Source: a virus. From it: a stretch of 64,000 nucleotides of DNA. Positions within the stretch are counted from its first letter, which is position 1. Every line of letters begins with the position of its first letter. The notes under the pieces are model-generated. The model saw nothing but the letters and a program-made list of their open reading frames with translations. It was not told the DNA's origin and did not search any database. The position numbers were made by a program, and so were the translations under genes. The stretch spans positions 299,944 to 363,943 of IMG/VR virus record IMGVR_UViG_3300021963_000021, one strand, 5' to 3'. Of this stretch, positions 1-64,000 are shown piece by piece.

Positions 1-212
1 GCGTGTCCAACATCAGTTTCATCGCTCTCTCGAGCTACTGCCTTATCGTTGATTATTACAGTAGTCGATCCGTGTAGTATACAAGAACCAGAAGCTGTGA
101 TAGATCCAGCAGTGGCCACGTAAGCATCATTTATGATCACGTTATCAGAACCACTTAATATGGTAGCATCTGCTGAATCAAAATTAACACGAGCAATAGC
201 TTTATCAGTCAT
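1..212 (-). CDS. N-terminal part of PAAR-repeat-like protein (gene runs off window start)
   Basis: ATG at ~210-212 on minus strand. The frame is open to position 1: MTDKAIARVNFDSADATILSGSDNVIINDAYVATAGSITASGSCILHGSTTVIINDKAVARESD... Two repeats resemble PAAR motifs (xLxGSxxVxINxxxxAR) of phage baseplate spike-tip proteins. Confidence 0.35.
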   Translation of the reverse strand, partial: MTDKAIARVNFDSADATILSGSDNVIINDAYVATAGSITASGSCILHGSTTVIINDKAVARESDETDVGH

Positions 213-214
213 TA

Positions 215-871
215 TTAGCCACCAGTTTTTGCTTTAACTTCAGTTTCAGTCTTAAGAGCATTAGCATTTGATTTTTGGTTCGTTGTGTTAATGCCAATTG
301 CCTCTAATCCGCTTTCGAATTTCTTTTTAATCCAACCTGTTCCTGCTTTTAGTCCAGCTGTTACACCTGTGACATTACCAAGATAAGAAGCAGTACCTGC
401 TATAGCACTAGTCACTGCTCCACCTGCTGCCGCCGCTGCCGCCACATTAGTCGCACCGGTCACTGACTTATTAATCTGAGTTTGAAGATTAGGAGCTGGT
501 ACTGTAACTTCTGGCAAGTTATTTCTCTTAAGTGCTGCCTGTGTAGCAGCTTTGTCAAATTCGTCTTTGTCTATCTGTTGTGCTACTGCGATCTGCTGAG
601 TGGCTAACATCTGTGCTAGTATAGCATTTGTTATTTGAAGACTAGCATCCAAATCAGCTATAGCAGATTGAATAGAAGTTAGACTTTCGGTTCCGGTATT
701 TTGTTGGTTGTTTACACCAACTAATGCGGTTGCTATAGCATTTAACGATGCGGCTGTAGATCCAGGAATGCCTTTTCCTAACGCTCCCATTGACTCTCTA
801 ATTGCCAACGGAGCATCATCGGCAATTACAAAGGTACCTGGACCTCCTGTAAAATTTGCTGTAGTTGTCAT
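215..871 (-). CDS. hypothetical Ala/Thr/Gln-rich protein (likely virion-associated)
   Basis: ORF-track ORF of 218 aa in the late minus-strand block. Low-complexity A/T/Q-rich with no catalytic motif. Confidence 0.3.
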   Translation of the reverse strand: MTTTANFTGGPGTFVIADDAPLAIRESMGALGKGIPGSTAASLNAIATALVGVNNQQNTGTESLTSIQSAIADLDASLQITNAILAQMLATQQIAVAQQIDKDEFDKAATQAALKRNNLPEVTVPAPNLQTQINKSVTGATNVAAAAAAGGAVTSAIAGTASYLGNVTGVTAGLKAGTGWIKKKFESGLEAIGINTTNQKSNANALKTETEVKAKTGG

Positions 872-881
872 TTATGGTCTC

Positions 882-1178
882 CTATAGTGCCAACTTAATG
901 CCTGTAGTATTTTGTATGTACGCATCGGCAAATGATTTGTCTGTGGCTTCCATGATCACTAACACTGATCTTGATATCTTTACTGTCTTATCGGGATTAA
1001 CTGTGAAAAGGTAGGGCATCAATCCAGGACCCTGTTGGCCCATGGCCACTACCATTGGTTTGGACATCTTTATATGACAGTCTGCTGATTCGTCTTCCAA
1101 TTTACCAATAATTTCTTCACCTGAGGTCAATTTTATAGTAACGACTTCGCCTACTGCTACACCCTTATCAATTAACAT
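882..1178 (-). CDS. hypothetical protein (98 aa)
   Basis: ORF-track ORF ending in TAG. Tightly packed between the glutaredoxin gene and the 218-aa ORF. Confidence 0.3.
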   Translation of the reverse strand: MLIDKGVAVGEVVTIKLTSGEEIIGKLEDESADCHIKMSKPMVVAMGQQGPGLMPYLFTVNPDKTVKISRSVLVIMEATDKSFADAYIQNTTGIKLAL

Positions 1179-1179
1179 A

Positions 1180-1422
1180 TTATCCCTTTAATGTTTCAAA
1201 AAAATCTTCTGGTTTACCTGCTAAACCCTGATACCCGCCTGGTAGTAGTACACCGTCTTTGAAAACTTGCGGTACTGAACGCAGTCCTTGATCAACAAGG
1301 AATTCACGAGCATCGGGTTCGTCTTCGATATTTACTGTTTTAAATCCTACGCCCTTTGATTCTAGGAGAGCCTTAGCTCTATCGCAAAATGGGCAGTTAT
1401 TCTTTGAATAAATTGTAATCAT
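1180..1422 (-). CDS. glutaredoxin (NrdH/NrdC-like redoxin)
   Basis: 80 aa with CPFC active-site motif near the N-terminus (MITIYSKNNCPFCDRAK). Lies immediately downstream of nrdB, with the typical GG pair (LLPGGYQGL) towards the C-terminus. Confidence 0.75.
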   Translation of the reverse strand: MITIYSKNNCPFCDRAKALLESKGVGFKTVNIEDEPDAREFLVDQGLRSVPQVFKDGVLLPGGYQGLAGKPEDFFETLKG

Positions 1423-1431
1423 ATTTGTCTC

Positions 1432-2532
1432 TTATAATGCTGGTAATTCGTCATAGTCAATGGTATCGCTCATGACACCTATAACATAATTAGTCGACTC
1501 GTTCTCTTGGAGCGCAGTTTGTTTCTTATGGGTATCACTGTGTTTATTGAACCAAGGTATTGGTGTTGTTTTTGGAGCAGGCTGTTGATACTTGATGCCA
1601 ATATCTTTTAGGGCGGCCGCAGCAGTATAGTCTACGAAGTCTTTTAGAATGTTAGCATTAAGTCCAATAACAGGACCTTTCTTGAACAAGTAGTCTGCCC
1701 ATTCTTTTTCTTCACGGATAACATCTTCATAGAGAGCATAAACTTCAGCTTCACATTCTTCTTTGGCTTTGACAAATCTAGGATCTTCTTTGACTACCTG
1801 ATTGATCAAATAAGCAGTCCAACCTTTGTGTAGCAGTTCGTCTTGTAGGATCAAGCTGATGATGTTGCCATTACCAATAAAGATCTTGTTCTCTACCATT
1901 GCCAAACTTGTGGCAAACGACACCATAAAGCGGAACGCTTCTAGAGCATAGCTGGCATGTAGTGCTAGCCAAATTGCTTTGATGTGTGTTGCTTCATTGA
2001 TTTTTTCGCCTGTTTCTTTACGGCAGTTAATCAAATGTAAATCATCGTAATAACGGCCGACACTTGATGCCATGTCTACAATTTCTTTAGTGTCGTGGAT
2101 TGTGTTAAACACTTCCTTAGGCACGTTGTATATGTTACGGATGATATGGCTGTATGAACGACTGTGGATGTTAGTCTCAAAGAAACCCCAGTTATACATC
2201 AGTGCTTCTACTTCCGGTAAACTACATACAGGAGTAAACACCTGAGTTGGTCCACGACCCTGGATACTGTCCAAGGCTGTCTGTCTTAATAGGTTACTGG
2301 TAAAGATATGTTTAACAGCATCGCTAGAATCTTTAAAGTCGCTGGCATCTTTGGACAAACTGATCTCTTCAGGTACCCAAAAGAACCCACGTGCGGTTGT
2401 TTCAAAATTCTGTACCTTAGGATACTTGACTTCTTCAAATCGTTGAATAGTCACTGGACCCTCTGGATCCAAGAACATCTTACGACTTAGGTAGTCTGTT
2501 TTAGTGGTTAGATTGTATTGTGCTGTACTCAT
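1432..2532 (-). CDS. nrdB: ribonucleotide reductase class Ia small subunit
   Basis: 366 aa. Conserved R2 features: FFWVPEEISLSKD, iron-ligand E/H helices (..ALEAFRFMVSFA.., ..LQDELLHKGW..) and the C-terminal acidic tail. Confidence 0.9.
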   Translation of the reverse strand: MSTAQYNLTTKTDYLSRKMFLDPEGPVTIQRFEEVKYPKVQNFETTARGFFWVPEEISLSKDASDFKDSSDAVKHIFTSNLLRQTALDSIQGRGPTQVFTPVCSLPEVEALMYNWGFFETNIHSRSYSHIIRNIYNVPKEVFNTIHDTKEIVDMASSVGRYYDDLHLINCRKETGEKINEATHIKAIWLALHASYALEAFRFMVSFATSLAMVENKIFIGNGNIISLILQDELLHKGWTAYLINQVVKEDPRFVKAKEECEAEVYALYEDVIREEKEWADYLFKKGPVIGLNANILKDFVDYTAAAALKDIGIKYQQPAPKTTPIPWFNKHSDTHKKQTALQENESTNYVIGVMSDTIDYDELPAL

Positions 2533-2795
2533 TGTTTATCCTGTTTTGTTAATTCAGTAGTATTCCAAATATTTCTATTATGAACAACCTTGTCTTTTAG
2601 TATTCTTATAACTTTCTCTTTCTCAGTTTCGGTCCATATAAAATGTAAACTATTTAACGGCGGTCTACCTGTTGTTTCATCGTACAAAGACTTATGTTGG
2701 TAGTATGATTTTAACCACACCCATTGTCCACTAGTGACTTTGACAGGCTTCCATGCAAATAGTTTACTTTCCATAATTTCCAGAAGCCAGAACAA
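2529..2795 (-). CDS. hypothetical protein
   Basis: 88-aa ORF overlapping nrdB and aldolase-like ORF ends (operonic). Confidence 0.3.
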   Translation of the reverse strand: MFWLLEIMESKLFAWKPVKVTSGQWVWLKSYYQHKSLYDETTGRPPLNSLHFIWTETEKEKVIRILKDKVVHNRNIWNTTELTKQDKQ

Positions 2796-3426
2796 TCTTA
2801 CAAATGTGTTCTAATCTTTCAATATGTTCGTACGCTCGCCACGGAGTCGTATCGATAGCAACTACACCGTGTCCTTTAATGCCTACAATATCGTAGGCAA
2901 CATTACCGTCTCTATCTAGTTGAAGATTCGTGTGGCACTGATCCGCAAGCTCTTGACTAATAGGCGGAACATCTCCGACATTGGGTGCTACTCGAGTATA
3001 ACGGTTAAGCTCCGGAAAAGCATCACTGATAGTACTAAGGTCGATACCGGCATGCATAGCCGCAATACTGTAAGTAGGATGTACATGTACAACTACTCTT
3101 ACCTCGTCCTTATGCTGACCCATTTCTTTTTGTAGACCAAAATGTAATGGTATCTCTCCGCTAGGTACTAGATTTTTACTGATGTCAGTATAGGGTACAT
3201 CTTCCCAAGAGTAGTTGAATGCCGCTGTTCCATATCCACTATGGATGCTTCTGTGTATAGCTATCTTCTTAAATTGGTCAGGTTGTAGTGTTTGCTTACG
3301 CACACCGCTTGGAGTAATGTAGAAGTGATCACGATCATGATGACGGATGCTGACGTTGCCATCACGACTGGTAATCCAATTACGCTTATAAGCGTCTACC
3401 ATAATATCACATATCGTTTCTAACAT
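2764..3426 (-). CDS. class II aldolase/adducin-family protein (fuculose-phosphate aldolase / ribulose-5-P epimerase-like)
   Basis: 220 aa. Contains GNVSIR (substrate phosphate-binding motif) and VHVHPTYSIAAMHAG (metal-binding His pair), both typical of the class II aldolase/adducin fold. Confidence 0.55.
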   Translation of the reverse strand: MLETICDIMVDAYKRNWITSRDGNVSIRHHDRDHFYITPSGVRKQTLQPDQFKKIAIHRSIHSGYGTAAFNYSWEDVPYTDISKNLVPSGEIPLHFGLQKEMGQHKDEVRVVVHVHPTYSIAAMHAGIDLSTISDAFPELNRYTRVAPNVGDVPPISQELADQCHTNLQLDRDGNVAYDIVGIKGHGVVAIDTTPWRAYEHIERLEHICKIVLASGNYGK

Positions 3427-3958
3427 TTACATAATCCCAGTTTATTATTTTCCATTGATTTTCTAAATACTTTTTCTTGTCGTGTTGATAATCCAACGCC
3501 CAAGCATGTTCCCACCAATCAACTAATACTACTATATCTTTTTTTATTTCGTGATTCTTTATAGTTTTAATTTCGCCAGACTTAGAAAGATATACCCACC
3601 CACTACCTTGTATGCTCATGGCCACTTTGGTAAATTCTTCTTTAAACTTATCAAAGGATTTAAATTTTTCTTCAATAAGTTCTAGGGTCTTGCCGGATGG
3701 CTTATTGCTAGATTTTGGTGCTTGATATTGTTGGAACAGTATGTTATGTAAGAACACGCCAGCTTCATTGAAGTCAGGGTCACCTTCGCCTTTGTTGTAT
3801 CTGTCAGCATAGGTATGAGCTAGTTTACCATAGTGATAATCGATAGTATCCTCTGATATCGACGGATCTAGATCATCCTTGTCGTATGGCAATGCTTTGA
3901 TTTCTAATTTCTCAGCTTTGCCCTCTAACAGAAAATTTCGTATAAAGTTATAGGTCAT
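3407..3958 (-). CDS. Fe/Mn-family superoxide dismutase-like protein
   Basis: 183 aa. C-terminal DWWEHAWALDYQ matches the D-x-W-E-H-A-Y-Y metal-ligand signature. N-terminal LPYDKDDLDP..HYGKLAHTY matches the N-terminal helical His region. Shorter and more divergent than cellular SodA/B. Confidence 0.6.
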   Translation of the reverse strand: MTYNFIRNFLLEGKAEKLEIKALPYDKDDLDPSISEDTIDYHYGKLAHTYADRYNKGEGDPDFNEAGVFLHNILFQQYQAPKSSNKPSGKTLELIEEKFKSFDKFKEEFTKVAMSIQGSGWVYLSKSGEIKTIKNHEIKKDIVVLVDWWEHAWALDYQHDKKKYLENQWKIINWDYVNVRNDM

Positions 3959-6291
3959 AACTTACACGCCTCGCAATCATCTTCTAGTTCTTCGTTATGA
4001 TACCCGTTGACTTCTTTTTCTACATAAGCAGGTTCAGCATCCTGTGCCTTAGATCCATGCTTGTTGATCAAGCTGTAATAGAATGTCTTCAATCCCCACA
4101 TCTGTGCTTGCATTAAATTCTTAGCAATCAATGTGGTAGGAACTTTTCTGTCAGCGAACCAAGCAGGATTGTAGAATGTGTTTGTAGAAATACTTTGGTC
4201 AACATATGCTGCCAATACTGCGGCAGTTTTTAGATATCCAACGCAGTCTTTCTGTTCCCACATTAATTGATACTTGTTCTTTAACTTGTGATAGTCTGGT
4301 ACTACCTGTGTAAATGATCCTGCCTTTGATTCCTTAGTAGAAATCAAACTCATCGGAAGTTCAATACCATTGGTAGAATTAATAACCACACTACTGCTTT
4401 CCACAGGAGCAATAGCCATAAGTGTCGCATTTCTAACACCATACTGTTTCATGTCCTTTCTTAGAGGTTCCCAATCTAGTTCAGGTTTGAAGTTAGTAAG
4501 CTCATTAACGCCTTTGGCACGTAGTTCCCAAGGAAACTTGCCTTGACCGTATCGTGTCTTATCGCTGTCTTTACATGGGCCACGTTCTTTGGCCAATTCA
4601 ACTGTAGCTTCAGTGAGATAGAACGCTTGGTGTTCCATCCAAGATTTAACATCTTGTAGAGCATCCTTGTCACCGTAACGTAGTCCACGTTTGGCATGCC
4701 AGTAGGCTAAGTTTGTAACACCAATGCCCAGTGGTTGTATCTCATCGTTAGACAGTTTGCTCTGTATCGACAGGAAGTCTTGATAGTCTAGAATATTACA
4801 TAGACTACGCTGTAATATGCGACATGCTCTACGCATGTCTTCTGGGTTACGGAACGCACCCCAGTTAATGGATCCCAGTGTACATAACGCTATGCGCCCC
4901 TCCGCGTCGTCTAATCTCTTAAATGGACGGGTTGGTAATAAGATCTCACAGCACAAGTTACTTTGATAGATGGTATGATACTCAGGATCGAAAGGACCTT
5001 GATTCATGACATTATCAATAAACACCAAATAGATGCGACCTGTGTCTGTACGTTCCTTCAAGATGCCGCTTTTGAATACTTCTTCAGCTGACATTGTTTT
5101 CTTGCGTAGGTCTTTACGCTTTTCATACTCTGTGTATAGTTTTTCAAAACGTTCTGTATTTTGATAAAACGCTTCATATAGTTCTGGTACTTCGTTAGGG
5201 TCGAAGAATGTTATGTTTTCTTTATTCCTGAATCGTCTCCAGAAAAATGCTGACAAAACAACTCCGTAATCCATATGTCGTACCCGTGTTTCGTCTGTGC
5301 CTTGATTATTCTTAAGAACAATAAGATCATCAAACTGATAATGCCAAATGGGATAAAACACAGTAGCACTAGCATTACGGATTCCTCCCTGTGAGCACGA
5401 ACGCAGATCACCAAACCATTTTTTAAGGAACGGAATCATGCCAGTGTGCATAATTTCACCACCTCTGATGGGGCTACCCAATGGACGTAGTCTGCCAATC
5501 TCCAAACCAATGCCAGCACGTTTGCTGGCATACTTGGCCATCATTTCGCCACTAGCAAAAATGGAGTCAAGATCATCATCACTACGAATGAGTACACAGC
5601 TACTGAACTGCTTAGTGGGAGTCCCAAGGCCAGCAAGAACAGGAGTAGCGAGAGTAAATAGACCGTCTGAAGCCGCATTGTAGTATTCCTTGATAAATTT
5701 CATTCGAGCACTGTTAGGCTCTTCTTTGTGAAACACTGTAGCCGCAGCTACCATATAACGAACCTGTGGTGTTTCGTAAATTTCTTTAGTAGCACGATTG
5801 CGTACTAGATATTTTTCTATTAGTTGTTCAATGCTGGCATAACCGTACTGCTCATCTTTTTCGTGATCGAGCATGGCATCCATTTTATCCCAATCGTCTT
5901 CGCTGTACCAAACAAGAAGTTCAGGAGTATAAAGACCTACTTCAATATTCTTTTTAATGATGTCGTAGAGGCGCGGAGGGGTATAGGTTCCATATACATC
6001 TTTTCTCAGCATACTAAGACGTTGCTTACCTGCTACATATTGGTAATTGGTATGTCCTACACCCGGATTAGATTCTACATCAATTAGGTCTACTATGGCT
6101 CTTAATGTTAGAGAATCAATTGCTTGTGTTGTGATGCCATCATAAAAATGCGGACTTGCTTTGATTTCTATCATTGACTGACTGACGTCAGCTATACCTT
6201 TACATACTTTTGCTACCTGCGCTTGCCACTTTTCGATCATTAGTGGTTCTTTTGTTCCATCTCTTTTAATTACTGTGATAATGTCGTTCAT
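3955..6291 (-). CDS. nrdA: ribonucleotide reductase class Ia large subunit
   Basis: 778 aa. Catalytic NLCCEI motif (QSNLCCEILLP), ATP-cone-like N-terminus and C-terminal CxxC (CEACKL) redox pair. Confidence 0.9.
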   Translation of the reverse strand: MNDIITVIKRDGTKEPLMIEKWQAQVAKVCKGIADVSQSMIEIKASPHFYDGITTQAIDSLTLRAIVDLIDVESNPGVGHTNYQYVAGKQRLSMLRKDVYGTYTPPRLYDIIKKNIEVGLYTPELLVWYSEDDWDKMDAMLDHEKDEQYGYASIEQLIEKYLVRNRATKEIYETPQVRYMVAAATVFHKEEPNSARMKFIKEYYNAASDGLFTLATPVLAGLGTPTKQFSSCVLIRSDDDLDSIFASGEMMAKYASKRAGIGLEIGRLRPLGSPIRGGEIMHTGMIPFLKKWFGDLRSCSQGGIRNASATVFYPIWHYQFDDLIVLKNNQGTDETRVRHMDYGVVLSAFFWRRFRNKENITFFDPNEVPELYEAFYQNTERFEKLYTEYEKRKDLRKKTMSAEEVFKSGILKERTDTGRIYLVFIDNVMNQGPFDPEYHTIYQSNLCCEILLPTRPFKRLDDAEGRIALCTLGSINWGAFRNPEDMRRACRILQRSLCNILDYQDFLSIQSKLSNDEIQPLGIGVTNLAYWHAKRGLRYGDKDALQDVKSWMEHQAFYLTEATVELAKERGPCKDSDKTRYGQGKFPWELRAKGVNELTNFKPELDWEPLRKDMKQYGVRNATLMAIAPVESSSVVINSTNGIELPMSLISTKESKAGSFTQVVPDYHKLKNKYQLMWEQKDCVGYLKTAAVLAAYVDQSISTNTFYNPAWFADRKVPTTLIAKNLMQAQMWGLKTFYYSLINKHGSKAQDAEPAYVEKEVNGYHNEELEDDCEACKL

Positions 6292-6343
6292 TCTCGCCTC
6301 AATACGTACAAATTTTTTTATAGTGAGAGTATTTATGGTACTC

Positions 6344-6748
6344 TTAGATTGACCAAATCTTAATTGAATTAGACGGCAGTTTGTCTATAGTAGACACTTC
6401 TCTGTAATCTAAATTCAAGACCGCTTGGTTATCCACTACAAGATTATATCGCCTCTCGCTGGGCGACATAGACATATGTATCTCGTATTTGGACTCCTTA
6501 AAGCGACTAGTTAATTGTAAAGTGTAGCACATTCCTAATGCGATAGCAAGATCGCAAAAGCGGTTATCCATGATTAATCGCCATGGATCAGGCCAATCTT
6601 TAGGATTGTAAGGGTCTAGATATTTGCTAACAAATGGAGCCTGCGCCCAAAAGACTGCTACATCATTCAAAGGATCGGGAGAAGTTTCTAGAGTGTCTCT
6701 AAACTCTTTCCAGGCTTTTAGTTTTTCTGTATAATGGAGATCAAACAC
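6344..6748 (-). CDS. hypothetical protein
   Basis: 134-aa ORF between the depolymerase-like fibre gene and nrdA. No motif recognised. Confidence 0.3.
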   Translation of the reverse strand: MFDLHYTEKLKAWKEFRDTLETSPDPLNDVAVFWAQAPFVSKYLDPYNPKDWPDPWRLIMDNRFCDLAIALGMCYTLQLTSRFKESKYEIHMSMSPSERRYNLVVDNQAVLNLDYREVSTIDKLPSNSIKIWSI

Positions 6749-8333
6749 CGTAGTTAACGAAATAGGTTATCTTATGTGAGCCAGCTAACACAGGGTTTTT
6801 ATATTTTAGAATCATAGATTCAGAACCTGCGGTTGAGTCACTTCGGTCTACTAACGTTACTGAAAATTCCAATGCTTCAAAATCCGACGATGGTGCCACC
6901 GATGGTGGAAACGCAGCATCATCTTGTGAAACAGAGTAACTGTCGGTTAGTATAGGATCCATAAGATTATCACCTACCGTTATAGTCAGTGTGCCATATC
7001 TTGAATTACCTGTACTGAACGTCACAATATAATTTAGTATTGTCTTACGGTTCAGTGTGGAGAACATGGCTAGTGGAGTTGGGGTTATCTGTTGATACAG
7101 TGTCTGTGTGATTTCGTCATTGATATAGACATTGCCTGCGTTGAGTACTTCAGGATATGCTACTCGCTCATCGCCAATGATGACATCGGAGTAAGCATTT
7201 TGTTGTCTGTTAAATGAACAGTTTTCTACTATGTTGTTACCAGGTTGTTCAAATACCACAACACTCTGTTCTGGATTAGAAGCAAGGTTGGCGTTATTTC
7301 CGCAGTCAATGAACCTACTGGTTAAAATTTTAGTACCTGTGCCGTAGTCGGCGGTAAAAGCTCTGCCAGCTATTTCTTGGAATTCACAACCGTCAAATGT
7401 CCATTGGTTAACTTGATCAACTACACCGTTGATCTCAACGCCGCCAGTTAACACATGGAAGTGACAGGTATTGAAAGCTACTTTAGATTCATATGCGTCG
7501 ACTTGTGTAAAGTTAACTGCTCGATATGCTTTTTCAAAAGTACAGTTATCAAACTCTAAGTGATCAACTGTTGTGCCGATCTTTTCTGAATTCTCAAAAT
7601 ATACCAGTGCGTTTCCGCTGAGTGTTTGAGCTGCTGTGCCAAGGTTAGATATAGGGCCCTGGAAGGACACATATTCAAACTCACTGTTTTTGATACCAGA
7701 TAGATCTATATGACCTGTGGTAAATCTAAAACTTAAATTTCTAACTAGGATATTTGTCGGACGGTCAGAGCTTTCAAATGCTGCTTTCAGCGTACCGTCT
7801 GTGGATTGTAGTTCTACTGTTGAGCTGTTTACTAACAGTACAGATCCAAACTGTGATTCACCGTCTAGGATAGCGTATGATGGTATTCTTAGAGTTCCGG
7901 CGATTCTATAATGTCCAGTCGGTATGAACAACTGCTTGCGGAATTCTGTGCTGGTGTTTCTATATAACTGATCTAAGGCTGTTTGAAATGATTCAGTGTC
8001 GTCAGTGCTGCCGTCGCCTGTGGCGCCAAAATCTTTGACGTTAACACGATCGTCTAACTTTTGTTGTAGTGTTCTAAAAACAGAACCCGTGATGCTAGGC
8101 TCACTTCGACCCCAACGATAACTTTCGATAAGTTCTAGTAGGTTATCGTGTTCTGTTAGTACTTTGGTATTTCCAACATACGGAGACCCGTCTGCGACGG
8201 CTCCATTACCAATGTAAAGTTCTTGAGAATCTAAAGCCCAGGCAAGTTCGCCGCTGGATAGTTGCGGGATTCCTGATTCACCATTTTTTCGTCCTCTGCG
8301 GACTTGTATTTTCGATATCTGTACGACAGCCAT
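6741..8333 (-). CDS. tail fibre/tailspike protein with pectate-lyase-fold (depolymerase-like) domain
   Basis: 530 aa. N-terminus IQVRRGRKNGESGIPQLSSGELAWALDSQELYIGNG is the conserved phage tail-fibre N-terminal motif. VNVKDFGATGDGSTDDTESFQTAL is the pectate_lyase_3 / right-handed beta-helix signature. ATAAATACTCT late-box-like motif ~10 nt upstream. Confidence 0.55.
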   Translation of the reverse strand: MAVVQISKIQVRRGRKNGESGIPQLSSGELAWALDSQELYIGNGAVADGSPYVGNTKVLTEHDNLLELIESYRWGRSEPSITGSVFRTLQQKLDDRVNVKDFGATGDGSTDDTESFQTALDQLYRNTSTEFRKQLFIPTGHYRIAGTLRIPSYAILDGESQFGSVLLVNSSTVELQSTDGTLKAAFESSDRPTNILVRNLSFRFTTGHIDLSGIKNSEFEYVSFQGPISNLGTAAQTLSGNALVYFENSEKIGTTVDHLEFDNCTFEKAYRAVNFTQVDAYESKVAFNTCHFHVLTGGVEINGVVDQVNQWTFDGCEFQEIAGRAFTADYGTGTKILTSRFIDCGNNANLASNPEQSVVVFEQPGNNIVENCSFNRQQNAYSDVIIGDERVAYPEVLNAGNVYINDEITQTLYQQITPTPLAMFSTLNRKTILNYIVTFSTGNSRYGTLTITVGDNLMDPILTDSYSVSQDDAAFPPSVAPSSDFEALEFSVTLVDRSDSTAGSESMILKYKNPVLAGSHKITYFVNYGV

Positions 8334-8357
8334 AGATGTTTACCCTTGTTAGAGTAT

Positions 8358-9059
8358 TTATCTGGCAGCGTTATAGTATTCCTCTACCTTATTGAGCCAC
8401 AGATCTTGATATTTGTTAAAGTCCTGCGGCAGTAGATCAAATTGCTGATACTCAAAAGCACGACTACACATAAAAACGTGCCCTTCACGAATGTCAGTTC
8501 CGTAGACTTCATTATGTGCTAAGATATATGCTATAAGTTGTAATTTGTAATCTTCAACCCATTCTTCTTTTTTGGGTTTGTTAGTCTGCTTGTAGTCACA
8601 GACGCTGGGATTGTCTTTGTAGACAGCTACTAGATCAGTGGTTCCTGAATACAGACCTGGGAAGTAAAGACTCTGTTCCATGGCCCAAACTTCATTAACG
8701 TGTGCTAGGCCATTTTTAATAATCTCGTCTGCCATTTTGTTAGCCTGGACGTGAACAGGATTGTTGCCAGGCTGTCGCTGTATGCCTGCGATAAATCTTT
8801 CTAGATTGGCGTGCATAGCAGTTCCAACGCCCGCAGCCTCAGTGGTTATCTGTTGTGCTTTTTGTTCACCAATACGTTTCTTCCATTCGTTTAAATGTGT
8901 CATGTCCTTGGTTGCTGAAAGGATCGTTGTGACACTAGGAAGACTTTCTCCGTCCGGAGTAAGATATACACGTTTACGTGTTACAGGGTCATTGACCTGC
9001 TTACACTCTTTGTACTGTATTTTTTGGACGTACGGTGGTGGTTGGATTTCTATTAGCAT
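8358..9059 (-). CDS. PD-(D/E)xK nuclease (RecB/YqaJ-like exonuclease family)
   Basis: 233 aa. TDLVAV...CDYKQT...YKLQLIAYIL gives D...DYK...QxxxY, the RecB-family motif II/III plus the Q-h-x-x-Y motif. No Cas4-type Cys cluster. Confidence 0.4.
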   Translation of the reverse strand: MLIEIQPPPYVQKIQYKECKQVNDPVTRKRVYLTPDGESLPSVTTILSATKDMTHLNEWKKRIGEQKAQQITTEAAGVGTAMHANLERFIAGIQRQPGNNPVHVQANKMADEIIKNGLAHVNEVWAMEQSLYFPGLYSGTTDLVAVYKDNPSVCDYKQTNKPKKEEWVEDYKLQLIAYILAHNEVYGTDIREGHVFMCSRAFEYQQFDLLPQDFNKYQDLWLNKVEEYYNAAR

Positions 9060-9093
9060 ATTAGATACATTATAAATTAAAGTTATTAAGTTG

Positions 9094-9438
9094 TCAAGCA
9101 GTCATTTGCTTATAGGCATTTGCCGCAGCAGTCTGATTGACATTGTCTTTAGATTTATCTATATCTGAACCTGGCTCTTCTCGATCCCGGCTTGTACCAG
9201 GTACTTTGAGTTCTATGCCACGTGGAGTGAAATTTCTAACCATGTTTTGGATCATAGGTGAAGCATCATAAATGCCCTTGAAAGTTTCCTGATCCAATTT
9301 GATACCCTGGCGGGCTAACACTTGATTGAGGTATTCCCAATTGATGTTTGCTGGCTGTCCGCGACTACCTGATCGTCCTATAATATTCTTTAGGACAAGA
9401 GCGACCTGCGAACCATCATCGAATTCATATAATCTCAT
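9094..9438 (-). CDS. hypothetical protein
   Basis: 114-aa ORF in the late block. Confidence 0.3.
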   Translation of the reverse strand: MRLYEFDDGSQVALVLKNIIGRSGSRGQPANINWEYLNQVLARQGIKLDQETFKGIYDASPMIQNMVRNFTPRGIELKVPGTSRDREEPGSDIDKSKDNVNQTAAANAYKQMTA

Positions 9439-9917
9439 TTTAATCCAGCATTTTGTTTTAATCCTGCTAGGGCTTTTTCAAGTTCTGCTACTTGCCCTGC
9501 TAGATTACTTTGATAGTCTTGGTGTGCTTGTGCTACCTGTGCTACCTGTTGTACTGCCTGTTGATTTGGTTGTTGTGCCTGTGCTGTGCTACTGCCGCCT
9601 GTGCTACCACCACTGCTTGGTGATGTTAGTTTGTCTACGGCTTTGGTAGCCAGATTTGATACTACATCTTTGCCTATGTTTTTTGCTCCCTGTACTGCTG
9701 CCTGACCAACTGATCGAGCACCAGACGCTGCTGCGCGGCCAGCAGCAGAAGCTGCTGAACTCACACCTCTACCTACAGCAGATGCTGCAGTACCAAGGCC
9801 TCTAAGAGCAGTTCCACCTACTGCTACTGCGCCTCTACCGATAGCGCCGAGCACAGCTGGCAATATTTCATCTAACTTCTCTTGTTCCTTGTTAGAAACA
9901 ATTTCGTCTAATCTCAT
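9435..9917 (-). CDS. hypothetical Gly/Ala-rich protein
   Basis: 160 aa. GxAxxGxG-type low-complexity repeats followed by a coiled-coil C-terminus. May be a scaffold or internal virion protein. Confidence 0.3.
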   Translation of the reverse strand: MRLDEIVSNKEQEKLDEILPAVLGAIGRGAVAVGGTALRGLGTAASAVGRGVSSAASAAGRAAASGARSVGQAAVQGAKNIGKDVVSNLATKAVDKLTSPSSGGSTGGSSTAQAQQPNQQAVQQVAQVAQAHQDYQSNLAGQVAELEKALAGLKQNAGLK

Positions 9918-10744
9918 CCTGCTAATACTTTTAGTAAGTTGCCTGAACGATCAATGCTTTCTCTTTTTGCGCGGCCTGCTTCTTCTGGTCCGCCTGCTGC
10001 TGGTTCTGCTGCGGCAAATGCGTCTTCACCTTCGTCGCCCATAGCAGCATCTGGATTCATAGCATCTGGTTCTGCTGGAGCACCTAGATCATCTGGAGCA
10101 CCCATGTCAGCTGCTGGATCTGGTGTTTCTGCTCCAAGCATTTCTTCCGGCTGTTCTTCGCCAGTTAGACCACGCACACCAGATGATAGTGTTTCACGTG
10201 TTTGCTTGAGTGTTTCTAATGCTGCTTGAATAGCTGGAGCCACTGCGCTTAAGAATGCCTTAGCTTGTTGTTGTCCCATTTCGTCACGGATGGTATCACC
10301 TAGTTCTAATAGCTGATCATTTTCCATGCCGGCTAGTTCTTCAATCCAGCGACCTACTCTATCTACCATCGTTTTGGCAGTTACCACTGCGCTGGCTTTA
10401 TCAGTGGCGCTTTCTTGAACTCTAGTTGTCATATCTTCTTCCTTTGTTGTTTCGTCGGTTTCCTGGATTTCTTCGCCACCCACAATGTTCTCACCGCGCT
10501 CAGAAATCTCTGCGTTGATCGCATCTAGCATCCATTGTGCTTTAGTGTAAGCATCATTCTCTACAGTTTCGTTAAAGCTAGAACTTTGCTTGTACTGATG
10601 TACTTGTGTGCGAAGTCTGTTTCTAGCGTCTTGTAATTGCTCTAGAGTGTATGATTCTAAGTTGAGCTTCTGCCCAAACGTTTTTTCAATGGTTTCGTTG
10701 ATTTTGCGAGAATCAACTTTCTTAAAAATGTCTGTTGTTTTCAT
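9914..10744 (-). CDS. hypothetical acidic protein
   Basis: 276 aa, strongly acidic C-terminal half (PDAAMGDEGEDAF...). Overlaps neighbours by 4 nt. Confidence 0.3.
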   Translation of the reverse strand: MKTTDIFKKVDSRKINETIEKTFGQKLNLESYTLEQLQDARNRLRTQVHQYKQSSSFNETVENDAYTKAQWMLDAINAEISERGENIVGGEEIQETDETTKEEDMTTRVQESATDKASAVVTAKTMVDRVGRWIEELAGMENDQLLELGDTIRDEMGQQQAKAFLSAVAPAIQAALETLKQTRETLSSGVRGLTGEEQPEEMLGAETPDPAADMGAPDDLGAPAEPDAMNPDAAMGDEGEDAFAAAEPAAGGPEEAGRAKRESIDRSGNLLKVLAG

Positions 10745-10780
10745 GAGTCCTCATCCAGGAGTTATTGTTATATTTAGTAG

Positions 10781-11224
10781 TTATCTTGCCAAAAGCTCAG
10801 CCTGAGATTTCCAGTGGGCAGCAGTGTCTTTGGCATAGCACAGTCTAGCTAGATACAGATCGATGCGAAATTGATCTTGATCTACCCTAGCCTTATGATA
10901 CTTATCTTTGAATAATTGATAGTCATCAAGGGCTTGGCCAAATTTAGTATCTGCGTCTATTAGATTACGGATTTTTTCCTGATATTTCATAGGACTCAAT
11001 GCTATAAAGTTTGCTACTTTGATTGCTACTTTATTCAGAGAAATGTTTCTATAAAGTAATTCACCATTTTGGTATAGGTTTTTTATAGGACCTTGACTTT
11101 CGATCAAGACGCTGCCTACAAGGATACCTTGCTCTGTTTTTACAGGTACGAGGAATTCTTTTTTAGCTAGATCTTTGTGTACTTTGGAAATTACACGATC
11201 TAACTGTCTTTTAATTTCAGTCAT
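10781..11224 (-). CDS. hypothetical protein
   Basis: 147-aa ORF. Confidence 0.3.
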   Translation of the reverse strand: MTEIKRQLDRVISKVHKDLAKKEFLVPVKTEQGILVGSVLIESQGPIKNLYQNGELLYRNISLNKVAIKVANFIALSPMKYQEKIRNLIDADTKFGQALDDYQLFKDKYHKARVDQDQFRIDLYLARLCYAKDTAAHWKSQAELLAR

Positions 11225-11251
11225 AAAAAAAGGACCTATGGTCCTTTATTT
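11225..11251 (-). terminator. rho-independent terminator (minus strand)
   Basis: AAGGACC-ATA-GGTCCTT hairpin followed by a T-run on the minus strand, directly after the 11265..11600 ORF. Confidence 0.6.
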
Positions 11252-11264
11252 AAGTATGTATATT

Positions 11265-11600
11265 TTATAGACCAAAGAACTTGATAATCGTGTGTATGTT
11301 AAGCTGTCCTGTCATTCCTAGTCCTGCTAAAAATGCCATACCAATCATTCCATACATCATCATTTTGTCTTTGGATTTTTCTAATTCTTTGATTTTTCCA
11401 GCTAGCTCGTTGTGCTGGGCTGTGGATTCTACTCTCATATCACCGAGCGTCTTACTCAGTGTCTCGCCTGTGCGGTCCAAGCAGTCGTGCATCTCCTTCA
11501 CGTCTACTTTGATATCATCTAGTTTATTATCTAAATTAGCAACCTGTACTTCTACAACGCTAACTCGCTCTGCTACTGTAGGCATCTGGGCCATCTCCAA
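11265..11600 (-). CDS. hypothetical coiled-coil protein with C-terminal transmembrane helix
   Basis: 111 aa. Heptad-like N-terminus and hydrophobic C-terminus (MMMYGMIGMAFLAGLGMTG). Confidence 0.3.
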   Translation of the reverse strand: MEMAQMPTVAERVSVVEVQVANLDNKLDDIKVDVKEMHDCLDRTGETLSKTLGDMRVESTAQHNELAGKIKELEKSKDKMMMYGMIGMAFLAGLGMTGQLNIHTIIKFFGL

Positions 11601-11678
11601 TGTTATAAGTCAAGTGCTCGCTCCGAGCCATGTGCCTAATGTATGATTGAATGCCTAATAATGTTTGCCTATATGTTT

Positions 11679-11686
11679 TATTTATA
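11679..11686 (-). promoter_or_regulatory. T4-type late promoter box TATAAATA (minus strand)
   Basis: Plus strand reads tatttata, so the minus strand reads TATAAATA. Lies ~80 nt upstream of the 11600 start. Confidence 0.5.
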
Positions 11687-11689
11687 TCA

Positions 11690-12085
11690 CTAGTACAGTT
11701 TTTGGATTATGGTATTAAATTTGTCACCCTTGGTTTTGAATACAGGAACATCAAAATTGGTACTATTATTTAATCCATCTACTATTGGAACACCGTCTAG
11801 ATCGTCTAGTAATAGGCCAAAAGGCGATAGGTCGTTGGCATAAGATTCGGATCTTTCTACTTCAAACTCATAGGTCCAATACCTAGCTTTGCCTTTCCAC
11901 GGTTCGGGCAATCGTCCCTCGTCAGATATAGGATCTCGATCAGCTGCCACTATGCCACGTAGATTTATGGCCTGTAGTAGAGCGTTGAAGTTTGATTGTT
12001 GTGCGTGTTTAAGTTCACTAGGGTCACTCCTGTGCGGTCGTGTCCGTGTGATGTCTACTAGTGTTGTTATTCGGAACTTTTCCAT
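11690..12085 (-). CDS. hypothetical protein
   Basis: 131-aa ORF. Confidence 0.3.
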   Translation of the reverse strand: MEKFRITTLVDITRTRPHRSDPSELKHAQQSNFNALLQAINLRGIVAADRDPISDEGRLPEPWKGKARYWTYEFEVERSESYANDLSPFGLLLDDLDGVPIVDGLNNSTNFDVPVFKTKGDKFNTIIQKLY

Positions 12086-12108
12086 AATCTGCTGTTATTT
12101 AAGCAGAT

Positions 12109-12136
12109 AAAAAAAGGCCGGAATAAATCCGGCCCT
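12109..12136 (-). terminator. rho-independent terminator (minus strand)
   Basis: GGCCGGA-ATAAA-TCCGGCC hairpin followed by 7 T on the minus strand, after the 12159..12539 ORF. Confidence 0.6.
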
Positions 12137-12158
12137 TCCTTCCCATCCCTAGGAAATA

Positions 12159-12539
12159 TTAATAACCTGTGTTGAATGAAACTACTTCAGTGATTGTGTA
12201 GCCACTTGGTGCTGAACCTAGTGTACCAGTACCTTGTAGTGCTACATAGCAAGAAGCATCTGTAGAACCGTCCCAGCTGAAGCCGACAATAGTGAAAGCG
12301 TCTGGACCGTTTGTATCTGTACCGTTACCAGATCCACCTGCTGCTTCAAATGTCTTTAGAGCTGCTAGAAGTTGTGCTTCTGTTGCGTCGCCGGAATCTT
12401 TAACAAGAGTAGCGATGATTGTACGACCGCCAAGACCTTGTGTAAGACCGTTGTTTCTTAGGTTGCTATTGAATAGTGATTCGTAGTTAGCTGCTACGGT
12501 TGCTCCTGGTGAAGGAACGTTTGTATATGACCATGCCAT
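12159..12539 (-). CDS. hypothetical late protein (small, likely abundant virion protein)
   Basis: 126 aa. Exact TATAAATA late box ~45 nt upstream and an AAGGAG RBS. Confidence 0.35.
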   Translation of the reverse strand: MAWSYTNVPSPGATVAANYESLFNSNLRNNGLTQGLGGRTIIATLVKDSGDATEAQLLAALKTFEAAGGSGNGTDTNGPDAFTIVGFSWDGSTDASCYVALQGTGTLGSAPSGYTITEVVSFNTGY

Positions 12540-12585
12540 GATAAGTTCTCCTTAAGTTATAATCCCGCTCCGGGATTGGCATGTT

Positions 12586-12593
12586 TATTTATA
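12586..12593 (-). promoter_or_regulatory. T4-type late promoter box TATAAATA (minus strand)
   Basis: Plus strand reads tatttata. Followed by a 7-bp hairpin (aatcccg/cgggatt) in the leader and an AAGGAG RBS. Confidence 0.55.
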
Positions 12594-12632
12594 TGGTTTT
12601 TGGAAAATCAAGCGGAATGGGCTTAAAATCGC

Positions 12633-13751
12633 TCAATCTGTGCGGAAAGGTGTCCAGCGATCGCGTGGAACTAGTTTTACAGCATCTGCTGTTTTAATGT
12701 AGCCTTCACCGCCACGCTGTCCGTTTGTGTGTGCTACAACATCACCCTCTGATTGATCTAGTTCACGGATTACTTCGTTTTTAGCTTTCATAAGCTCACG
12801 AACCAGATATAGTAGGCTTTCTAATACATCACCCTGCTGACTGTTCAAATCAGCTACTTTCTTTTGTTTTGGAGCACTGACCTTGCTGGTAGATAACCAA
12901 GTAAAGAAATCTTTGCTGCTTAGACTATCTAAGGCTTTGGCTTTGCTGCGTTGATTTACATATGTATAGATTATGTTCTGTAGATCGCTTAGACCTGCCT
13001 GCGGTGTAAGGAATTGATCTATACGCTTAGAGTTTTTGTTTACTGCTGCTTCTATCTGTGCTAGATTATCAGCATTTACTTCTGGCTGATGTGTGACATA
13101 GTTTTGTCCAGTAACAAATACTGTGCCACTGTTAAACATTCCTGGATCTGTAACAGGCTCACCGGAGGTCAACGGGTCACCGAAGTTTTCTAATATAAAA
13201 TGAGCAGCCACAGCTACCTTGGCGTTAGACATCAGTTTACCTATGTCACTGCTAGGGTCAACGGTATAGGTAGTTTGATTGGGAGTAAACACCAATTTAC
13301 CGGCTTGCGGTTGTGCTGGTTTGCCAGGATGAAACAGTATGTCAGCATAGACATATCCACGGAAGTCCGCAGGGGTTGCTGCTTCAAACAAGGGCCATAG
13401 GCCTGCCATATCACTGGCAAATTTTTCTCGCCAGTCTTCACCCTTGCCGCGGCTTAGTATAAACTGTTTTAGTTCTTGCGGACTTGTGCTACGGCCTTCT
13501 TCTCTGCCCCAGTTGTTCTTACCAACTAAACGGAATTGTCCATCTGGCTCGCGTCCCCATAGCACTGTAGGAGCGCCGTCCCATTTTACTGAAATGTCCT
13601 TGGCATCTTGAGCTATGTTTTTTAAGATAGCAACAGCACGAGCACCACCGTTGGGCTCTGTGAACACAAGATCCTCTAGATGATTGAACTCACGTCCTAC
13701 TTTCTTAGGAGCAGGCGCTGCGGATTCTGTTAAAAATTCAAATGCTCTCAT
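12633..13751 (-). CDS. ATP-dependent nucleic-acid ligase-like protein (KxDG nucleotidyltransferase, possibly RNA ligase)
   Basis: 372 aa. Motif I-like ISVKWDGAP near the N-terminus and motif IV/V-like EGYIKTADAVKLV near the C-terminus. Size and late-region location recall T4 RNA ligase 1, but the family was not confirmed. Confidence 0.4.
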   Translation of the reverse strand: MRAFEFLTESAAPAPKKVGREFNHLEDLVFTEPNGGARAVAILKNIAQDAKDISVKWDGAPTVLWGREPDGQFRLVGKNNWGREEGRSTSPQELKQFILSRGKGEDWREKFASDMAGLWPLFEAATPADFRGYVYADILFHPGKPAQPQAGKLVFTPNQTTYTVDPSSDIGKLMSNAKVAVAAHFILENFGDPLTSGEPVTDPGMFNSGTVFVTGQNYVTHQPEVNADNLAQIEAAVNKNSKRIDQFLTPQAGLSDLQNIIYTYVNQRSKAKALDSLSSKDFFTWLSTSKVSAPKQKKVADLNSQQGDVLESLLYLVRELMKAKNEVIRELDQSEGDVVAHTNGQRGGEGYIKTADAVKLVPRDRWTPFRTD

Positions 13752-14533
13752 GATACTAGATTAATCAACTTTCTCATCCAACCTATACTACCAGTTTGAT
13801 AACTTTCAAAGGCTTCTTTTTGAGGCAATTCCATGCCCTGTTTACCTAGTGTTTCTCTAGCTGCTGATATTAGTTCTTCGTAGTTAGGTAATTTTTTAAT
13901 GTAGTTTAAAATACTTTCAACGGATGTTATATCTTTAGGTGTAGCTGTTTGACCAAGCAGATCTTTGGCCATCTTGTTAGGGTCTTTGGTAATTGTAGTG
14001 TCAGTTGCTGGATCTACAAGACCATTTTTGTAGCTGTATTTGAAGCCACGTGCTCTAGCTATACTGGCCAACAATATATGTCTATGTTCGCCTCGGTAGG
14101 GACTGTCTTCTAGCCCACCTCGAACACTGAACTGTTGCCACTGTGGATCCGGACTAAACATAAAATCTGTTTGTGCGTATCCATTAGAATCTTCACCGCG
14201 TATAGGAGTCATTAGGTGTACGCTGTCACCACTCATTTTTACTCTTGATTTATCAATGCCAGCTGACAGCAGAGCATTCATAAGAGTCTTTTTATCAATT
14301 TGTGTTTCATCTACGGACAAGTCTAGATCGCCACTGTCTGTTTTGCGTCCTGTAGTCCCTAGCCATTTAATAGGAACTCCTGCTTCATCTTTGTCAGTGG
14401 TAAAATCAAGACCTGTGAGTTTTTCAAGATAAGCGATAGTGGCTGGAATTTCATCACGCTTGATTCTGCGTGTTAAAGGCTGTTTGTCGGCACCTTTGAA
14501 TACATTGCCGCCTTCTAGTAACTTATTCTCCAT
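13748..14533 (-). CDS. Pol-beta-superfamily nucleotidyltransferase
   Basis: 261 aa. WLGTTGRKTDSGDLDLSVD matches the hG[GS]x9-13 DhD minimal NTase signature. Overlaps the ligase-like gene by 4 nt. Confidence 0.45.
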   Translation of the reverse strand: MENKLLEGGNVFKGADKQPLTRRIKRDEIPATIAYLEKLTGLDFTTDKDEAGVPIKWLGTTGRKTDSGDLDLSVDETQIDKKTLMNALLSAGIDKSRVKMSGDSVHLMTPIRGEDSNGYAQTDFMFSPDPQWQQFSVRGGLEDSPYRGEHRHILLASIARARGFKYSYKNGLVDPATDTTITKDPNKMAKDLLGQTATPKDITSVESILNYIKKLPNYEELISAARETLGKQGMELPQKEAFESYQTGSIGWMRKLINLVS

Positions 14534-14813
14534 CTTCTTGTGATTCCAATAATTTCTTGTTGGCCTTACGTGATTCTGCTACTTTGCGTATACCGCGAGT
14601 AAACTTCGCAGGATCTGAGCCTTTGATAGCATTTAGTAGCCTACGCATTAACTCGTCTGCTACTTCTGGCTCATAGTTCTTGTTTATAGACTCTATAAGG
14701 TTAATGGCAGAATTAATAATATTTGTGGCACGGCTTTCAATCAGAGCATCTGTGTTTCTAGTTGATGCTACTTGATTAAGCTCTTGTAATATCGATCTTG
14801 TTTTAACTTTCAT
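14523..14813 (-). CDS. hypothetical protein
   Basis: 96-aa ORF, first gene of the NTase-ligase trio. Confidence 0.3.
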   Translation of the reverse strand: MKVKTRSILQELNQVASTRNTDALIESRATNIINSAINLIESINKNYEPEVADELMRRLLNAIKGSDPAKFTRGIRKVAESRKANKKLLESQEDGE

Positions 14814-14895
14814 TTCAGCGTATCCTGATGTTATATTTACCCAAATTCTATTAAGCCAAATAGTTTCTTTTTTGTGCGGTGCGCAACGCTCTCAG

Positions 14896-14903
14896 TATAA
14901 ATA
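14896..14903 (+). promoter_or_regulatory. T4-type late promoter box TATAAATA(CTAAT) on plus strand
   Basis: cagTATAAATActaat matches the T4 late consensus TATAAATACTATT at 11/13. Drives the plus-strand small-ORF island at 14931..16023 inside the minus-strand late block. Confidence 0.5.
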
Positions 14904-14930
14904 CTAATACACAGAACAAGGACACACTTA

Positions 14931-15095
14931 GATGTTAACACAACTAAAGAAATTTATCAATAGCTGGTTTTCCCAGCGAAATTATAGCTCCGATATGGAA
15001 CGCTATATCGTATCAAAAAACCCACAAAACAACGCTCATGTAGAAGAATTAGAGCGAGAATTTAACCAAAGACTACTGGAAGGGAGATTCTTATG
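14931..15095 (+). CDS. hypothetical small protein (54 aa)
   Basis: ATG 27 nt after the late box (MLTQLKKFINSWFSQRNYSSDMERYIV...). Below the ORF-track cutoff. Confidence 0.3.
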
Positions 15096-15214
15096 AGATC
15101 CGTTTGGAACTATCTCATTGGCATGTCTGATAACCTCTACAGAGCACGATCAGCATCGATCGCAGCTAGAATGGGCAACTATCAGAAAGCTAAAGAAATA
15201 ATGATGAGCAAGTA

Positions 15215-15421
15215 ATGATCGAATTTAAAGAAATACCCTTTCATACGTGGGGGCCATGGCGTAATCAGTGGGGTTACATTACCACTGTGGCTCAGTTCGA
15301 TGAAGACGATATTATCTTAAAAAGCATTACACCCTACGACAGCAAGATCGTTCGCAGATTCACTGACTGGGAAGACTGCGAACGATTGATAGAATTAATA
15401 GAGCAGGATCGGAGATTTTAA
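15215..15421 (+). CDS. hypothetical protein
   Basis: 68-aa ORF in the plus-strand island. Confidence 0.3.
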   Translation: MIEFKEIPFHTWGPWRNQWGYITTVAQFDEDDIILKSITPYDSKIVRRFTDWEDCERLIELIEQDRRF

Positions 15422-15423
15422 CC

Positions 15424-15714
15424 ATGTTTAATCTTGCTTATTCGCCTACAGAGCTATATAATAATACATACACTAACACACAAGGAGAACTTATGTTTAC
15501 ACCGCATTTTTTCATCGACACCTTTCAGGGCACAAAGAAAATTGTCACTGATCAGATTTTCAAAGATCCTGCTCTAAACAAAGCAGCTCACGCATATATC
15601 GAAGCACAAACACAATTTGCCAAGATGGCCGTTAATAACACCATTGATATGGCTAAGTATTCAGTGGAAAGCATATCTAATGTATGGTTTCCTAAGAAGG
15701 AAGGTACCGCCTAA
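15424..15714 (+). CDS. hypothetical protein
   Basis: 96-aa ORF. Confidence 0.3.
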   Translation: MFNLAYSPTELYNNTYTNTQGELMFTPHFFIDTFQGTKKIVTDQIFKDPALNKAAHAYIEAQTQFAKMAVNNTIDMAKYSVESISNVWFPKKEGTA

Positions 15715-15750
15715 GGTACAAACAGACATACACACATAAAGGAGAATATT

Positions 15751-16023
15751 ATGTCATTCGAAACACCAAAAGTTCCAGAAGTAAAATTCAATAAAAATGG
15801 CTACGAAATTCGTACAGATATCCTACACTTGGCCAAGGATCTTGTTTCTCAAGATTTCCAAGTTAAGTTCCAAGGTTGGGAAATGACCGCTACTCGCGAT
15901 GAGAAGACCGGTCAAATCGTTAGCACCGTCGCTATGCCAGAATTTCCTGGACTCGATAAAGTATTAGAAACCGCCGAAAAGATGTACACATTTGTTAATC
16001 AAGGTGCTGGCGCGAAGAAATAA
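15751..16023 (+). CDS. hypothetical protein
   Basis: 90 aa with a good RBS (AAAGGAGAATATTATG). Confidence 0.4.
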   Translation: MSFETPKVPEVKFNKNGYEIRTDILHLAKDLVSQDFQVKFQGWEMTATRDEKTGQIVSTVAMPEFPGLDKVLETAEKMYTFVNQGAGAKK

Positions 16024-16064
16024 CTATTAGCCCGTAGGGCTTTATTATATTTTAGTAAGTAAAG

Positions 16065-16089
16065 AAAAGCACCCTTCGGGGTGCTTTTT
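16065..16089. terminator. bidirectional rho-independent terminator
   Basis: AAAAGCACCC-TTCG-GGGTGCTTTTT flanked by A-run and T-run, between convergent genes. A second weaker hairpin (agccc-gta-gggct) lies at 16030-16046. Confidence 0.65.
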
Positions 16090-16732
16090 ATTTGTCTAGA
16101 ATTTTTCTAACAGCCATTTGTCTACTGTCTGCTTTTACAAAAGATTTCAAATCCATCTTGGATGCTAGCCATGCTTTAATCATGCTGTATTCTAATATCA
16201 CATCTATGTTGTCTTTGTTTAACAGTGTCTTGTGTTCTTTGTCAAAGATCTTAGTGTCTATGCTGAGATTTTGAGCGTAACCTCCCCAATGAGGTTTCAG
16301 TCTTTCTAGATTGTCTTCAGTGATATATGATCTATCTACTACTAAAAATCTGTAATGTGTAATCTGTTGTGATTTCATTACCAATAGTCGATCTTTACCA
16401 GGATGTGCGTAGTAGTGGGTTTCGTTGTTTGGAATGGCTACAACAGGATCTCGCCAGCGTTGATTTTTATGCCAATATTGGTACAGTCTGATTATTTTTT
16501 CTAGTCTATAGAAAAAACGGAACTGCTGTTTGTTACGTCTGTTTAGAAAGTTTTCTTTTATGATATCACGGTGCTGATCAAAAGTATTAGCATCGTTGTG
16601 GCAGGTCCAATTGAAGATAACTGTGGCTAGGTCGGAGCCATAATCTTGTAGACAGTTATCATAGAAGTTAGATTCTATTAGAACATGAACCCAGCCCAGC
16701 GGCAGATTTTCATACCTAATATCATTAGGCAT
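16088..16732 (-). CDS. hypothetical protein
   Basis: 214-aa ORF. Confidence 0.3.
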   Translation of the reverse strand: MPNDIRYENLPLGWVHVLIESNFYDNCLQDYGSDLATVIFNWTCHNDANTFDQHRDIIKENFLNRRNKQQFRFFYRLEKIIRLYQYWHKNQRWRDPVVAIPNNETHYYAHPGKDRLLVMKSQQITHYRFLVVDRSYITEDNLERLKPHWGGYAQNLSIDTKIFDKEHKTLLNKDNIDVILEYSMIKAWLASKMDLKSFVKADSRQMAVRKILDK

Positions 16733-16735
16733 CTA

Positions 16736-17869
16736 TCAGTCTGCGGCTCTTTCTACTCGCAGATCCTCTGGGGTTATAGTTGGGTGTCGTTCTATGACTT
16801 TGCGAATAACATCTTCGGCACTATCGCCTTCTATGCTGATAGTTCTATTAGATGGAACGTGTGTCACGTTGAATGTGCCAGGTCCTTCTTCAGCTTCTGG
16901 TTCAGCTGCTTCTGGTTCTGAATTGTAAGACAACGGAAATTTGGATTTGAGTTCGTTGATTTCAGCATCAATGTCATAGCCTTTGCCGCGAGTGATTTCT
17001 TTGCTCAACTCAACGATTTCTCCAGACTTGGCTTTCATTGCTGCGCCAATCTTTTTCAATAGGCCGGGAAATAATTCAGCAAACTTTTGATCACCACGTG
17101 AGTAGCTGATAGATTGGTTACCGTTGTTCATTTGATTAGTAGGAGCATGTATCTGCCACTTACCGTTTACGTCATCTTGATTTTGTTTGTCAATAACACT
17201 GATGATAGGACCATCTGGGGCATAACGATTGAACCATTGCATGCCGCTACTGGAACCTGTACAGAAGCTGGCTTGGAAACCTTCTGAATTGTTAAATGTA
17301 TAACATGAACCGTAGTTGTAGGGAACTACTACTAGGAATTTTTCGTCGTCAATTAGAGTTGTTTCTTTCTTTTCACGCTTGTGTTTTTCAATAACTTCAG
17401 CGTCTTTGATTTTACGCAGCTCGTCTCGATACTCTCTAGTCTGTACAATGGCCTGAATCTGGCGTAGATTTTTATATCTATTAAAGTCTTGATGTGCGGG
17501 TTGAAGCTTGTTACGTATGCTTAGAGCCTTCCACGCACCTAGCGCATCTCCACCTTCTCCATTGATATCTTCGTAGTCTAAAACACCCTGTGTGTACAAA
17601 CGTGTTAGCCACTCATCGAATTTACCATCGGCAGAAATATCACCATAGTCTGTAGATCTCAATGATTGATCTAACAGTTTGCTCCAAAGAGCCATGACCT
17701 CTTCATCTGTTGGTTTAGTACCTAGTCTAGCAATTTCGTTCTTAGGAACAGTGGAATCGTGACGCATGGCAATGGCCACCAGTTTGATCGTTTTAGGATC
17801 TTTGATCTTAGCAGCCACATTAGCTTCTGAGATAACTTGTAATTCGTCGATAACGTCTAGTAGTTTCAT
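16736..17869 (-). CDS. hypothetical protein
   Basis: 377-aa ORF. Confidence 0.3.
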   Translation of the reverse strand: MKLLDVIDELQVISEANVAAKIKDPKTIKLVAIAMRHDSTVPKNEIARLGTKPTDEEVMALWSKLLDQSLRSTDYGDISADGKFDEWLTRLYTQGVLDYEDINGEGGDALGAWKALSIRNKLQPAHQDFNRYKNLRQIQAIVQTREYRDELRKIKDAEVIEKHKREKKETTLIDDEKFLVVVPYNYGSCYTFNNSEGFQASFCTGSSSGMQWFNRYAPDGPIISVIDKQNQDDVNGKWQIHAPTNQMNNGNQSISYSRGDQKFAELFPGLLKKIGAAMKAKSGEIVELSKEITRGKGYDIDAEINELKSKFPLSYNSEPEAAEPEAEEGPGTFNVTHVPSNRTISIEGDSAEDVIRKVIERHPTITPEDLRVERAAD

Positions 17870-18738
17870 CCTGATATCAATGTCCTTTTAAAGAATGCCA
17901 GTACAGTGCCTAGCTTTGATGTGTCGCCTTGGGCGATATCAGTTAATAGTAGTGTCATTCCTTCTGAACGTTCTGGGCTTTGTCGGCCATTATACGATCT
18001 TTGGAATGCTCCTGTTTGATCCGGATAGTAATGGCTAGCGGCCATCGCTACTGCTATCGATATTGCGTTTTCTAAATTGCTGCTAAGACTGCCAACGTCG
18101 CCGCCAGTTTCGATCACATCCATCATTTGTTGTAATTTTCTAACTTGATTTAATTTTTTTTCAGCTTTCTCGTAGGCATCGTTTTTGATCATATTAGTAA
18201 TCATGCCTTTGATATCTGCGATAGCTGCTTGAATGGCTTTGGCCCATAAAGGTTTAAATTTCATTAGCAGTTTGTCGTTAGACATAGACTTTTCAGCTGA
18301 TTTGTTAAGTTCAGCTCTGTCTTTTTGTTTTGTCCTAACAGCACCTGTTTCACGCCCAATATAGATGTGCGTGATCTTACCTATACTTCCTTTAAAGAAA
18401 TCTAATATATTGCCACCGCGATCGTTTCTAACAACCTGTGGATCGTCACCTGTGCTGGCCAGTGCTGTGTAACTGCCATTCTTCTGTTGTATAGCACCCG
18501 AGCCTTTTTGTCCTTTGACTAAGACCCAACCTCCACGACTCATGTCTTTCAACACACTCCAACTGATTTTTTCAGTTGGTTGATATTCTTGATTGTGTGA
18601 TAGGGCATATTCACTGTGAAGTTTTCTAATCACAGCGTCGCCACCTGGATACCCTTTGAACAGATCTATACTTGAGCTAGCTTCAAATACGATGCTTTCA
18701 CAAAGAGCAGCAAAATTTTTATAACCTTGTGTATTCAT
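17866..18738 (-). CDS. hypothetical protein
   Basis: 290-aa ORF. Confidence 0.3.
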   Translation of the reverse strand: MNTQGYKNFAALCESIVFEASSSIDLFKGYPGGDAVIRKLHSEYALSHNQEYQPTEKISWSVLKDMSRGGWVLVKGQKGSGAIQQKNGSYTALASTGDDPQVVRNDRGGNILDFFKGSIGKITHIYIGRETGAVRTKQKDRAELNKSAEKSMSNDKLLMKFKPLWAKAIQAAIADIKGMITNMIKNDAYEKAEKKLNQVRKLQQMMDVIETGGDVGSLSSNLENAISIAVAMAASHYYPDQTGAFQRSYNGRQSPERSEGMTLLLTDIAQGDTSKLGTVLAFFKRTLISG

Positions 18739-18749
18739 AGTAGTATTTA

Positions 18750-19730
18750 TTACCTTCCTAAACGAGGACGATCTTGAGCGATTTGTTGTTGGTTTCTTTG
18801 TTGTACGCTGTCTTGTTCTGGCCAGCTGTAAATGTAGTTGCCAAACTCATCACGCACTAACAACCAACGGATGCCGCCTGCGCTGTATTGCCTTATATCT
18901 GCTTGATAGCCCGGAATCGTTGTGTCAAAATCAATATTGCCGTCACCTAGATCATCGCCGTGATTGCGTACCCAGTTAGCCACTGCGTTTACTTCTTGTG
19001 TAGAGTTAGGCCCTTGTCCATTTAGATTACCAATCATCCAAATATCATTTGTTTCGGTGCGAGTAAAAGCACGGAATAAGTGTCTGCCTAGTGTACGGAT
19101 AGCACGATTCATATTCCCTGGCAAGTTTGCTACCTGATGGAAGTCGGGATTTTGTACACCAGCTCTGGTAAGATTAGCACCTGCTACTGCTGGTAGGTTT
19201 TCAGTGTCTACACGTACAGCAGGCACGTCTGCGTCTTCTGGTTCTGGGTATCCGGGATCATCTGGATCATTTTCTATGTCACGCATACGTCCTAGTAGAT
19301 CACGCATACGATCATTAGGGGCTATGTTGCCCGCAGCACGTTGAGTGTCACGCTGACTAGCACGTTGTTGTTGTGGAGCAGCTGGTTCTCCACGAGGTTC
19401 ATCTCTAGGTTCCGGTTCTGGAGTAGGTGCTGCTGGAAGATTAGCATCACTGGGTTGGCCAAAATAGTTGTCAAACGCTGACCAATCAGTTTTATCTTTA
19501 GTTTTGGTTTTCTTTTTATCTTCGTCTGCTTCGCGAACGTTTCGTGAACCAGTCTTGACGTCTTTGCCCTGCTCCTTGCGGAATTTGGCTACAAGACCGT
19601 TCTTACCATAATTGATCTCATAATCATCGTCACTGGGGTCCATGTTGGTCTTGACACCACTTGGACTTATATGTGTCTCTGTTTCTCTTAGATAATCTTT
19701 AAATGTTTTCATTCTGCGTTTTTCCCACAC
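18750..19730 (-). CDS. hypothetical protein
   Basis: 326 aa with a basic/Pro-rich middle segment. Confidence 0.3.
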   Translation of the reverse strand: MWEKRRMKTFKDYLRETETHISPSGVKTNMDPSDDDYEINYGKNGLVAKFRKEQGKDVKTGSRNVREADEDKKKTKTKDKTDWSAFDNYFGQPSDANLPAAPTPEPEPRDEPRGEPAAPQQQRASQRDTQRAAGNIAPNDRMRDLLGRMRDIENDPDDPGYPEPEDADVPAVRVDTENLPAVAGANLTRAGVQNPDFHQVANLPGNMNRAIRTLGRHLFRAFTRTETNDIWMIGNLNGQGPNSTQEVNAVANWVRNHGDDLGDGNIDFDTTIPGYQADIRQYSAGGIRWLLVRDEFGNYIYSWPEQDSVQQRNQQQIAQDRPRLGR

Positions 19731-20524
19731 TTGGCACGTTTAGCGTTAGTCAGTGCGCCAAAGTCCACGGGCCATTCCTGTCCTGGCTGTAATTCTTTTG
19801 CGTTAGCAGGAAACTTGTAGTATACTCCTGCCTGTTTCTGTATATCTGCGATAGGCATGCGGAACTTAGTTAGATCGTTGCCTAGGTTAACATATGGTTT
19901 GGTATGTGGAAACGCCCAACCTGCTACAGCACCTGTTTGTTGATCAATGACAATTTTATAGTAGCCATGTGGAACGATAACTCCGTTGCCGATTACACCA
20001 TCACCAGCTCCATACAATGCCCCCACGTAGATAGTAAACGGACGATTCTGCTGAACTACCCACCCACGTATCGAGGTTTCTAGTAGTTTCCATATGCCAC
20101 GATTTAATGACCCGTGTTGTGGGTACATATTTGTCATTAGGAAACTCTCATACTCCACAATCTGTGACCAACTTAGGTCACCATCGGGAGCGGCATGTCC
20201 TTTGTCGTAGCCTGTGCCTGCGTAGTCATTAGGAGTAGCACCTCCAGGAACTGACTGATCCGCAACGAATGCGTTCGTACGGGGAAAGCATCCTAAAGCA
20301 TTTTGTGGAAGTAATGTGTAAGCTACGTAAGCAGGAATCTTTACAGGAGCATCATATGCTACTAGATATGCTTCACGGCAAATTAAACCAGCCTGACGAG
20401 CAGTTTGAGCTAATCCGTATGGACTATGAACTTGGCAGGATTGTACTGGTAGTGGAGCCCGTTGTTCCCAAGCATAGACTTGCGTCGAACAGACTAGTGC
20501 CAATAATAGTAGCAGTTTTCTCAT
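19709..20524 (-). CDS. secreted DNA/RNA non-specific endonuclease (Serratia NucA-like family)
   Basis: 271 aa. N-terminal signal peptide MRKLLLLLALVCSTQVYAW. GYDKGHAAPDGD matches the DRGH catalytic motif of the Endonuclease_NS family. Confidence 0.6.
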   Translation of the reverse strand: MRKLLLLLALVCSTQVYAWEQRAPLPVQSCQVHSPYGLAQTARQAGLICREAYLVAYDAPVKIPAYVAYTLLPQNALGCFPRTNAFVADQSVPGGATPNDYAGTGYDKGHAAPDGDLSWSQIVEYESFLMTNMYPQHGSLNRGIWKLLETSIRGWVVQQNRPFTIYVGALYGAGDGVIGNGVIVPHGYYKIVIDQQTGAVAGWAFPHTKPYVNLGNDLTKFRMPIADIQKQAGVYYKFPANAKELQPGQEWPVDFGALTNAKRAKCGKNAE

Positions 20525-20555
20525 GTGAAAAGCCTTTGATATAATAATGTAATAT

Positions 20556-21179
20556 TTAGTTGGCTTTTTCTAAATGTTCTGCTTTATCCCATCCTAGTAT
20601 ATGCTTGGCTTTCCAGTGGTTTTGTTCAAATCCTTTAAGATCCTGCCAGCTATCTCTGCGATTCCATATATCTTTGGCCACAGTCAACCAATCAGTGTGA
20701 CGAACAATGTAGTCAAAATTTAGCATATAATTTTTAAAATACTCGTAGCTGCGACTGTCAAACTCTACGTGTATAACTTCGTAGACTGTGCCATCGCTGG
20801 CAATAGCATTTAGATCGAAATCAAATCCCCATTTGGTTTTTATGTCTAACAGCTGACGTGCTAGGGGATGTGTTTCTTGTAGATCAGTGAGCTGATCTCG
20901 GGCTTGTCCGCCGTATTCACAACGGCAAAGAAACATGCTGTGGTCTAAGAAAAGTCCTAGATCGTTGCGTTCTAATTCAAACCAGGGTTCTTGCCAACAG
21001 CAGTGATTTAGTATGGGATGATCAATAGGATGATTCATGGCAGCATAGTACTTGCGTTCTATACCGTTGAGTTCAAATCCGTCCTTGTCGAAGTATTTGA
21101 AATCAGCTGCGTCAATATCTGTGATCGCTTTAAAACATCGAGGGTCGGACATAAGTGTTACATTATGTCTGCGGAACAT
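20556..21179 (-). CDS. hypothetical protein
   Basis: 207-aa ORF. Confidence 0.3.
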   Translation of the reverse strand: MFRRHNVTLMSDPRCFKAITDIDAADFKYFDKDGFELNGIERKYYAAMNHPIDHPILNHCCWQEPWFELERNDLGLFLDHSMFLCRCEYGGQARDQLTDLQETHPLARQLLDIKTKWGFDFDLNAIASDGTVYEVIHVEFDSRSYEYFKNYMLNFDYIVRHTDWLTVAKDIWNRRDSWQDLKGFEQNHWKAKHILGWDKAEHLEKAN

Positions 21180-21348
21180 TAGCGGTATTTCTCTGCTTGT
21201 TCTCTACAATCAAAACACTGGCATTCTACGCAATCGCAGTCGTCTGTCATACAGCTATGCCCGCAGTGTTTGCCGCACCTACAGGTACAGCCTAGATTCT
21301 TATAAGGTTTATATGAATCGTTGTTATCATTCTGTTCTATCTTTGTCA
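21179..21348 (-). CDS. small cysteine-rich protein (~56 aa, 12 Cys)
   Basis: MTKIEQNDNNDSYKPYKNLGCTCRCGKHCGHSCMTDDCDCVECQCFDCREQAEKYR. Not in the ORF track (<60 aa). Its stop overlaps the downstream ATG (TAATG). Confidence 0.3.
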
Positions 21349-21749
21349 TCTATTGCTCCACCATGTACCCATGCTGTACAGCTACGTGTGCCAGCACATT
21401 TAAAATGTAAAAAATTACAGTATCCTAGATCTGATTTTTCAATAGTGGCCATAGCATCTACGTTTTTGTATTCGCCTTTGATACCTGCTTCGATACAGGC
21501 CCACATCTTGTCACTGACATCGAAAGCAGCGCAGTTGCTACACAGCATGGTCTTTGCTGTCTTTTCGTCTATCTTCCATTCTTTAGCGGCGTCTTTCCAA
21601 TAGCTGCCTGGCTCATCAGGATTGGCAGGTCCATAATGATATTCGTCTATAGCCTTTTGTCTATTCTTTAAGTTAACATCTATGTCGTGTGTGGCGATAG
21701 GACAGCCTTTGTTGGCTGCTTCTACTATGTTGATATACTTGCGATACAT
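21327..21749 (-). CDS. hypothetical Cys-containing protein
   Basis: 140-aa ORF. Confidence 0.3.
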   Translation of the reverse strand: MYRKYINIVEAANKGCPIATHDIDVNLKNRQKAIDEYHYGPANPDEPGSYWKDAAKEWKIDEKTAKTMLCSNCAAFDVSDKMWACIEAGIKGEYKNVDAMATIEKSDLGYCNFLHFKCAGTRSCTAWVHGGAIDDKDRTE

Positions 21750-23371
21750 TAATCCTCACTCCATGTCAACCCTGCGATACAAGGACTGATTGAGTTTGTG
21801 CTCTTTACAGCGATGCTCAACCAACTGCCGGGTGGTATAGTAATACGGTAAGCACTTAGATCAATGTTAATAGTTCCGTTGATACCACAGAAACCTGTGT
21901 AGATAGGTGTGTCTATAGAGTTGTTAAATGTACCCGTAACTGTGCTACGAATTTCATTACAGCGTGTGATGGCGTAGTACTCGTGCTGACCTGAAAAACT
22001 ACTAGGTTCAAAGTAAAGATACACTTCCACAGGGTCTGTGCTCTGTACTGATAAACTTAAACTTTTAACAATGGCTTCTTTGGCATTTAGAATATAGTTG
22101 CCGTTGTTAGCACCAGCATATCCGTTTGTGACCACAGAGTTTTTAATAGTCAACATATGATGTATGTTGTCTTTGTTCAAGCCTGTTTTGCTTGTTGAAT
22201 ATGAACGTGTAAGTTCGTTTAGGTGAATAGTACCTTCAACTGCGGCATAGATACTGGCACCATATACCGTTATATCTGTAGTGTTGGTTGTATTGACAGC
22301 ATTGTAGGTAATCTTAAAACTGGGATTGGCAGTATGCGGTGTTGTATGTTGATTTACATAGTGCTCGCGATGTACATAGACCAGTGTACCACTAGCTTGA
22401 TCTTCTATGGCAAAACTGACGACACCTGCTCCTAGCCAACGCATAGCAATCTGATAGACGTTTAGCTTGGTATGATCCAACAACATACCGCTAGGGTTAG
22501 CGTCAATTGTTCCACTACCATCTAGTTTATCTATGTTCCAATCTTCTTGATAGGTCCAGTTGTCTGTTTGTGCTACACCTGCCTGTACTACAGTAAATGT
22601 AGCAGTAGCATTGCCTGTGCTGGTAAAACTAAAAGTACCCGTCATTGGGCCTAATCTAGGTGCTAGCCATAACATAGCGCCGTCTGTTTGTTGTACTAAC
22701 CAACCACCATAGCCGCCCACACGATCCACAATGTCCGAGACTGTTTGTGCGGCTGTGCCTGCGGTCAGTGCTACTGTATAGGCAACACCGTTTAAGGTGA
22801 TAGTAGCAGTCTGTCCAGCGTTTGGTGCTGTTCCTATTACCAAGGTTAGGATAGTGGCCTTGCCACCTGATGAACGAACAATACCAAAGCGGTTGCCGTT
22901 CCAACCAAAGCCTACTTTGTTTTCTTGATTGGCCAATCCAGCAAACTGTGTACTACCTGCCACTCCTGTAGTAAAGCCTGCGGTCATACGACATACAATA
23001 CCTTGTCCTGGGCGATAACGAACGAAACGTTTACTACGCAGTAAACCATAGCCTCCTGCGTCAGTGCCGCTACGTACTCTAAACATACCGTCAACTGACC
23101 CAGCACTAGATCCTGTACCGTTAGTGTATGTTTGTATGACGTCTGATGTAGCACCATAGATACCGTCTAACTGTATAACTGCTGTGGGACTGATTGCCAG
23201 TGGTTCGCCAAATGCTGATACCTGCCCAGCAACACTTGGACCAGATAACTTAGCAGCCACACGTATCTGTGGTTTGCCTGCGAAATCATACTCCATAGCA
23301 TTGTGTAAATCAGCTAGGTTAGGTTCCCAGGGATGTTCGTAGTTAGTGCTGTTTGGTAATAAGATTGGCAT
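21749..23371 (-). CDS. hypothetical structural protein (possible fibre-associated/adhesin)
   Basis: 540 aa, beta-rich Thr/Gly/Ala-rich. Lies directly downstream of the tail-fibre gene. Confidence 0.35.
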   Translation of the reverse strand: MPILLPNSTNYEHPWEPNLADLHNAMEYDFAGKPQIRVAAKLSGPSVAGQVSAFGEPLAISPTAVIQLDGIYGATSDVIQTYTNGTGSSAGSVDGMFRVRSGTDAGGYGLLRSKRFVRYRPGQGIVCRMTAGFTTGVAGSTQFAGLANQENKVGFGWNGNRFGIVRSSGGKATILTLVIGTAPNAGQTATITLNGVAYTVALTAGTAAQTVSDIVDRVGGYGGWLVQQTDGAMLWLAPRLGPMTGTFSFTSTGNATATFTVVQAGVAQTDNWTYQEDWNIDKLDGSGTIDANPSGMLLDHTKLNVYQIAMRWLGAGVVSFAIEDQASGTLVYVHREHYVNQHTTPHTANPSFKITYNAVNTTNTTDITVYGASIYAAVEGTIHLNELTRSYSTSKTGLNKDNIHHMLTIKNSVVTNGYAGANNGNYILNAKEAIVKSLSLSVQSTDPVEVYLYFEPSSFSGQHEYYAITRCNEIRSTVTGTFNNSIDTPIYTGFCGINGTINIDLSAYRITIPPGSWLSIAVKSTNSISPCIAGLTWSED

Positions 23372-23374
23372 CTG

Positions 23375-23611
23375 TTACGCCCATGGTCGACCAACAAGTA
23401 GTCCACCAACGTTAGGATTGTCTACTACGTTGTTAGTGTCATTGTCACCTGTTTTGTAACGTGTTGGTAGCTGAGTAGCATCAGCAGATGTATCAGCATA
23501 ACGACCGGGCTCTACGACATTCTGTGCGGCCCTGTCATTGCCAGCTAAAGTCAGCTTGGCATCTTGTCTTTGTCTTTTGTAGGTTAGTGTTGAAATGCCG
23601 TTGTCTGCCAT
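23375..23611 (-). CDS. hypothetical protein
   Basis: 78-aa ORF. Confidence 0.3.
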   Translation of the reverse strand: MADNGISTLTYKRQRQDAKLTLAGNDRAAQNVVEPGRYADTSADATQLPTRYKTGDNDTNNVVDNPNVGGLLVGRPWA

Positions 23612-23614
23612 TTC

Positions 23615-23908
23615 TTACTCCTCTGGATATATCGGGAAGCTGTTTCCTCGCAGATCTCTAGGATGTTTTGGACCGTTAACTCCGCCGCCGGCGTCTGTGG
23701 TTACCGCATCAATTGGCAAGACTTTTGGATCAGGTGCTGTGGAATACGGTTTAGTAGACACTAGATCCACTATGTGTTTGAATCTGTTAACATCGCCGTC
23801 GGGCGCAGTTATAGTCACGTCTGCGTTGATACCTTTATCGGCAGGCTCGCTGGCTTCGATGCTGTCGATCAAGTCTAGTAGGTCACGTATTATTTCGGTT
23901 GCTCTCAT
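23615..23908 (-). CDS. hypothetical protein
   Basis: 97-aa ORF. Confidence 0.3.
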   Translation of the reverse strand: MRATEIIRDLLDLIDSIEASEPADKGINADVTITAPDGDVNRFKHIVDLVSTKPYSTAPDPKVLPIDAVTTDAGGGVNGPKHPRDLRGNSFPIYPEE

Positions 23909-23927
23909 AGTGATATTTACCGTTCAA

Positions 23928-26900
23928 TTAATCCCAAGCACCGCCACTTTGTTGCCAAGCACCGTCTGTAAAGATTATTGTACAGAACGCAAGGCTGTCA
24001 ACGAAACTTGCGTTGGCGCTGTTGAATATCCTAAATGGAAATAATAGCCCATCGGTTCCTGTATAACTGCCAATTCTAAAATTAGCCACACCAACAAACA
24101 CAGCATTGGGTGTTATTCCATTTTGCGGAACGAGATACATGATCTGTCCTTCAACGCCATCTGCTAGTGTATAATTACCATCTGTGAGTTTGTTGATAGA
24201 TTTAGTTAGATCTATGGCTGTGTATGCTTGTGTGACTGTAACTACACTGATGTTAGCATTATGAGATCCACTGCCGCCCATATCTGCTGAGTTCAATGTT
24301 CCAATGGTATCACCTACTACGCTGTTTCCGCTAGTACTGATTACTGTGTAAGCAGGCACACCTGATGTAACTATCACAGTAAACGACACTGGACCTAGAG
24401 TAAATGGACCATAGTTTCCATCTATCAGATCGGTCCAACCTCCAGAATCTTGTAATGTAGCGGCTGGTCCAGTATCGTTGCCTGTGCCAGTCTTAGATAC
24501 TGTGCTTTTGACTACAGCACCTGGTAATGTTGTAGTACCGCTTGGTTCAAAACTCCAAGTTTTGTTGTTGGCAACAATTTGAACTTGACCTGCTGAAATT
24601 GCTCCACCGCCAGAACGGATACGAACATCACCGCCAGTGTAGGCGCTACTATATCCGCCGTCAATATGTACGTGGCCGCCTTCGTTGTAACCATTACCGC
24701 CTGCGATGTTTACATAACCACCGTATCCTGATGATACTCCATCAGCATCGCCCGCATAGATCTTAATGTCTCCACCATTGCTATCAGCATCACCTGCCCA
24801 TAGATAAACATCACCACCTTCACCTGCGCCATTGCCGCGTTGTCCTTGGATGATTAAACGTTGTGCGTTTTGATCAGTACCAGGAGTTGGTCCAGTGATA
24901 ATTACTTGTTGACTTGCGTCACCGAACTGTAAGACTTGACCAGATTGACTGCCGCCATTGTGTAAGTTCACTGTCAGAGTTGGGAATGTTACAGAACCGT
25001 TTTGACCAAATACCCAATCATATGACGTAGTAGTATCAGAGTTGTATGTGCGTATTTTAATATACCCCTGATGATTGATATCTACAAATTGAGTATCATC
25101 ACCCAGGATCAAGTCGCCTGTGCTGTCAGTACCTTTACCTGCGGCAATGTGTATGTGCGGAGCATCCTGAGCCAGCGTTGGGTAAATGTCGATATACTGT
25201 CCGTAGTTTCTAAAACTTTGACTAATACTATTGGTATCAACGTGTGGTATTATGCTGATGCGACCATAGGAGAAGTTTTCTTCAGCGGCGCCGTTTCCTC
25301 TAATTTCGTTACCACTGAAACTGATAGTTCCAGTGGCCTCACCTGGTCTGTACAAGGTAGGTATTAGGAATTCAGAGTTGTCAACATCTGCGCCAAGAGC
25401 AGTGATACTAATAGCACCACTGATGTCACTGTCTGTTTTACCAGCATCATCTATAGTAAGATCGCTGGCTGAACTGTTTAACAGTCCTGAGAATGATGCT
25501 GGTGTATAGTCCCAGTCGCCTACAGTAAATGTAGTACCTTCGGTGTTAAACTGTGCTATCAAGGCATGTACCTGTTGTCCAGGATCACCAACTCCGCCGC
25601 CGATGGCCACGTAGCCATTCTTGACCGCGATGTTGCTGCCGCTGCCAGTGTTAGTATAGAAGCCACCGGCAAATGTCCAACTAGTAGTATTGTCTAATAG
25701 ACGTTGCCATGCTACCTGTCCATTTTCTAGATACTTGGCTACAACACAACTAAAGTCAGAGGTATCACCGTTGCCAGCGATGCCTGCTAGGTATAGATAA
25801 TCATCTGGTCCTATCGCTACACTGGTCGCCCAAGTATCACAGTTACCTACTACACGACGACTCCACTGTGCTGTACCCGAAGAATCAAACTTGACTAGAC
25901 TCATTGCGGTGTTAGTGCCGCCTTGACCGTTATCCTTTTGATATTGTCCAACTACATAGATATTACCTGCGCTGTCTATGTCAGCATCTGCTCCGTTACA
26001 GTTATATCCTGTGTCAAACAATACTGCCTTTTGCCAAGCGATAGCGCCGTTGGTGTCATACTTGACTACCAGCATACGGTCTTCTGTGTCACCAGATTCG
26101 CCTAGTTGATCCATGTAACCAATGACTACGACTTCACCGCTGGGTCCAACAGCCATACCATAGGCTTCTTCGTCGGACTGTCCATCTAAGACCCTAGCCC
26201 ATAGTATTGTTCCGTCTTCAAATAACAGTTTAATAACAGTTACTTGATCATCTGTGCCATTATAAGCATAACCAACTATAACCGCGTCTCCGTTACTGCT
26301 TATGTCAATGACACCGTTGGTGCTTGAGTATCCAAAGTCATAGACACTACTCCAATTGATAGTACCGTCAATCAGGCTTAATTGTGTTACGGTCGTTCTA
26401 TCATAGTCTCCTGATATCTTACCAGTGACATAGATCACACCGTTAGAAGAATCTACTGCTACACCCCAGCCATCTGTTGATCCAGCACCTTGATATCTGA
26501 CCTGCCATAACTTTGTGCCTGTGCTGGTAAACTTGGCCACAGAAGTATAGTTGTTGCCGCCCTGTGGATTGTAATGTACAAACAGGGCAATGATATTACC
26601 GTCACTGTCATATTCTATGCTGTTGGCGCTGCCTGGAACATCGTTATTTGTATCATTTGACTCAAATGTTGCTATCCAAACATTTTGATCTGAGGCAGTA
26701 CCGCCTGTTGGATCAGCGTAGGTCATTTCACCTGTTGTGGTATTGTAGTACACAGCCTTAGCGGTATTTTCTACGTCTTCACGAACTGGTTTAACAAACA
26801 AACCAGCACCAGTTGGATCTAAATTCTCACCTGTTGCGTTCAGTGTGATGCTGTTGTCTTCAGCAAAAGTGTATGCGGCTCTTGCGCCAATAGCGATAGC

Positions 26901-27686
26901 GTTCTCACCTTGAGGTGCTTCTGTTTCATTCCAACCTGCTTTAGCACCAATGTACACACCACCTGCTTTACTGTTGTAACCAACATCGTCGTTACCGATA
27001 GCAATAACACCCGCACGATGTGGGTCATGGATACCCTGTCCTAGACTAATGCCAGGCCCTAAATCTGTTGGACCAACATTAACACCTTGATATATTCTTA
27101 GCGTGATATCTTCATTGATGTTTAACTCATAGCGAGTGTCGCCTTCTGCTTCTGGGGTAAAATCAGTGTTGGCTTGTAATCCGTCAATACCATTAACTGA
27201 GAGTCCCACTAAGCCAGGTTCTATTTCTGTAACTGTACCGTTGATTAAAATTTCTGTGACATTTTCTACGCTAGGACCTTGACCGTTACCTACTGATATA
27301 GATCCGCCACCGATTTGACTAGTAGCATTTGAATCTTCTGGGTCTTCTGCTTCATTTTCTTCGCCTGGATTGATAACTTTGGTAGCAACAAACTTGCCGT
27401 TAACGTTGGTAAGTTTAATATTGTCAAGATAGATACTGCCGCCTGCGGTGTAAACGTGACGCCACTGTTTTGTTGGAGATCCTAAATCGTAAGTATTATC
27501 TGCGTCTGGAACAATGTTTGTCTTGGGATCGTAAATGCTGGGTAACAATGACCATATAGTTGAACCGTCACCAATTTTTAATATACCGTTAGTGGTATCG
27601 TAACCTGGTTCACCTTGCGCTAGTACTGGATCTTCTGACGCCCAGTTAGCTGCTGTGTCTCTTCTTAATTTAATCTGCGTTGCCAT
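23928..27686 (-). CDS. large tail fibre protein
   Basis: 1252 aa. N-terminus TQIKLRRDTAANWASEDPVLAQGEPGYDTTNGILKIGDG...YDLGSPTKQWRHVY is the phage tail-fibre N-terminal motif. The middle carries six or more repeats of ...DGTIxW..V.. type (beta-propeller-like). C-terminal Gly-rich repeats (GGDVYLWAGDADSNGGDIKIYAGDADG...). Confidence 0.7.
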   Translation of the reverse strand: MATQIKLRRDTAANWASEDPVLAQGEPGYDTTNGILKIGDGSTIWSLLPSIYDPKTNIVPDADNTYDLGSPTKQWRHVYTAGGSIYLDNIKLTNVNGKFVATKVINPGEENEAEDPEDSNATSQIGGGSISVGNGQGPSVENVTEILINGTVTEIEPGLVGLSVNGIDGLQANTDFTPEAEGDTRYELNINEDITLRIYQGVNVGPTDLGPGISLGQGIHDPHRAGVIAIGNDDVGYNSKAGGVYIGAKAGWNETEAPQGENAIAIGARAAYTFAEDNSITLNATGENLDPTGAGLFVKPVREDVENTAKAVYYNTTTGEMTYADPTGGTASDQNVWIATFESNDTNNDVPGSANSIEYDSDGNIIALFVHYNPQGGNNYTSVAKFTSTGTKLWQVRYQGAGSTDGWGVAVDSSNGVIYVTGKISGDYDRTTVTQLSLIDGTINWSSVYDFGYSSTNGVIDISSNGDAVIVGYAYNGTDDQVTVIKLLFEDGTILWARVLDGQSDEEAYGMAVGPSGEVVVIGYMDQLGESGDTEDRMLVVKYDTNGAIAWQKAVLFDTGYNCNGADADIDSAGNIYVVGQYQKDNGQGGTNTAMSLVKFDSSGTAQWSRRVVGNCDTWATSVAIGPDDYLYLAGIAGNGDTSDFSCVVAKYLENGQVAWQRLLDNTTSWTFAGGFYTNTGSGSNIAVKNGYVAIGGGVGDPGQQVHALIAQFNTEGTTFTVGDWDYTPASFSGLLNSSASDLTIDDAGKTDSDISGAISITALGADVDNSEFLIPTLYRPGEATGTISFSGNEIRGNGAAEENFSYGRISIIPHVDTNSISQSFRNYGQYIDIYPTLAQDAPHIHIAAGKGTDSTGDLILGDDTQFVDINHQGYIKIRTYNSDTTTSYDWVFGQNGSVTFPTLTVNLHNGGSQSGQVLQFGDASQQVIITGPTPGTDQNAQRLIIQGQRGNGAGEGGDVYLWAGDADSNGGDIKIYAGDADGVSSGYGGYVNIAGGNGYNEGGHVHIDGGYSSAYTGGDVRIRSGGGAISAGQVQIVANNKTWSFEPSGTTTLPGAVVKSTVSKTGTGNDTGPAATLQDSGGWTDLIDGNYGPFTLGPVSFTVIVTSGVPAYTVISTSGNSVVGDTIGTLNSADMGGSGSHNANISVVTVTQAYTAIDLTKSINKLTDGNYTLADGVEGQIMYLVPQNGITPNAVFVGVANFRIGSYTGTDGLLFPFRIFNSANASFVDSLAFCTIIFTDGAWQQSGGAWD

Positions 27687-27697
27687 TTTTATATTCC

Positions 27698-27988
27698 TTA
27701 ATATACCGTTGCTGCGTTACCGCCGTCGATAATTGCCATTAACTCGCCATCAACTACAAGGTTTGATTTAAGTCTTATTGATTGTTCTACAATAATTGAA
27801 CTGCTGTCAGTGGTGCTAATAGTACTGCCATTAAATTCAAATGCTCCTAGATTCAAGGCAGTGCCGTCATTAATTCCTAAAGCTACGTACAGTTCGGTAA
27901 AATTGTCATTGATCTTACTAAACGCTAGGCGTAAAGGATCACCTTTACCGCTGTTTGGTGTCGATACATTTATTATTTGTTTTGCCAT
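27698..27988 (-). CDS. hypothetical virion protein
   Basis: 96 aa. The N-terminus (IINVSTPNSGKGDPLRLAFSKINDNFTELY) resembles the fibre/baseplate N-terminal motif. Confidence 0.3.
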   Translation of the reverse strand: MAKQIINVSTPNSGKGDPLRLAFSKINDNFTELYVALGINDGTALNLGAFEFNGSTISTTDSSSIIVEQSIRLKSNLVVDGELMAIIDGGNAATVY

Positions 27989-28212
27989 TATATTCCACCT
28001 AACCTTCTAATTGTGTCAAGCTCGTCCTCTTGCCCCTGTCGTTTCATAAACTCTACGATCGTATCGTAGTCTTTCATTGTGGCCACTCGATTTTGGCTTA
28101 ATTTTGTAACGATTTCTGTGACGTCATGTAGATCCATGTCGTTCTTAATGTCCTCTCTGGCCAATTCCATCAAACGCAGGAATAGGGGAACATCAACTTT
28201 GATTATATCCAT
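27988..28212 (-). CDS. hypothetical protein
   Basis: 74-aa acidic ORF. Confidence 0.3.
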   Translation of the reverse strand: MDIIKVDVPLFLRLMELAREDIKNDMDLHDVTEIVTKLSQNRVATMKDYDTIVEFMKRQGQEDELDTIRRLGGI

Positions 28213-28257
28213 AGCGGCAGCACCTTAAATAGCTTATTAGATATTTATCGGACAAAC

Positions 28258-29436
28258 ATGATTAACAAAGAACCATTTCAGAGACTGATTGATCGGCTAA
28301 AAGCTGAAGGAAAATATAGGGTTTTTAACGACATCCTGCGAGAAGCCGGAGACTATCCTTACGCTATTTGGTACGGTCCCTACAACATTAAAAAGATCGT
28401 AAATTGGTGTAGCAACGACTATCTAGGCATGGGACAGCACAAAGTTGTTCTAGATGCCATGCACACTGCGTTAGATCAAACAGGAGCAGGATCGGGCGGC
28501 ACACGCAATATCGCAGGCACTAGCCACTATCACGTTGCTCTAGAGCACGAGCTTGCTACTTTACATAAAAAGAGCGGAGCACTGTTGTTCAGTTCTGCCT
28601 ACGTTGCCAACGAGTGGACATTGATCGCCTTGGCTAAAATCATTCCCGACATAGAGTTTGTTTCAGATTCTAAGAATCATGCTAGCCTCATAGAGGGTAT
28701 GCGCCATAGCCGGGCGCCTAAACACATCTTCCGACACAATGATCTAGCAGATCTCAAAGAGAAACTAGAAACCGTCAAGGGCAAGGCCTGTGTCGTACTA
28801 GAATCTGTTTACTCTATGGACGGGGATATATCTAAACTACCAGAGATCATCAAGCTGTGTAGATTATATGCCGCTATTATCTACGTAGATGAAGTACACG
28901 CTGTAGGACTCTACGGAGAGCAAGGAGGCGGCATCATAGAAAAGCTAGAACTTGAGAACGATGTCGACATCATCAACGGCACATTGGGCAAGGCCTACGG
29001 AGTACAGGGTGGCTACATCGCTGCTGACAAATTGATCATCGATGCTGTGCGCAGTATCGCCAGCGGATTTATCTTTACAACTTCTATGAGCCCGGTGACC
29101 TGTGCGGGTGCGCTGGCTGCTGTGAAATATCTAAAACAACACGAAGAACTGCGTGTCAAGCATCAAGAGCGAGCAGCTAAATTAAAGCAGTTATTCAAAG
29201 ACAATGGCATTCCTGTTATGGATTCTGAAACGCATATCGTGCCAGTTATGGTAGGCGATGCTTTCAAATGTAAGAAGATATCAGACGAGCTGTTGAACGA
29301 GCATAACATTTATGTACAGCCTATCAACTATCCCACAGTACCAGTGGGCACTGAACGATTAAGGTTCGCTCCTACACCTTATCACACAGATGCTATGATG
29401 GAAGATCTTGTAGCTAAACTAAAGACTCTGTTATAA
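28258..29436 (+). CDS. hemA: 5-aminolevulinate synthase (ALAS, alpha-oxoamine synthase family)
   Basis: 392 aa. YRVFNDILREAGDYP...VNWCSNDYLGMGQH are hallmark ALAS N-terminal motifs. GAGSGGTRNIAGT is present. The PLP-lysine motif is GTLGKAYGVQGGYIA. Confidence 0.8.
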   Translation: MINKEPFQRLIDRLKAEGKYRVFNDILREAGDYPYAIWYGPYNIKKIVNWCSNDYLGMGQHKVVLDAMHTALDQTGAGSGGTRNIAGTSHYHVALEHELATLHKKSGALLFSSAYVANEWTLIALAKIIPDIEFVSDSKNHASLIEGMRHSRAPKHIFRHNDLADLKEKLETVKGKACVVLESVYSMDGDISKLPEIIKLCRLYAAIIYVDEVHAVGLYGEQGGGIIEKLELENDVDIINGTLGKAYGVQGGYIAADKLIIDAVRSIASGFIFTTSMSPVTCAGALAAVKYLKQHEELRVKHQERAAKLKQLFKDNGIPVMDSETHIVPVMVGDAFKCKKISDELLNEHNIYVQPINYPTVPVGTERLRFAPTPYHTDAMMEDLVAKLKTLL

Positions 29437-30234
29437 TCCTGGAGCTCTGCTGTAGCAGATAGGATACCAAGACATGCGTTCTTGGAATATTTCTGCCGAG
29501 TCTATCAGTTCAAGGTCTTTAAAAACTTCTATAGATTTCTCGCAGAATTCTTCATCTAGGCTCACAGAAAGATTAGGTAACAGATGTGTCTTTAACCAAA
29601 GGTAGTGCTGCTCAGGACCTGGATGGTGATCCCAGATAGTCTTGCTTTGATCTCTGAGAATGCCTATCATTCCTAGCATAGGATTCAGTTGATATATCTT
29701 TAACTGTTTGCCTTTGTATCCTAGATCATCTGTAAACTTCTGTATAGGATACAGCCAGTCTTGAGTTATGCTGTCGTAGAATCGTAGGTCATCGAAGTGT
29801 TTGTATTCGTCTTTGATATCATAGTGACTGGTAACTATGAGCTTACAGCCTGTGTTCTTTAGCAGAGCCATAGCCATATTGATAAAGTTTAGGCTGTGTA
29901 AGCAATAGCTCTTTTCACGCCAACTTTCTGTTACAAACTTACTTTCCCAAGGATTGGTATGTATGTTGCCTGAACAACGCCAGCGTGTGTTAGGCATGAT
30001 ATCTTCTGCGTGTTGATCGTATCTGTGAAAGTTAGTCCACTGGACAATAACTGTGTCTGTTGAACTAATTTGCTTTGACAGCACACATTCTGAAATACGT
30101 TCAGCTATGGCTCGATTACCTGTGCCTCGTATAGCCCAATTTTCAAATTCGTTGTAGCTACGACCTATCATGTCAGCCCAAGTGGGCCAATTCCAATCAG
30201 TGTAGCTACAACCAAATGTAAAAAGTCTACTCAT
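29431..30234 (-). CDS. hypothetical protein, possible SGNH/GDSL-like hydrolase
   Basis: 267 aa. N-terminal [10 protein letters not shown] resembles GDS(L) block I with Cys in place of Asp. Weak assignment. Confidence 0.3.
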
Positions 30235-30878
30235 GGACGTTTGTCAATGACTTGATCTACTAGACCGTAATCTAATGCTTCCTGAGCACTCATGAAATAG
30301 TCACGTTCCATGTCTGCGGCAAACTGATCATAGGTCTTGCCCTTGCTGTTATGTTTGACATAGATGTTGGTAAGGTTCTCTTTCATCTTCTGAATCTCAC
30401 GAGCTTGAATCTGGATGTCAGTGGCCTGTCCACGAGCGCCGCCACTGGGCTGATGAATCATATGTCGAGCATTGGGCAGCATAAAACGTTTGCCTGCTGC
30501 CCCTGCCTGTGCTAGCAGACTGCCCATACTACAGGCCTGGCCCATTACAAACGTAGCCACGTCACATTTGATAAACTGCATTGTATCATAGATGCTCATG
30601 CCTGCGGTAACTACACCGCCCGGACTGTTGATAAACAGTGAAATATCTTTGTCTGGGTTTTCACTTTCAAGGAACAGTAGTTGTGCCACAACCAAATTGG
30701 CCATGTGGTCTTCAACTTCTCCGTTGAGCATAACGATTCTCTCTTTGAGCAAACGGCTATAGATATCATAAGCACGTTCGCCACGTGAGCTGGACTCAAC
30801 TACCATTGGTACTAACATTGTTTTATTCTCCTTGGATGATTTAACATTTATAATAGCAGACTTGTCTTTGTAGGTCAA
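30231..30878 (-). CDS. clpP: ATP-dependent Clp protease proteolytic subunit
   Basis: 215 aa. [10 protein letters not shown] (catalytic Ser), MIHQPSGG (His) and the typical ClpP core. TTG start per ORF track. TATAAAT-like box in the upstream divergent region. Confidence 0.85.
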
Positions 30879-30969
30879 GTGTTATTATCTATGTCAAAAA
30901 CACTTGCTCGAAGGTTAAAATGACTGTACACTTGTTTAGTTAAATACTCGTATTAAGAACGGTAAAATC

Positions 30970-31485
30970 ATGTCAGATACACTATTACTAAACGCAGACG
31001 CTCAACCAGTGAGCCTATTGCCATTGAGCACAATCAATTGGCAGGATGCCATACGTTATCTCGTTCTAGACAAGGCACGAGTATTAGAGTGGCACGAAGA
31101 TTGGGTCGTTAGATCTGCTCGCTGGGAAACTCGTGTGCCTGCTGTTCTGATGTTAAAAGAATACTACAAAAAGAAAGGCGTTAGCCGTTTGAGCAAACGC
31201 AATGTATTCTTGCGAGACAACTACAAATGCCAGTACTGCGGCACAGATGTCAACGAGGATTCAGCTACACTAGATCATGTGCTGCCAATTTCTCTTGGCG
31301 GTAAAAGCACATGGCTGAACTTGTCTACAGCCTGTAAACCCTGTAACTATCGCAAGGCCAATCATACCAAAATGAAACCTGTGCGTTTGCCTTACAAGCC
31401 AGATTATTTTGAATTGGCTGAAAAACGCAGATCTCGCGGGTTCCATATCGGGCATCCAAGCTGGAAAGATTATCTAGGTAGTTAA
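30970..31485 (+). CDS. HNH endonuclease
   Basis: 171 aa. CQYCG...DHVLPISLGGKSTWLNLSTACKPCNYRK is the HNH zinc-finger nuclease motif. Confidence 0.8.
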   Translation: MSDTLLLNADAQPVSLLPLSTINWQDAIRYLVLDKARVLEWHEDWVVRSARWETRVPAVLMLKEYYKKKGVSRLSKRNVFLRDNYKCQYCGTDVNEDSATLDHVLPISLGGKSTWLNLSTACKPCNYRKANHTKMKPVRLPYKPDYFELAEKRRSRGFHIGHPSWKDYLGS

Positions 31486-31494
31486 TCAAATCTC

Positions 31495-31523
31495 TTGACA
31501 TTAAATCTACTCATGCGTATAAT
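31495..31523 (+). promoter_or_regulatory. sigma70-consensus promoter (TTGACA-17-TATAAT)
   Basis: TTGACAttaaatctactcatgcgTATAAT. The ORF-track start at 31495 includes this promoter. The true ATG is at ~31531. Confidence 0.7.
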
Positions 31524-31530
31524 TAAACGC

Positions 31531-32214
31531 ATGAGTACACAATTCCATTCTGCTTTACAGAGCATACTTGCGATGCCCTATTTTAAAAATGAACACGCCC
31601 GTTCTGGCGGAGCGGTGTTTGGTCACGAAGAAGCTGTGGCTGAAAAGATCAAGGCCGCAGGCTTTACAGAAGTAGATAAGAAACAATATCCTAAACTCAC
31701 AAAAGGTCTTCTTAAAAAATGGGCCAACAGCGGAAATGATGTTGATCTTAGGAAAGCCACAGAGGGATTGCCCGAAGGAACTTATATCTTACAGCCAGCT
31801 GGCACACAGGGATTTCCAGATGTGCTGGTCAAAGATTGGGGAGATCGTTTTGTCTCAGTAGAATGTAAGAGCGGCATGAATGGGTTATGCCCTATGTGGA
31901 ACGATAATATTCCTAAACCTAATTCCGTATATGTATTGAGTTCTGGCATACGTAATGAAACAACAGTGTTTATGGGCAAGGATGTTATTAGTCCAGAAGA
32001 ACAACAGCTAATGGACGAACAAGAAGCCGCTATCGCTAAATTGGTAAAAGAATACAACGATAAATTAAAGGCCATAGACAAGTTTAATCGTGGATGGATA
32101 CAGAAGAGTCGTAAGCAACATTTTCAAGGTGGCGGCAATCTAAAGACTAATTACTTTACTCACAGTTCTAGAACAGAATGTGAAAAGAATGCGTTAGAAT
32201 TTGCCCAGCAATGA
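31531..32214 (+). CDS. PD-(D/E)xK nuclease, candidate restriction endonuclease
   Basis: ~228 aa. GFPDVLVKDWGDRFVSVECKSG gives the PD...(E)xK catalytic core. Stop overlaps the MTase ATG (ATGA), the classic R-M gene pairing. Confidence 0.4.
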   Translation: MSTQFHSALQSILAMPYFKNEHARSGGAVFGHEEAVAEKIKAAGFTEVDKKQYPKLTKGLLKKWANSGNDVDLRKATEGLPEGTYILQPAGTQGFPDVLVKDWGDRFVSVECKSGMNGLCPMWNDNIPKPNSVYVLSSGIRNETTVFMGKDVISPEEQQLMDEQEAAIAKLVKEYNDKLKAIDKFNRGWIQKSRKQHFQGGGNLKTNYFTHSSRTECEKNALEFAQQ

Positions 32215-33170
32215 CCAAACCCTTAAAGCCAGTTAACCTACATCTCAGCTCTGTGACTATCACAGATGTAGAGAATCACAAGAACGTCACAACCAAAGAG
32301 CTACAGCGAGACCTCAAGAACCTAAACAAGTTTGATGCTCTCAGCAATGCCAACAACTTTGCTGGCAATCCATTCTTGTATCATTTCCAATTTAAAAATC
32401 TGTTGAAGTGTCGCAGGCAAGATGGCAAAACTATCTACGACATCTATAATGATTCCGCAGAGTGGGACAAGCTGATAGAGCAGACAAAGCTGCGTAATAG
32501 AGGCGGACGAACTGCTGCTGGCAATGTCTTTGAGTGCTTTCGTATCAACCTAGGCTCTGTTGTGATGTTCAAAGCAACCACAGCCAAATACCTATACAAA
32601 AAGTATAAGGCCAAAGCTGTGTTAGATCCCACAGCAGGGTGGGGTGGTCGTATGCTAGGTGCTTGGTCGTTGGGCATAGATTACACAGGCATTGATACTA
32701 ACGTTGAAATGATTCCTGCCTATGATGCTATGATGGCATTCTTAGATGCTGAACTAGAATCAGTCAATGGCATAGACAGCAATCTGTTTAGAATGGACAG
32801 AGACTTTGATCTAAAGATGATTTGGCAAAGTTGCTTAGATGTAGACTTTAGCCAAATCAACTATGACTTTGTATTAACTAGCCCTCCTTACATCAACTTA
32901 GAACTCTACGAACACATGGAGCCTTGGGAAACGGACAAGGCATTCTACGAACTGTTCTTCATTCCGCTTTGGCAAAAGTGCGTAGACAACATCCAAAAAG
33001 GTGGGCATGTAGCATTTAACATCTCGCCCAAAATGTATGCGGACGCACTCAAATACGGACTCACACCCTGCGACGAAGAAGAAGACCTATTACAACAAAT
33101 GGGTCAAAAAGTAGATGCTCTTAAAAAGGGCAAAAAGAAACAGGATAAGATCTACGTTTGGCATTGTTGA
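32211..33170 (+). CDS. DNA methyltransferase (N6-adenine/N4-cytosine, gamma-class order)
   Basis: 319 aa. Motif I-like DPTAGWGGRMLGA precedes motif IV TSPPY (DPPY-type). Confidence 0.75.
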   Translation: MTKPLKPVNLHLSSVTITDVENHKNVTTKELQRDLKNLNKFDALSNANNFAGNPFLYHFQFKNLLKCRRQDGKTIYDIYNDSAEWDKLIEQTKLRNRGGRTAAGNVFECFRINLGSVVMFKATTAKYLYKKYKAKAVLDPTAGWGGRMLGAWSLGIDYTGIDTNVEMIPAYDAMMAFLDAELESVNGIDSNLFRMDRDFDLKMIWQSCLDVDFSQINYDFVLTSPPYINLELYEHMEPWETDKAFYELFFIPLWQKCVDNIQKGGHVAFNISPKMYADALKYGLTPCDEEEDLLQQMGQKVDALKKGKKKQDKIYVWHC

Positions 33171-33172
33171 TC

Positions 33173-33201
33173 TTGACTTATAACTAAACCTTTAGTAAAC
33201 T
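33173..33201 (+). promoter_or_regulatory. weak sigma70-like promoter (TTGACT-17-TAAACT)
   Basis: Same variant pair as the promoter at 53559. Confidence 0.3.
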
Positions 33202-33269
33202 GTAGTTACTTGTTAATCAAGTAATCACAGTCGTTTGTTAATCAAACGCATTAACTATAGGAAATTGTT

Positions 33270-34469
33270 ATGTATCATAAAAAGATAACCGATAAGTTCA
33301 GTACGGACTTGTTTGATGTTTTGGGTCCAAAAGAAAATCGTGTTCCTTGGAACTCACTTAGTCTCACAGAGCAAACAGCTCGAATCAATAGAATCCCCGA
33401 ATATGTTAATACTCGTTCGTTAGGTTCGCATCCAACGTTTGTAGACATGCTGATTTTCTGTTTTCAGAAATTAGTTAACATGGGAGATGAAAACCCGTTA
33501 AGGGGTATTGACCTACCTGAGTTTAGTTCACTCGGTGAAGCGGCAGAACAAATGAAAATGCCCGCTATGAACTACGATCCTACAAACTTACACGACATTG
33601 TAATTTTAGTTAAGAACGCTGCCAAGCAACGAGATATTTTCCTGCGTCACATCTTTGCTGATATTGTTTTCCGTTTCAATCCAGGACTTGTATTTCCAGG
33701 TATTGGCCGTATGAATTCAAAAGGTCAGTTATTTGTAAACGATGCTCAACATCGAACACTGGCATGTATGATTCTTGGCATTGAACAAGTGCCATTGAGC
33801 TTTATTCGTTCCGACGACGAGTATTGGGATGTTGCTCAATACGCTGCTATTAATATTCACAGTCTAAGTGCTAGCCCATTTGATCATTATCGTATTCGTG
33901 TACAACGAGCAAATGCCAGCGAAGAAGCAAATATGCCTGTAGAGAAAGAAGATATTATCTGTAGAGAAATGGATACACTGTTCAACGAACTTGAAGTTGT
34001 TGTAGTTGAAAAGAAAGACACAGTGGGCTCTAATTCTAAAGTGCTTACAGGCATTGGTAACATGGTCAAGTATCGTAAAGACTATTCTAAAGATGCCTTT
34101 GAGCGAGCAGTTACAATCAATGCTATTCTGTTTCCAACTTGTGTGTTTCAAACTGCTAATAGTTGGGGACTCATGGAGTTCTTAGAACATCAAGATAAGA
34201 AAGTAGACAAGAAAGAGTTTGATTACAAACTTCGTAATGCTTTACGCAAGGCTTGGCAAAAACCAAACCAAGGCAATCGTTTACACAAAGATATCAAAGA
34301 CTGTTACAAAGATCAAACAGACTCCGAAGCAAACAATAGTCGTGTCCCAGAGCCTGTGATCATCGCACACGGTATTTGGCAAGTGTGTAAAAAGTACGAG
34401 CCAGAAGGCAATTGGATTGAACCCCCGTGGCCTGCTAAAATGCAAAAGTTTACTATGGACTTGGTATGA
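33270..34469 (+). CDS. DGQHR/ParB-Srx-fold domain protein (DndB-like)
   Basis: 399 aa. LFVNDAQHRTLA resembles the DGQHR motif of DndB/DpdB-like ParB-fold proteins. Adjacent to the MTase. Confidence 0.4.
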   Translation: MYHKKITDKFSTDLFDVLGPKENRVPWNSLSLTEQTARINRIPEYVNTRSLGSHPTFVDMLIFCFQKLVNMGDENPLRGIDLPEFSSLGEAAEQMKMPAMNYDPTNLHDIVILVKNAAKQRDIFLRHIFADIVFRFNPGLVFPGIGRMNSKGQLFVNDAQHRTLACMILGIEQVPLSFIRSDDEYWDVAQYAAINIHSLSASPFDHYRIRVQRANASEEANMPVEKEDIICREMDTLFNELEVVVVEKKDTVGSNSKVLTGIGNMVKYRKDYSKDAFERAVTINAILFPTCVFQTANSWGLMEFLEHQDKKVDKKEFDYKLRNALRKAWQKPNQGNRLHKDIKDCYKDQTDSEANNSRVPEPVIIAHGIWQVCKKYEPEGNWIEPPWPAKMQKFTMDLV

Positions 34470-34942
34470 AGAACTGGACTATTGTAAACGAGTCTATCAA
34501 CGCTCGTGAACCATACACTAGTCCAGACGAGGGCACATACTATAATAGAGAACTGTTTAAACATTTTTGTAGGAACAGAGACTATAAGTATGTGGCTATA
34601 TTTGGTTACTATAAAATCAAATACAATTGGTCTGAAGAACAAGCTCAAAGCATGTATGACAAAAGTCCGGACGGATGGACGGATGGACTAGGTGTATATC
34701 GATTGTTTGACTGGGGCAAAGGCGAAAACAAACTTAAAATTGGTGATGATTGGGAATGGCACGAACCTCAGTTGGATCATATTATTCCTAGATCAAAAGG
34801 CGGGCAAGACACTCCTGAAAACTTTCAAGTGTTGCCTGCGATCATCAATAGGATTTTGAGTAACCTTACAGACGAGTCAGCACCCGCAGTGTTGCCTATT
34901 GTTTTAGCACAATTTTCAGCGGTTGACAATCTAGTAAAGTGA
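34466..34942 (+). CDS. HNH endonuclease
   Basis: 158 aa. EWHEPQLDHIIPRSKGGQDTPENFQVL is the HNH core. Confidence 0.7.
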   Translation: MKNWTIVNESINAREPYTSPDEGTYYNRELFKHFCRNRDYKYVAIFGYYKIKYNWSEEQAQSMYDKSPDGWTDGLGVYRLFDWGKGENKLKIGDDWEWHEPQLDHIIPRSKGGQDTPENFQVLPAIINRILSNLTDESAPAVLPIVLAQFSAVDNLVK

Positions 34943-34951
34943 GCATATAAT
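34923..34951 (+). promoter_or_regulatory. sigma70-consensus promoter inside the 3' end of the HNH gene
   Basis: TTGACAatctagtaaagtgagcaTATAAT. Shares the GAGCATATAAT extended -10 with other promoters in the window. Confidence 0.6.
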
Positions 34952-34982
34952 ATACAAATAATAATAACAACAGGAGAAGTAA

Positions 34983-35156
34983 ATGGATACTATTTTGGTG
35001 CTATGGGCGTTAGCTTGGGGCAACAATGCCTACAACGAACTAACACAACCTCCTCCTGTTGTTAAAGTTGAAAAGCTAGAAGTGGATCCAAAATTGTATT
35101 ATCCAGATCTAGCAGAAGACATGTGGGACCCAAATTGGATTAATAAGAAAGGTTAA
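34983..35156 (+). CDS. hypothetical small protein (57 aa)
   Basis: RBS AGGAGAAGTAAATG. MDTILVLWALAWGNNAYNELTQPPP... Confidence 0.35.
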   Translation: MDTILVLWALAWGNNAYNELTQPPPVVKVEKLEVDPKLYYPDLAEDMWDPNWINKKG

Positions 35157-35157
35157 G

Positions 35158-36474
35158 ATGCGTACACAGCCCGAAAAGATCATACAGCAACTAGAAGCAG
35201 ACAACAGCCGTTTGGCCAAGGAAGCTATTTTAGAACAGGCAATGACCGAAGGGTTAGACGAGTTCTTTGAAGGGCTTCGAATGTGCTACGACACACTCTA
35301 TACCTTTGGAGTCAAGCAGGTTCCTATCAGCAAAGCCGACGGCCAAGGTCTGCCTTGGGATGCTTTCAAACAACTAGCAGAAGCATTGTATAAAAGAGAC
35401 CTCACAGGTCACGATGCTCGTGATGCTATTCAGTTAGCTATGGATGTTGCTACCAAAGAGCAATGGAACGATTTCTATCGACGCATCCTTATCAAAGACA
35501 TGCGAGCAGGCTTTAGCGAAAAAACAATTAACACCGTAGTTAAGAAAACAGGCAAAACTCAATACAAGGTTCCAGTGTTTGAGTGTATGCTCGCACACGA
35601 CGGAGCCAATCATGAAAAGAAAATTACGGGTGTTAAACTGCTCGAACCAAAGTTGGACGGAGTACGTTGTATCACAGTCGTCGATTACGAAAATAGAACA
35701 GTCGTTCAATACACACGCAATGGCAAAGTATTGGAGAACTTCGGTCACATTACTAGTGGCCTTCTTGAGCATATTGATGCTCTTGGTAGATCTTATGTAT
35801 TGGATGGTGAAGTAGTTTCTAACAGCTTCCAAGATCTAATGAAGCAGGTACATCGTAAGAGTGATGTACAGGCACAAGACGCACGACTGATGCTGTTTGA
35901 TATCATTCCATTAGTAGAGTTCAAACAGGGTGTCAGTGTCATGGGCCAACGTCGTCGTAGCAACTTCCTTAGGACATTTAAGGCTGTGTTTGACGAGATT
36001 GGTTCTATCGATATCATTCCGCAGAAAGAAGTCAATCTAGACGAATTTGTGGGAGATCTCGAATACAAAGAATACAACAAAGAAATGGTTAACGCAGGCT
36101 TCGAAGGGATCATGATCAAAGATCCTGAAGCCAAGTACGTGGCCAAAAGAGATACTGCTTGGCTGAAGCAGAAACCATTTATTGAAGTCAGCCTTACTGT
36201 TAAAGACATCGAAGAAGGCACAGGTCGTAACGAAGGACGCCTTGGTGCTTTAATATGCGAAGGAGAAGACGATGGAAAGTTTATTATGGTTAATGTTGGT
36301 AGTGGCTTCAGTGATGCCGATCGTGATTCTTTATATTCTAGCAAGGATCTCGTACTAGGACAGGTAGTAGAAGTACGTGCTGATGCTATCACACAGAATC
36401 AAGACGGTACCTACAGCCTGCGTTTTCCGAGATTCTTGAAGTTCCGTGGATTTACCAAAGGAGAAAAGATTTGA
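35158..36474 (+). CDS. ATP-dependent DNA ligase
   Basis: 438 aa. Motif I KLDGVRCI, motif III/IV and OB-fold region (EGIMIKDP motif IV, motif V WLKQK). Confidence 0.85.
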   Translation: MRTQPEKIIQQLEADNSRLAKEAILEQAMTEGLDEFFEGLRMCYDTLYTFGVKQVPISKADGQGLPWDAFKQLAEALYKRDLTGHDARDAIQLAMDVATKEQWNDFYRRILIKDMRAGFSEKTINTVVKKTGKTQYKVPVFECMLAHDGANHEKKITGVKLLEPKLDGVRCITVVDYENRTVVQYTRNGKVLENFGHITSGLLEHIDALGRSYVLDGEVVSNSFQDLMKQVHRKSDVQAQDARLMLFDIIPLVEFKQGVSVMGQRRRSNFLRTFKAVFDEIGSIDIIPQKEVNLDEFVGDLEYKEYNKEMVNAGFEGIMIKDPEAKYVAKRDTAWLKQKPFIEVSLTVKDIEEGTGRNEGRLGALICEGEDDGKFIMVNVGSGFSDADRDSLYSSKDLVLGQVVEVRADAITQNQDGTYSLRFPRFLKFRGFTKGEKI

Positions 36475-36938
36475 AAGCACAGACACCTGCTGAAGGCATC
36501 CTAATACATAAAGATTATGGAGATGCCAAACAATACATTATCACGTGTGAATGTTGTGACGAAGGTCACAGCCATCATATTTGGGTAGAAGCCGAAGACG
36601 TTGGAGTTACTGTAACTACCTATGTAGATGTAAAGACCGACTATTGGTCAGAAAAAGTAGAACAGAGATATGATATCGACAATGAAATCTATCAGAACAT
36701 CCACTGGTATTTTGTTGGACTGTTTAATGATTGGCATCGTCGTTTTAAATTGATATGGCAGATACTGACTAAAGGTTATATCCAATATCAAGCTTCACTG
36801 ATCATGAGCCAACAGCAGGCTCTTAACTACGCCGAAACTCTTAAGAAAGCTGTAACTGATGTAGAAAAGTTTCGTGCCAGCAAAGATCCTAAAAACAAAG
36901 AAGCAGTCAAGGCCGCTCAGGAAGGAGATTGCGTATGA
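36471..36938 (+). CDS. hypothetical protein
   Basis: 155-aa ORF. CECCDEGHSHH near the N-terminus. Confidence 0.3.
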   Translation: MKAQTPAEGILIHKDYGDAKQYIITCECCDEGHSHHIWVEAEDVGVTVTTYVDVKTDYWSEKVEQRYDIDNEIYQNIHWYFVGLFNDWHRRFKLIWQILTKGYIQYQASLIMSQQQALNYAETLKKAVTDVEKFRASKDPKNKEAVKAAQEGDCV

Positions 36939-37153
36939 ATTCTGTAGAGATGGCAAACGATTTAATCAATCGTGCTAAAAATCTTAAATTGTTTGAAGTG
37001 GAACGAGACATCAGCGATAGTAGTATTTTGTTTGATGGCCCGGTTCCGTTTGATCTACGTGCTAATCAAACAACTGCTTGGTTCAAAGTCTATGCTGTTA
37101 CTTTGGAAGAAGCAGAAGCACAAGTCGATAACTGGTTAAGCTGGAGGATATGA
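36929..37153 (+). CDS. hypothetical protein
   Basis: 74-aa ORF. Confidence 0.3.
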   Translation: MRMNSVEMANDLINRAKNLKLFEVERDISDSSILFDGPVPFDLRANQTTAWFKVYAVTLEEAEAQVDNWLSWRI

Positions 37154-37674
37154 TGTCTAGAGTATATAGGATCAAACCTTTACACAAGAAGAGTATCTGT
37201 TGGCACATAGAACTGTTCCGCGAAAACTCAGATGGATCTATCAGTTGGGTCAATATTGATGACCACTATCGTTGGGGGCAGGGCTTTGTCGAAGAAGACA
37301 TGTCCTGTAATCTGCCCTACGAAGGAGACACACAGGCAACTGCTCGTACAGATGTAGGTTGGGGAGCAGAACTAGATGACCAACACGCCTGCTGGTTTGA
37401 ATACAGCGAAGACTTTACTGACGAACAAAAAGAAGAGTTTGAATCATCCTATCACGATGGTAGTGCGGCATGGGTGTTCGACGGAGAACATGATTGGCAA
37501 ATTGAAGATGATTATCTAATCATTGATAGTCCTTTCCAGATAGATCTCTGCGATGAAGATGGCACAGTCATTGAAGAAAACGTAAAACTACGGACTCGTC
37601 CTGAACCTAGAACTAGCTGGCCGTTTAGCCCAGAAAATCCTGGTCCTGACAGCGAAGGTGGGGAGACAGACTAA
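37150..37674 (+). CDS. hypothetical acidic protein
   Basis: 174-aa ORF. Confidence 0.3.
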   Translation: MMSRVYRIKPLHKKSICWHIELFRENSDGSISWVNIDDHYRWGQGFVEEDMSCNLPYEGDTQATARTDVGWGAELDDQHACWFEYSEDFTDEQKEEFESSYHDGSAAWVFDGEHDWQIEDDYLIIDSPFQIDLCDEDGTVIEENVKLRTRPEPRTSWPFSPENPGPDSEGGETD

Positions 37675-37862
37675 TGAGTGGACGAGGAATCATCTCACAA
37701 GAAGCAGAACAAGTCTGCGAACTCTGTGGCAAGATCGATGAGTGTAGACCTTACGGTGCTAATGATGAACAAATCTGTTTTGACTGTGCTACATCTACAC
37801 CAGAAGCAACTGCTATATCAGAAAAGAAAATGGCTGCTTATATCTTTGGAGAAACAGAATGA
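37674..37862 (+). CDS. small Cys4 zinc-ribbon protein
   Basis: 62 aa. CELCGKIDEC...CFDCAT. Confidence 0.35.
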   Translation: MSGRGIISQEAEQVCELCGKIDECRPYGANDEQICFDCATSTPEATAISEKKMAAYIFGETE

Positions 37863-38035
37863 TAAGACTTTGGTTGGTATTTGCTATCCTTGCTGTTCTT
37901 ATTCACTTTGGCATTTCAACGTGGAGAAAGATGGAAGGCAAAGAGCGTCTGTCATTGACAAAATCCATTGCCTATAGTATAATTGTTTCATTGCTAGCGT
38001 TGCTGGTAATGACCACCCTTGTTATTTTATTTTAA
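37859..38035 (+). CDS. hypothetical small membrane protein (58 aa)
   Basis: MIRLWLVFAILAVLIHFGISTW... with two predicted TM segments. ATGA overlap with the upstream ORF. Not in the ORF track. Confidence 0.3.
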   Translation: MIRLWLVFAILAVLIHFGISTWRKMEGKERLSLTKSIAYSIIVSLLALLVMTTLVILF

Positions 38036-38044
38036 GGAAACATA

Positions 38045-38854
38045 ATGAAGCGTATTTTCACCCTTTCTATTCTCGCCGCCGCTGTTTTGGCAACGGGTTG
38101 TACTCGTATCGAAACTGGTGAAGTTGGCCTCCGTGTTGGTTTTGACAAGCAGGTTAAGAACGAGGAATTGCTGCCTGGTTCGTTTAATCAAACAATCATC
38201 GGTGATGTTCTTACATTCCCTGTGAAAGAAGTTGCTGTCAAAGTCGATGACATTACTCCACAAGCCAGCGACAACTCGACAATGAAAGACTTTGATTTGA
38301 CTGTTATCTATAACATCAATCCAAGTCAAATCGCTGAGATTTATAATACAAAGAATAAGAGTTTCCACGCTAATCACAATGGTGACACTTATTTGATGTA
38401 CAACTACATTTTCAATGCCGCACGTAACGCAACCTATAAAGCTGCTCGTAAGTACGAAGCGTTGAATATGGGTGATAACCGTGCTACCATGGAAGCTGAT
38501 ATCAAAGATGGCGTTACCAAAACGCTAGCCGATGAAAAGCTAGACGGTACTATCACTGTTACGCAAGTATTAATTCGTAGCATTATTCCAGCAGACAGTG
38601 TTGTTGCCAGTGCTAACGAGTTAGTTCGTGCTAAGAACGAAACCAAGCAGAAAGAAGCAGAAGTTCGTACTGCTCAACTTGAAGCACAGCGTATCCAAGC
38701 ATTGGCACAAAACGCTGGTGCTATCCAATACATGGACGCACAGGCTCGCATGAAGCAGGCAGATGCTGCTCTTAAGGTTGCCGAAGCTATCGCTAATTTC
38801 AAAGGTCAAACTTTGGTAATCGGTGCTGGTGCTAACGTAAACGTTGGCAAGTAA
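38045..38854 (+). CDS. SPFH/band-7 (prohibitin/stomatin-like) domain lipoprotein
   Basis: 269 aa. Lipobox LATGC. ETGEVGLRVGFDKQ...LPGSFNQTIIGDVLTFPVKEVAVKVDDITPQASDNSTMKDFDLTVIYNINPSQIAEIY follows the SPFH N-terminal pattern. Coiled-coil C-terminus. Confidence 0.5.
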   Translation: MKRIFTLSILAAAVLATGCTRIETGEVGLRVGFDKQVKNEELLPGSFNQTIIGDVLTFPVKEVAVKVDDITPQASDNSTMKDFDLTVIYNINPSQIAEIYNTKNKSFHANHNGDTYLMYNYIFNAARNATYKAARKYEALNMGDNRATMEADIKDGVTKTLADEKLDGTITVTQVLIRSIIPADSVVASANELVRAKNETKQKEAEVRTAQLEAQRIQALAQNAGAIQYMDAQARMKQADAALKVAEAIANFKGQTLVIGAGANVNVGK

Positions 38855-38855
38855 T

Positions 38856-39305
38856 ATGAAGCTGTTCGGACGTAGTAGTGGATACTACCTATTCTGGACA
38901 GGCTTTGTATATTTCTGGGTGGGCATGTATCTTGCGTTCACGCAGGCTGCTCGCCCAGAAATTGCCACACTAGGATTTATACTGGCTCTTAGTGTACCGC
39001 TTTGGTGTCCGCCAGTTGCTCGTCATTTCAATATGGAGCCTTTGATGTTTGATTTTTTTAAGAAAAGAGATTATTCTAACGTAGTCAAGTTTCCAGAAGC
39101 TAAAGAAGTTCCCTACGTCGAACCTCCTAAGGAAAAAGAAAAACCTACCCATACGTACTATCGGTTAGGACTTACTGACAATAACCGTGTTAGCTTTACG
39201 ATGGGCTATAGTGAAATTACTATGAATGCCGCAGGTATTGACAGTATGATTAAACTGCTAGAAACCTATCGAGATATGTTAAACGAAGAGCATGATGGTG
39301 AGTAA
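38856..39305 (+). CDS. membrane protein (possible NfeD-like partner of SPFH protein)
   Basis: ~150 aa with two TM helices at the N-terminus. Start chosen at the ATG (MKLFGRSS...). Translationally coupled to the SPFH gene. Confidence 0.35.
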   Translation: MKLFGRSSGYYLFWTGFVYFWVGMYLAFTQAARPEIATLGFILALSVPLWCPPVARHFNMEPLMFDFFKKRDYSNVVKFPEAKEVPYVEPPKEKEKPTHTYYRLGLTDNNRVSFTMGYSEITMNAAGIDSMIKLLETYRDMLNEEHDGE

Positions 39306-39592
39306 TGCTACAACTAAGATTTGAACTAAAGAATCCTTGGTCTAAAGATCGTTTTAAGAATCTAGGCTGTGTCAGCGGACGCATTTCCAAGAATAAAGCG
39401 TGGGAATTAGAACACACATTCTATGATGGTCTCATAGCAGACTGTGAGTTTAAGTTCACGACCAAAGAAGATCATGCTGGTCTAAACATTATGATAGGTG
39501 TTCTAGGCTACGCTGTTCATTTCAGCATCTACGATACTAGACACTGGGACTACGAAAACAACTGTTGGCAAGTTTATGAAGATTTGCGCTAG
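39305..39592 (+). CDS. hypothetical protein
   Basis: 95 aa. Its TAG stop lies within the first 7 nt of the downstream tRNA. Confidence 0.3.
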   Translation: MLQLRFELKNPWSKDRFKNLGCVSGRISKNKAWELEHTFYDGLIADCEFKFTTKEDHAGLNIMIGVLGYAVHFSIYDTRHWDYENNCWQVYEDLR

Positions 39593-39660
39593 AAGCCTAA
39601 TGGTCAGGCACGGGTCTCTAAAGCCCAGGATAGCAGGTTCGATTCCTGTCTAGCGCACCA
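39586..39660 (+). tRNA. tRNA with anticodon CUA (amber-suppressor-like, class I, amino-acid identity unknown)
   Basis: 75 nt: GCGCTAG-AA-GCCT-AATGGTC-AGGC-A-CGGGT-CTCTAAA-GCCCA-GGATA-GCAGG-TTCGATT-CCTGT-CTAGCGC-A-CCA. Perfect 7-bp acceptor stem, 4-bp D stem, T-loop TTCGATT and encoded CCA. The anticodon stem has 3 G-C pairs, a U-G wobble and one C-A mismatch. The loop is C-U-CUA-A-A (U33, A37). Confidence 0.6.
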
Positions 39661-39666
39661 CAAATT

Positions 39667-39876
39667 ATGGAAGTGACACGCATATATGACGGAGCAGATT
39701 GTTACCCCTGGCGAGAAGTTCGTGCTTGGTGGCCAGTTAAAACAATCGGTGGCCGATACATTTGGGGCAGCAAAGTCTACAAGCGTAGATTCTGGGCAGT
39801 ATGGGGTACAGGGTTCCATATGGAGCCAGAAGTTGAGTACGCAGAACTATTTGAGATATTAAAATATGAAGATTGA
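39667..39876 (+). CDS. hypothetical protein
   Basis: 69-aa Trp-rich ORF. Confidence 0.3.
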   Translation: MEVTRIYDGADCYPWREVRAWWPVKTIGGRYIWGSKVYKRRFWAVWGTGFHMEPEVEYAELFEILKYED

Positions 39877-40324
39877 AACAGCCGAAATAACTCACATCTT
39901 TCCTACAGAAGTTTGGTTTGAAAAAGACTTCATGGGAACTGTTCATATTAAGATACAACACATGGCTCCTGGTACTGAGCCATTTACCTTTGTCACTATC
40001 AACTATGACTATGCCTATACCAGCAATAGTCACCAACGAGACTTTGCTAAAAAGATTGGCGAACTACTAGGACAGCCAGATATACAAGAGCGACCCTGGG
40101 TCATGCCCGATAGCTGGAAACAGGACCTGGAAGACCTACAGGATGTTGAATGCCATTGTTATAACTGTAACAAAGATGTAAAAACTAAATCTGGGTGGCC
40201 TTTGGTTATGACGCAGATGATCGTTTGTCCCGAGTGCGGCAATAAACGTTGTCCACACGCAACCGATCACAGTCTAGAATGTAGTAAATCAAACGATCCA
40301 GGACAGCCCGGAAGTAGATACTAA
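39866..40324 (+). CDS. hypothetical zinc-finger protein
   Basis: 152 aa. C-terminal CHCYNCN...CPECGNKRCPH. Confidence 0.3.
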   Translation: MKIETAEITHIFPTEVWFEKDFMGTVHIKIQHMAPGTEPFTFVTINYDYAYTSNSHQRDFAKKIGELLGQPDIQERPWVMPDSWKQDLEDLQDVECHCYNCNKDVKTKSGWPLVMTQMIVCPECGNKRCPHATDHSLECSKSNDPGQPGSRY

Positions 40325-40572
40325 TGAATGTTCTAAAGATGACTCCCGAAGAAGCACAAGCCTTTATTAGAAGAATAATGGGTCCACCTAAGCGTAGACT
40401 CGAAGGCTCAGAACATGACAAGGTATGGCTGCTGTTACAAATGACAGAACCTGTGCGTGAAACCAACAATCAACACAGCTGGTGTGCTGAATATAACATT
40501 GGAGGAATAATGTATGATGTACATTATTTCCCAAACCAAGATCCGTTCATTGAGGTGTATCTAAATGATTGA
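40324..40572 (+). CDS. hypothetical protein
   Basis: 82-aa ORF. Confidence 0.3.
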   Translation: MNVLKMTPEEAQAFIRRIMGPPKRRLEGSEHDKVWLLLQMTEPVRETNNQHSWCAEYNIGGIMYDVHYFPNQDPFIEVYLND

Positions 40573-40876
40573 TTATTTCGAAGCACTGAAAGAAATGCAT
40601 CAAGGCAAGGTTGTCAAATATGTTGGCACTGTAAATGGCAATGTGATGAGCGACCGTGGTGCCAGTTTCTGTATGTGCCGTGGTTGTATCTTTTTATTCG
40701 ACAACGGTGTAATCAAATGGAACAAGTTGGGATACATGGTTTACGATCCAGATTACAGATATGAACTAACCGGCGAAACTGTAGATCCAAGAGCGTGGAA
40801 ACCAGAAAAGAAAACGGACCGTAAAGAGATTAAATCAAAGTTAGGCTACAGTCGTATAGGAAGGAACAATGTATGA
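40565..40876 (+). CDS. hypothetical protein
   Basis: 103-aa ORF. Confidence 0.3.
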   Translation: MIDYFEALKEMHQGKVVKYVGTVNGNVMSDRGASFCMCRGCIFLFDNGVIKWNKLGYMVYDPDYRYELTGETVDPRAWKPEKKTDRKEIKSKLGYSRIGRNNV

Positions 40877-41172
40877 ACGAACGAATCAAAGAACTCTGGG
40901 TCAAGGCTGCTGACTCTACAGCCGCTTTTCCTAGTGGACAAAATAATTCTTGGGAAACTCAGGTAAATTTTATGGAAAAGTTCGCCGAGTTGATTGTTCA
41001 GGAATGTGTTTCTATTGTAGATGATGCCGAACGAGGCGGTAGCAATGAAATCTGGGACAATGCGGTGAAGTTTATTAAACGAGATTTACAAGAACATTTC
41101 GGACTTGGATTGGCAACTGAAGATAAAAAGACCCTAATCAAAGAATTACTAGGAGTGAAAAATGTTCAATGA
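40873..41172 (+). CDS. hypothetical protein
   Basis: 99-aa ORF. Confidence 0.3.
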   Translation: MNERIKELWVKAADSTAAFPSGQNNSWETQVNFMEKFAELIVQECVSIVDDAERGGSNEIWDNAVKFIKRDLQEHFGLGLATEDKKTLIKELLGVKNVQ

Positions 41173-41347
41173 ACACTTTAAAAATCAAATAGAGCAAGGT
41201 GCTAAAGAGATGTTTTTCTATGCACTTGAAAATGCAGATCAAACTCGAGTAGAAATCAAAAGCCATAAAGGCACTATTGATACGTTTCCCGATCTAGAAT
41301 ATATTCGCCATTTAAGTGATGGCGTGCCGTTATTCAAGAATAAATAA
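41162..41347 (+). CDS. hypothetical protein
   Basis: 61-aa ORF. Confidence 0.3.
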   Translation: MFNEHFKNQIEQGAKEMFFYALENADQTRVEIKSHKGTIDTFPDLEYIRHLSDGVPLFKNK

Positions 41348-41423
41348 ATTTGTAGCGGGTGCTACAAACCAACACTCTTTAAACACTAGGTACTTAGAGT
41401 GTGTACCGTAACAAGGAGAAAAC

Positions 41424-42146
41424 ATGATGTATGAATCAAAGCTCGCCGCGGCTATCAAAGTAAACGGCAAAGTCCTCCGTGAATTCAAGGACACAGTCTA
41501 TATTCCATTTGCCAGTGAATATAGCATTCTACTAAAAAATCTCAATACAACTAGAGCAGTGGTCAATGTGTTCATTGATGGCGAAGATATGGTGCCTGGT
41601 GGTATCGTTCTTAACGCTGGACAGGAAGTTGATCTAGAACGTTCTGTAAAAAACGGCAATCTCAACGAAGGCAACAAGTTTAAGTTCATCGAGCGTACAG
41701 GTGCTGTAGAACAGCATCGCGGAGTTAAACTAGAAGACGGTCTTGTTCGTGTAGAGTTCCAGTTTGAACAGCCGTATCGCCCAATCTGGAATACTTCTAA
41801 TATCTCAGGAGGTATCTATCCACAGGGCAGCATCTTAAGAAGCAGCGATGTTTCTTACAGCACCAACGCTTCACTGAACTCTGTGACGGCTTCTGCTACA
41901 TCTGCTACCTTCGATGCTGGCATCACTGTGCCAGGCTCAAAGAGCGAACAGAAGTTTTCTACTACCTATGTAGGCACATTAGAAAGTGTTAAACATAGCA
42001 TAGTATTCCGTCTACTAGGCGGAGAAGCTGTTAAAGAAGCTGTGACTGTTAAGCATAAACCAAAATGTGTTACCTGCGGCAAACAGAACAAAGCCACTGC
42101 CAAGTTCTGTACCGAATGTGGCACTGCTTTGGAAATATTCGCTTAA
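41424..42146 (+). CDS. hypothetical protein with C-terminal zinc ribbon
   Basis: 240 aa. C-terminal CVTCGKQNKATAKFCTECGTAL. Confidence 0.35.
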   Translation: MMYESKLAAAIKVNGKVLREFKDTVYIPFASEYSILLKNLNTTRAVVNVFIDGEDMVPGGIVLNAGQEVDLERSVKNGNLNEGNKFKFIERTGAVEQHRGVKLEDGLVRVEFQFEQPYRPIWNTSNISGGIYPQGSILRSSDVSYSTNASLNSVTASATSATFDAGITVPGSKSEQKFSTTYVGTLESVKHSIVFRLLGGEAVKEAVTVKHKPKCVTCGKQNKATAKFCTECGTALEIFA

Positions 42147-42164
42147 AAATCACGCAGCGGGTCT

Positions 42165-42193
42165 TGACAGGTCCGCTGCTTTCACTTATACTG
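42165..42193 (+). promoter_or_regulatory. sigma70-like promoter (TTGACA-17-TATACT) overlapping a hairpin
   Basis: cagcgg-gtcTTGACAggt-ccgctg forms an inverted repeat that probably acts as a terminator for the upstream gene. The -10 is TATACT. Confidence 0.5.
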
Positions 42194-42226
42194 TATAGAC
42201 ATAAACAACTTCATAGAAAGACACAC

Positions 42227-43294
42227 ATGACTTACTTTCTTAAAATGGGCACCACTTTCCGTGTCAGCACCAAAGAAGCTCTTGACCTACATGAGCAACT
42301 GCCTGCTGGCAACTACGTGGTTAAGAAAGACGAAATGACTGGACAACTGTTCTTGGAACAGATTGACAAGTTCGAGTTCAAAGGCAAGATCTACGGCGAT
42401 GCTAATCGTCGTGCTGAACGTATCCTTAACACATTTATGGATCGAGATAACAGCACTGGCGTTATGCTCAACGGTGAGAAAGGTTCAGGCAAGACTCTGT
42501 TGGCTAAGACGCTGAGTATCAAAGGCTACGACATGGGCATTCCTACTATTGTTATCAATGCTCCTTGGTGTGGTGACAAGTTCAATGCGTTCATTCAAAT
42601 GATTGAACAGCCTGTGATTATCATCTTTGACGAGTTTGAAAAGGTCTACGATGAGCAGGAACAGGAACAGATGCTGACATTGTTGGATGGTGTTTACCCT
42701 TCAAAGAAAATGTTTGTATTAACCTGTAACGACAAATGGCGTGTAAACAGCCATATGCGTAATCGTCCTGGTCGTATCTTTTACTCACTGGAGTACAAGG
42801 GTCTTGAAGAAGACTTTATTCGTGAGTACTGCGAAGACAATCTCAATGCTAAAGAGCACATCGAAAAGATCGTGGGCATCGCTGGCACGTTTGATCAGTT
42901 CAACTTCGACATGCTGAAAGCCATGGTCGAAGAAATGAATCGATACAACGAGACTCCGCAAGAAGTCATGATCATGATCAATGCTCGTCCTGAGTACAGC
43001 AACACCAGCCGTTACGCTGTCAAGTTGGTGCGCAATGGTGAAGAGCAGGACATCGAGTTCCGCGAGTGGGAAGGCAATCCTTTGACCAAACACATTTCTA
43101 TCGACTACAAGGTCGTGGAAAACAAAGGTACAGAGGAAGAAGAATGGGACTGGAACAATGTTCGATTCACTCCTGCGGATCTCAAGAAGATCGACGATGC
43201 TGGACAGAAGTTTGTGTTTGCCAACGCAGATGGGTCACAACTGGTGCTTCAGAAAGCCAAAGAGAAAGAATACCGTTACTGGGACGCTTTCTAA
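42227..43294 (+). CDS. AAA+ ATPase
   Basis: ~355 aa from the ATG at 42227; the ORF-track extension to 42065 covers the promoter. Walker A GEKGSGKT, Walker B IIIFDEFEK, sensor-1 VLTCN. Confidence 0.6.
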   Translation: MTYFLKMGTTFRVSTKEALDLHEQLPAGNYVVKKDEMTGQLFLEQIDKFEFKGKIYGDANRRAERILNTFMDRDNSTGVMLNGEKGSGKTLLAKTLSIKGYDMGIPTIVINAPWCGDKFNAFIQMIEQPVIIIFDEFEKVYDEQEQEQMLTLLDGVYPSKKMFVLTCNDKWRVNSHMRNRPGRIFYSLEYKGLEEDFIREYCEDNLNAKEHIEKIVGIAGTFDQFNFDMLKAMVEEMNRYNETPQEVMIMINARPEYSNTSRYAVKLVRNGEEQDIEFREWEGNPLTKHISIDYKVVENKGTEEEEWDWNNVRFTPADLKKIDDAGQKFVFANADGSQLVLQKAKEKEYRYWDAF

Positions 43295-43296
43295 TA

Positions 43297-43321
43297 AAAG
43301 CCCCGCAAGGGGCTTTTTTAT
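43297..43321 (+). terminator. rho-independent terminator
   Basis: AAAAGCCCC-GCAA-GGGGCTTTTTTA directly after the AAA+ gene stop. Confidence 0.7.
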
Positions 43322-43504
43322 TCTCTACCCCAATTGATGTTTAACCATGCTCTTTCGTGTATGTAATGTAATACAGTCAATACAATGTTGGCCATGATTG
43401 CTCCGCTCCATCCTGCCCATATCGCAGTAATCAGTGTTGCTATGATTCTCCAGCATATTGCTCTTGCTATAGTCCGTTTGTGTGTTTCCATTTATACTCC
43501 AATA

Positions 43505-43527
43505 AAAAAGCCCCTTCCGGGGCTTTG
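43505..43527 (-). terminator. rho-independent terminator (minus strand)
   Basis: AGCCCC-TTCC-GGGGCT flanked by A/T runs, directly after the TerC-family gene stop. Confidence 0.6.
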
Positions 43528-43528
43528 A

Positions 43529-44203
43529 TTAATTTTTCTTTCTTATCTCTGTTCGGTAATACTGTTTAGCAGTAAGAATAACAGCACCAACAAATGGTAA
43601 TATCTTTTCTACAAAATCATGTAGTGGGTCATTCCATTTGTCAATAAAAGGTTCGTGTACTATCATATTGCCTGCCACATAGTATAAAACAAAAGCACCA
43701 ATGTAAATTGTGCTAGGATATTTATCAAGTATGTTAGCGACTAACGTGCTACCAAACAAGATGATAGGTACACTAATTAGTAGTCCAGCGATGATTAAAA
43801 TCCAATTACCACTTGCGGCACCTGCGATTGCTAGTGCGTTATCTAAGCCCATGACAGCATCTGCCATTACGATTGTGCCCATTGCTCCCCAGAATGTTGT
43901 AGCAGCTCTGACATTACTATGATCGTTGTTGTTAGAAGTTAACTTCCAAGCGATGTAGATCAACGCAAGTCCGCCGACTAGTCTTAGCCCAGGAATCATT
44001 AGCAAATATGTAAGAGCCGCAACACAGGCAAAGCGAACACCTACAGCACCAAAGGTACCCCAAAGCATAGCTCGTTTACGTAGGGGTTCTGGTAGTTGTT
44101 TAGACGCCATTGCTATAACCAGTGCGTTTTCGCCTCCTAGTACAACGTCTATTAAGATGATGGCTATTAAAGCCCATAAGAATTGAAGTGAGAGAATTTC
44201 CAT
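43529..44203 (-). CDS. TerC-family integral membrane protein (YjbE/YkoY/Alx-like)
   Basis: 224 aa with ~7 TM helices. Duplicated motif GGENALVIA...(M)GLDNALAIAGA is characteristic of the TerC family. Confidence 0.7.
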   Translation of the reverse strand: MEILSLQFLWALIAIILIDVVLGGENALVIAMASKQLPEPLRKRAMLWGTFGAVGVRFACVAALTYLLMIPGLRLVGGLALIYIAWKLTSNNNDHSNVRAATTFWGAMGTIVMADAVMGLDNALAIAGAASGNWILIIAGLLISVPIILFGSTLVANILDKYPSTIYIGAFVLYYVAGNMIVHEPFIDKWNDPLHDFVEKILPFVGAVILTAKQYYRTEIRKKN

Positions 44204-44306
44204 AAGTTTCCTTTAAATTTATGGTCTCGTCTCTTTGTCTACACACCGGGCTTGCGCCGTGATGACGATGTATAAAACCTTTTCAGGTTGACTACTCCCC
44301 AGGAAA
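44204..44306 (-). promoter_or_regulatory. structured 5' leader of TerC-family gene; candidate yybP-ykoY (Mn2+) riboswitch-like element
   Basis: Minus-strand RNA: UUUCCU-GGGGAGUAG-UCAACCUGAAAAGGUU...CACGGCGCAAGCCCGGUG...GACAAAGAGACGAGACCAUAAAUUUAAAGGAAACUU-AUG. It has the GGGGAGUAG and GAGAC/ACCAUA blocks, a closing helix UUUCCU/AGGAAA, and GAAA- and GCAA-capped hairpins. Confidence 0.4.
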
Positions 44307-44316
44307 TATTTATAAT
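44288..44316 (+). promoter_or_regulatory. sigma70-like promoter (TTGACT-17-TATAAT)
   Basis: TTGACTactccccaggaaatattTATAAT. Divergent from the TerC late box. Confidence 0.55.
44307..44314 (-). promoter_or_regulatory. T4-type late promoter box TATAAATA (minus strand) upstream of TerC leader
   Basis: Plus strand reads tatttata. Overlaps the divergent plus-strand -10. Confidence 0.45.
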
Positions 44317-44385
44317 AAGTAACATAGACATTAACAAAAGGAGATTAACATGTCAAAATAGATTGAATATGCTTGTAAGGACATA

Positions 44386-44928
44386 GTGTTTCACTTTAAC
44401 AAGAAGCACTTAGAAGATCAGACCATTCCCATGTGGGTCTTAAAATTCCATGGCGAAACCCTGTATGTAAATCACGTTGATTGTACTGTTGCTTGGTCAA
44501 CAAAAGAAACGCCTGATAACACACATACCAAAGGCAGCATCAAAGTCAAAGACGTACTGCTACGTATCAATGATGCCAACGAAGCCCAAATATCTCAATT
44601 AACACTGGTAGACAAGTTTAGGTTACGAAACCAAAAGCTGGGTATCACACGAGTGATGTTTAGCCCTAATGTCGCATTCCATAAAGCTCTACAGAACAAC
44701 GAGTTCAAGCATGGTCCGTTGAAACACATCCGTGGTGCTTGTGCCAGTTCGTTCGTGATCACTGATCTCACTGTGAAATCAGAAGTCACTATGGCCCTGT
44801 TAAAGTACAGCAACCAATTTAGGATTGTACAGCCCAACGAAACTTATTATCAGCAGTATGACAATGTCAAGGGCGAGAACCTACATGTGGATTATGGACA
44901 TCCTAGCACACCTTTTGAGTACAGTTAA
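44386..44928 (+). CDS. hypothetical protein
   Basis: 180 aa from a GTG start. An upstream in-frame ATG at 44350, with a strong AAGGAG RBS, is separated from this ORF by a single TAG codon (M-S-K-TAG-I-E-Y...). Confidence 0.35.
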   Translation: MFHFNKKHLEDQTIPMWVLKFHGETLYVNHVDCTVAWSTKETPDNTHTKGSIKVKDVLLRINDANEAQISQLTLVDKFRLRNQKLGITRVMFSPNVAFHKALQNNEFKHGPLKHIRGACASSFVITDLTVKSEVTMALLKYSNQFRIVQPNETYYQQYDNVKGENLHVDYGHPSTPFEYS

Positions 44929-44957
44929 CTTGACAGTTTGATAATATGAGCATATAA
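44929..44957 (+). promoter_or_regulatory. sigma70-consensus promoter
   Basis: TTGACAgtttgataatatgagcaTATAAT. Confidence 0.65.
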
Positions 44958-44991
44958 TTAAACATCGTAACAAATCTTTGAAAGGTACATC

Positions 44992-45441
44992 ATGGCCAGA
45001 GGTCGAGCACAACTTCCTGAAAAGCTAGAACGCATTATGGTACAGGCCACTCTCACAGGCTTGACCACTGCTGACATGATCAAGATCGCTAATCGTATGC
45101 GAGCCCTAGACGAAGAACGTCGTCAACGTGCTGACATCGATGAAACTATTGCGGGCTACACCTGGACAGCGATCAAAAGTGGTTGGCGAATTGTTGGCAC
45201 TGAAGGCCATGTGTTCGACTGTATCCGTAGTGTCAAGCGTCGACGTGAGCAATGGCGTGGACTAGAAACAGTTTGGACTATCACTGTGACTAAACCAGGA
45301 ACTCGATACAAGACCCGCGAGATCAAGGATAGATCACTGCGCATTGGCCACGACTGGAAGAAGCATATGATGCCCGAAACCAGCAAAGATCTCTATGCGT
45401 TGATCAGATTCATCGGCGGCACTAACTGGAGTCAAGAATGA
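44992..45441 (+). CDS. hypothetical protein
   Basis: 149-aa ORF. Confidence 0.3.
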   Translation: MARGRAQLPEKLERIMVQATLTGLTTADMIKIANRMRALDEERRQRADIDETIAGYTWTAIKSGWRIVGTEGHVFDCIRSVKRRREQWRGLETVWTITVTKPGTRYKTREIKDRSLRIGHDWKKHMMPETSKDLYALIRFIGGTNWSQE

Positions 45442-45541
45442 ACGGCGATGGAGCATTTTTTGGCACAATCTTAGCTATGATGGCTCTGCTGTTTGGGCAC
45501 CCTGTTGCTGCGGTGTTTATTTTTCTAATCGGAGTGCTGGT

Positions 45542-45772
45542 ATGAACATCAAGATCGAAGGACTGACTAAAAAGCAGAAGGCTATCATGGAGATCCTTTG
45601 GAACTGTAACAGCATGGACCAAGCACAGTTGTTCATACGCAGTATGCCCACACATCGTGATCGCTGTGACGCACAGAGCCTTATGATGCTGGCTCTTTGG
45701 GAAACACTGGAGTCCAAAGGCGGCCTAGATGAGTGGGCTGAGTTTGCCAACGAATGGATAGCCACACTATGA
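45542..45772 (+). CDS. hypothetical protein
   Basis: 76-aa ORF. Confidence 0.3.
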   Translation: MNIKIEGLTKKQKAIMEILWNCNSMDQAQLFIRSMPTHRDRCDAQSLMMLALWETLESKGGLDEWAEFANEWIATL

Positions 45773-46116
45773 TCAATTGGGCACAGGGTGTGGAAGATCT
45801 CAAATATGTGGGAATGGTTATTCCGCCAGAATGCCAGCAGAGTCTAGAAAGCTATCTAGTACGAGGATGGGCACCTGGGGGTTTCTTGACCAGTTGCCTA
45901 GCTGGAGATATGTTTCGTGCTGTGCGTGTAGCAGACACAGGCAATCGTCGTATGCTGTGGGCTATCGTTACTTGGATCATGGACAATGCGCCTGAGCATA
46001 GTTGGGGAAGTTATGAACTTGTGGAAGATTGGCAGAACGATAAAGATGGCCGTCGTTCGAATTATGCCTTGGCCTGTGAAAAAACTCGTGTATGGGAGAT
46101 TCTTAAAGATGGATAA
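45754..46116 (+). CDS. hypothetical protein
   Basis: 120-aa ORF. Confidence 0.3.
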   Translation: MDSHTMINWAQGVEDLKYVGMVIPPECQQSLESYLVRGWAPGGFLTSCLAGDMFRAVRVADTGNRRMLWAIVTWIMDNAPEHSWGSYELVEDWQNDKDGRRSNYALACEKTRVWEILKDG

Positions 46117-46348
46117 AGCATTCTGTAAAGACCTATTGTATGCGGGCATAACTGAGCTGATGGAAAACCGCAGATACTACTATACCAGCACTGTGGGTGT
46201 CAACTACAGCCATTGGACCGAAGAAGGCAAACAAGCAGTCAATGAATTGTTGGAGTTGATGACGCCTAAGATACAACAAGCACAGCACAACGAACTAGAT
46301 CGTCGTGCCAAAGATATGGTTATGAAAGAACTTAAGAAATCCAGTTAG
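46109..46348 (+). CDS. hypothetical protein
   Basis: ~79 aa from the ATG (MDKAFCKDLL...). The ORF-track N-terminal extension overlaps the previous gene. Confidence 0.3.
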   Translation: MDKAFCKDLLYAGITELMENRRYYYTSTVGVNYSHWTEEGKQAVNELLELMTPKIQQAQHNELDRRAKDMVMKELKKSS

Positions 46349-46917
46349 AACCAGTTTGTCACAGCCTGTTTGGCTGATTCCTGTACAGCCCAATCCCACA
46401 TGTTTTCAGGGTCTGTTTCGTAGACAAAGTCTATGCTGGGCTGTGACAGTGTCAGCCAACTGTGACTGGGCTTCCAAGGACCTTCCCCTGATAGCTCGCC
46501 TGTGAGCTGCCCTGGTGCCCATCCAGCATGTCCAAAGTAGGCCTGCCAGTATTCGGGCTGTTCACCAGTCATCATGTATTCAAACATCTTGACATCTGAA
46601 GTCAAACCCAAACGTCCGTCAATGACCTGTGTTTTGTTGGTCTGCCAGTCTAGACTGTGTAGTAGGAACACCACGTGAGGCTGTACAGGTCCACCCCAAT
46701 AGAGCTGATGCTCTGCGATGTTGTCAGTCATGCCATCTACTAGACTGCCCACACAGTGTTCTGAGGGTCTGTTTAGCACTATGCCCATGCTGCCCTGATT
46801 GTCACTGTGATCTGTGAGCATGACCACAGTCTTGTGAAATCTAGTGTCTTTGTTAGTTGGGGGTGCGATCAAACAATCGCCAGGTTTGAGTTGTTGTGTT
46901 TTAATCATTAAGACCAA
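46345..46917 (-). CDS. YqgE/AlgH-family (UPF0301) protein
   Basis: 190 aa. DCLIAPPTNKDTRFHKTVVMLTDHSDNQGSMGIVLNRP matches the AlgH/YqgE N-terminal signature (..GAMGxIxNRP). Confidence 0.55.
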   Translation of the reverse strand: MVLMIKTQQLKPGDCLIAPPTNKDTRFHKTVVMLTDHSDNQGSMGIVLNRPSEHCVGSLVDGMTDNIAEHQLYWGGPVQPHVVFLLHSLDWQTNKTQVIDGRLGLTSDVKMFEYMMTGEQPEYWQAYFGHAGWAPGQLTGELSGEGPWKPSHSWLTLSQPSIDFVYETDPENMWDWAVQESAKQAVTNWF

Positions 46918-47150
46918 TCTGGTAGGGGACCACCATACTTTTTGCCCTTGATTCGCTTGCCGCGAACCTTGATGCGATCACTGCCGATCTTGTGACTCTT
47001 GCCACCCTCACGACTGCGATAGCCCTGACTCTTACAGCTAGCTAGGTTACTGGCACCCAGAGCTGAGTCAGGCTTGCCCGAAGTGCACAGAGCACGACTG
47101 GCCTTTTCTTCATCTACTGTGAGATCTTGTATGACTTCTGATATACGCAT
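46908..47150 (-). CDS. hypothetical basic protein
   Basis: 80 aa, Lys/Arg/Gly-rich. Confidence 0.3.
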   Translation of the reverse strand: MRISEVIQDLTVDEEKASRALCTSGKPDSALGASNLASCKSQGYRSREGGKSHKIGSDRIKVRGKRIKGKKYGGPLPDWS

Positions 47151-47161
47151 ACAGTTATTTA

Positions 47162-47386
47162 TTAGCCCACAGCAGTTGCGGCCACACTGACCGCAGCCAC
47201 GACCAATCGCATGGCTGTTTCGTTGCCAGCCAGTCGTTCAGCAGCCACAACATCACGCAGTTCTGTGAGTAGATATTCATACTCTGATCTGCTGATCTCT
47301 TTGGCTAGAAAAGTCTGTGTTATCTGATCTAACTGCTCAGCTATGTGTGCGTCAGCTTCTCTTAGTTCTTGGAATACATCTGTCAT
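47162..47386 (-). CDS. hypothetical protein
   Basis: 74-aa ORF. Confidence 0.3.
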   Translation of the reverse strand: MTDVFQELREADAHIAEQLDQITQTFLAKEISRSEYEYLLTELRDVVAAERLAGNETAMRLVVAAVSVAATAVG

Positions 47387-47387
47387 G

Positions 47388-47759
47388 TTATCGCCCCTCC
47401 CAGGCTGATCTAGCAGCAGCTAGTCTTGCTTCTGCGGTTTTTATGCCCAGCTTACAGAACGCTGGTTTAGTAGCAGGTTCACTCATCTTTTGCGCATGTT
47501 CGTAGAGGCCCCGCATGTTCTTGCTCTGTGGATCTCTACGGAACTCTGTGTAGTCAGCCAATCGTTGACTGTGATCAGCTACCCTGGCCCAGCCTGTGTC
47601 TTTACCGTCACAGTTGACACGACCCAGGGCTATGCGGGTGTCAACCCACAGTTCAACCATCACAGGGTCATGTGCTCGGGGCCATACTTCACGTACACGA
47701 TCTATGACAGCACAGCCCGAGACAGTGGCTGCTAACAACACTAGAGCTATGATTCTCAC
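47388..47759 (-). CDS. lipoprotein, candidate o-spanin
   Basis: 123 aa. Lipobox LLAATVSGC. Overlaps the upstream signal-anchored ORF by 4 nt. Confidence 0.35.
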   Translation of the reverse strand: MRIIALVLLAATVSGCAVIDRVREVWPRAHDPVMVELWVDTRIALGRVNCDGKDTGWARVADHSQRLADYTEFRRDPQSKNMRGLYEHAQKMSEPATKPAFCKLGIKTAEARLAAARSAWEGR

Positions 47760-48004
47760 TTCTTAGCTGCCTTGTCTGCAGGTTTCTTACATTTGGCTAG
47801 CGTGGGATCTGCTCGACACTCTGCTTGCCGTTTACTGAGACTGTTGTTTTTCCATTTAGGATCGTTCTTGGGTTTAGCAGCAGCTTTCTTGTTATCGTCG
47901 GCTTTCTTAGCAGCTTCTTTCTTTTGCTGAGGTGCTTTATCTAATGCGAAACTTGGTGTAACTACCGCAACTGCGACGAGGGCAGCTAGTATATATTTGA
48001 TCAT
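47756..48004 (-). CDS. signal-anchored Lys/Ala-rich periplasmic protein, candidate i-spanin
   Basis: 82 aa. N-terminal hydrophobic segment MIKYILAALVAVAVVTPSFAL followed by a charged AAKK-rich region. Confidence 0.3.
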   Translation of the reverse strand: MIKYILAALVAVAVVTPSFALDKAPQQKKEAAKKADDNKKAAAKPKNDPKWKNNSLSKRQAECRADPTLAKCKKPADKAAKK

Positions 48005-48043
48005 TGGTATATCTCCATAAACAGCAACAGTGCTGTTGAGTAT

Positions 48044-48394
48044 TTAACCTGATCCTGCCCACTTAAGGAGAAATAGGCATTGATCCTGATCCCAACGAAA
48101 AGCCACAGCCATTTCCCAACTAGCATTAGCATTAGCCCATGCCCAACGTGTCCAATGATCGCCTATATTACTATTAAGCCACGACTCCATATGACTAACA
48201 CTGCTGACCCAATCCAATTGATCCTGACCTAGATTGGGCCAAGGTAAACGTGCTATGTGTGCGAAGTCGTGCCATTCCGGCAGGTAGAATGATCTCATGA
48301 TAATATTTACTGTTTGGACGAGGATCAAGAGTCCATGGCTGCTCGAAGAGCAGCGCGAAGCGCAATTTTTAGCAAAAATTCTCAGCTTGACCAA
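48044..48394 (-). CDS. hypothetical Trp-rich protein
   Basis: 116-aa ORF. Confidence 0.3.
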   Translation of the reverse strand: MVKLRIFAKNCASRCSSSSHGLLILVQTVNIIMRSFYLPEWHDFAHIARLPWPNLGQDQLDWVSSVSHMESWLNSNIGDHWTRWAWANANASWEMAVAFRWDQDQCLFLLKWAGSG

Positions 48395-48416
48395 TACTGT
48401 ATTTCCAGTGTATAAT
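48387..48416 (+). promoter_or_regulatory. sigma70-like promoter (TTGACC-18-TATAAT), ATG 6 nt downstream
   Basis: TTGACCaatactgtatttccagtgTATAATaagctaATG. Suggests a leaderless transcript. Confidence 0.45.
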
Positions 48417-48422
48417 AAGCTA

Positions 48423-48743
48423 ATGAAAAGACCTCGCAGATGGCTGGAAGCACGTCAAACACTCACAGGTAAAACACACTGGCATTTGACTGATCACGCA
48501 CATAAGATGTTGACCTACTGGTGTTTGGGTTTAGCTGCTGTGTTCTTTACCATAAGTGTCACATGGGCTGTGGTCAGCTGTGCAGTATTCAAAGACTGCG
48601 GAGTGGGTCAAAGACAACCCGTTAAACCTGCTGCTGACACAGATCCTCACATTCGACAATGGCAGCGTCAGCAACAGCAGATCGAACAGTTCCGTGAGCA
48701 ACTGCGTAAGCAACAACAGCAACAACAACAAGAAAAGCAGTAA
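48423..48743 (+). CDS. hypothetical protein with Gln-rich C-terminus
   Basis: ~106 aa from the ATG (MKRPRRWLEARQ...). Ends QQQQQQQEKQ, encoded by a CAA/CAG repeat. Confidence 0.35.
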   Translation: MKRPRRWLEARQTLTGKTHWHLTDHAHKMLTYWCLGLAAVFFTISVTWAVVSCAVFKDCGVGQRQPVKPAADTDPHIRQWQRQQQQIEQFREQLRKQQQQQQQEKQ

Positions 48744-48788
48744 ATATCACAGACACTGGGAACAAGATCTCCGAGTGGGGAGCGAACA

Positions 48789-48989
48789 ATGACCTATAGA
48801 GATTACATACGCACAGAGCTGTTAGAACGAGCAGCTAAAAGATACCCTAATAACACACGACTACAGATGCTGTATCAAATTGGATTCTTACAAGCACAGC
48901 TGGCTGAGGCAATTAGAGCTGACAACTATAATTACTATAGATTTAAACAAGCATTGGCTCGATCTGAACACTGGGAGCGGGAACTATGA
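48789..48989 (+). CDS. hypothetical protein
   Basis: 66-aa ORF. Confidence 0.3.
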   Translation: MTYRDYIRTELLERAAKRYPNNTRLQMLYQIGFLQAQLAEAIRADNYNYYRFKQALARSEHWEREL

Positions 48990-49053
48990 ACACGTTATTA
49001 GCTATAGTGGAAGATGACTTATACTACGTGATACTGCTATTAACAGTCTCCGT

Positions 49054-49260
49054 GTGGAGTTTCTTCGCGGGCATGTCGTTAGGCTGGCTTTGGTGTATAT
49101 TACTATGACAGTGCTATGGCTATTAGTGGTATACACACTACAGGGTGAACCTAGAGTACTGGCAGCTTATACAGATCGCAGCTACTGCGAATCGCAGGCA
49201 CAACAATGGATTGATCAGGGCAGTCACGCAGAATGCCGCAGTAAACTCACTCAGAGCTAA
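49054..49260 (+). CDS. hypothetical membrane protein
   Basis: 68-aa ORF with one hydrophobic helix. An alternative 40-aa frame starts at 48978, so the call is uncertain. Confidence 0.25.
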   Translation: MEFLRGHVVRLALVYITMTVLWLLVVYTLQGEPRVLAAYTDRSYCESQAQQWIDQGSHAECRSKLTQS

Positions 49261-49261
49261 A

Positions 49262-49272
49262 GGCCCCGCTGC
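49262..49272 (+). repeat. GGCCCCGCTGC 11-mer copy 1
   Basis: Exact 11-mer immediately after the TAA stop of the previous gene. Confidence 0.6.
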
Positions 49273-49470
49273 AGCATATAGCCGGGGAGTCTAGGGTGGG
49301 AGATCATTTTGGACTGTTGAGAGAGTATTTTTACTAAGCCTCACATACCACACTCTTTTGAATCGTTTTACCACAGTGATCACTGCCCCGACCACAGTCT
49401 TTTGAACCATAAACCACCATTTACCACCGTAGGCCAGTAAATCTGATCCTTAAAACGGTTCTCTCACAGT

Positions 49471-49481
49471 GGCCCCGCTGC
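49471..49481 (+). repeat. GGCCCCGCTGC 11-mer copy 2
   Basis: Exact copy 8 nt upstream of the -35 at 49489. Confidence 0.6.
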
Positions 49482-49488
49482 GACTGAA

Positions 49489-49517
49489 TTGACATTTGTC
49501 TAGAATGATCGTATAAT
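49489..49517 (+). promoter_or_regulatory. sigma70-consensus promoter
   Basis: TTGACAtttgtctagaatgatcgTATAAT. Confidence 0.65.
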
Positions 49518-49548
49518 ATATGTACATTAACACTCAGTGAGACACACG

Positions 49549-49710
49549 ATGACGAGACTTATACTACTAGCACTCTTAGCTACACAGCTGGCAGCATGTA
49601 TGACACCTTTGACTGTGGCAAAGCAGCATCGTGCGCCATGGGACCCGGATCCCAGCGAAGGTGGTTCACTGTTGAATCAGCGTAGACCTACCTGTAACGG
49701 TCACTGCTGA
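49549..49710 (+). CDS. hypothetical small lipoprotein-like protein (53 aa)
   Basis: MTRLILLALLATQLAACMTPL... Not in the ORF track. Confidence 0.3.
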   Translation: MTRLILLALLATQLAACMTPLTVAKQHRAPWDPDPSEGGSLLNQRRPTCNGHC

Positions 49711-49729
49711 TCTCTGCATGCAGTAGAAA

Positions 49730-49740
49730 GGCCCCGCTGC
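49730..49740 (+). repeat. GGCCCCGCTGC 11-mer copy 3
   Basis: Exact copy 14 nt upstream of the 49754 ATG. Confidence 0.6.
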
Positions 49741-49753
49741 TAGGACGTAGACT

Positions 49754-50014
49754 ATGACATTACCCGACGAAAGATATCGTGCTGTATCGCAGACTCGCAG
49801 GTTTCTTCTGGATCTCTGTAACCCTGAACACACGCCCAGAGTGCCTAGGCTGGTAAGGGAAACTGCTCGCAGCATGTTGAGACACTATCCCTCTGACTGG
49901 GAACTAGATCAGCTAGCTGCTGCTGCGCCTGAGCTTTTACAGCAGCGTATGGAACCTTTGTATAGGATGATCAAGCAATATGAACTGGACTCTGACCACA
50001 CAGATCCCACATAA
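49754..50014 (+). CDS. hypothetical protein
   Basis: 86-aa ORF overlapping the TilS-like start. Confidence 0.3.
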   Translation: MTLPDERYRAVSQTRRFLLDLCNPEHTPRVPRLVRETARSMLRHYPSDWELDQLAAAAPELLQQRMEPLYRMIKQYELDSDHTDPT

Positions 50015-50612
50015 GTGCGTCGTAGCTGTGTCGGGCGGTGCGGACAGCATGGCTCTGTTACACTTTGCTGCGCAGGACTCACGTAGGGAAGTCACTGCTG
50101 CTGTATACGATCACGGCACGGGTGCTCACACTAGTGCGTTTCCACTAGTAGAGGCCCTGTGTGATCGACTAGGGATTGATGTTGTAACTGCCCGGCTAGC
50201 AGCTGAGAGATCACGTGGGCAATCTAGGGAAGATCACTGGCGCCAGCAACGTTACAGATGGTTGCGCACATTGGGTCAGCCGGTGTTAACTGCTCACAAT
50301 CTAGATGATGTCGCTGAGACCTGGCTGTGGAGCACGTTACATGGTCAGCCCACATTAATGCCAGCAGAGAACCAGGCGGTGCTGCGTCCACTGTTGGCGG
50401 TCCGGCATGCGGAGCTGGCTAAGTACTGTGAGCAGCATTCAATTGACTACTGGCTGGACCCTGCGAACACAGATCACGATCAGTTCGCGAGACCCCGTGT
50501 ACGATATGTGCTCAAGCCCGCAGCAGAGTACGTCCACCCAGGATTTTTCACTGTCTTGCGCAAAAAACTGTTGACACGTCGGCAGTTAGATCATATACTA
50601 GAACACTGTTAA
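49980..50612 (+). CDS. tilS: tRNA(Ile)-lysidine synthetase-like PP-loop ATPase (catalytic domain only)
   Basis: 210 aa. PP-loop VAVSGGADSMALLH, LTAHNLDDVAETWLW (TilS HhLDDqaET motif) and YWLDPANTDHDQFARPRVR (TilS DPSN..F.RNR motif). Lacks the long C-terminal domain of E. coli TilS. Confidence 0.65.
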   Translation: MNWTLTTQIPHKCVVAVSGGADSMALLHFAAQDSRREVTAAVYDHGTGAHTSAFPLVEALCDRLGIDVVTARLAAERSRGQSREDHWRQQRYRWLRTLGQPVLTAHNLDDVAETWLWSTLHGQPTLMPAENQAVLRPLLAVRHAELAKYCEQHSIDYWLDPANTDHDQFARPRVRYVLKPAAEYVHPGFFTVLRKKLLTRRQLDHILEHC

Positions 50613-50620
50613 GAGATAAC

Positions 50621-50697
50621 GCCCCTATAGCTCAATAGGTAAGAGCACCCGACTCATAATCGGTAGGTTCCTGGTTCAAATCCAGGTGGGGGCACCA
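50621..50697 (+). tRNA. tRNA-Ile2-like (anticodon CAU, lysidine-type)
   Basis: 77 nt with encoded CCA. The anticodon arm CCCGA-CUCAUAA-UCGGU and the overall sequence closely resemble E. coli ileX tRNA-Ile(LAU); they are unlike initiator or elongator Met tRNAs. Lies immediately downstream of the TilS-like gene. Confidence 0.7.
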
Positions 50698-50700
50698 AAT

Positions 50701-50784
50701 GCCCGCGTGGTGGAAGTGGTAGACACAAGAGACTTAAAATCTCTCGCTTATGGCGTGCCGGTTCGAGTCCGGCCGCGGGCACCA
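50701..50784 (+). tRNA. tRNA-Leu (anticodon UAA)
   Basis: 84 nt with long variable arm, anticodon loop CUUAAAA and encoded CCA. Near-identical architecture to bacterial tRNA-Leu(UAA). Confidence 0.85.
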
Positions 50785-50873
50785 TTGACGAGTTGGAGTG
50801 CCTAGGCATTGACCCTGGAGCCGTTAGGGTCTTTGTTTCTGTGCTATAATACGTTTTTTAACTAGGAGCGAGT

Positions 50874-51056
50874 ATGAAGATGGTTTTTGTAGTACAAGCA
50901 CAGGGATTCGGAGACGACGAAGCTGCCTTTGAGAACATTGCTGCTTTCACTCGTAGACCACTGGCCCAGCAGTATGTTGCTGATCTCCAGGAGCAGGATC
51001 TAGTGGACGACATGGAGCATGTGTACAGAGTAGAAGAAATAACCCTACAGGCCTAA
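50874..51056 (+). CDS. hypothetical early protein
   Basis: 60 aa, RBS AGGAGCGAGTATG. Confidence 0.35.
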   Translation: MKMVFVVQAQGFGDDEAAFENIAAFTRRPLAQQYVADLQEQDLVDDMEHVYRVEEITLQA

Positions 51057-51075
51057 GGGCTTGCGAAAATAGGGG

Positions 51076-51103
51076 TTGACAAACTCTACAGACGTGCTAT
51101 AAT
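51076..51103 (+). promoter_or_regulatory. sigma70-consensus early promoter
   Basis: TTGACAaactctacagacgtgcTATAAT, followed by a CA-rich leader and RBS AGGAGCGCACTATG. Confidence 0.7.
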
Positions 51104-51134
51104 ACACACTCAACAACACACACAGGAGCGCACT

Positions 51135-51488
51135 ATGCAAGAAGATCAGAAGCAGTATTTTGTCCGTCGTCTCAACGAGATCGCACGTGAAAAGATCAAC
51201 GCTAAGGCTGTAGCATTGTTTGGACCCGCAGGACGTCCAGAGCAACCCACTTGGGGCCAGGTCTTTGCTGCGATCAAAGCAGGCGAGATCACCCTGCGCG
51301 AAGACAAGGTGGACTACACCGGCGCTTACCTTAACCCCTCTGATGTCGTGTGGCCTGCTATGGAAGCAAAGAAAGCAGAGCTCGCAGACTATCGCAAGAC
51401 CGTAGAAGCAGAACGTCAGCGTGCAGAAGATTCTGTGATGTTGGACGCAGACGCACAACAAGCCCTGACTGCTTTCCAGGGTATTTAA
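51135..51488 (+). CDS. hypothetical early protein
   Basis: 117-aa ORF. Confidence 0.4.
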   Translation: MQEDQKQYFVRRLNEIAREKINAKAVALFGPAGRPEQPTWGQVFAAIKAGEITLREDKVDYTGAYLNPSDVVWPAMEAKKAELADYRKTVEAERQRAEDSVMLDADAQQALTAFQGI

Positions 51489-51495
51489 CGAGTGG

Positions 51496-51524
51496 TTGAC
51501 AGGGCCTTCGGGCCCTGTTATAAT
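51496..51524 (+). promoter_or_regulatory. sigma70-consensus early promoter
   Basis: TTGACAgggccttcgggccctgtTATAAT with a hairpin in the spacer. Confidence 0.7.
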
Positions 51525-51553
51525 ATGGCTATATTAACACTAAGGAGCGAGCT

Positions 51554-51985
51554 ATGGGTACACGTTGTTTGACTTTTGTCTACGAGGGCGCGACGCCTGT
51601 GGTCAATCTCTATCGTCAGTACGATGGTTACCCTGAGGGTCACGGTCGCGAGCTGGCTCTGCTGCTGACCCGCGGTGAATTGATCAATGGGCTCACAGGT
51701 GAAGATCGCCCCGCATTCAACGGCATGGGCTGCTTGGCTGCGCAGGTCGTAGCACACTTCAAACAGAGTGTGGGTGGCTTCTATATCTACTCTGTAGAGC
51801 AGACTGACTGCGGTCAGGACTACGAGTATCACGTCTATGAGCAGGAGCAGCAGCTGATGGTCCGTGTGGTGAACCGTGGCTGCAACATGTTTGGGCTCAC
51901 TATGAGCGATACCAACACGGTGATCTTTGAGGGCACAGCACAAGAGTTCTATAGTTACTGTGAACCCAAAAAACAATCTGCATAG
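51554..51985 (+). CDS. hypothetical early protein
   Basis: 143 aa, RBS TAAGGAGCGAGCTATG. Confidence 0.4.
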   Translation: MGTRCLTFVYEGATPVVNLYRQYDGYPEGHGRELALLLTRGELINGLTGEDRPAFNGMGCLAAQVVAHFKQSVGGFYIYSVEQTDCGQDYEYHVYEQEQQLMVRVVNRGCNMFGLTMSDTNTVIFEGTAQEFYSYCEPKKQSA

Positions 51986-51988
51986 GGG

Positions 51989-52017
51989 TTGACAAACGGT
52001 CAGCGACGTGCTATAAT
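51989..52017 (+). promoter_or_regulatory. sigma70-consensus early promoter
   Basis: TTGACAaacggtcagcgacgtgcTATAAT. Confidence 0.7.
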
Positions 52018-52047
52018 ACATTTTTTAACACACATAGGAGCGAACTT

Positions 52048-53118
52048 ATGCCAGCAATCATCGAACTTCGTAGCGGTACGTACCGTATCCGTGGGCAGGA
52101 AACGTCCATGGCGGGCTTCCGTTTCGAGCTCGTAGAAGGTTTCAAAGAGGGTGCCCAAGGGGGCTTTGTTACTGTTAACGGTGGTTCAGTACAGCCCGCA
52201 AACGCAGGTATCCCAGATCGAAGCATCCGTATCCGTTGCGCATCAGCTCAGGACTATGTTGTGGTCACGGGTACTGCTCCAGCAACTCCAGCAGGCGATA
52301 AGAGCCTAGAGCAGATCAAAGTCTCGGACGCTGTGGTAGCACATGAGACTGACGAAGAGATCATCGAACGACTGCGTGGCCGTTTCGAAGTACTCAAGGA
52401 CATGACCAAAGCTGTGAAAGAGGGTACAGTACGTGCCATGATCGTCACAGGCCCTCCAGGTGTGGGCAAATCCTTTGGCGTAGAAGAAGTACTCAGCAAG
52501 GATGATCTGTTCGATACCCTGGGCCAGCGCAAGCCCAAATACGAGATCGTCAAGGGCGCAATGTCAGCCGTGGGTTTGTACAGCAAGCTCTATCACTACA
52601 GCGAGAAAGGCAATGTTATCGTGTTCGATGACTGCGACTCTGTGCTGTTAGACGATCTGTCGCTGAACATCCTTAAGGCTGCTTTGGATAGCTCTAAGAA
52701 GCGTACCATCTCGTGGAACACGGACTCACGTGTACTGCGTTCAGAGGGTGTGCCGGACAAGTTCGAGTTCAAGGCGGGTGCCATCTTTATCACCAACATC
52801 AAGTTCGAGAATGTACGCTCTAAGAAGCTACAGGATCACTTGGCTGCTTTGGAATCACGTTGCCACTACATCGACCTCCAGATGGACACAGACCGTGAAA
52901 AGGTACTGCGCATCAAGCAGATCACCACAGACGGCATGTTGGACAGCTACGAGTTCGAAGACTGCGTCAAGGACGAGATCACAGACTACATCGTCGAGAA
53001 TCGTGCTAAGATGCGTGAGCTGAGCCTGCGTACTGTACTGAAAGTCGCTGACCTGCGCAAGAGCTTTCCTACAACTTGGAAGAGCATGGCTGAAGTAACT
53101 GTCATGAAGCGAGGTTAA
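52048..53118 (+). CDS. P-loop AAA-type ATPase
   Basis: 356 aa. Walker A GPPGVGKS, Walker B VIVFDDCDS, sensor-like IFITN. N-terminal ~110-aa domain unassigned. Confidence 0.5.
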   Translation: MPAIIELRSGTYRIRGQETSMAGFRFELVEGFKEGAQGGFVTVNGGSVQPANAGIPDRSIRIRCASAQDYVVVTGTAPATPAGDKSLEQIKVSDAVVAHETDEEIIERLRGRFEVLKDMTKAVKEGTVRAMIVTGPPGVGKSFGVEEVLSKDDLFDTLGQRKPKYEIVKGAMSAVGLYSKLYHYSEKGNVIVFDDCDSVLLDDLSLNILKAALDSSKKRTISWNTDSRVLRSEGVPDKFEFKAGAIFITNIKFENVRSKKLQDHLAALESRCHYIDLQMDTDREKVLRIKQITTDGMLDSYEFEDCVKDEITDYIVENRAKMRELSLRTVLKVADLRKSFPTTWKSMAEVTVMKRG

Positions 53119-53119
53119 T

Positions 53120-53362
53120 ATGATAGACGGACCCAGCAGGACATGTACGTGGATTGGGCCCGATCAGGACCCACTGATCCATCACCCGATCCACTACTGT
53201 GGGGCGCCCAGCGTCCAGGGCAAGAGCTACTGCCATGAGCACTACCAGCGAGTCTACATTGGCGGCACAGCTCTAACAGGCAAGAAGAAGCTGAAGAATC
53301 TTCTTAAAGAAATCGACAGGGCTCACGATCGTGACCCTGAACTGGAGATGGTAAATGAATAA
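53120..53362 (+). CDS. hypothetical Cys/His-rich protein
   Basis: 80 aa. C..W....HYCG...SYCHEHY looks like a metal-binding cluster. Confidence 0.3.
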   Translation: MIDGPSRTCTWIGPDQDPLIHHPIHYCGAPSVQGKSYCHEHYQRVYIGGTALTGKKKLKNLLKEIDRAHDRDPELEMVNE

Positions 53363-53552
53363 AGGTTTGGTTGCGTTGTTCTTGATCATAGCCCTGGTTG
53401 TGGCCGTGATCGTGGGTCCGATCTTAACGATTTGGGCATTGAACCAGCTGTTCCCTGTGTTGGCTATTCCCTACACGGTTTGGAACTGGTTGGCTGTTGT
53501 GATCATCGGTGCGTTCATCCGCGCTAAGGTCAGCATCAGCAAAAATGGTTAA
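53355..53552 (+). CDS. hypothetical small membrane protein
   Basis: 65 aa with two TM helices. Confidence 0.35.
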   Translation: MNKGLVALFLIIALVVAVIVGPILTIWALNQLFPVLAIPYTVWNWLAVVIIGAFIRAKVSISKNG

Positions 53553-53558
53553 CCTCAG

Positions 53559-53587
53559 GGTTGACTTTGTGATAGTAAGGTAGTAAA
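53559..53587 (+). promoter_or_regulatory. weaker sigma70-like promoter (TTGACT-17-TAAACT)
   Basis: Upstream of the 53643 ORF. Confidence 0.4.
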
Positions 53588-53642
53588 CTGTATAAACGCT
53601 GAAGACATTCAGCCATTTAACTTAAATGAAAGGTACACACAC

Positions 53643-53918
53643 ATGAAGTATTTGTTCTCGAAGGACTCTAAGACGTTCAAGATCCAGTCAGCTCTTAAGG
53701 CTGGTGAAACTCTAACCCAAGCACAGGCTACTAAGCGTTTCGGCGTTAAGAACCTGTCAGCAGAAGTAAGCCGCATTCGTCAGAACGGCTATGCTGTCTA
53801 CAGCAACACTCGTGTCGCTGGCAATGGTGTTAAGGTTACTGAGTACGCTATCGGTACACCGTCACGTGAAATCGTTGCTCTTGGCTATGCAGCTAAGGCA
53901 ATGGGCATGACTGTTTAA
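53643..53918 (+). CDS. small DNA-binding-like protein (possible HTH)
   Basis: 91 aa. LTQAQATKRFGVKNLSAEVSRIRQNGYAV resembles a helix-turn-helix. Followed by CGCTCCCGG and a terminator. Confidence 0.3.
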   Translation: MKYLFSKDSKTFKIQSALKAGETLTQAQATKRFGVKNLSAEVSRIRQNGYAVYSNTRVAGNGVKVTEYAIGTPSREIVALGYAAKAMGMTV

Positions 53919-53980
53919 TCACAGTCTGTACTAGTTCAAACAACTGATCCGATTCGCTCCCGGGGATGCTGTTTGGGGAA

Positions 53981-54005
53981 GGGCCTTTAGGGCCCTTTCT
54001 TTTTG
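53981..54005 (+). terminator. rho-independent terminator
   Basis: GGGCC-TTTA-GGGCCC followed by TTTCTTTTT. Confidence 0.55.
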
Positions 54006-54058
54006 GCCCTGGTGGCACTCCGCTCAGTCACTGTGGCAAAAATACAACAGATATTTTG

Positions 54059-54087
54059 GTTGACAGCCCTGAGTAAATACCGTATAA
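54059..54087 (+). promoter_or_regulatory. sigma70-consensus early promoter
   Basis: TTGACAgccctgagtaaataccgTATAAT. Confidence 0.7.
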
Positions 54088-54117
54088 TAGAGGCATAGTT
54101 AAACAAAGGAGCGAACT

Positions 54118-54750
54118 ATGTTTACAGCTGATCAAGTTTGGGGTCTTGCCATAGCAGCAGATCGTATCAATGGGGGATACCTCAAAGAGCCCGTCTATGA
54201 CTTTGAAGTGGATCAGCGTAATCCTGTCAAAGAAGCCAACAAGGCCATCGTCAAGCGTTGGCTGCGTGAACAGGACTTCTCAGCAGCAACAGCTGAAGAT
54301 ATCGACCGTGGCCGTGTAGTTCGACACTACTTCAACGGCTTCCTACTCAAAGAACTCTCTGGAAAGATCAACGACTTCGAGCGCCAGGCTTTGAAGATCG
54401 CACAGAAGGACGAGTTCACGGGCCGCGATATGCTGGACTTCTCCATCGTCAGCTGCTTGCCCTCAGTGATGCTGCGTGATCAGGCTCGCAACGAGATCGC
54501 ACGTGAGATCCGCGTCAGTGAACAGCTGGCCGCCAAGGAAGGGGACGCTGTAGTCATGGACATCGAAGTGATCAGCAGCCGCTTCAACCCTGAGTATAAC
54601 AAGCATCGAGTCACTGCTCGCGCAGGGGAAAGCTTCGTGGACTTCTGGATCGGCACAGAGCTCAAGGGCACACACCGCATCAAGGCCAAGGTCAAACGGC
54701 ACCGTGGCGATAATACAACACAGCTTAACTATGTGAAAATCATCGGTTGA
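54118..54750 (+). CDS. hypothetical early protein
   Basis: 210 aa, RBS AAAGGAGCGAACTATG. Confidence 0.4.
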   Translation: MFTADQVWGLAIAADRINGGYLKEPVYDFEVDQRNPVKEANKAIVKRWLREQDFSAATAEDIDRGRVVRHYFNGFLLKELSGKINDFERQALKIAQKDEFTGRDMLDFSIVSCLPSVMLRDQARNEIAREIRVSEQLAAKEGDAVVMDIEVISSRFNPEYNKHRVTARAGESFVDFWIGTELKGTHRIKAKVKRHRGDNTTQLNYVKIIG

Positions 54751-54775
54751 CAGACCGATTAACTGAGCATATAAT
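54747..54775 (+). promoter_or_regulatory. sigma70-consensus early promoter
   Basis: TTGACAgaccgattaactgagcaTATAAT. Confidence 0.7.
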
Positions 54776-54824
54776 AGAAGCATAGTTAGAAACAACTGGG
54801 CACAAATTTTACTAGGAGGTCTCA

Positions 54825-55913
54825 ATGGCAAAAAGCACAGAAGCAAGCAACATCCGCACCGTAGGTCCTAAGGGTGCTATCAAGGCAATTAGCAAGGCTA
54901 TTGCCAAGCGTCGTCCACTCTTCCTCTGGGGTCCCCCCGGCATTGGTAAGAGTGATATCGTCAAGCAGATTGGCGATACAGCAGGCCGCGAAGTCATTGA
55001 CATTCGCTTGCCACTTTGGGAGCCCACTGACATCAAGGGTATCCCTTATTACAACTCAGACAGCAAGAGCATGGTGTGGGCACCTCCTAGTGAATTGCCT
55101 ATGGACCCAGATAGCAACGCTATCATCTTCTTGGACGAGCTTAACTCTGCTCCTCCGGCTGTCCAGGCTGCGGCCTATCAGTTAGTTCTGAATCGCCGTG
55201 TTGGCACCTATGTGCTTCCCAAGGGTGTAGATATTGTAGCGGCAGGTAACCGTGACGGTGACCGTGGTGTTACCTATCGTATGCCTAAGCCACTGGCTAA
55301 CCGCTTCCTACACTTGGAAATGAAACCTGACTTCGATGACTTCCAAGAGTGGGCTGTTATGAACAAAGTCCACGCAGAGGTTGTGGGTTACCTGGGCTTT
55401 GCCAAGCAGGACTTGTTCGACTTCGATCCTAAGTCTAGCTCACACGCATTCGCAACTCCTCGCTCTTGGAGTTTCGTTAGCGATCTGTTGGCAGACGACG
55501 ATGTCGACACTGACACGCTGACTAACTTGGTCGCAGGTGCTGTAGGTGACGGCCTCGCACACAAGTTCATGGCTCACCGTAAGGTTGCGGGCAAGATGCC
55601 TAAGGCCGCAGACATTGTCGACGGCAAAGAGAAAGAGCTTAAGATCAAGGAAGTGTCTGCGATGTATTCCTTGACCGTTAGCCTGTGCTATGAGCTCAAG
55701 GATCGTGCGGACAAGAAGGTCAAGGGTTGGGACTCTATGGCAGACAACTTCTTCCGCTACATGATGGATAACTTCCCAACAGAGTTGGTAGTGATGGGTG
55801 CCAAGGTTGCCCTTACCAACTACAACTTGCCCTTGGACGCTTCGAAGATGAAAAACTTCGACGAGTTCCATCAGCGTTTTGGCAAGTATGTTTTGAAAGC
55901 CATGGAGAACTGA
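54825..55913 (+). CDS. MoxR-family AAA+ ATPase (CobS-like)
   Basis: 362 aa. Walker A LWGPPGIGKS, Walker B IIFLDELN, with the AAA_5 / MoxR-type arrangement. Phage homologues are often annotated cobS. Confidence 0.65.
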   Translation: MAKSTEASNIRTVGPKGAIKAISKAIAKRRPLFLWGPPGIGKSDIVKQIGDTAGREVIDIRLPLWEPTDIKGIPYYNSDSKSMVWAPPSELPMDPDSNAIIFLDELNSAPPAVQAAAYQLVLNRRVGTYVLPKGVDIVAAGNRDGDRGVTYRMPKPLANRFLHLEMKPDFDDFQEWAVMNKVHAEVVGYLGFAKQDLFDFDPKSSSHAFATPRSWSFVSDLLADDDVDTDTLTNLVAGAVGDGLAHKFMAHRKVAGKMPKAADIVDGKEKELKIKEVSAMYSLTVSLCYELKDRADKKVKGWDSMADNFFRYMMDNFPTELVVMGAKVALTNYNLPLDASKMKNFDEFHQRFGKYVLKAMEN

Positions 55914-55972
55914 GACCTCGCTATGGCGTTCAGGGTGGAGTGCCAGCCCAGGTGCTCCGCCCACCTATTCGG

Positions 55973-56001
55973 TTGACAAGCAGGGCAGATGATAGTATAA
56001 T
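55973..56001 (+). promoter_or_regulatory. sigma70-consensus early promoter
   Basis: TTGACAagcagggcagatgatagTATAAT. Confidence 0.7.
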
Positions 56002-56026
56002 ATATACATACTAAGGAGAGCGAACA

Positions 56027-57232
56027 ATGGATCCAATCGTAGAGAAACTAACAACTGCCCGTATCGGCCTTCTTCTCAAGCACCCTTTCTTTGGCAACAT
56101 GGCTACTCGTATGCGTCTTATCGACGCCAGCGACTGGTGCCCTACAGCGGCAACTAACGGCCGTGACTTTATGTATAACAAGGACTTCGTTACCAAGCTC
56201 AGCGAAAAGAAGCTGGAGTTCCTGTTCGCACATGAGATCTGCCATGGTATCTTTGATCACTTTGGTCGTGTTGGTAGCCGCGATCGGCAACTGTCTAACA
56301 TCGCACAAGACTACGCTGTGAACCAGATCCTTGTGGACGAGCGTATCGGCGACAAGATCACTGAAGTTAAGATCTGCTATGATCCAAAGTATCGTGGCAT
56401 GGCTTGGGAAGAGATCTACGATATCCTTTGGGAGAAGGCAGAGAAGATTCCTATGGATCAGCTCTTGGCTCAGTTGGGTGACCTGCTTGACGAGCATATC
56501 AAAGAGCAAGAGGGTGCGGGTGCCGGCGATGACAAGACCAAAGACGGCAAAGACAAGCCTACTATGAGCAAAGAAGAAGCTCAGAAGATCCGTGATGAGC
56601 TCAAAGAAGCCATGATCCAATCCGCACAGGCCGCAGGTGCTGGTAAGGTGCCCGCAGGTATCCAGCGTATGATCAAGGACTTGACTGAGCCTAAGATGAA
56701 CTGGCGTGAAGTGCTACAGATGAATATCCAAAGCATTATCCGCAACGACTACTCCTTCCAACGCCCTAACCGCAAGAGCCAGCACAGTGGTGCTATTCTT
56801 CCAGGTATGAAGAACGATCAGACTGTGGATGTGGCTATTGGCATTGATATGTCAGGCAGTATCGGGCAAGAGGATGCTACCGTCTTCTTGAGTGAGGTCA
56901 AGGGCATCATGGAGCAATACGAAGACTATGCTATCGATATCTGGTGCTTTGACACAGAGATCTACAACCACAAGCGTTTCACACACGACGACGGTGACGC
57001 TCTGTTGAGCTATGAGCCTCAGGGTGGTGGTGGCACAGACTTCGAAGTCAATTGGGAGTTCATGAAGGACATTGACTTGGTACCTAAGAAGTTCATTATG
57101 TTTACTGACGGTTACCCATGCGGTGGCTGGGGTGACGAGGACTACTGCGATACCCTGTTCATTGTCAAAGGCTCTAACAACGAAGCACCGTTTGGACAGA
57201 CTGTGATCTATGATGAAAAGGTTACTGCGTAA
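56027..57232 (+). CDS. VWA-domain protein with N-terminal HExxH metallopeptidase-like motif (CobT/DUF2201-like partner of MoxR ATPase)
   Basis: 401 aa. FAHEICHGIFDH contains HExxH. The C-terminal half has the MIDAS motif DMSGSIG of a von Willebrand A domain. Confidence 0.6.
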   Translation: MDPIVEKLTTARIGLLLKHPFFGNMATRMRLIDASDWCPTAATNGRDFMYNKDFVTKLSEKKLEFLFAHEICHGIFDHFGRVGSRDRQLSNIAQDYAVNQILVDERIGDKITEVKICYDPKYRGMAWEEIYDILWEKAEKIPMDQLLAQLGDLLDEHIKEQEGAGAGDDKTKDGKDKPTMSKEEAQKIRDELKEAMIQSAQAAGAGKVPAGIQRMIKDLTEPKMNWREVLQMNIQSIIRNDYSFQRPNRKSQHSGAILPGMKNDQTVDVAIGIDMSGSIGQEDATVFLSEVKGIMEQYEDYAIDIWCFDTEIYNHKRFTHDDGDALLSYEPQGGGGTDFEVNWEFMKDIDLVPKKFIMFTDGYPCGGWGDEDYCDTLFIVKGSNNEAPFGQTVIYDEKVTA

Positions 57233-57824
57233 GTTCTGGGGGCGGAGTGCCCCTAAGGTAGACCTAGACGCTTTCAGCTCGAGTCAAGTAGGCAGCAAAC
57301 TATGGCTGACCGAACGGCTCGAGTCTGTGCTTGCGGATCAGGTACAGGCTCCCGTGGCTGGCTACAAGATCTGGATCTACGGTGGTTGGTACGGCATCAC
57401 TAATCTGATCATGCGGGTACGCGGAGTTATCCCGGTCGAGTATGTGCGCTGCATTGACCGGGATCCCGCATGTGAACCTATCGCTGATAAGATCAACAAG
57501 TTCTGGGAATGGCAGGACTGGCAGTTCAAGAGCATAACAGGTGACGTCAACGAAGTCAACTACAGCCAAGACAACCCCCATATCGTAATCAACAGCAGCG
57601 TAGAACATATGGGGCCAGGGAAGTGGTTTGATATGATTCCAAAGGGAACTATCGTGGTCTTACAGGGCAGCGATTTACCCCACCCTGATCACGTGCGACG
57701 CATACATAGCGTCGATGAATTACGGAGTGCCTGCCCGATGTCCAGCGAGTTCTACTCTGGATCAATGACCTTTAACTACCCTGGGCTAGAGCTAAAAAGG
57801 TTCATGATCATAGGGATCAAGTAA
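57210..57824 (+). CDS. hypothetical protein
   Basis: 204 aa, overlapping the VWA gene end. Confidence 0.3.
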   Translation: MMKRLLRKFWGRSAPKVDLDAFSSSQVGSKLWLTERLESVLADQVQAPVAGYKIWIYGGWYGITNLIMRVRGVIPVEYVRCIDRDPACEPIADKINKFWEWQDWQFKSITGDVNEVNYSQDNPHIVINSSVEHMGPGKWFDMIPKGTIVVLQGSDLPHPDHVRRIHSVDELRSACPMSSEFYSGSMTFNYPGLELKRFMIIGIK

Positions 57825-57826
57825 AC

Positions 57827-57837
57827 GGCCCCGCTGC
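57827..57837 (+). repeat. GGCCCCGCTGC 11-mer copy 4
   Basis: Exact copy directly after the TAA stop, 22 nt upstream of the -35. Confidence 0.6.
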
Positions 57838-57858
57838 ATATGTGTGCGTACAACCCGG

Positions 57859-57887
57859 TTGACAACAACATAAACTGAGCATATAAT
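57859..57887 (+). promoter_or_regulatory. sigma70-consensus early promoter
   Basis: TTGACAacaacataaactgagcaTATAAT. The 15-mer AACTGAGCATATAAT is shared with the promoter at 54747. Confidence 0.7.
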
Positions 57888-57917
57888 ACATACATCATAA
57901 CAGCATAGGAGCGACAC

Positions 57918-58286
57918 ATGCGATACTACGATACACTGCTTGAGACCAAGCGCGGGCCCTACACTGTGATCGTGGACAAGACCTGGGAAGATCTACACCC
58001 TAGGGACTGCTTCGATGACACTGTCACAGACATCAACGAGATCTGTAAAGACATCGATCGTGGTCATCTTGAATGGTTTATGCTGCGCACTCGAGTGTTC
58101 TACGAAGGGGTAGAACTCAGCTGTGAATACCTCGGCGGCATGCTCTACGAAGATCCTTCGGAGTGCCTCACAGACGGATCAGCAGAAGATCAGATCTGGA
58201 TGGCCCTGGATTCAGCTAAGAAAACTGCGCTAGAATACAAACAAAAGTTCGCGGACCTTGATGTAAATATTGAGGAGACCGCATAA
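57918..58286 (+). CDS. hypothetical early protein
   Basis: 122-aa ORF. Confidence 0.4.
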   Translation: MRYYDTLLETKRGPYTVIVDKTWEDLHPRDCFDDTVTDINEICKDIDRGHLEWFMLRTRVFYEGVELSCEYLGGMLYEDPSECLTDGSAEDQIWMALDSAKKTALEYKQKFADLDVNIEETA

Positions 58287-58660
58287 TGGAAACACTAACA
58301 ATCATGGCCCTAGTGGCTATAGCATTCTATCTAGGCTGGAGAGCCAATGAATTCATGACTAAGATCATGATTAGATCTTTGATGGACGACATGGGCATCA
58401 CTCCAGATCAACGGCAGCAACTGATCGAACGCTGCGCTGAAGAGATCAAAGAGATGAACAGCGAGGAAGACGATCTAGCAGAGATCAGCATCAAACTCGA
58501 GCAGCATCAGGGCGTGATCTTCGCCTACAGCGAGGATGACGGCATGTTCATGGGTCAAGGCAAGGACCGCGAAGAACTGTTCAAGAATCTAGGAGATCGC
58601 TTCAAGAATCTACGCTGCGTGGTCAAGGCCGAGAATGGGGCGGAGCTAATCCGTGGTTGA
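58286..58660 (+). CDS. hypothetical early protein
   Basis: 124 aa with an N-terminal TM helix. Confidence 0.35.
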   Translation: METLTIMALVAIAFYLGWRANEFMTKIMIRSLMDDMGITPDQRQQLIERCAEEIKEMNSEEDDLAEISIKLEQHQGVIFAYSEDDGMFMGQGKDREELFKNLGDRFKNLRCVVKAENGAELIRG

Positions 58661-58685
58661 CAGATTGGAAAAATGGTTGTACAAT
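58657..58685 (+). promoter_or_regulatory. sigma70-like promoter (TTGACA-17-TACAAT), ATG 6 nt downstream
   Basis: Suggests a leaderless transcript for the 58692 ORF. Confidence 0.55.
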
Positions 58686-58691
58686 ACGATC

Positions 58692-58907
58692 ATGAATACA
58701 GACTTTTACCTAAAATGGACAGCTTGCGCAGCTACACTCGTAGGGGCGTTGTTTACTTCGCTGCGATGGGATCCGTTCAACATTTGGTTCCTCAACGTGG
58801 GTGCGCTGCTGTACTTGATCTGGTCGCTGAGGATCCGCGAATGGAATCTCGTGGCTATCAACGGAGGACTGTTAACCATATACTTCGTAGGGTTATTCCT
58901 TCGATAG
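58692..58907 (+). CDS. hypothetical small membrane protein, candidate leaderless
   Basis: ~71 aa (MNTDFYLKWTACAATLVGALF...) with two TM helices. Confidence 0.35.
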   Translation: MNTDFYLKWTACAATLVGALFTSLRWDPFNIWFLNVGALLYLIWSLRIREWNLVAINGGLLTIYFVGLFLR

Positions 58908-58908
58908 G

Positions 58909-58937
58909 TTGACAGATTGAGCAACTGGACGTATACT
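58909..58937 (+). promoter_or_regulatory. sigma70-like promoter (TTGACA-17-TATACT)
   Basis: Followed by a CA-rich leader and RBS AAGGAGAGCGCAATG. Confidence 0.6.
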
Positions 58938-58968
58938 ACACACACTAAACACACAGAAGGAGAGCGCA

Positions 58969-59094
58969 ATGGGTTATGTAATCGCATTTGTTTTCGGTAT
59001 CATCGTGGCAACTGTGGGATTCACAGGCATCGCTAAGATCGGCGATCAGGCCGTGGACAAAGTTCAAACCATCACCAAGGAAGCCGCAAAATGA
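58969..59094 (+). CDS. hypothetical small membrane protein (41 aa)
   Basis: MGYVIAFVFGIIVATVGFTGIAK... Not in the ORF track. Confidence 0.35.
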   Translation: MGYVIAFVFGIIVATVGFTGIAKIGDQAVDKVQTITKEAAK

Positions 59095-59243
59095 GCTATC
59101 CTGGTCAACTCTTCGAAGATCCCTTCTACGATGATGATGGTGTTCTCGTTGACGAGGACGCTGAGTTATCGCCCGAGGAACAGCTGGCCATCATTGAAGA
59201 TGTGCTTGCGGACTTTGATCCTTTCAGCACAGTCAACTCATGA
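59091..59243 (+). CDS. hypothetical small acidic protein (50 aa)
   Basis: MSYPGQLFEDPFYDDDGVLVDEDAEL... ATGA overlap with the upstream ORF. Confidence 0.3.
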   Translation: MSYPGQLFEDPFYDDDGVLVDEDAELSPEEQLAIIEDVLADFDPFSTVNS

Positions 59244-59473
59244 TCGCAGAGTGGGTCTTGATCCTAGAACTCATGAGTCCCGGTGGGGATTTCATGGGCA
59301 AGATCGCACTGCCCTTCCACGATCAGAAGTCATGTAAGTTCGTACTAGATCAGGTTAAAAAACCTGTGGATACAGAGTATCCATTAGCGCCAAAAGCACG
59401 TGGAATCGTCTGCGTAACTAGGGATCATTGGACGGGCAAGAAGCTGATGCCCGGAGTTCCCTTAGACTACTAA
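59240..59473 (+). CDS. hypothetical protein
   Basis: 77-aa ORF. Confidence 0.3.
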   Translation: MIAEWVLILELMSPGGDFMGKIALPFHDQKSCKFVLDQVKKPVDTEYPLAPKARGIVCVTRDHWTGKKLMPGVPLDY

Positions 59474-59503
59474 GTCACTGAATTCATTGACGAATCTTTC
59501 CGG

Positions 59504-59532
59504 TTGACAGGGTGGGCAACTGCTGCTATTAT
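59504..59532 (+). promoter_or_regulatory. sigma70-like promoter (TTGACA-16/17-TATTAT)
   Basis: Upstream of the 59561 ATG. Confidence 0.5.
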
Positions 59533-59560
59533 AGGCACAGTTAGCAAGAGGAGCACAGCA

Positions 59561-59698
59561 ATGCGCAAGTTCAAGTTCATTATGGATAACCAGGAAGTCT
59601 TCCACGTGGTCGCTCGTGACTTCCGGGCTGCATGCCTAGCTTGGGAACAGTTCGGCAAAGACCCTAGAGACATCTGGGCTATTGAACAAACTGGTTGA
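59561..59698 (+). CDS. hypothetical small protein (45 aa)
   Basis: MRKFKFIMDNQEVFHVVARDF... The ORF-track extension to 59504 overlaps the promoter. Confidence 0.3.
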   Translation: MRKFKFIMDNQEVFHVVARDFRAACLAWEQFGKDPRDIWAIEQTG

Positions 59699-59723
59699 CA
59701 GTTTGGCTAACTGGTGCTATAAT
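59695..59723 (+). promoter_or_regulatory. sigma70-consensus early promoter
   Basis: TTGACAgtttggctaactggtgcTATAAT. Confidence 0.7.
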
Positions 59724-59746
59724 ATACACATACTAAGGAGAGCGAC

Positions 59747-59965
59747 ATGGGTTATTTTAAAGATCTAGAAATCGAAGTAATGACCATGGCCCACGAGATG
59801 GGTGATGACTTTGGCGATGACGCTATGACTGTGATCACCATCGCTAGAATCCTTGAAATGTCACCAACGGATGTCCAGGATATCCTCGCCGCAGACTTCG
59901 ATGAAGATCCACGTGAGTTTGCCGAGAGAGCCGCAGACTTGGACGCGGAGTATTACGGTGCCTAA
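59747..59965 (+). CDS. hypothetical acidic protein
   Basis: 72 aa, RBS TAAGGAGAGCGACATG. Confidence 0.4.
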   Translation: MGYFKDLEIEVMTMAHEMGDDFGDDAMTVITIARILEMSPTDVQDILAADFDEDPREFAERAADLDAEYYGA

Positions 59966-60168
59966 GTTCAAATACATCCTAGTCAGGGCCGCTGTGATCG
60001 ACGAATACTACGAGGTCGAAGCGGATTCCGAAGAAGAAGCCCTGAGCATGGCCTACGATGGCAACTTGGGAGATCCTGTAAAGACCGAATTCATCGATTG
60101 GCGTGATGATGAGTATCAGATCGCTGACACAGAGGAGATCGAGCCCTTGTATCAAATGGTTAAAGACT

Positions 60169-60357
60169 ATGACACCACAAGAACTTGAATACATCCGTAA
60201 GGCCAACTTGGTCCTAGCTGACCCCGAGACTACACCCATGGCTGCTGCCAAGATCTGTAGAGTGATCAGTCAGATCTACAAGAAGCAGGCAGAGAACCTG
60301 GAGTTTGCTTTGGTTGACAAGGTGGAGAATCGGTTGTATAATACGATTACTGATTAA
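60169..60357 (+). CDS. hypothetical small protein
   Basis: ~62 aa from the ATG (MTPQELEYIRK...). Confidence 0.3.
   Translation: MTPQELEYIRKANLVLADPETTPMAAAKICRVISQIYKKQAENLEFALVDKVENRLYNTITD
60313..60341 (+). promoter_or_regulatory. sigma70-consensus early promoter
   Basis: TTGACAaggtggagaatcggttgTATAAT. Confidence 0.7.
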
Positions 60358-60372
60358 CAAAAGGAGCGACTT

Positions 60373-60993
60373 ATGCCAAATTGGTGCAACAACAACTTGA
60401 CCCTACATCACGAAGATCCAGCAATGATCCAGCGAGCCTATGATGCTCTGGAACGCGGAGAGTTCTTACAGGAATTCATTCCAGTGCCAGAATCACTCAA
60501 GATCGTCGCGGGGTCCGTTGGTGATCCTGATGAACAACGCAAGTTAGAGGAAGCAACTGCTCGCAATGTAGAAGTCTACGGTTATGGCAACTGGTATGAC
60601 TACTGCGTGGGCGAATGGGGCACCAAGTGGGATGTAGGCGAGCAGGGTGCCAGCGATATCCATCCAGATGGCCGGCTCTTACACACCTCGTTCGACTCAG
60701 CATGGTCGCCACCGATCGAAGCCTATGTGAAGTTGAAAGAGATGGGCTTTACCGTGGGTGCGTTCTACTACGAACCCGGCATGTGCTACGCAGGCCACTG
60801 GGACGATGGCGATGATTGCTACTTCGATCTCTCTGAGATGAAGAGCCATGAGGTAGCACAGACATTGCCCAGTGATCTAGATGAGGCTTTTGCCATCTCA
60901 GAATCTATGGCTGAGTATGAGGCTGAGAACGAAGAAGAGCTCACACAGTGGATCCGTGAGGGAGTGGAGGCCAAGAATGGCACGGACTCTTAA
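60373..60993 (+). CDS. hypothetical early protein
   Basis: 206 aa, RBS AAAGGAGCGACTTATG. Confidence 0.4.
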   Translation: MPNWCNNNLTLHHEDPAMIQRAYDALERGEFLQEFIPVPESLKIVAGSVGDPDEQRKLEEATARNVEVYGYGNWYDYCVGEWGTKWDVGEQGASDIHPDGRLLHTSFDSAWSPPIEAYVKLKEMGFTVGAFYYEPGMCYAGHWDDGDDCYFDLSEMKSHEVAQTLPSDLDEAFAISESMAEYEAENEEELTQWIREGVEAKNGTDS

Positions 60994-61180
60994 GTATCTA
61001 CTGACCATAAAGACTGGAACAGACGGCCCGGGTGATCTCGCCCAGGTCGAGAACTTGATAGCCTTGGCTTTCAAGGATCTGCTCTACGATGACGAATTCG
61101 TGGAAGCTCTTGGGGAGACCCAGAGCATCTCGAGTCAGGTAACACCCATTTTGGACAATCAACCGCCACAAAGTGGTTGA
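60977..61180 (+). CDS. hypothetical small protein
   Basis: ~67 aa (MARTLKYLLTIK...). Confidence 0.3.
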   Translation: MARTLKYLLTIKTGTDGPGDLAQVENLIALAFKDLLYDDEFVEALGETQSISSQVTPILDNQPPQSG

Positions 61181-61205
61181 CAATTGGCTAGGATGATGTT
61201 ATAGT
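61177..61205 (+). promoter_or_regulatory. sigma70-like promoter (TTGACA-17-TATAGT)
   Basis: Upstream of the 61266 ORF. Confidence 0.55.
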
Positions 61206-61265
61206 TAATATACTACCAATAGTGGTAGATGTACACAACACACACACTTTGAAAGGCAACTTAAA

Positions 61266-61568
61266 ATGGCAACTGAAAAAATGTTCTCCGTCGCTGGTGT
61301 TTCCACCCAAGCTGGGAAGACCAAGATCCGTTTCGCAAACGACACCATGCGCATCAAGATCCTGGCCAAGAATGGCCACACTGACATCGACCTCGTGGAG
61401 CTGCCCACAGCTATGACCAAGGGTGAGATCGCAGAGCATCTTAAGACCGTCGAATTCGGCAAGGGCAATCCAGCTGTAGAAGCTGCCATCGCTTACATTG
61501 CCAAGAAGAATCCCGTGGCAGTAGCCACGGTGAAGGCCACTGCTAAGACAGCGGCCGTTGCTGCCTAA
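61266..61568 (+). CDS. hypothetical small basic protein (possibly abundant early protein)
   Basis: 100 aa. Followed by the CGCTCCCGG motif and a strong terminator. Confidence 0.4.
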   Translation: MATEKMFSVAGVSTQAGKTKIRFANDTMRIKILAKNGHTDIDLVELPTAMTKGEIAEHLKTVEFGKGNPAVEAAIAYIAKKNPVAVATVKATAKTAAVAA

Positions 61569-61603
61569 ATATCCGACTCGCTCCCGGATAGCAGCAATCC
61601 TTT

Positions 61604-61637
61604 GCCCTGTTGTGTAAAAGCAACAGGGCTTTTTTTT
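61604..61637 (+). terminator. rho-independent terminator
   Basis: GCCCTGTTG-TGTAAAAG-CAACAGGGC followed by 9 T. Abuts the next -35. Confidence 0.7.
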
Positions 61638-61638
61638 G

Positions 61639-61667
61639 GTTGACAACTGACTGTTTTGGCCGTACAA
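61639..61667 (+). promoter_or_regulatory. sigma70-like promoter (TTGACA-17-TACAAT)
   Basis: Upstream of the 61696 ORF. Confidence 0.6.
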
Positions 61668-61695
61668 TAGAGTCATAGTTAGATAAGGAGCGAAA

Positions 61696-61956
61696 ATGAT
61701 CATAGAACAAACAGAACAACAGCGTGTAGTCCAAGCCCTCAAGGGATGGCAATTTGTCAGAGGTACACACGGCTGCTTGTATGATCGTGGTTCAGCAGAC
61801 AGCTACTACGGCCGACCACGTAATCCGCACTATGGCGGTGTGGGTGGTGACAGTGGTCCGCGTGTTGACCAAGGCTTGAGCATAGACGAAATTAAAGAAT
61901 ACTACGCCGGCTATGAATACAACGAACGCTTCGGTGACAAGAAGGACTATCGGTAA
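61696..61956 (+). CDS. hypothetical protein
   Basis: 86 aa, RBS TAAGGAGCGAAAATG. Confidence 0.4.
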   Translation: MIIEQTEQQRVVQALKGWQFVRGTHGCLYDRGSADSYYGRPRNPHYGGVGGDSGPRVDQGLSIDEIKEYYAGYEYNERFGDKKDYR

Positions 61957-62183
61957 TGGGCTGGGTAGTCTACGATGATCAGTACCGCTTGGTCAAGTAC
62001 CACAAACGGGCTTCCACGGCCCGGGCTGCTGTGACTCGATACCGGAACGAACTGGAGAAAGGATATCGAAGCTATCCTAGGATCCTGGGCTGCTGCTCAT
62101 ATCAAGACTTCGAAGGGATCCTGATGGGCTTACGCGGTGATCAGTTCAAGATGTGGCAGTTTTGTAACAGTCAAATTGGTTGA
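61956..62183 (+). CDS. hypothetical protein
   Basis: 75-aa ORF. Confidence 0.3.
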   Translation: MGWVVYDDQYRLVKYHKRASTARAAVTRYRNELEKGYRSYPRILGCCSYQDFEGILMGLRGDQFKMWQFCNSQIG

Positions 62184-62207
62184 CATTTTGGACAAAGCAC
62201 AGTATAA
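62179..62207 (+). promoter_or_regulatory. sigma70-consensus promoter, ATG 7 nt downstream
   Basis: TTGACAttttggacaaagcacagTATAATacacacATG. Confidence 0.65.
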
Positions 62208-62214
62208 TACACAC

Positions 62215-62292
62215 ATGAACAAAGCAAAACTTTACCTACTACTGGCCCTGATCTGCACACTACAAGTCCTGGCCATCTTCACACTAACCTAA
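62215..62292 (+). CDS. candidate leaderless mini-ORF (25 aa hydrophobic peptide)
   Basis: MNKAKLYLLLALICTLQVLAIFTLT. Speculative. Confidence 0.2.
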   Translation: MNKAKLYLLLALICTLQVLAIFTLT

Positions 62293-62302
62293 GGAGCTGA
62301 CA

Positions 62303-62476
62303 ATGACACTAGCAGAAGCCTGCGAAATCATCCGAATCAAAGCCTATGGCGCTGATCAACCCTTCCTGGAGCAGCTGATGGCCATCAAGGCCCGTCCAGA
62401 GGAATACAATCTTGAAACTCTCAAAGCCTACTACGTGGTCATGGATGCTGGCCAGAAGATGTTTGCGCCGGCATGA
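62303..62476 (+). CDS. hypothetical small protein (57 aa)
   Basis: RBS TAAGGAGCTGACAATG. Confidence 0.35.
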   Translation: MTLAEACEIIRIKAYGADQPFLEQLMAIKARPEEYNLETLKAYYVVMDAGQKMFAPA

Positions 62477-62616
62477 TGCCCTACACTGTTGTTTACCCAA
62501 ATGGCCGTCAACAGCAGTTCTACATCAGATCAGTGGCTGACATGTACGCAGCAGTCAATGGGGGACGTGTTGTAGGGCCGCCACAGTTGAAATTGGTTGA
62601 CAAACGGGCTGCTTGA
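62473..62616 (+). CDS. hypothetical small protein (47 aa)
   Basis: ATGA overlap with the upstream ORF (MMPYTVVYPNGRQQQFY...). Confidence 0.3.
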   Translation: MMPYTVVYPNGRQQQFYIRSVADMYAAVNGGRVVGPPQLKLVDKRAA

Positions 62617-62625
62617 TCATATAAT
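62597..62625 (+). promoter_or_regulatory. sigma70-consensus early promoter
   Basis: TTGACAaacgggctgcttgatcaTATAAT. Confidence 0.7.
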
Positions 62626-62652
62626 ACACACACTGAAACAAAGGAGCGAACC

Positions 62653-62862
62653 ATGAAGAACCCAATACAGAAAAACGGCTTTTTTGCCACTCCAGACTCA
62701 ATGCAGGCCCTGGAAGATCAGATCATGGCATTCACTGGTCAGGAACGTATGGTAGCAATGACCGCAGCACTGATGGCTCTGAATCTAGCCAGCAAAATGG
62801 TTGACGAAGCTATCCAAAACCAGTATAATACAAACACTGAAACACGCACACAAGGAGCCTAA
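62653..62862 (+). CDS. hypothetical protein
   Basis: 69 aa, RBS AAAGGAGCGAACCATG. Contains the next promoter in its 3' end. Confidence 0.4.
   Translation: MKNPIQKNGFFATPDSMQALEDQIMAFTGQERMVAMTAALMALNLASKMVDEAIQNQYNTNTETRTQGA
62801..62829 (+). promoter_or_regulatory. sigma70-like promoter (TTGACG-17-TATAAT) inside coding sequence
   Basis: Drives the 62864 ORF. Confidence 0.5.
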
Positions 62863-62863
62863 C

Positions 62864-63049
62864 ATGTCAGAACGTTCAGCAATGTTTCTCTTGGTCACGG
62901 GCATACTGGTAACAGCATTCGGCGTAGGCGGCATTGAGTCTAGCTTGGATGATCAAGGACTGTTAGCTGGGGTAGCTGTCAGTGCCGTGGGCCTATTGAT
63001 CATGTGGTCGGGCACACTGGGTCTGCGCAACGCAGATCTTTATCGTTAA
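62864..63049 (+). CDS. hypothetical small membrane protein
   Basis: 61 aa with two TM helices (MSERSAMFLLVTGILVTAFGVGG...). Confidence 0.35.
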   Translation: MSERSAMFLLVTGILVTAFGVGGIESSLDDQGLLAGVAVSAVGLLIMWSGTLGLRNADLYR

Positions 63050-63058
63050 GGAGCTGCT

Positions 63059-63346
63059 ATGAGACAACTGATCACAGCGATCATCCTCGCAACAGTAGCG
63101 GTAACAGCACAGGCGGCAGAACTTACCCCTACTCAGCAGCGTTGGTTGTATGTATATAACGAACAGATAGCCAAAGTTAAGTTTGCTATTCAAGTACAGA
63201 ACAATGATGCGATCTGTATGGGGATGAATGTAGCTAAAGAGGCGGCGCTGAACATAGGAGATAAATCCTTCTATGAGAGTCACATTAAGCTAATGAAGAA
63301 TCTACGTGATCGCGGGGCCCTATGCTACGGGTGGAGTTCGTTGTAA
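63059..63346 (+). CDS. hypothetical secreted protein
   Basis: 95 aa with a signal-peptide-like N-terminus (MRQLITAIILATVAVTAQA). Confidence 0.35.
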   Translation: MRQLITAIILATVAVTAQAAELTPTQQRWLYVYNEQIAKVKFAIQVQNNDAICMGMNVAKEAALNIGDKSFYESHIKLMKNLRDRGALCYGWSSL

Positions 63347-63364
63347 AAATACAACAACAAATTG

Positions 63365-63393
63365 GTTGACAGGGTGCCTGTTTGAGCTTATAA
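63365..63393 (+). promoter_or_regulatory. sigma70-consensus early promoter
   Basis: TTGACAgggtgcctgtttgagctTATAAT. Confidence 0.7.
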
Positions 63394-63424
63394 TATACGC
63401 ATACTAAGAAATTAGGAGCGAACT

Positions 63425-63739
63425 ATGAAGCTGGAGAACCGCAGGCACATCGTGTATGCTATCAACATAGCAGGTGCTCAGTACATAGGCTGTACCAATG
63501 TAGAGCCCCGTCTGGGAGTAGCTGGTAGCCTAGCACGACGCATAGCCAAGCACTGGTATAGACTCAAGGATGAGCGCAGAAGCAAGTGGGCACTGTATCA
63601 GGCATTGGCCACACTGCCCTGTAAGGAAGCAGTACCAGCAGAAGTCATAGTGGTAGCCGCTAGCAAAGCAGAGGGCCATGCTGAAGAGCAAAGGCTAATT
63701 AAGTTATTGGATCCCAAATTGAATTCAGACAAGGACTGA
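63425..63739 (+). CDS. GIY-YIG domain protein
   Basis: 104 aa. HIVYAINIAGAQYIGCT matches the GIY-x(8-11)-YIG motif. Confidence 0.45.
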   Translation: MKLENRRHIVYAINIAGAQYIGCTNVEPRLGVAGSLARRIAKHWYRLKDERRSKWALYQALATLPCKEAVPAEVIVVAASKAEGHAEEQRLIKLLDPKLNSDKD

Positions 63740-63741
63740 TA

Positions 63742-64000
63742 TGAATGACAAAGACTACACCGAGTACGACAATCAAGAAGAAGCAGAGATAGCACAGATA
63801 GCTAACTTGAATGCCAACACTGCTGCTATCAACGCAGCACGTAGACAGCTAGCCAAGCAGGCCGAGCAGCCCAGCGCAGAAGAGTGCGAGGACTGCGGCG
63901 AGGACATCCCCAAGGCACGTCGAGAGATGATCTTAGGCGTACAACGCTGCGTCTCATGCCAGGACATATGGGAACGACGCCGAAGGATGTACGGCACTGG
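63742..64000 (+). CDS. DksA/TraR-family C4 zinc-finger protein (partial, runs off window end)
   Basis: MNDKDYTEYD...CEDCGEDIPKARREMILGVQRCVSCQ matches the DksA/TraR CxxC-x17-CxxC finger. Confidence 0.5.

Follow-up and report, generated by a model that had tools for sequence, protein, structure and literature searches.

A predicted viral 5-aminolevulinate synthase gene in the genome backbone of an uncultured aquatic phage

The synthesis of 5-aminolevulinate (ALA) is the committed step in the formation of haem, chlorophyll and B12, and the most tightly regulated one. Phage genes for ALA synthase (ALAS) have been described before, and Chen et al. 2020 (bioRxiv 10.1101/2020.02.13.942896) included ALAS when naming the genes for porphyrin metabolism in huge freshwater phages, with ho1 and pcyX also present in ALAS-bearing huge phages. 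Wegner et al. 2024 (Nat Commun 15:8783; PMC11480375) named the gene valaS, surveyed marine and freshwater phage contigs, and found that viral AlaS sequences cluster apart from bacterial ones and that valaS occurs in a cassette with hemO and pcyA/X, in a broken cassette, or as an individual gene. One viral AlaS, CB_2, was shown there to be enzymatically active and to rescue the ALA auxotroph E. coli ST18, while its K250A mutant was inactive. In Supplementary Dataset 1 of the same paper the contigs from Lake Grosse Fuchskuhle measure 179-374 kb, nine of the ten lying at 319-374 kb, and these jumbo-phage contigs have a GC content of 38-42% and carry HemO, bilin reductase and AlaS, not as a cassette. 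Viral alaS genes and transcripts have since been tracked in an estuary as a recognised auxiliary metabolic gene (AMG) in a 2026 study (PMC13390420).

We analysed a gene of this kind in a 64-kb window, by which we mean the whole 64,000-nucleotide stretch of viral DNA under study. An earlier note on this DNA had treated the phage-encoded ALAS as new and had proposed complementation as a check; as set out above, such genes were reported by Chen et al. 2020 and a homologue was carried through complementation by Wegner et al. 2024, and the window valaS is a further member of the described vAlaS class. Our addition is a modest one, a further valaS of the jumbo-phage form whose genomic surroundings are well resolved. 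The features discussed below are collected in Table 1.

Table 1. Coordinates in the window of valaS, its neighbours and the AAA+/VWA pair
Feature	Coordinates	Strand	Remarks
valaS, phage-encoded 5-aminolevulinate synthase (ALAS), predicted	28258..29436	+	392 aa; PLP lysine K245
Divergent intergenic region between orf74 (-) and valaS (+)	28213..28257	.	45 bp; holds the conserved element
CCTTAAATA...RTATTTATYGG element	28225..28251		Just 5' of the valaS ATG; putative regulatory site
orf74, small conserved gene divergent from valaS	27988..28212	-	74 aa; without Pfam match
orf267, convergent gene	29431..30234	-	3' ends of orf267 and valaS overlap by 6 bp
ClpP proteolytic subunit, phage-encoded	30231..30878	-	NF001368 326.9 bits (cutoff 249); PF00574 1.8e-83
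MoxR/midasin-like ATPase	54825..55913		First ORF of the supposed CobS/CobT pair
DUF2201 protein	56027..57232		DUF2201_N (putative metallopeptidase, 140 bits) and DUF2201 (VWA-like, 55 bits)

Identity of the reading frame and its haem-feedback residues

The valaS reading frame runs from ATG to TAA with exactly the boundaries given in the earlier note, and a MINKEPF N-terminus common to dozens of valaS relatives supports the start codon. All of the motifs quoted in that note are present: YRVFNDILREAGDYP occupies residues 20-34 of the window ALAS, WCSNDYLGM residues 50-58, and TLGKAYGVQGGYIA, which contains the PLP lysine, residues 242-255. While these motifs had been called diagnostic of ALAS, the NDYLG and PLP-lysine blocks are also found in BioF and Kbl, and what tells the protein apart from those enzymes is the combination of profile scores, succinyl-CoA-binding residues and a tree, not the motifs alone.

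Against the NCBIfam model TIGR01821 the protein scored 574.8 bits (E=8.7e-173), 236 bits above the cutoff of 338.55; Pfam returned the generic Aminotran_1_2 fold alone. Its matches in the PDB include 7x98 (1.2e-131), the R. capsulatus enzyme 2bwn (9.5e-123) and human ALAS2 (1.1e-116). The HMMER alignment with R. capsulatus ALAS (RcALAS, 2BWN) covers 384 aligned columns at 52% identity, and 19 of the 20 functional residues of RcALAS are identical in the window protein. These are the positions that bind PLP, glycine and succinyl-CoA according to the structural literature (the 2BWN structure paper); the identical ones include R21, N54, T83, N85, I86, S137, H142, K156 and E185, as well as S189, D214, H217, T245, K248, T278, T365 and R374 (RcALAS numbering), and S277 is replaced conservatively by Thr. 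RcALAS K248, H142, D214, H217, T245 and S189 correspond to K245, H141, D211, H214, T242 and S186 of the window ALAS, and K248 is also named by Wegner et al. (PMC11480375). The functional positions are invariant across 61 viral-clade ALAS sequences. The reading frame is real, and we put at roughly 0.9 the probability that its enzymatic identity is ALAS and that it qualifies as an AMG.

Both of the haem-ligand residues that have been implicated in the feedback inactivation of some alphaproteobacterial ALAS are absent. The equivalent of RcALAS His342 is Lys in the window protein, and the chain ends at about RcALAS position 397, some 9 residues short of the RcALAS C-terminus, which leaves no equivalent of Cys400; the protein has neither a C-terminal Cys nor a Cys-Pro motif. 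Given that both ligands are lacking, the window ALAS is probably insensitive to haem feedback. The 61 viral-clade sequences never have His at the 342 position (36 Lys, 19 Arg, 5 Leu and 1 Val), and a Cys near the C-terminus is kept in some viral relatives. Wegner et al. likewise noted that many viral AlaS, though not all, are without His342 and/or Cys400, and suggested feedback insensitivity (PMC11480375). Since just 5 of 18 sampled cellular or eukaryotic ALAS sequences have His342, however, its absence is on its own weak evidence, and no proof, of a phage-specific loss of regulation.

Proposed role in the infected cell

We propose that valaS encodes a functional viral ALAS (vAlaS), which would give its carrier, an aquatic phage known without cultivation and closely related to phages with ~360-kb genomes, a single-enzyme Shemin (C4) entry into tetrapyrrole synthesis. 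During infection vAlaS would supply ALA independently of the rate-limiting, tightly regulated step of the host, and with this ALA the infected cell would keep up or raise its levels of haem and other tetrapyrroles. A phage with its own, probably unregulated ALA route might in this way sustain respiration and tetrapyrrole-dependent enzymes as host expression shuts down. Wegner et al. 2024 (PMC11480375) have already argued for the significance of such a route and put it to the test. For the window allele, its activity, the timing of its expression and its benefit to the phage are predictions from sequence, and the physiological benefit in particular is conjectural.

An active vAlaS might, on the other hand, mainly feed a dispersed phage bilin pathway rather than simply top up host haem. 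The ALA would then pass through host haem synthesis to a phage haem oxygenase and a phage ferredoxin-dependent bilin reductase, the genes for which would lie elsewhere in the ~360-kb genome. The Lake Grosse Fuchskuhle contigs, with their HemO, bilin reductase and AlaS genes outside any cassette (PMC11480375), lend this proposal some weight, as does the similarity of three of their AlaS sequences to the window ALAS (83%, 79% and 77% identity over N-terminal stretches of 167-168 residues); the ho1 and pcyX genes of ALAS-bearing huge phages (Chen et al. 2020) point the same way. Yet neither hemO nor pcyA was found in the 64-kb window when Pfam was run on all sizeable ORFs not already annotated, and the precomputed Pfam results of matching contigs placed no Heme_oxygenase or Fe_bilin_red match within 10 kb of valaS in close relatives. 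A tblastn probe with cyanobacterial HO1, of limited sensitivity for divergent viral HemO, detected no haem oxygenase across 172 loci (the window and 171 others). The sole weak match of that probe, in locus L053, is by Pfam not a haem oxygenase. We regard a mainly bilin-directed vAlaS as possible, at odds well short of even, and retain as the preferred reading an enzyme that would supply ALA for haem and other tetrapyrroles.

Cyclising enzymes of secondary metabolism, which form the C5N unit (2-amino-3-hydroxycyclopent-2-enone), are close homologues of ALAS and would pass the ALAS profile models too, but the C5N pathway requires a partner acyl-CoA ligase and an amide synthetase, and no AMP-binding or comparable family appears in any Pfam result for the window. 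Furthermore, a member of the same viral clade rescued haem auxotrophy (PMC11480375), and we consider it most improbable that the window protein is an ALAS-like enzyme of this kind and stands outside the haem pathway.

Phage setting, conservation and the question of the host

By PHROG, Pfam and NCBIfam, the neighbours of valaS in the window include RNR subunits, a tail spike, a virion structural protein and HNH endonucleases, together with a 1252-aa tail fibre with an Mtd_N domain, an ATP-dependent DNA ligase, an SPFH protein and ClpP. Three tRNAs are also present. The best cultured matches of the virion protein are in Synechococcus phages of 180-214 kb, at ~39% identity, and it also matches an uncultured 485-kb phage. 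Reading TAG as a sense codon merged or improved no real gene in the window, and an exact-protein look-up for the ORF at 42065..43294 gave no record.

Relatives of the window ALAS are encoded on 458 IMG/VR viral contigs, the best at 93% identity, and copies in protein databases are 94-97% identical, with a 94%-identical copy residing on a 364,181-bp contig (JGI 3300050209 Ga0502766_0000032). Among GenBank phage genomes, megablast with the locus gave no match and tblastn with the window ALAS gave BioF/Kbl-like matches alone, at no more than 37% identity, several of which sit in contaminated or transducing records. Thus, the GenBank phage collection contains no deposited or cultured phage genome with valaS.

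A rise in GC from 0.42 to 0.50 at ~46 kb of the window (44% overall), and the occurrence of relatives at 65-69% identity in bacterial MAG bins, could be taken to mean that valaS is bacterial DNA, whether a host fragment, a mis-assembly or part of a chimeric contig, and not phage-encoded. However, phage genes lie on either side of valaS, and the exact window protein is found with the same neighbours on three independently assembled contigs at 99.6-100% identity; one independent contig matches window 24946..32411 at 100% identity, and a second matches 21974..39436 at 99.6%. Given that an independent contig covering 44825..62407 spans the GC rise, that rise is a real feature of the genome and not the mark of a chimera. 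The GC of valaS (0.45) and its GC3 (0.46) are like those of neighbour genes. The relatives in MAG bins are confined to seven short contigs, all of which fall within the viral clade although their bins belong to unrelated phyla (Flavobacteriales, Crocinitomicaceae, Polynucleobacter, Vibrio, Alphaproteobacteria, and two contigs from Rhodobacteraceae Water_Bin34). The phage HNH gene is present on three of the seven (L092-L094), and L093 has the virion-protein gene as well. These contigs are most likely mis-binned phage, as Wegner et al. likewise judged for a 'Marinovum' record (PMC11480375). With synteny extending across 93 viral loci, a bacterial source for the DNA is highly improbable, and the description of valaS as a host-like metabolic gene in a phage genome is borne out by its neighbours, by the IMG/VR contigs and by that synteny.

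Across the 93 related loci the genes that recur beside valaS are those for HNH (73), DNA ligase (58), ClpP (56), the 74-aa ORF (45, where it stands directly 5' of valaS) and the virion protein (39), and valaS lies at the junction between leftward structural genes and a rightward HNH-and-ligase block. Because this neighbourhood recurs, we regard valaS as an old, fixed, vertically inherited backbone gene of a broad phage lineage. The dN/dS values of 0.031 and 0.043 against the two closest homologues (L084 and L001, respectively), obtained at a dS of 1.1-1.4 that is near saturation, indicate strong purifying selection. This picture of a long-standing, strongly constrained backbone gene (dN/dS ~0.03, synteny in 93 loci) is what the locus adds to the published accounts. 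The convergent orf267, for which PHROGs, Pfam and NCBIfam gave no match, adjoins valaS in just 18 of the 93 loci and is therefore not tightly linked to it.

The element upstream of valaS, CCTTAAATA...RTATTTATYGG, is kept in six phages with ALAS proteins of 82-100% identity, even though their synonymous sites are saturated. With a single occurrence in the window, it does not qualify as a recurring phage promoter. A scan for sigma-70-type promoters found 8 where 8.1 were expected by chance, and the one terminator signal noted was a weak terminator-like hairpin at 29467..29485. In most of the loci that carry ClpP its gene lies 1.2-4.1 kb downstream of valaS. Mitochondrial ALAS is under Clp-dependent control, and by analogy the placement of valaS beside a phage ClpP could, speculatively, indicate phage-run proteolytic control of haem synthesis.

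The earlier note had read two ORFs in the right-hand part of the window as a CobS/CobT-like MoxR-VWA pair, and as a further sign of tetrapyrrole manipulation by the phage. Both ORFs exist and the description of their architecture is fair, but neither matches a CobS or CobT model, and no chelatase signature was seen. The first ORF scores 29.9 bits with AAA_3, 30.0 with AAA_5 and 25.6 with AAA, falls below the cutoff of bpMoxR and gave no CobS model match in Pfam or NCBIfam; in the PDB it comes closest to midasin AAA modules, and a weak match to the 'porphyrin biosynthesis' PHROG 249 (2e-7) compares with 6e-100 for the generic ATPase PHROG 1297. The second ORF matched no CobT model in Pfam and had no NCBIfam or PDB match. 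As neither ORF belongs to the cobaltochelatase family by Pfam and NCBIfam, the pair is no argument for a manipulation of tetrapyrroles by the phage, and should not be counted as tetrapyrrole metabolism.

The presence of ALAS had also been taken as a hint of an alphaproteobacterial host, a hint that we judge weak. In a neighbour-joining tree of 81 sequences (100 bootstraps), for which E. coli BioF and Salmonella Kbl from annotated records served as the root, the viral clade, including the short MAG contigs, has a bootstrap of 83, and the viral clade together with sequences from Francisella and Neisseriaceae MAGs a bootstrap of 100. The window ALAS is 72-97% identical to viral sequences and, within a cellular comparison set of species-representative bacterial genomes, about 55-60% at most to those of alphaproteobacterial chromosomes, which speaks against the hint. 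The viral clade has as its sister group two chromosomal ALAS genes, which lie on a 500-kb and a 433-kb contig from the MAGs labelled Francisella and Neisseriaceae. Both loci, whose GC of 41-43% is similar to that of the phage, have the same non-phage neighbours, namely an APH-family kinase, a TolC-like outer-membrane protein and an ABC-2 permease, and between the two MAGs these neighbours share 46-64% identity.

Given this sister group, and given that the published host predictions for alaS phages include an alpha- as well as a gammaproteobacterium (PMC11480375), ALAS serves poorly for inferring the host and is no reliable pointer to an alphaproteobacterial one, and we would caution against using the gene as such an indicator. 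The same relationship might mean that phages took the Shemin pathway into classically C5 lineages, or that such a lineage was the donor and possibly the host, a suggestion that we consider doubtful.

Sister enzymes and comparison with described systems

BioF and Kbl have the alpha-oxoamine synthase fold and PLP chemistry of the window ALAS, to which they are 33-35% identical, and they differ from it in their acyl-CoA-binding residues. Given that the fold, NDYLG and the PLP-lysine block are common property, and that every match in GenBank phage records was BioF- or Kbl-like, one might suppose that the reading frame encodes another alpha-oxoamine synthase (BioF/AONS, Kbl or serine palmitoyltransferase, SPT) mislabelled as ALAS. 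The NCBIfam models for these enzymes all score below their curated cutoffs, however, namely BioF at 329.5 bits (cutoff 426.45; E 1e-98), Kbl at 316.2 (cutoff 460; E 1e-94) and the SPT models at 195-251 (cutoffs 500-670). The best Kbl/BioF entries in the PDB (~1e-61 to 1e-57) lie ~200 bits or more below those of ALAS. At T83, N85 and K156 the window protein has the residues typical of ALAS, whereas E. coli BioF and Salmonella Kbl have V/S, F/H and R/L at these positions, and in the tree described above the window protein falls inside an ALAS group that is monophyletic against BioF/Kbl, the outgroup, with a bootstrap of 100/100. Profile scores, PDB scores, residues and tree thus effectively refute a BioF, Kbl or SPT identity, and the preference of the earlier note for ALAS, including the phylogenetic placement that it had proposed as a check, holds.

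The closest described system is the vAlaS of Wegner et al. 2024, with which the window ALAS shares both enzyme family and viral clade. Identity to CB_2 is 58% over 224 aligned residues, in a partial alignment with residues 1-230 of CB_2 as reconstructed from the supplementary alignment (PMC11480375). The vAlaS of the Lake Grosse Fuchskuhle jumbo phages have the MINKEPF-type N-terminus of the window protein, and the genome size class is alike (364 kb for a relative of the window lineage, 320-374 kb for the published jumbo phages). The likeness to vAlaS extends to the catalytic residues, all of which are kept, and to the haem site of His342/Cys400, which is absent. In its arrangement the window valaS, as known from 64 kb, fits the published category of an individual valaS with no cassette. 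Besides the limited identity to CB_2, the one tested enzyme, there are further differences: the GC of the window is slightly above that of the published jumbo phages (44% against 38-42%), and four JGI sample/scaffold identifiers of the window lineage are absent from the supplementary files of PMC11480375.

Compared with the R. capsulatus enzyme (HemA/AlaS, 2BWN), the similarity runs over the full length and includes the residues for PLP, glycine and succinyl-CoA. Alphaproteobacterial ALAS differs in that the window ALAS is phage-encoded, lies in a separate clade, and has Lys for His342 and no equivalent of Cys400. CobS/CobT are analogous to the AAA+/VWA pair of the window in combining a MoxR ATPase with a VWA partner, but the pair stands outside that family.

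The AMGs of cyanophages and pelagiphages (ho1/hemO, pebS, pcyA/pcyX and cobS), none of which was found in the 64-kb window by Pfam or NCBIfam, follow the same logic as valaS, that of phage genes acting on host tetrapyrrole metabolism. While those genes act downstream, in haem breakdown, bilin reduction and cobalt chelation, valaS would act at the committed first step.

Cellular relatives of the viral ALAS and probable phage contigs in bacterial bins

The viral ALAS clade as a whole has as its sister group, with a bootstrap of 100, the chromosomal ALAS of two MAG contigs, one labelled Francisella (L096) and one labelled Neisseriaceae (L097), which share 59-61% identity with the window protein. 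Both loci have a GC of 41-43% and non-phage flanks in common, consisting of an APH kinase, a TolC-like OEP and an ABC-2 permease; compared from one contig to the other, these flanking proteins share 46-64% identity. L096 has a patatin gene as an additional neighbour. These data suggest that ALAS was transferred, in either direction, between phages and a lineage that, going by the MAG labels, would be non-alphaproteobacterial.

The viral clade itself includes the ALAS of seven GTDB species-representative MAG contigs of 1.3-43 kb (L090-L095 and L103), whose bins are labelled Flavobacteriales, Crocinitomicaceae, Polynucleobacter, Vibrio, Alphaproteobacteria and Rhodobacteraceae Water_Bin34. The phage HNH gene is present on three of them (L092-L094), and L093 also carries the virion-protein gene. 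The seven contigs probably belong to phages and were mis-binned with bacteria, and as such would probably be a source of false calls of ALAS outside Alphaproteobacteria. No ALAS was found among the deposited phage genomes of the INPHARED GenBank phage collection (August 2025), in which the alpha-oxoamine synthase matches were BioF or Kbl only; several of these sit in phage records whose sequence is evidently a bacterial contig or a transduced bio locus, such as Salmonella WGS contigs and Escherichia phage DN1.

Features of the window and ALAS genes of the two MAG contigs
Feature	Location	Strand	Remarks
Class II aldolase/adducin-family protein	window 2764..3426	-	
Divergent Fe/Mn superoxide-dismutase-like protein	window 3407..3958	-	99.6 bits, far under cutoff of 348
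Non-specific DNA/RNA endonuclease	window 19709..20524	-	
Tail fibre, 1252 aa	window 23928..27686	-	Mtd_N domain, PF18454
True ClpP proteolytic subunit	window 30231..30878	-	NF001368
SPFH/Band-7 protein	window 38045..38854	+	
tRNA, anticodon CTA	window 39586..39660	+	labelled tRNA-Pyl by ARAGORN
Putative metal transporter, TerC/YjbE-family	window 43529..44203	-	203 bits, cutoff 135
TilS N-terminal catalytic domain gene, 210 aa	window 49980..50612	+	TIGR02432
tRNA with anticodon CAT and tRNA-Leu(TAA)	window 50621..50784	+	immediately downstream of, and adjoining, TilS-like gene
MoxR/midasin-type AAA+ ATPase and DUF2201 pair	window 54825..57232	+	ATPase in PHROG 1297
ALAS, Francisella-labelled MAG	L096 3001..4194		CALTVE010000002.1, 500 kb
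ALAS, Neisseriaceae-labelled MAG	L097 3001..4188		JBBPJF010000002.1, 433 kb

A change of composition in the window

At about 46 kb the GC rises sharply, from 0.42 in window positions 1..46000 to 0.50 in about 46000..64000, and GC3 rises from about 0.34-0.46 to about 0.59-0.60, the latter range being that of the MoxR and DUF2201 genes. An assembly chimera was rejected as the cause, since one independent contig covers the junction. The region beyond the shift could be a mosaic module that came from another source, or alternatively a differently expressed region dense in very small genes.

The pair of genes in this region that the earlier note described as CobS/CobT-like proved instead to encode a MoxR/midasin-type AAA+ ATPase and a DUF2201_N/DUF2201 protein, the latter a putative metallopeptidase with a VWA-like domain. 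This partner is a member of PHROG 1314, whose label 'HNH endonuclease' looks doubtful here, since the search revealed no HNH domain in the protein.

tRNAs and decoding

The 210-aa TilS-like protein scores 105 bits against TIGR02432 (cutoff 93.6). The neighbouring CAT-anticodon 'tRNA-Met' may be a tRNA-Ile2 that is converted by the phage TilS to read AUA, in which case gene and tRNA would constitute a phage-encoded decoding module.

The codon read by the CTA-anticodon tRNA is amber, and TAG stops are strongly avoided in the window, ending none of 26 long ORFs and only 2 of 61 independently called genes (TAA 37, TGA 22); unlike TAG stops, the TAG trinucleotide overall is not depleted. When TAG was read as sense across the window, no real gene was lengthened or fused. 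For the window genes, the tRNA and the scarcity of TAG look like carriage of a suppressor tRNA with amber avoidance, not demonstrated recoding.

Host-like genes, tail fibre and ClpP

Five further genes in the table are host-like, namely those of the class II aldolase/adducin-family protein, the superoxide-dismutase-like protein, the TerC/YjbE-family putative metal transporter, the SPFH/Band-7 protein and the non-specific DNA/RNA endonuclease. The superoxide-dismutase-like protein is without the WEHAY motif, and its gene lies between the RNR genes.

The tail fibre is hypervariable among phages that are near-identical elsewhere (the window and the related loci L084 and L085), with identities of 28-87% in relatives that reach 91-95% in ALAS, ClpP and HNH. 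The replacement fibres differ in length (1388, 1531 and 1644 aa), and one has collagen repeats. Such variability is in keeping with a rapid exchange of host-recognition modules; the window showed neither a reverse transcriptase nor a DGR.

The window ClpP scores 326.9 bits against NF001368 (cutoff 249), and its reading as a ClpP-like prohead protease was rejected (105 bits against 120). ClpP is carried by 56 of the 93 related phage loci, in most of these at 1.2-4.1 kb from valaS, the phage ALAS gene, and no ClpX was seen within the window. A functional link between ClpP and valaS in this phage is speculation, for which the known parallel is mitochondrial ALAS, a Clp client.

What the first reader, a model, noticed from the sequence alone, without database searches (positions are those of the whole stretch)
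39586..39660. tRNA with anticodon CUA (amber-suppressor-like) encoded among early genes, overlapping the stop of the upstream ORF
A well-formed 75-nt cloverleaf (perfect 7-bp acceptor stem, encoded CCA) places C-U-A at positions 34-36 with U33 and A37. TAG is still used as a genuine stop in this window (for example the 882..1178 gene), and long ORFs are intact, so there is no genome-wide recoding. The tRNA could mediate programmed readthrough of selected TAG codons. One candidate is 44350..44928: an ATG with a strong AAGGAG RBS is followed by Ser-Lys-TAG and then runs in frame into the 180-aa ORF. The tRNA's first 7 nt overlap the TAG stop of ORF 39305..39592.
Basis: partly seen in the sequence, partly recalled or inferred. 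Interest (0 to 1): 0.7.

Follow-up and report, generated by a model that had tools for sequence, protein, structure and literature searches.

The report
Phage amber-suppressor tRNA unlocking one gene
A phage that otherwise uses the standard genetic code carries a real stop-codon-reading (amber suppressor) tRNA, and one conserved gene 4.7 kb away can be translated only if that tRNA reads a UAG stop at its fourth codon; this tRNA-plus-gene pairing recurs in hundreds of large phages.

Summary
Window 39586-39660 (+) is a canonical tRNA with anticodon CUA: ARAGORN finds it, Rfam scores it 57.2 bits, and 16 of 18 stem pairs covary across 47 relatives.

Its layout is AAGGAG, ATG-TCA-AAA, TAG, then 188 sense codons.
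- 171 gene copies in related phage contigs keep this layout (98 distinct N-termini).
- The TAG is invariant; the 1-9 codon leader varies.
- Codons right after the TAG vary mainly at synonymous third positions.
- 38 of 98 variants have no alternative start codon.

Gene and tRNA-CUA co-occur almost perfectly. In an unbiased sample: both 23, gene only 0, neither 52.

No other gene is TAG-interrupted in the window, in the flanks of about 240 loci, or in 442 kb of relatives' structural regions. TAG stays a rare true stop, so this is a single-gene amber lock with its tRNA key, not genome recoding.

The protein family also sits next to a tRNA-CUA where it has no TAG. It has gained TAG at two different positions. 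It is repeatedly linked to PTH2 peptidyl-tRNA hydrolase. I infer a tRNA-protein partnership, probably autoregulatory. The protein's activity and the inserted amino acid are unknown. A cultured phage, Rhizobium phage RHph_I1_18, carries the module unannotated.

The parts
39586..39660 (+). Amber-suppressor tRNA gene (anticodon CUA at positions 34-36, U33, A37, discriminator A73, encoded CCA)
   Evidence: ARAGORN; Rfam RF00005 57.2 bits; 86 distinct homologues; 16 of 18 stem pairs with compensatory changes and an invariant anticodon-loop core in a 47-sequence alignment.
39305..39592 (+). Upstream 95-aa ORF whose TAG stop (39590-39592) lies inside the tRNA acceptor stem; incidental neighbour
   Evidence: Sequence; ORF list; homologues elsewhere end in TGA or TAA, so neither the overlap nor the TAG is conserved.
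44288..44316 (+). Sigma-70-like promoter (TTGACT-17-TATAAT, 11 of 12) directly upstream of the gated gene
   Evidence: Consensus scan; a pattern match only, function inferred.
44338..44343 (+). Shine-Dalgarno AAGGAG, 6 nt before the ATG
   Evidence: Sequence; an SD-like motif precedes the leader ATG in 97 of 98 distinct homologous N-termini.
44350..44358 (+). Leader codons ATG-TCA-AAA (Met-Ser-Lys)
   Evidence: Sequence; leaders vary among homologues (MK, MS, MA, MTK, MTQ, MAQ, MQ, MSK, MSQQ, MSKQ, ML, MIDLNPIAI).
44359..44361 (+). The amber gate: in-frame TAG, followed by A
   Evidence: TAG in 79 of 79 close relatives and in 171 gene copies overall; the next nucleotide is A in 93 and G in 5 of 98.
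44362..44610 (+). N-terminal 'FHFNK' domain (about 83 aa, all-beta, no Pfam, PHROG or NCBIfam family), the conserved core of the family
44611..44928 (+). C-terminal domain (ferredoxin-like, ACT/RRM-like beta-alpha-beta-beta-alpha-beta) and TAA stop

Best explanation
The gene at 39586-39660 is a functional phage amber-suppressor tRNA. It is one half of a conserved two-part module. The other half is the gene at 44350-44928, which opens with a strong ribosome-binding site, AUG-Ser-Lys, then UAG, then 188 codons of a conserved protein. Without the tRNA, release factor 1 ends translation after a tripeptide. With the phage tRNA-CUA transcribed, cut out of its polycistronic transcript and charged by some host synthetase, the ribosome reads UAG as sense and makes the protein. 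The UAG is followed by a purine, the context I recall as favouring suppression. It sits where the nascent chain is only 2-4 residues long, which I recall makes release factors act poorly. The tRNA is the key and the UAG is the lock on one gene, in a genome that otherwise uses the standard code. The inserted amino acid is probably irrelevant. The UAG sits between a variable leader and the conserved N-terminus, at the position where three of the five ungated homologues examined have their start Met. SHOWN: the tRNA, the conserved gate, coding constraint across it, co-occurrence, and the absence of other gated genes nearby. INFERRED: that readthrough actually occurs. Also inferred: that protein and tRNA work together, so the UAG makes the protein's synthesis report on suppressor activity. 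That would be an autoregulatory or feed-forward loop, formally like the in-frame UGA of prfB. The protein's activity is unknown; its repeated association with PTH2 peptidyl-tRNA hydrolase points to tRNA, peptidyl-tRNA or the ribosome as its substrate.
For: tRNA.
Gate conservation:
- 13 distinct relatives at 50-78% aa identity keep SD+ATG+1-3 codons+TAG+IEYACKD.
- 79 of 79 close IMG/VR loci have the TAG.
- 171 gated copies were found among 242 loci.
Coding across the gate:
- The nine codons after TAG vary mainly at synonymous third positions. The invariant Val9 is GTG 55, GTC 17, GTT 13, GTA 7.
- 38 of 98 variants have no ATG, GTG or TTG between TAG and the invariant FHFNK.
- Ungated homologues begin M-I/V/T-E-x-x-C at the equivalent position.
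Specificity:
- The pattern SD+ATG+<=10 codons+stop+ORF>=80 occurs 181 times with TAG (174 in this family), against 17 with TAA and 16 with TGA.
- It is the only such gene in the window.
Co-occurrence:
- In 80 loci sampled through an unrelated ATPase: gene and tRNA-CUA 23, gene only 0, tRNA only 5 (these loci end within about 13 kb of the ATPase, three of them within a few hundred bases), neither 52. Eight of the 'neither' loci hold 7-24 other tRNAs. Fisher p 1.4e-15.
- The tRNA is on the same strand, usually 0.1-7 kb upstream.
Convergence: L260 and L264 carry the TAG at codon 16 inside the domain instead. In L169 the same ATG-AAA-TAG gate heads a PTH2-like ORF directly upstream of an ungated family member.
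Partnership: 29 of 36 ungated short forms, and 6 distinct ungated long forms, still have a tRNA-CUA within a few kb.
Cultured example: Rhizobium phage RHph_I1_18 has an unannotated MSEFM-TAG-NESCREVIFHFNK... ORF ending 11 nt before its annotated tRNA(cta).
PTH2 link: fusion protein P0170 (32 bits); a PTH2 gene two genes upstream in Atu_ph07 and Phosso (59-61 bits).
Against: - No experimental evidence of readthrough exists.
- The aminoacylation identity of the tRNA could not be determined.
- 85 of 98 gates are followed by ATT, a rare possible start codon. In the window a GTG with an AAGGA-like sequence lies 8 codons downstream, so some initiation independent of the tRNA cannot be excluded in those lineages.
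- The tRNA persists next to ungated homologues, so opening this gate cannot be its only role.
- Only 64 kb of a contig of about 364 kb is visible, so other TAG-containing genes may exist elsewhere.
- Co-occurrence counts are not phylogenetically independent.
Confidence: 0.8

Rival explanations
1. Partial genome recoding. The tRNA serves many TAG-containing (late or lysis) genes located outside the window, as in Lak, crAss-like and other TAG-recoded phages, and the gated gene is just one of them.
For: Phage CUA tRNAs are typically linked to TAG recoding of late genes. Only about 18% of a contig of about 364 kb is visible. TAG is the rarest stop here. The tRNA persists next to ungated homologues, so it must have some other use.
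Against: - The window contains virion and tail genes, all intact under code 11.
- No in-frame stop occurs in 22,806 aligned residues of structural-region genes in 26 relatives, 442 kb in all.
- No recurrent TAG-interrupted gene was found other than this family within +/-10 kb in about 240 loci.
- TAG still terminates real genes.
Confidence: 0.1
2. Mini-ORF with termination and reinitiation. The SD-ATG-NNN-TAG is a 2-4 codon leader ORF, like a lambda bar minigene. The protein is started independently at the adjacent ATT or a downstream GTG, and the tRNA is unrelated.
For: ATT follows the TAG in 85 of 98 variants. GTG encodes Val9 in 55 of 92, and AAG-GAY codons create an AAGGA 5-6 nt upstream of it in many.
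Against: - 13 of 98 variants have GTA, ATC, AAC, AAA, ATA or GTT after the TAG.
- 38 of 98 have no canonical start before the invariant FHFNK, and Val9 uses all four codons.
- In RHph_I1_18 the next canonical in-frame start (ATG, GTG or TTG) after the TAG (followed by AAC) is the Met of the PMW motif, downstream of FHFNK.
- The stop is always TAG, never TAA or TGA.
- Co-occurrence with a CUA tRNA is near-perfect.
- The internal TAG at codon 16 in L260 and L264 cannot be bypassed by reinitiation.
Confidence: 0.04
3. The tRNA's main job is directed at the host: reading through host TAG stops to derange host proteins, or standing in for or decoying tRNAs hit by anticodon-nuclease defences. On this view the gated gene is only a passenger or a sensor of that activity.
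For: - The tRNA is retained beside ungated homologues.
- Several loci carry two CUA tRNAs.
- Relatives encode tmRNA, large tRNA sets and, in Atu_ph07-type phages, Pnkp/RnlA tRNA-repair genes beside the homologous domain.
- Authors of other jumbo-phage genomes could not find phage targets for their CUA tRNAs.
Against: - A decoy for an anticodon nuclease would be expected to keep the target's anticodon, not an invariant CUA.
- Nothing here bears on host genes.
- It does not explain why this one gene family repeatedly acquires in-frame TAG.
- This rival is compatible with the gate being real and is not strictly exclusive of the best explanation.
Confidence: 0.05
4. It is a pyrrolysine tRNA (ARAGORN's label) inserting Pyl at UAG.
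For: ARAGORN labels every CUA tRNA 'tRNA-Pyl'; GenBank annotates the RHph_I1_18 one the same way.
Against: The tRNA aligns end to end with the canonical tRNA model, with G18G19, a TTCGA T-loop, a 5-bp anticodon stem and a 5-nt variable loop. From my own knowledge, tRNAPyl lacks these features. No pylS or pylBCD was seen in the window proteins I scanned.
Confidence: 0.01

Closest known systems
Stop-codon (TAG) recoding in phages with phage-encoded suppressor tRNAs (Lak, crAss-like and other recoded gut phages; Borges et al., bioRxiv 10.1101/2021.08.26.457843)
   Same: A phage-encoded CUA tRNA; an in-frame TAG in a phage gene in a host presumed to use the standard code; the idea that suppression gates expression of particular genes.
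   Different: - One gene, not dozens.
- The TAG sits at codon 3-10 in a non-conserved leader, not scattered through structural and lysis genes.
- Structural genes are untouched.
- TAG remains a real stop.
- These are freshwater and soil jumbo phages with cultured relatives on Rhizobium, not gut phages.
- The gated protein is itself genomically tied to the tRNA even when ungated.
Orphan CUA suppressor tRNAs of standard-code jumbo phages (XacN1, PMC5852040; RsoM2USA, PMC8504454)
   Same: Large phages with many tRNAs, standard code, and one or two CUA tRNAs.
   Different: The XacN1 authors searched past all 18 amber stops and reported that they could not identify target genes; the RsoM2USA authors named no specific target. 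Here a specific conserved target is identified. tblastn of the phage collection with the gated protein matched only Atu_ph07, Phosso and RHph_I1_18; neither XacN1 nor RsoM2USA was among the matches.
prfB (RF2) autoregulation by an early in-frame UGA (own knowledge)
   Same: A stop codon placed early in an ORF so that the gene's output depends on how that stop codon is decoded; the logic of a decoding sensor.
   Different: prfB uses a +1 frameshift and senses its own product. Here it is suppression by a tRNA, and whether the protein influences UAG decoding is untested.
Gene-specific UAG or UGA decoding by dedicated tRNAs (pyrrolysine, selenocysteine)
   Same: A dedicated tRNA reads a stop codon in particular genes while the codon remains a stop elsewhere.
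   Different: The tRNA is canonical. There is no conserved downstream RNA element: alifold gives -1.96 kcal/mol, and the window sequence folds with a z-score of -1.06. No dedicated synthetase or biosynthesis genes were seen. The decoded position is not a functional residue.
Synthetic amber-suppressor feed-forward and biocontainment circuits (e.g. PMC7969014, listed)
   Same: The same design: a target gene carries an early UAG and is expressed only when a suppressor tRNA is co-expressed, which removes leak.
   Different: This one is natural, ancient and widespread.
Lambda bar minigenes (own knowledge)
   Same: A strong SD plus a 2-3 codon ORF plus a stop; known to favour peptidyl-tRNA drop-off and to interact with peptidyl-tRNA hydrolase. 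This is intriguing given the PTH2 link here.
   Different: Here the frame continues into a conserved protein, and the stop is always UAG paired with a CUA tRNA.

Membership tests
Canonical elongator tRNA (Rfam RF00005) | Cloverleaf scoring above the curated gathering threshold | tested here: met
   57.2 bits against 29, full model 1-71; ARAGORN agrees.
Canonical elongator tRNA (Rfam RF00005) | Stems maintained by compensatory substitutions among homologues | tested here: met
   16 of 18 predicted pairs have double-sided changes in 47 sequences.
Amber suppressor tRNA | Anticodon CUA at positions 34-36 flanked by U33 and a purine at 37, conserved among homologues | tested here: met
   The loop is CTCTAAA in 64, TTCTAAA in 19 and TTCTAAC in 3 of 86 distinct sequences.
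Amber suppressor tRNA | Is aminoacylated and inserts an amino acid at UAG | not testable with these tools
   Identity elements are ambiguous. A73 with G1-C72 argues against Gln and Trp, whose co-resident tRNAs mostly have G73, but does not pick one amino acid. The 'Q' in database proteins is a code-15 gene-calling artefact.
tRNA-Pyl | Atypical tRNAPyl architecture (no G18G19 or T-psi-C, 3-nt variable loop, 6-bp anticodon stem) plus pylS/pylBCD | tested here: not met
   Canonical D- and T-loops and a 5-nt variable loop; no pyl genes among the proteins scanned.
TAG-recoded phage genome (code 15-like) | Many genes, especially structural and lysis genes, interrupted by in-frame TAG; poor coding density under code 11 | tested here: not met
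   Long intact ORFs under code 11; only one gated gene in the window; no in-frame stops in the structural regions of 26 relatives.
TAG-recoded phage genome (code 15-like) | TAG no longer used as a terminator | tested here: not met
   TAG ends 882-1178, 11690-12085, 37678-37977, 39305-39592 and 45986-46348; for the three of these with informative homologues (882-1178, 39305-39592, 45986-46348) the homologues stop at the same place, mostly with TAA or TGA.
Programmed gene-specific stop-codon readthrough | In-frame stop conserved across homologues, with protein-coding constraint on both sides or directly downstream | tested here: met
   Invariant TAG in 171 copies; synonymous-site pattern directly after it.
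Programmed gene-specific stop-codon readthrough | Readthrough product detected | not testable with these tools
   Needs proteomics or ribosome profiling.
Programmed gene-specific stop-codon readthrough | Cis-acting stimulatory RNA structure (present in some systems, not all) | tested here: not met
   Alifold of 48 diverse sequences gives -1.96 kcal/mol; the window sequence has a z-score of -1.06.
prfB-like autoregulatory recoding | The product of the recoded gene itself controls decoding of the recoded codon | not testable with these tools
   Indirect only: linkage to tRNA-CUA even when ungated, and the PTH2 fusion and neighbourhood.
PTH2 peptidyl-tRNA hydrolase | PTH2 domain in the window protein | tested here: not met
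   No Pfam hit for 44362-44925 even at E 0.1. PTH2 is only a fusion partner or neighbour in other phages.

The most novel reading that the evidence does not exclude
The tRNA-CUA and the 'FHFNK-domain' protein form a self-contained circuit that controls suppression. On this reading the protein acts directly on the suppressor tRNA, on peptidyl-tRNA or on release factor 1 at UAG. The UAG in its own mRNA would close a feedback loop that sets how strongly UAG is read through in the infected cell. This would be a phage-borne counterpart of prfB autoregulation, built from a tRNA and a previously undescribed protein fold. Its ultimate purpose, such as tuned readthrough of host or phage TAG stops or counter-defence, remains to be found.
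Probability: 0.3. Interest if true: 0.88.

Novelty: new variant of a known kind. Interest (0 to 1): 0.78.

Why it matters
Phage suppressor tRNAs are known, but in standard-code jumbo phages their targets have been an acknowledged blank. The XacN1 authors searched and found none (PMC5852040). This window, together with about 170 related gene copies, gives a specific, conserved target and a simple logic: one gene locked by an early UAG and opened by a linked tRNA.

It shows that stop-codon reassignment machinery can exist as a minimal two-gene regulatory module rather than as a genome-wide code change. That fits the 'suppressor first, recoding later' route proposed for recoded phages, and could be its seed.

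It defines a widespread uncharacterised protein family (466 relatives in IMG/VR, at least 1,354 in metagenome protein sets). The family is linked to tRNA-CUA and to PTH2 peptidyl-tRNA hydrolase.

It exposes an annotation trap. The gene is truncated, missed (as in RHph_I1_18), or silently translated with code 15 as 'Q'.

It is directly testable, because a cultured Rhizobium phage carries the module. A natural amber lock and key may also be useful as a compact orthogonal expression switch.

Tried and rejected
1. Near-identical or distant DNA matches for the locus and the tRNA in INPHARED phages and IMG/VR: none.
2. Using the 'Q' found at the TAG position in 189-193 aa database homologues as evidence for Gln insertion. 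Rejected: the underlying DNA is TAG and the gene caller had used code 15.
3. Assigning tRNA identity by similarity to 181 co-resident phage tRNAs. Uninformative: about 70% identity to every class. The acceptor end and discriminator only disfavour Gln and Trp.
4. C-terminal readthrough of TAG-terminated window genes. Rejected as a conserved function: homologues use TAA or TGA.
5. A first all-ORF tblastn screen for in-frame stops. It was dominated by off-frame 'shadow' ORFs and had to be redone on a non-overlapping gene set.
6. A search for other TAG-interrupted genes across about 240 loci. It gave only upstream-extension noise, one odd IscU-like case (L149) and the L169 PTH2 case.
8. A readthrough-stimulating RNA structure after the TAG: none.
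9. Late-gene recoding in relatives: none.
10. Literature search for a prior description of a single amber-gated gene paired with a phage suppressor tRNA: none found in the held library.
Full report
**1. The observation**

ARAGORN finds a 75-nt tRNA at exactly 39586-39660 (+) with anticodon CTA. Rfam's tRNA model matches it end to end at 57.2 bits against a gathering score of 29. The sequence shows:
- a perfect 7-bp acceptor stem, GCGCTAG/CTAGCGC;
- discriminator A73 and an encoded CCA;
- canonical G18G19 and a TTCGA T-loop;
- the anticodon loop CU-CUA-AA.

ARAGORN's 'Pyl' label only means 'CUA'; the architecture is not that of tRNAPyl.

**2. What genome this is**

- The window has 44% G+C. It has no close relative among 50,697 deposited phages.
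- Identical segments occur on ENA and JGI metagenome contigs. The gated protein is recorded on a 363,943-bp JGI contig.
- The window carries ribonucleotide reductase, virion and tail genes, DNA ligase, a ClpP-like protease, TerC and other genes.
- An AAA ATPase at 42065-43294 has 116 relatives in IMG/VR, many on contigs of 100-350 kb from freshwater metagenomes.
- About 30 of the 80 fetched loci carry a CUA tRNA near the ATPase, often with large tRNA arrays and a tmRNA gene.
- So the tRNA is a conserved trait of a clade of large uncultivated phages.

**3. The tRNA is under selection as a tRNA**

Across all loci I recovered 86 distinct CUA tRNAs. All encode CCA, and 80 of 86 have A73. The loop is YU-CUA-AA in all but three. 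In an alignment of 47 of them, 16 of 18 predicted cloverleaf pairs show compensatory double changes, while the TCTAA core is invariant.

**4. No genome-wide recoding**

- Under the standard code the window is densely coding. In a non-overlapping ORF set, stops are TAA 58, TGA 41 and TAG 14, and several of the TAG cases are spurious antisense ORFs.
- Genuine TAG-terminated genes exist: 882-1178, 11690-12085, 37678-37977, 39305-39592 and 45986-46348. For 882-1178, 39305-39592 and 45986-46348, homologues end at the same place, mostly with TAA or TGA. 11690-12085 has no informative homologue, and the two relatives of 37678-37977 also end in TAG. So these TAGs are ordinary stops, and C-terminal readthrough is not conserved.
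- No conserved gene near the ATPase carries an in-frame TAG in relatives.
- A dedicated screen of about 240 loci found no other recurrent TAG-interrupted gene.
- In the structural regions of 26 relatives (442 kb, 22,806 aligned residues) there is not a single in-frame stop.

**5.

At 44338-44361 the sequence reads AAGGAG-N6-ATG TCA AAA TAG, and the frame continues to 44928. Gene callers start the gene at GTG 44386 instead.

Conservation of the layout:
- Thirteen distinct relatives at 50-78% protein identity keep it: SD, ATG, 1-3 codons, TAG, then I-E-Y-A-C-K-D.
- In IMG/VR the N-terminal domain has 466 relatives. In the 79 best loci that could be scored, the codon before the conserved N-terminus is TAG in all 79.
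- Over 242 loci I count 171 gated copies, giving 98 distinct N-terminal sequences.

Features of the gate across those 98 sequences (leaders also):
- Leaders differ: MK, MS, MA, MTK, MTQ, MAQ, MQ, MSK, MSQQ, MSKQ, ML, MIDLNPIAI.
- The nucleotide after TAG is A in 93 and G in 5.
- An SD-like motif is present in 97 of 98.

**6. Readthrough rather than reinitiation**

- The nine codons after the TAG vary mainly at synonymous third positions: GAA/GAG, TAT/TAC, GCT/GCA/GCG/GCC, TGT/TGC, AAG/AAA and GAT/GAC.
- The 'GTG' that gene callers use as a start encodes an invariant Val written as GTG 55, GTC 17, GTT 13 and GTA 7.
- 38 of 98 variants have no ATG, GTG or TTG between the TAG and the invariant FHFNK motif.
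- Ungated homologues start M-[IVT]-E-x-x-C, with the Met at the position of the TAG in three of the five examined. The segment after the TAG is therefore part of the protein, and the AF2 model builds it into the first beta strand.
- The pattern SD+ATG+<=10 codons+stop+ORF>=80 occurs 181 times with TAG (174 in this family), against 17 with TAA and 16 with TGA. It occurs once in the window.
- No conserved RNA structure follows the TAG.

**7. Co-occurrence with the tRNA**

The 80 loci sampled through the ATPase were chosen without regard to either feature. Among them, gene and tRNA-CUA occur together in 23, gene alone in 0, and neither in 52. Eight of the 'neither' loci hold 7-24 other tRNAs. The tRNA occurs alone in 5, and those loci end within about 13 kb of the ATPase, three of them within a few hundred bases. 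Fisher p is 1.4e-15, though the loci are not phylogenetically independent.

Among loci anchored on the gene, 72 of 80 have the tRNA on the same strand. It is usually 0.1-7 kb upstream and often only 100-400 nt away. Five of the eight exceptions sit at a contig end. In the window it is 4.7 kb upstream.

**8. A cultured example**

tblastn against deposited phages finds the domain in four records from three phages.
- In Rhizobium phage RHph_I1_18 (171 kb) it lies in an unannotated stretch. An SD is followed by ATG AGT GAG TTC ATG TAG AAC GAA TCG TGC..., giving MSEFM-UAG-NESCREVIFHFNKAHLADPSIPMWVVK... The ORF is 82 codons including the UAG and ends 11 nt before the annotated tRNA(cta). The next canonical in-frame start (ATG, GTG or TTG) after that TAG is the Met of the PMW motif, downstream of FHFNK.
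- In Agrobacterium phage Atu_ph07 and Sinorhizobium phage Phosso, the domain is the C-terminal part of an ungated protein of about 175 aa. That gene sits in a cluster with PTH2, a Pnkp-like kinase-phosphatase and RnlA. Atu_ph07's suppressor is opal (UCA), not amber.

**9. The link goes beyond the gate**

- Six distinct ungated two-domain homologues still have a tRNA-CUA upstream on the same strand. In L179, L196, L219 and L236 it is about 235 nt upstream, with a hairpin-plus-T-run sequence in between; in L169 and L170 it is 2.0 and 6.7 kb upstream.
- Among single-domain forms of about 85 aa, 40 are gated (29 with a tRNA-CUA within 6 kb) and 36 are ungated (29 with one). Several loci have two CUA tRNAs.
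- Two lineages, L260 and L264, start normally but carry the TAG at codon 16 in a loop of the domain: HFNKAHITDP-UAG-GIPPW.
- In L169 the same ATG-AAA-TAG gate heads a PTH2-like ORF that directly precedes an ungated family member. The PTH2 match there is weak: Pfam 19.6 bits, below the cut-off of 23, though it covers the whole profile.
- One metagenomic protein, P0170, is a PTH2-FHFNK fusion (32 bits).

So in-frame UAG has been acquired at different places in this system. The protein family is a genomic partner of tRNA-CUA in its own right.

**10. What the protein is**

- No Pfam, PHROG, NCBIfam or PDB sequence match.
- AF2 gives a confident all-beta N-domain (pLDDT 90.6) and a ferredoxin-like C-domain (full-length model pLDDT 77.2).
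- Foldseek finds nothing significant.
- The only functional pointers are the tRNA-CUA linkage and the three independent PTH2 associations: fusion, operon and neighbourhood.

**11. Mechanism I commit to**

The gated gene has its own sigma-70-like promoter at 44288-44316 (11 of 12 matches) and a strong SD, so its mRNA can be made by host polymerase. Translation ends after Met-Ser-Lys unless charged tRNA-CUA is present.

Two features should favour the tRNA over RF1; both statements come from my own knowledge of the literature on amber-suppression context and on minigenes. The first is the placement at codon 4. The second is the following purine. Early placement also makes the 'off' state cheap, because it yields a tripeptide rather than a truncated protein. 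Because the position lies in a variable leader, any amino acid will do, so the tRNA only needs to be charged by some host synthetase.

Readthrough itself is inferred, not shown. I infer further, with less confidence, that the protein and the tRNA act together, so that the UAG couples the protein's synthesis to suppressor activity as feedback or feed-forward. That explains three things: why this gene family in particular keeps acquiring UAG, why the tRNA stays beside ungated copies, and why PTH2 recurs. It leaves open what the suppressor is ultimately for.

**12. Identity of the tRNA**

Overall similarity to 181 co-resident phage tRNAs is about 70% to every class. G1-C72 with A73 differs from the co-resident tRNA-Gln (first base U or A, mostly G73) and tRNA-Trp (G73). 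It resembles several A73 classes, including Lys, Leu, Glu and Thr. The 'Q' in database proteins is an artefact of code-15 gene calling. Identity is undetermined.

**13. Comparison with what is known**

- Recoded gut phages use CUA tRNAs to read many in-frame TAGs in late genes. Jumbo-phage surveys report the same association.
- Standard-code jumbo phages XacN1 and RsoM2USA carry CUA tRNAs. The XacN1 authors state that they could not identify target genes, and the RsoM2USA paper names no specific target.
- I found no description of a single conserved amber-gated gene paired with a phage suppressor tRNA in the held literature. That library is incomplete.
- I therefore class this as a new variant of a known kind: the machinery of phage stop-codon recoding used as a minimal single-gene lock-and-key module that is possibly autoregulatory.

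**14. Verdict**

My confidence is 0.8 that the tRNA gates translation of 44350-44928. It is about 0.3 that the protein itself regulates or uses the suppressor. Interest is 0.78.

Noticed in passing
window 49980-50612 (+) and 50621-50697 (+): A TilS-type tRNA(Ile)-lysidine synthetase N-domain gene (TIGR02432 105 bits against a cut-off of 93.6; Pfam ATP_bind_3) ends 8 nt before the 'tRNA-Met(CAT)'. That tRNA is therefore probably a tRNA-Ile2 (CAU to lysidine) with its own modification enzyme. This is a second tRNA-plus-partner-protein pair in the window.
   Followed up: partly
window 39584-39592: RNase P cleavage at the tRNA 5' end (39586) would cut the mRNA of ORF 39305-39592 four nucleotides before its TAG stop, leaving a non-stop message. 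The overlap is not conserved in homologues of that ORF.
   Followed up: partly
L005 9549-9951; L011 10235-10633; L013 11761-12176; L017 12601-13041; L022 2170-2695; L042 6878-7294: Relatives encode permuted (two-piece) tmRNA genes, with tags such as ANDTRFALAA, ANDNVYALAA and ANDESYALAA, next to the ATPase and close to the tRNA-CUA module. Neither ARAGORN nor Rfam finds one in the window. A possible link between suppression, non-stop ribosomes and tmRNA was not explored.
   Followed up: no
L088 (Rhizobium phage RHph_I1_18, MN988519.1) 2977-3225: An unannotated amber-gated ORF (MSEFM-TAG-NESCREVIFHFNK...) lies between a methyltransferase gene and the annotated tRNA-Pyl(cta). ARAGORN also calls an odd tRNA-like sequence with a 2-nt 'anticodon' at 3317-3392, right after the suppressor.
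   Followed up: partly
L169 9625-9999 and 10001-10573: The gate ATG-AAA-TAG heads a PTH2-like ORF (Pfam PTH2 E 1e-3, full-length profile coverage) that directly precedes an ungated member of the family. The tRNA-CUA lies 2 kb upstream.
   Followed up: partly
L260 about 6021 and L264 about 6006: Single-domain homologues with a normal ATG start carry an internal in-frame TAG at codon 16 (HFNKAHITDP*GIPPW; HYNKAHNADP*NIPPW). Each has a tRNA-CUA 0.5-1 kb upstream. This looks like an independent gating event.
   Followed up: partly
L149 9173-9668: An IscU/NifU-like gene carries an in-frame TAG plus a 3-codon insertion inside the conserved GAPACGD motif, in a locus with the gated gene but no tRNA-CUA within 10 kb. 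It could be a second amber site, a mutation or an assembly error.
   Followed up: no
P0002-P0120 (database proteins); L084 2938-3513: Public gene calls on short contigs translate the gate TAG as Gln (code 15), giving 189-193 aa proteins starting 'MSQIEY...' or 'MKQIEY...'. On long contigs the same gene is truncated to start at GTG or at the Met of PMW. Both hide the amber codon.
   Followed up: yes
window 44930-44958 (+): A perfect sigma-70 consensus promoter (TTGACA-17-TATAAT, 12 of 12) begins 2 nt after the stop of the gated gene and precedes ORF 44992-45441. The gated gene therefore looks monocistronic, between two host-type promoters.
   Followed up: no
window 41330-41689 (-): ORFs antisense to the zinc-ribbon gene 41424-42146 are 'conserved' in 24-27 loci and carry in-frame stops. 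They are shadows of the strongly conserved sense gene and caused false positives in the TAG screens.
   Followed up: yes
L087 (Atu_ph07) 2049-4517; L089 (Phosso) 2046-4571: In the cultured 470-490 kb phages the ungated homologue (with an N-terminal helical extension) sits in a cluster of PTH2, a small ORF, the homologue and a Pnkp-like AAA_33+Metallophos gene, with RnlA nearby in Atu_ph07. This is a tRNA-repair context. Atu_ph07's only suppressor tRNA is opal (UCA).
   Followed up: partly
window 54825-57232 (+); 43529-44203 (-); 38045-38854 (+); 46345-46917 (-): Auxiliary genes unusual for phages: a MoxR-like AAA ATPase followed by a DUF2201 metallopeptidase/VWA protein, a TerC membrane protein, a Band_7/SPFH protein and an AlgH-like DUF179 protein.
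   Followed up: no
L015, L020, L021, L024, L041 tRNA arrays: Relatives carry tRNA-Leu genes of only 77-79 nt (a short variable arm) and 'tRNA-Ile(TAT)' genes of 85-95 nt, which may contain introns or be mis-called. The tRNA complement of this clade is unusual.
   Followed up: no
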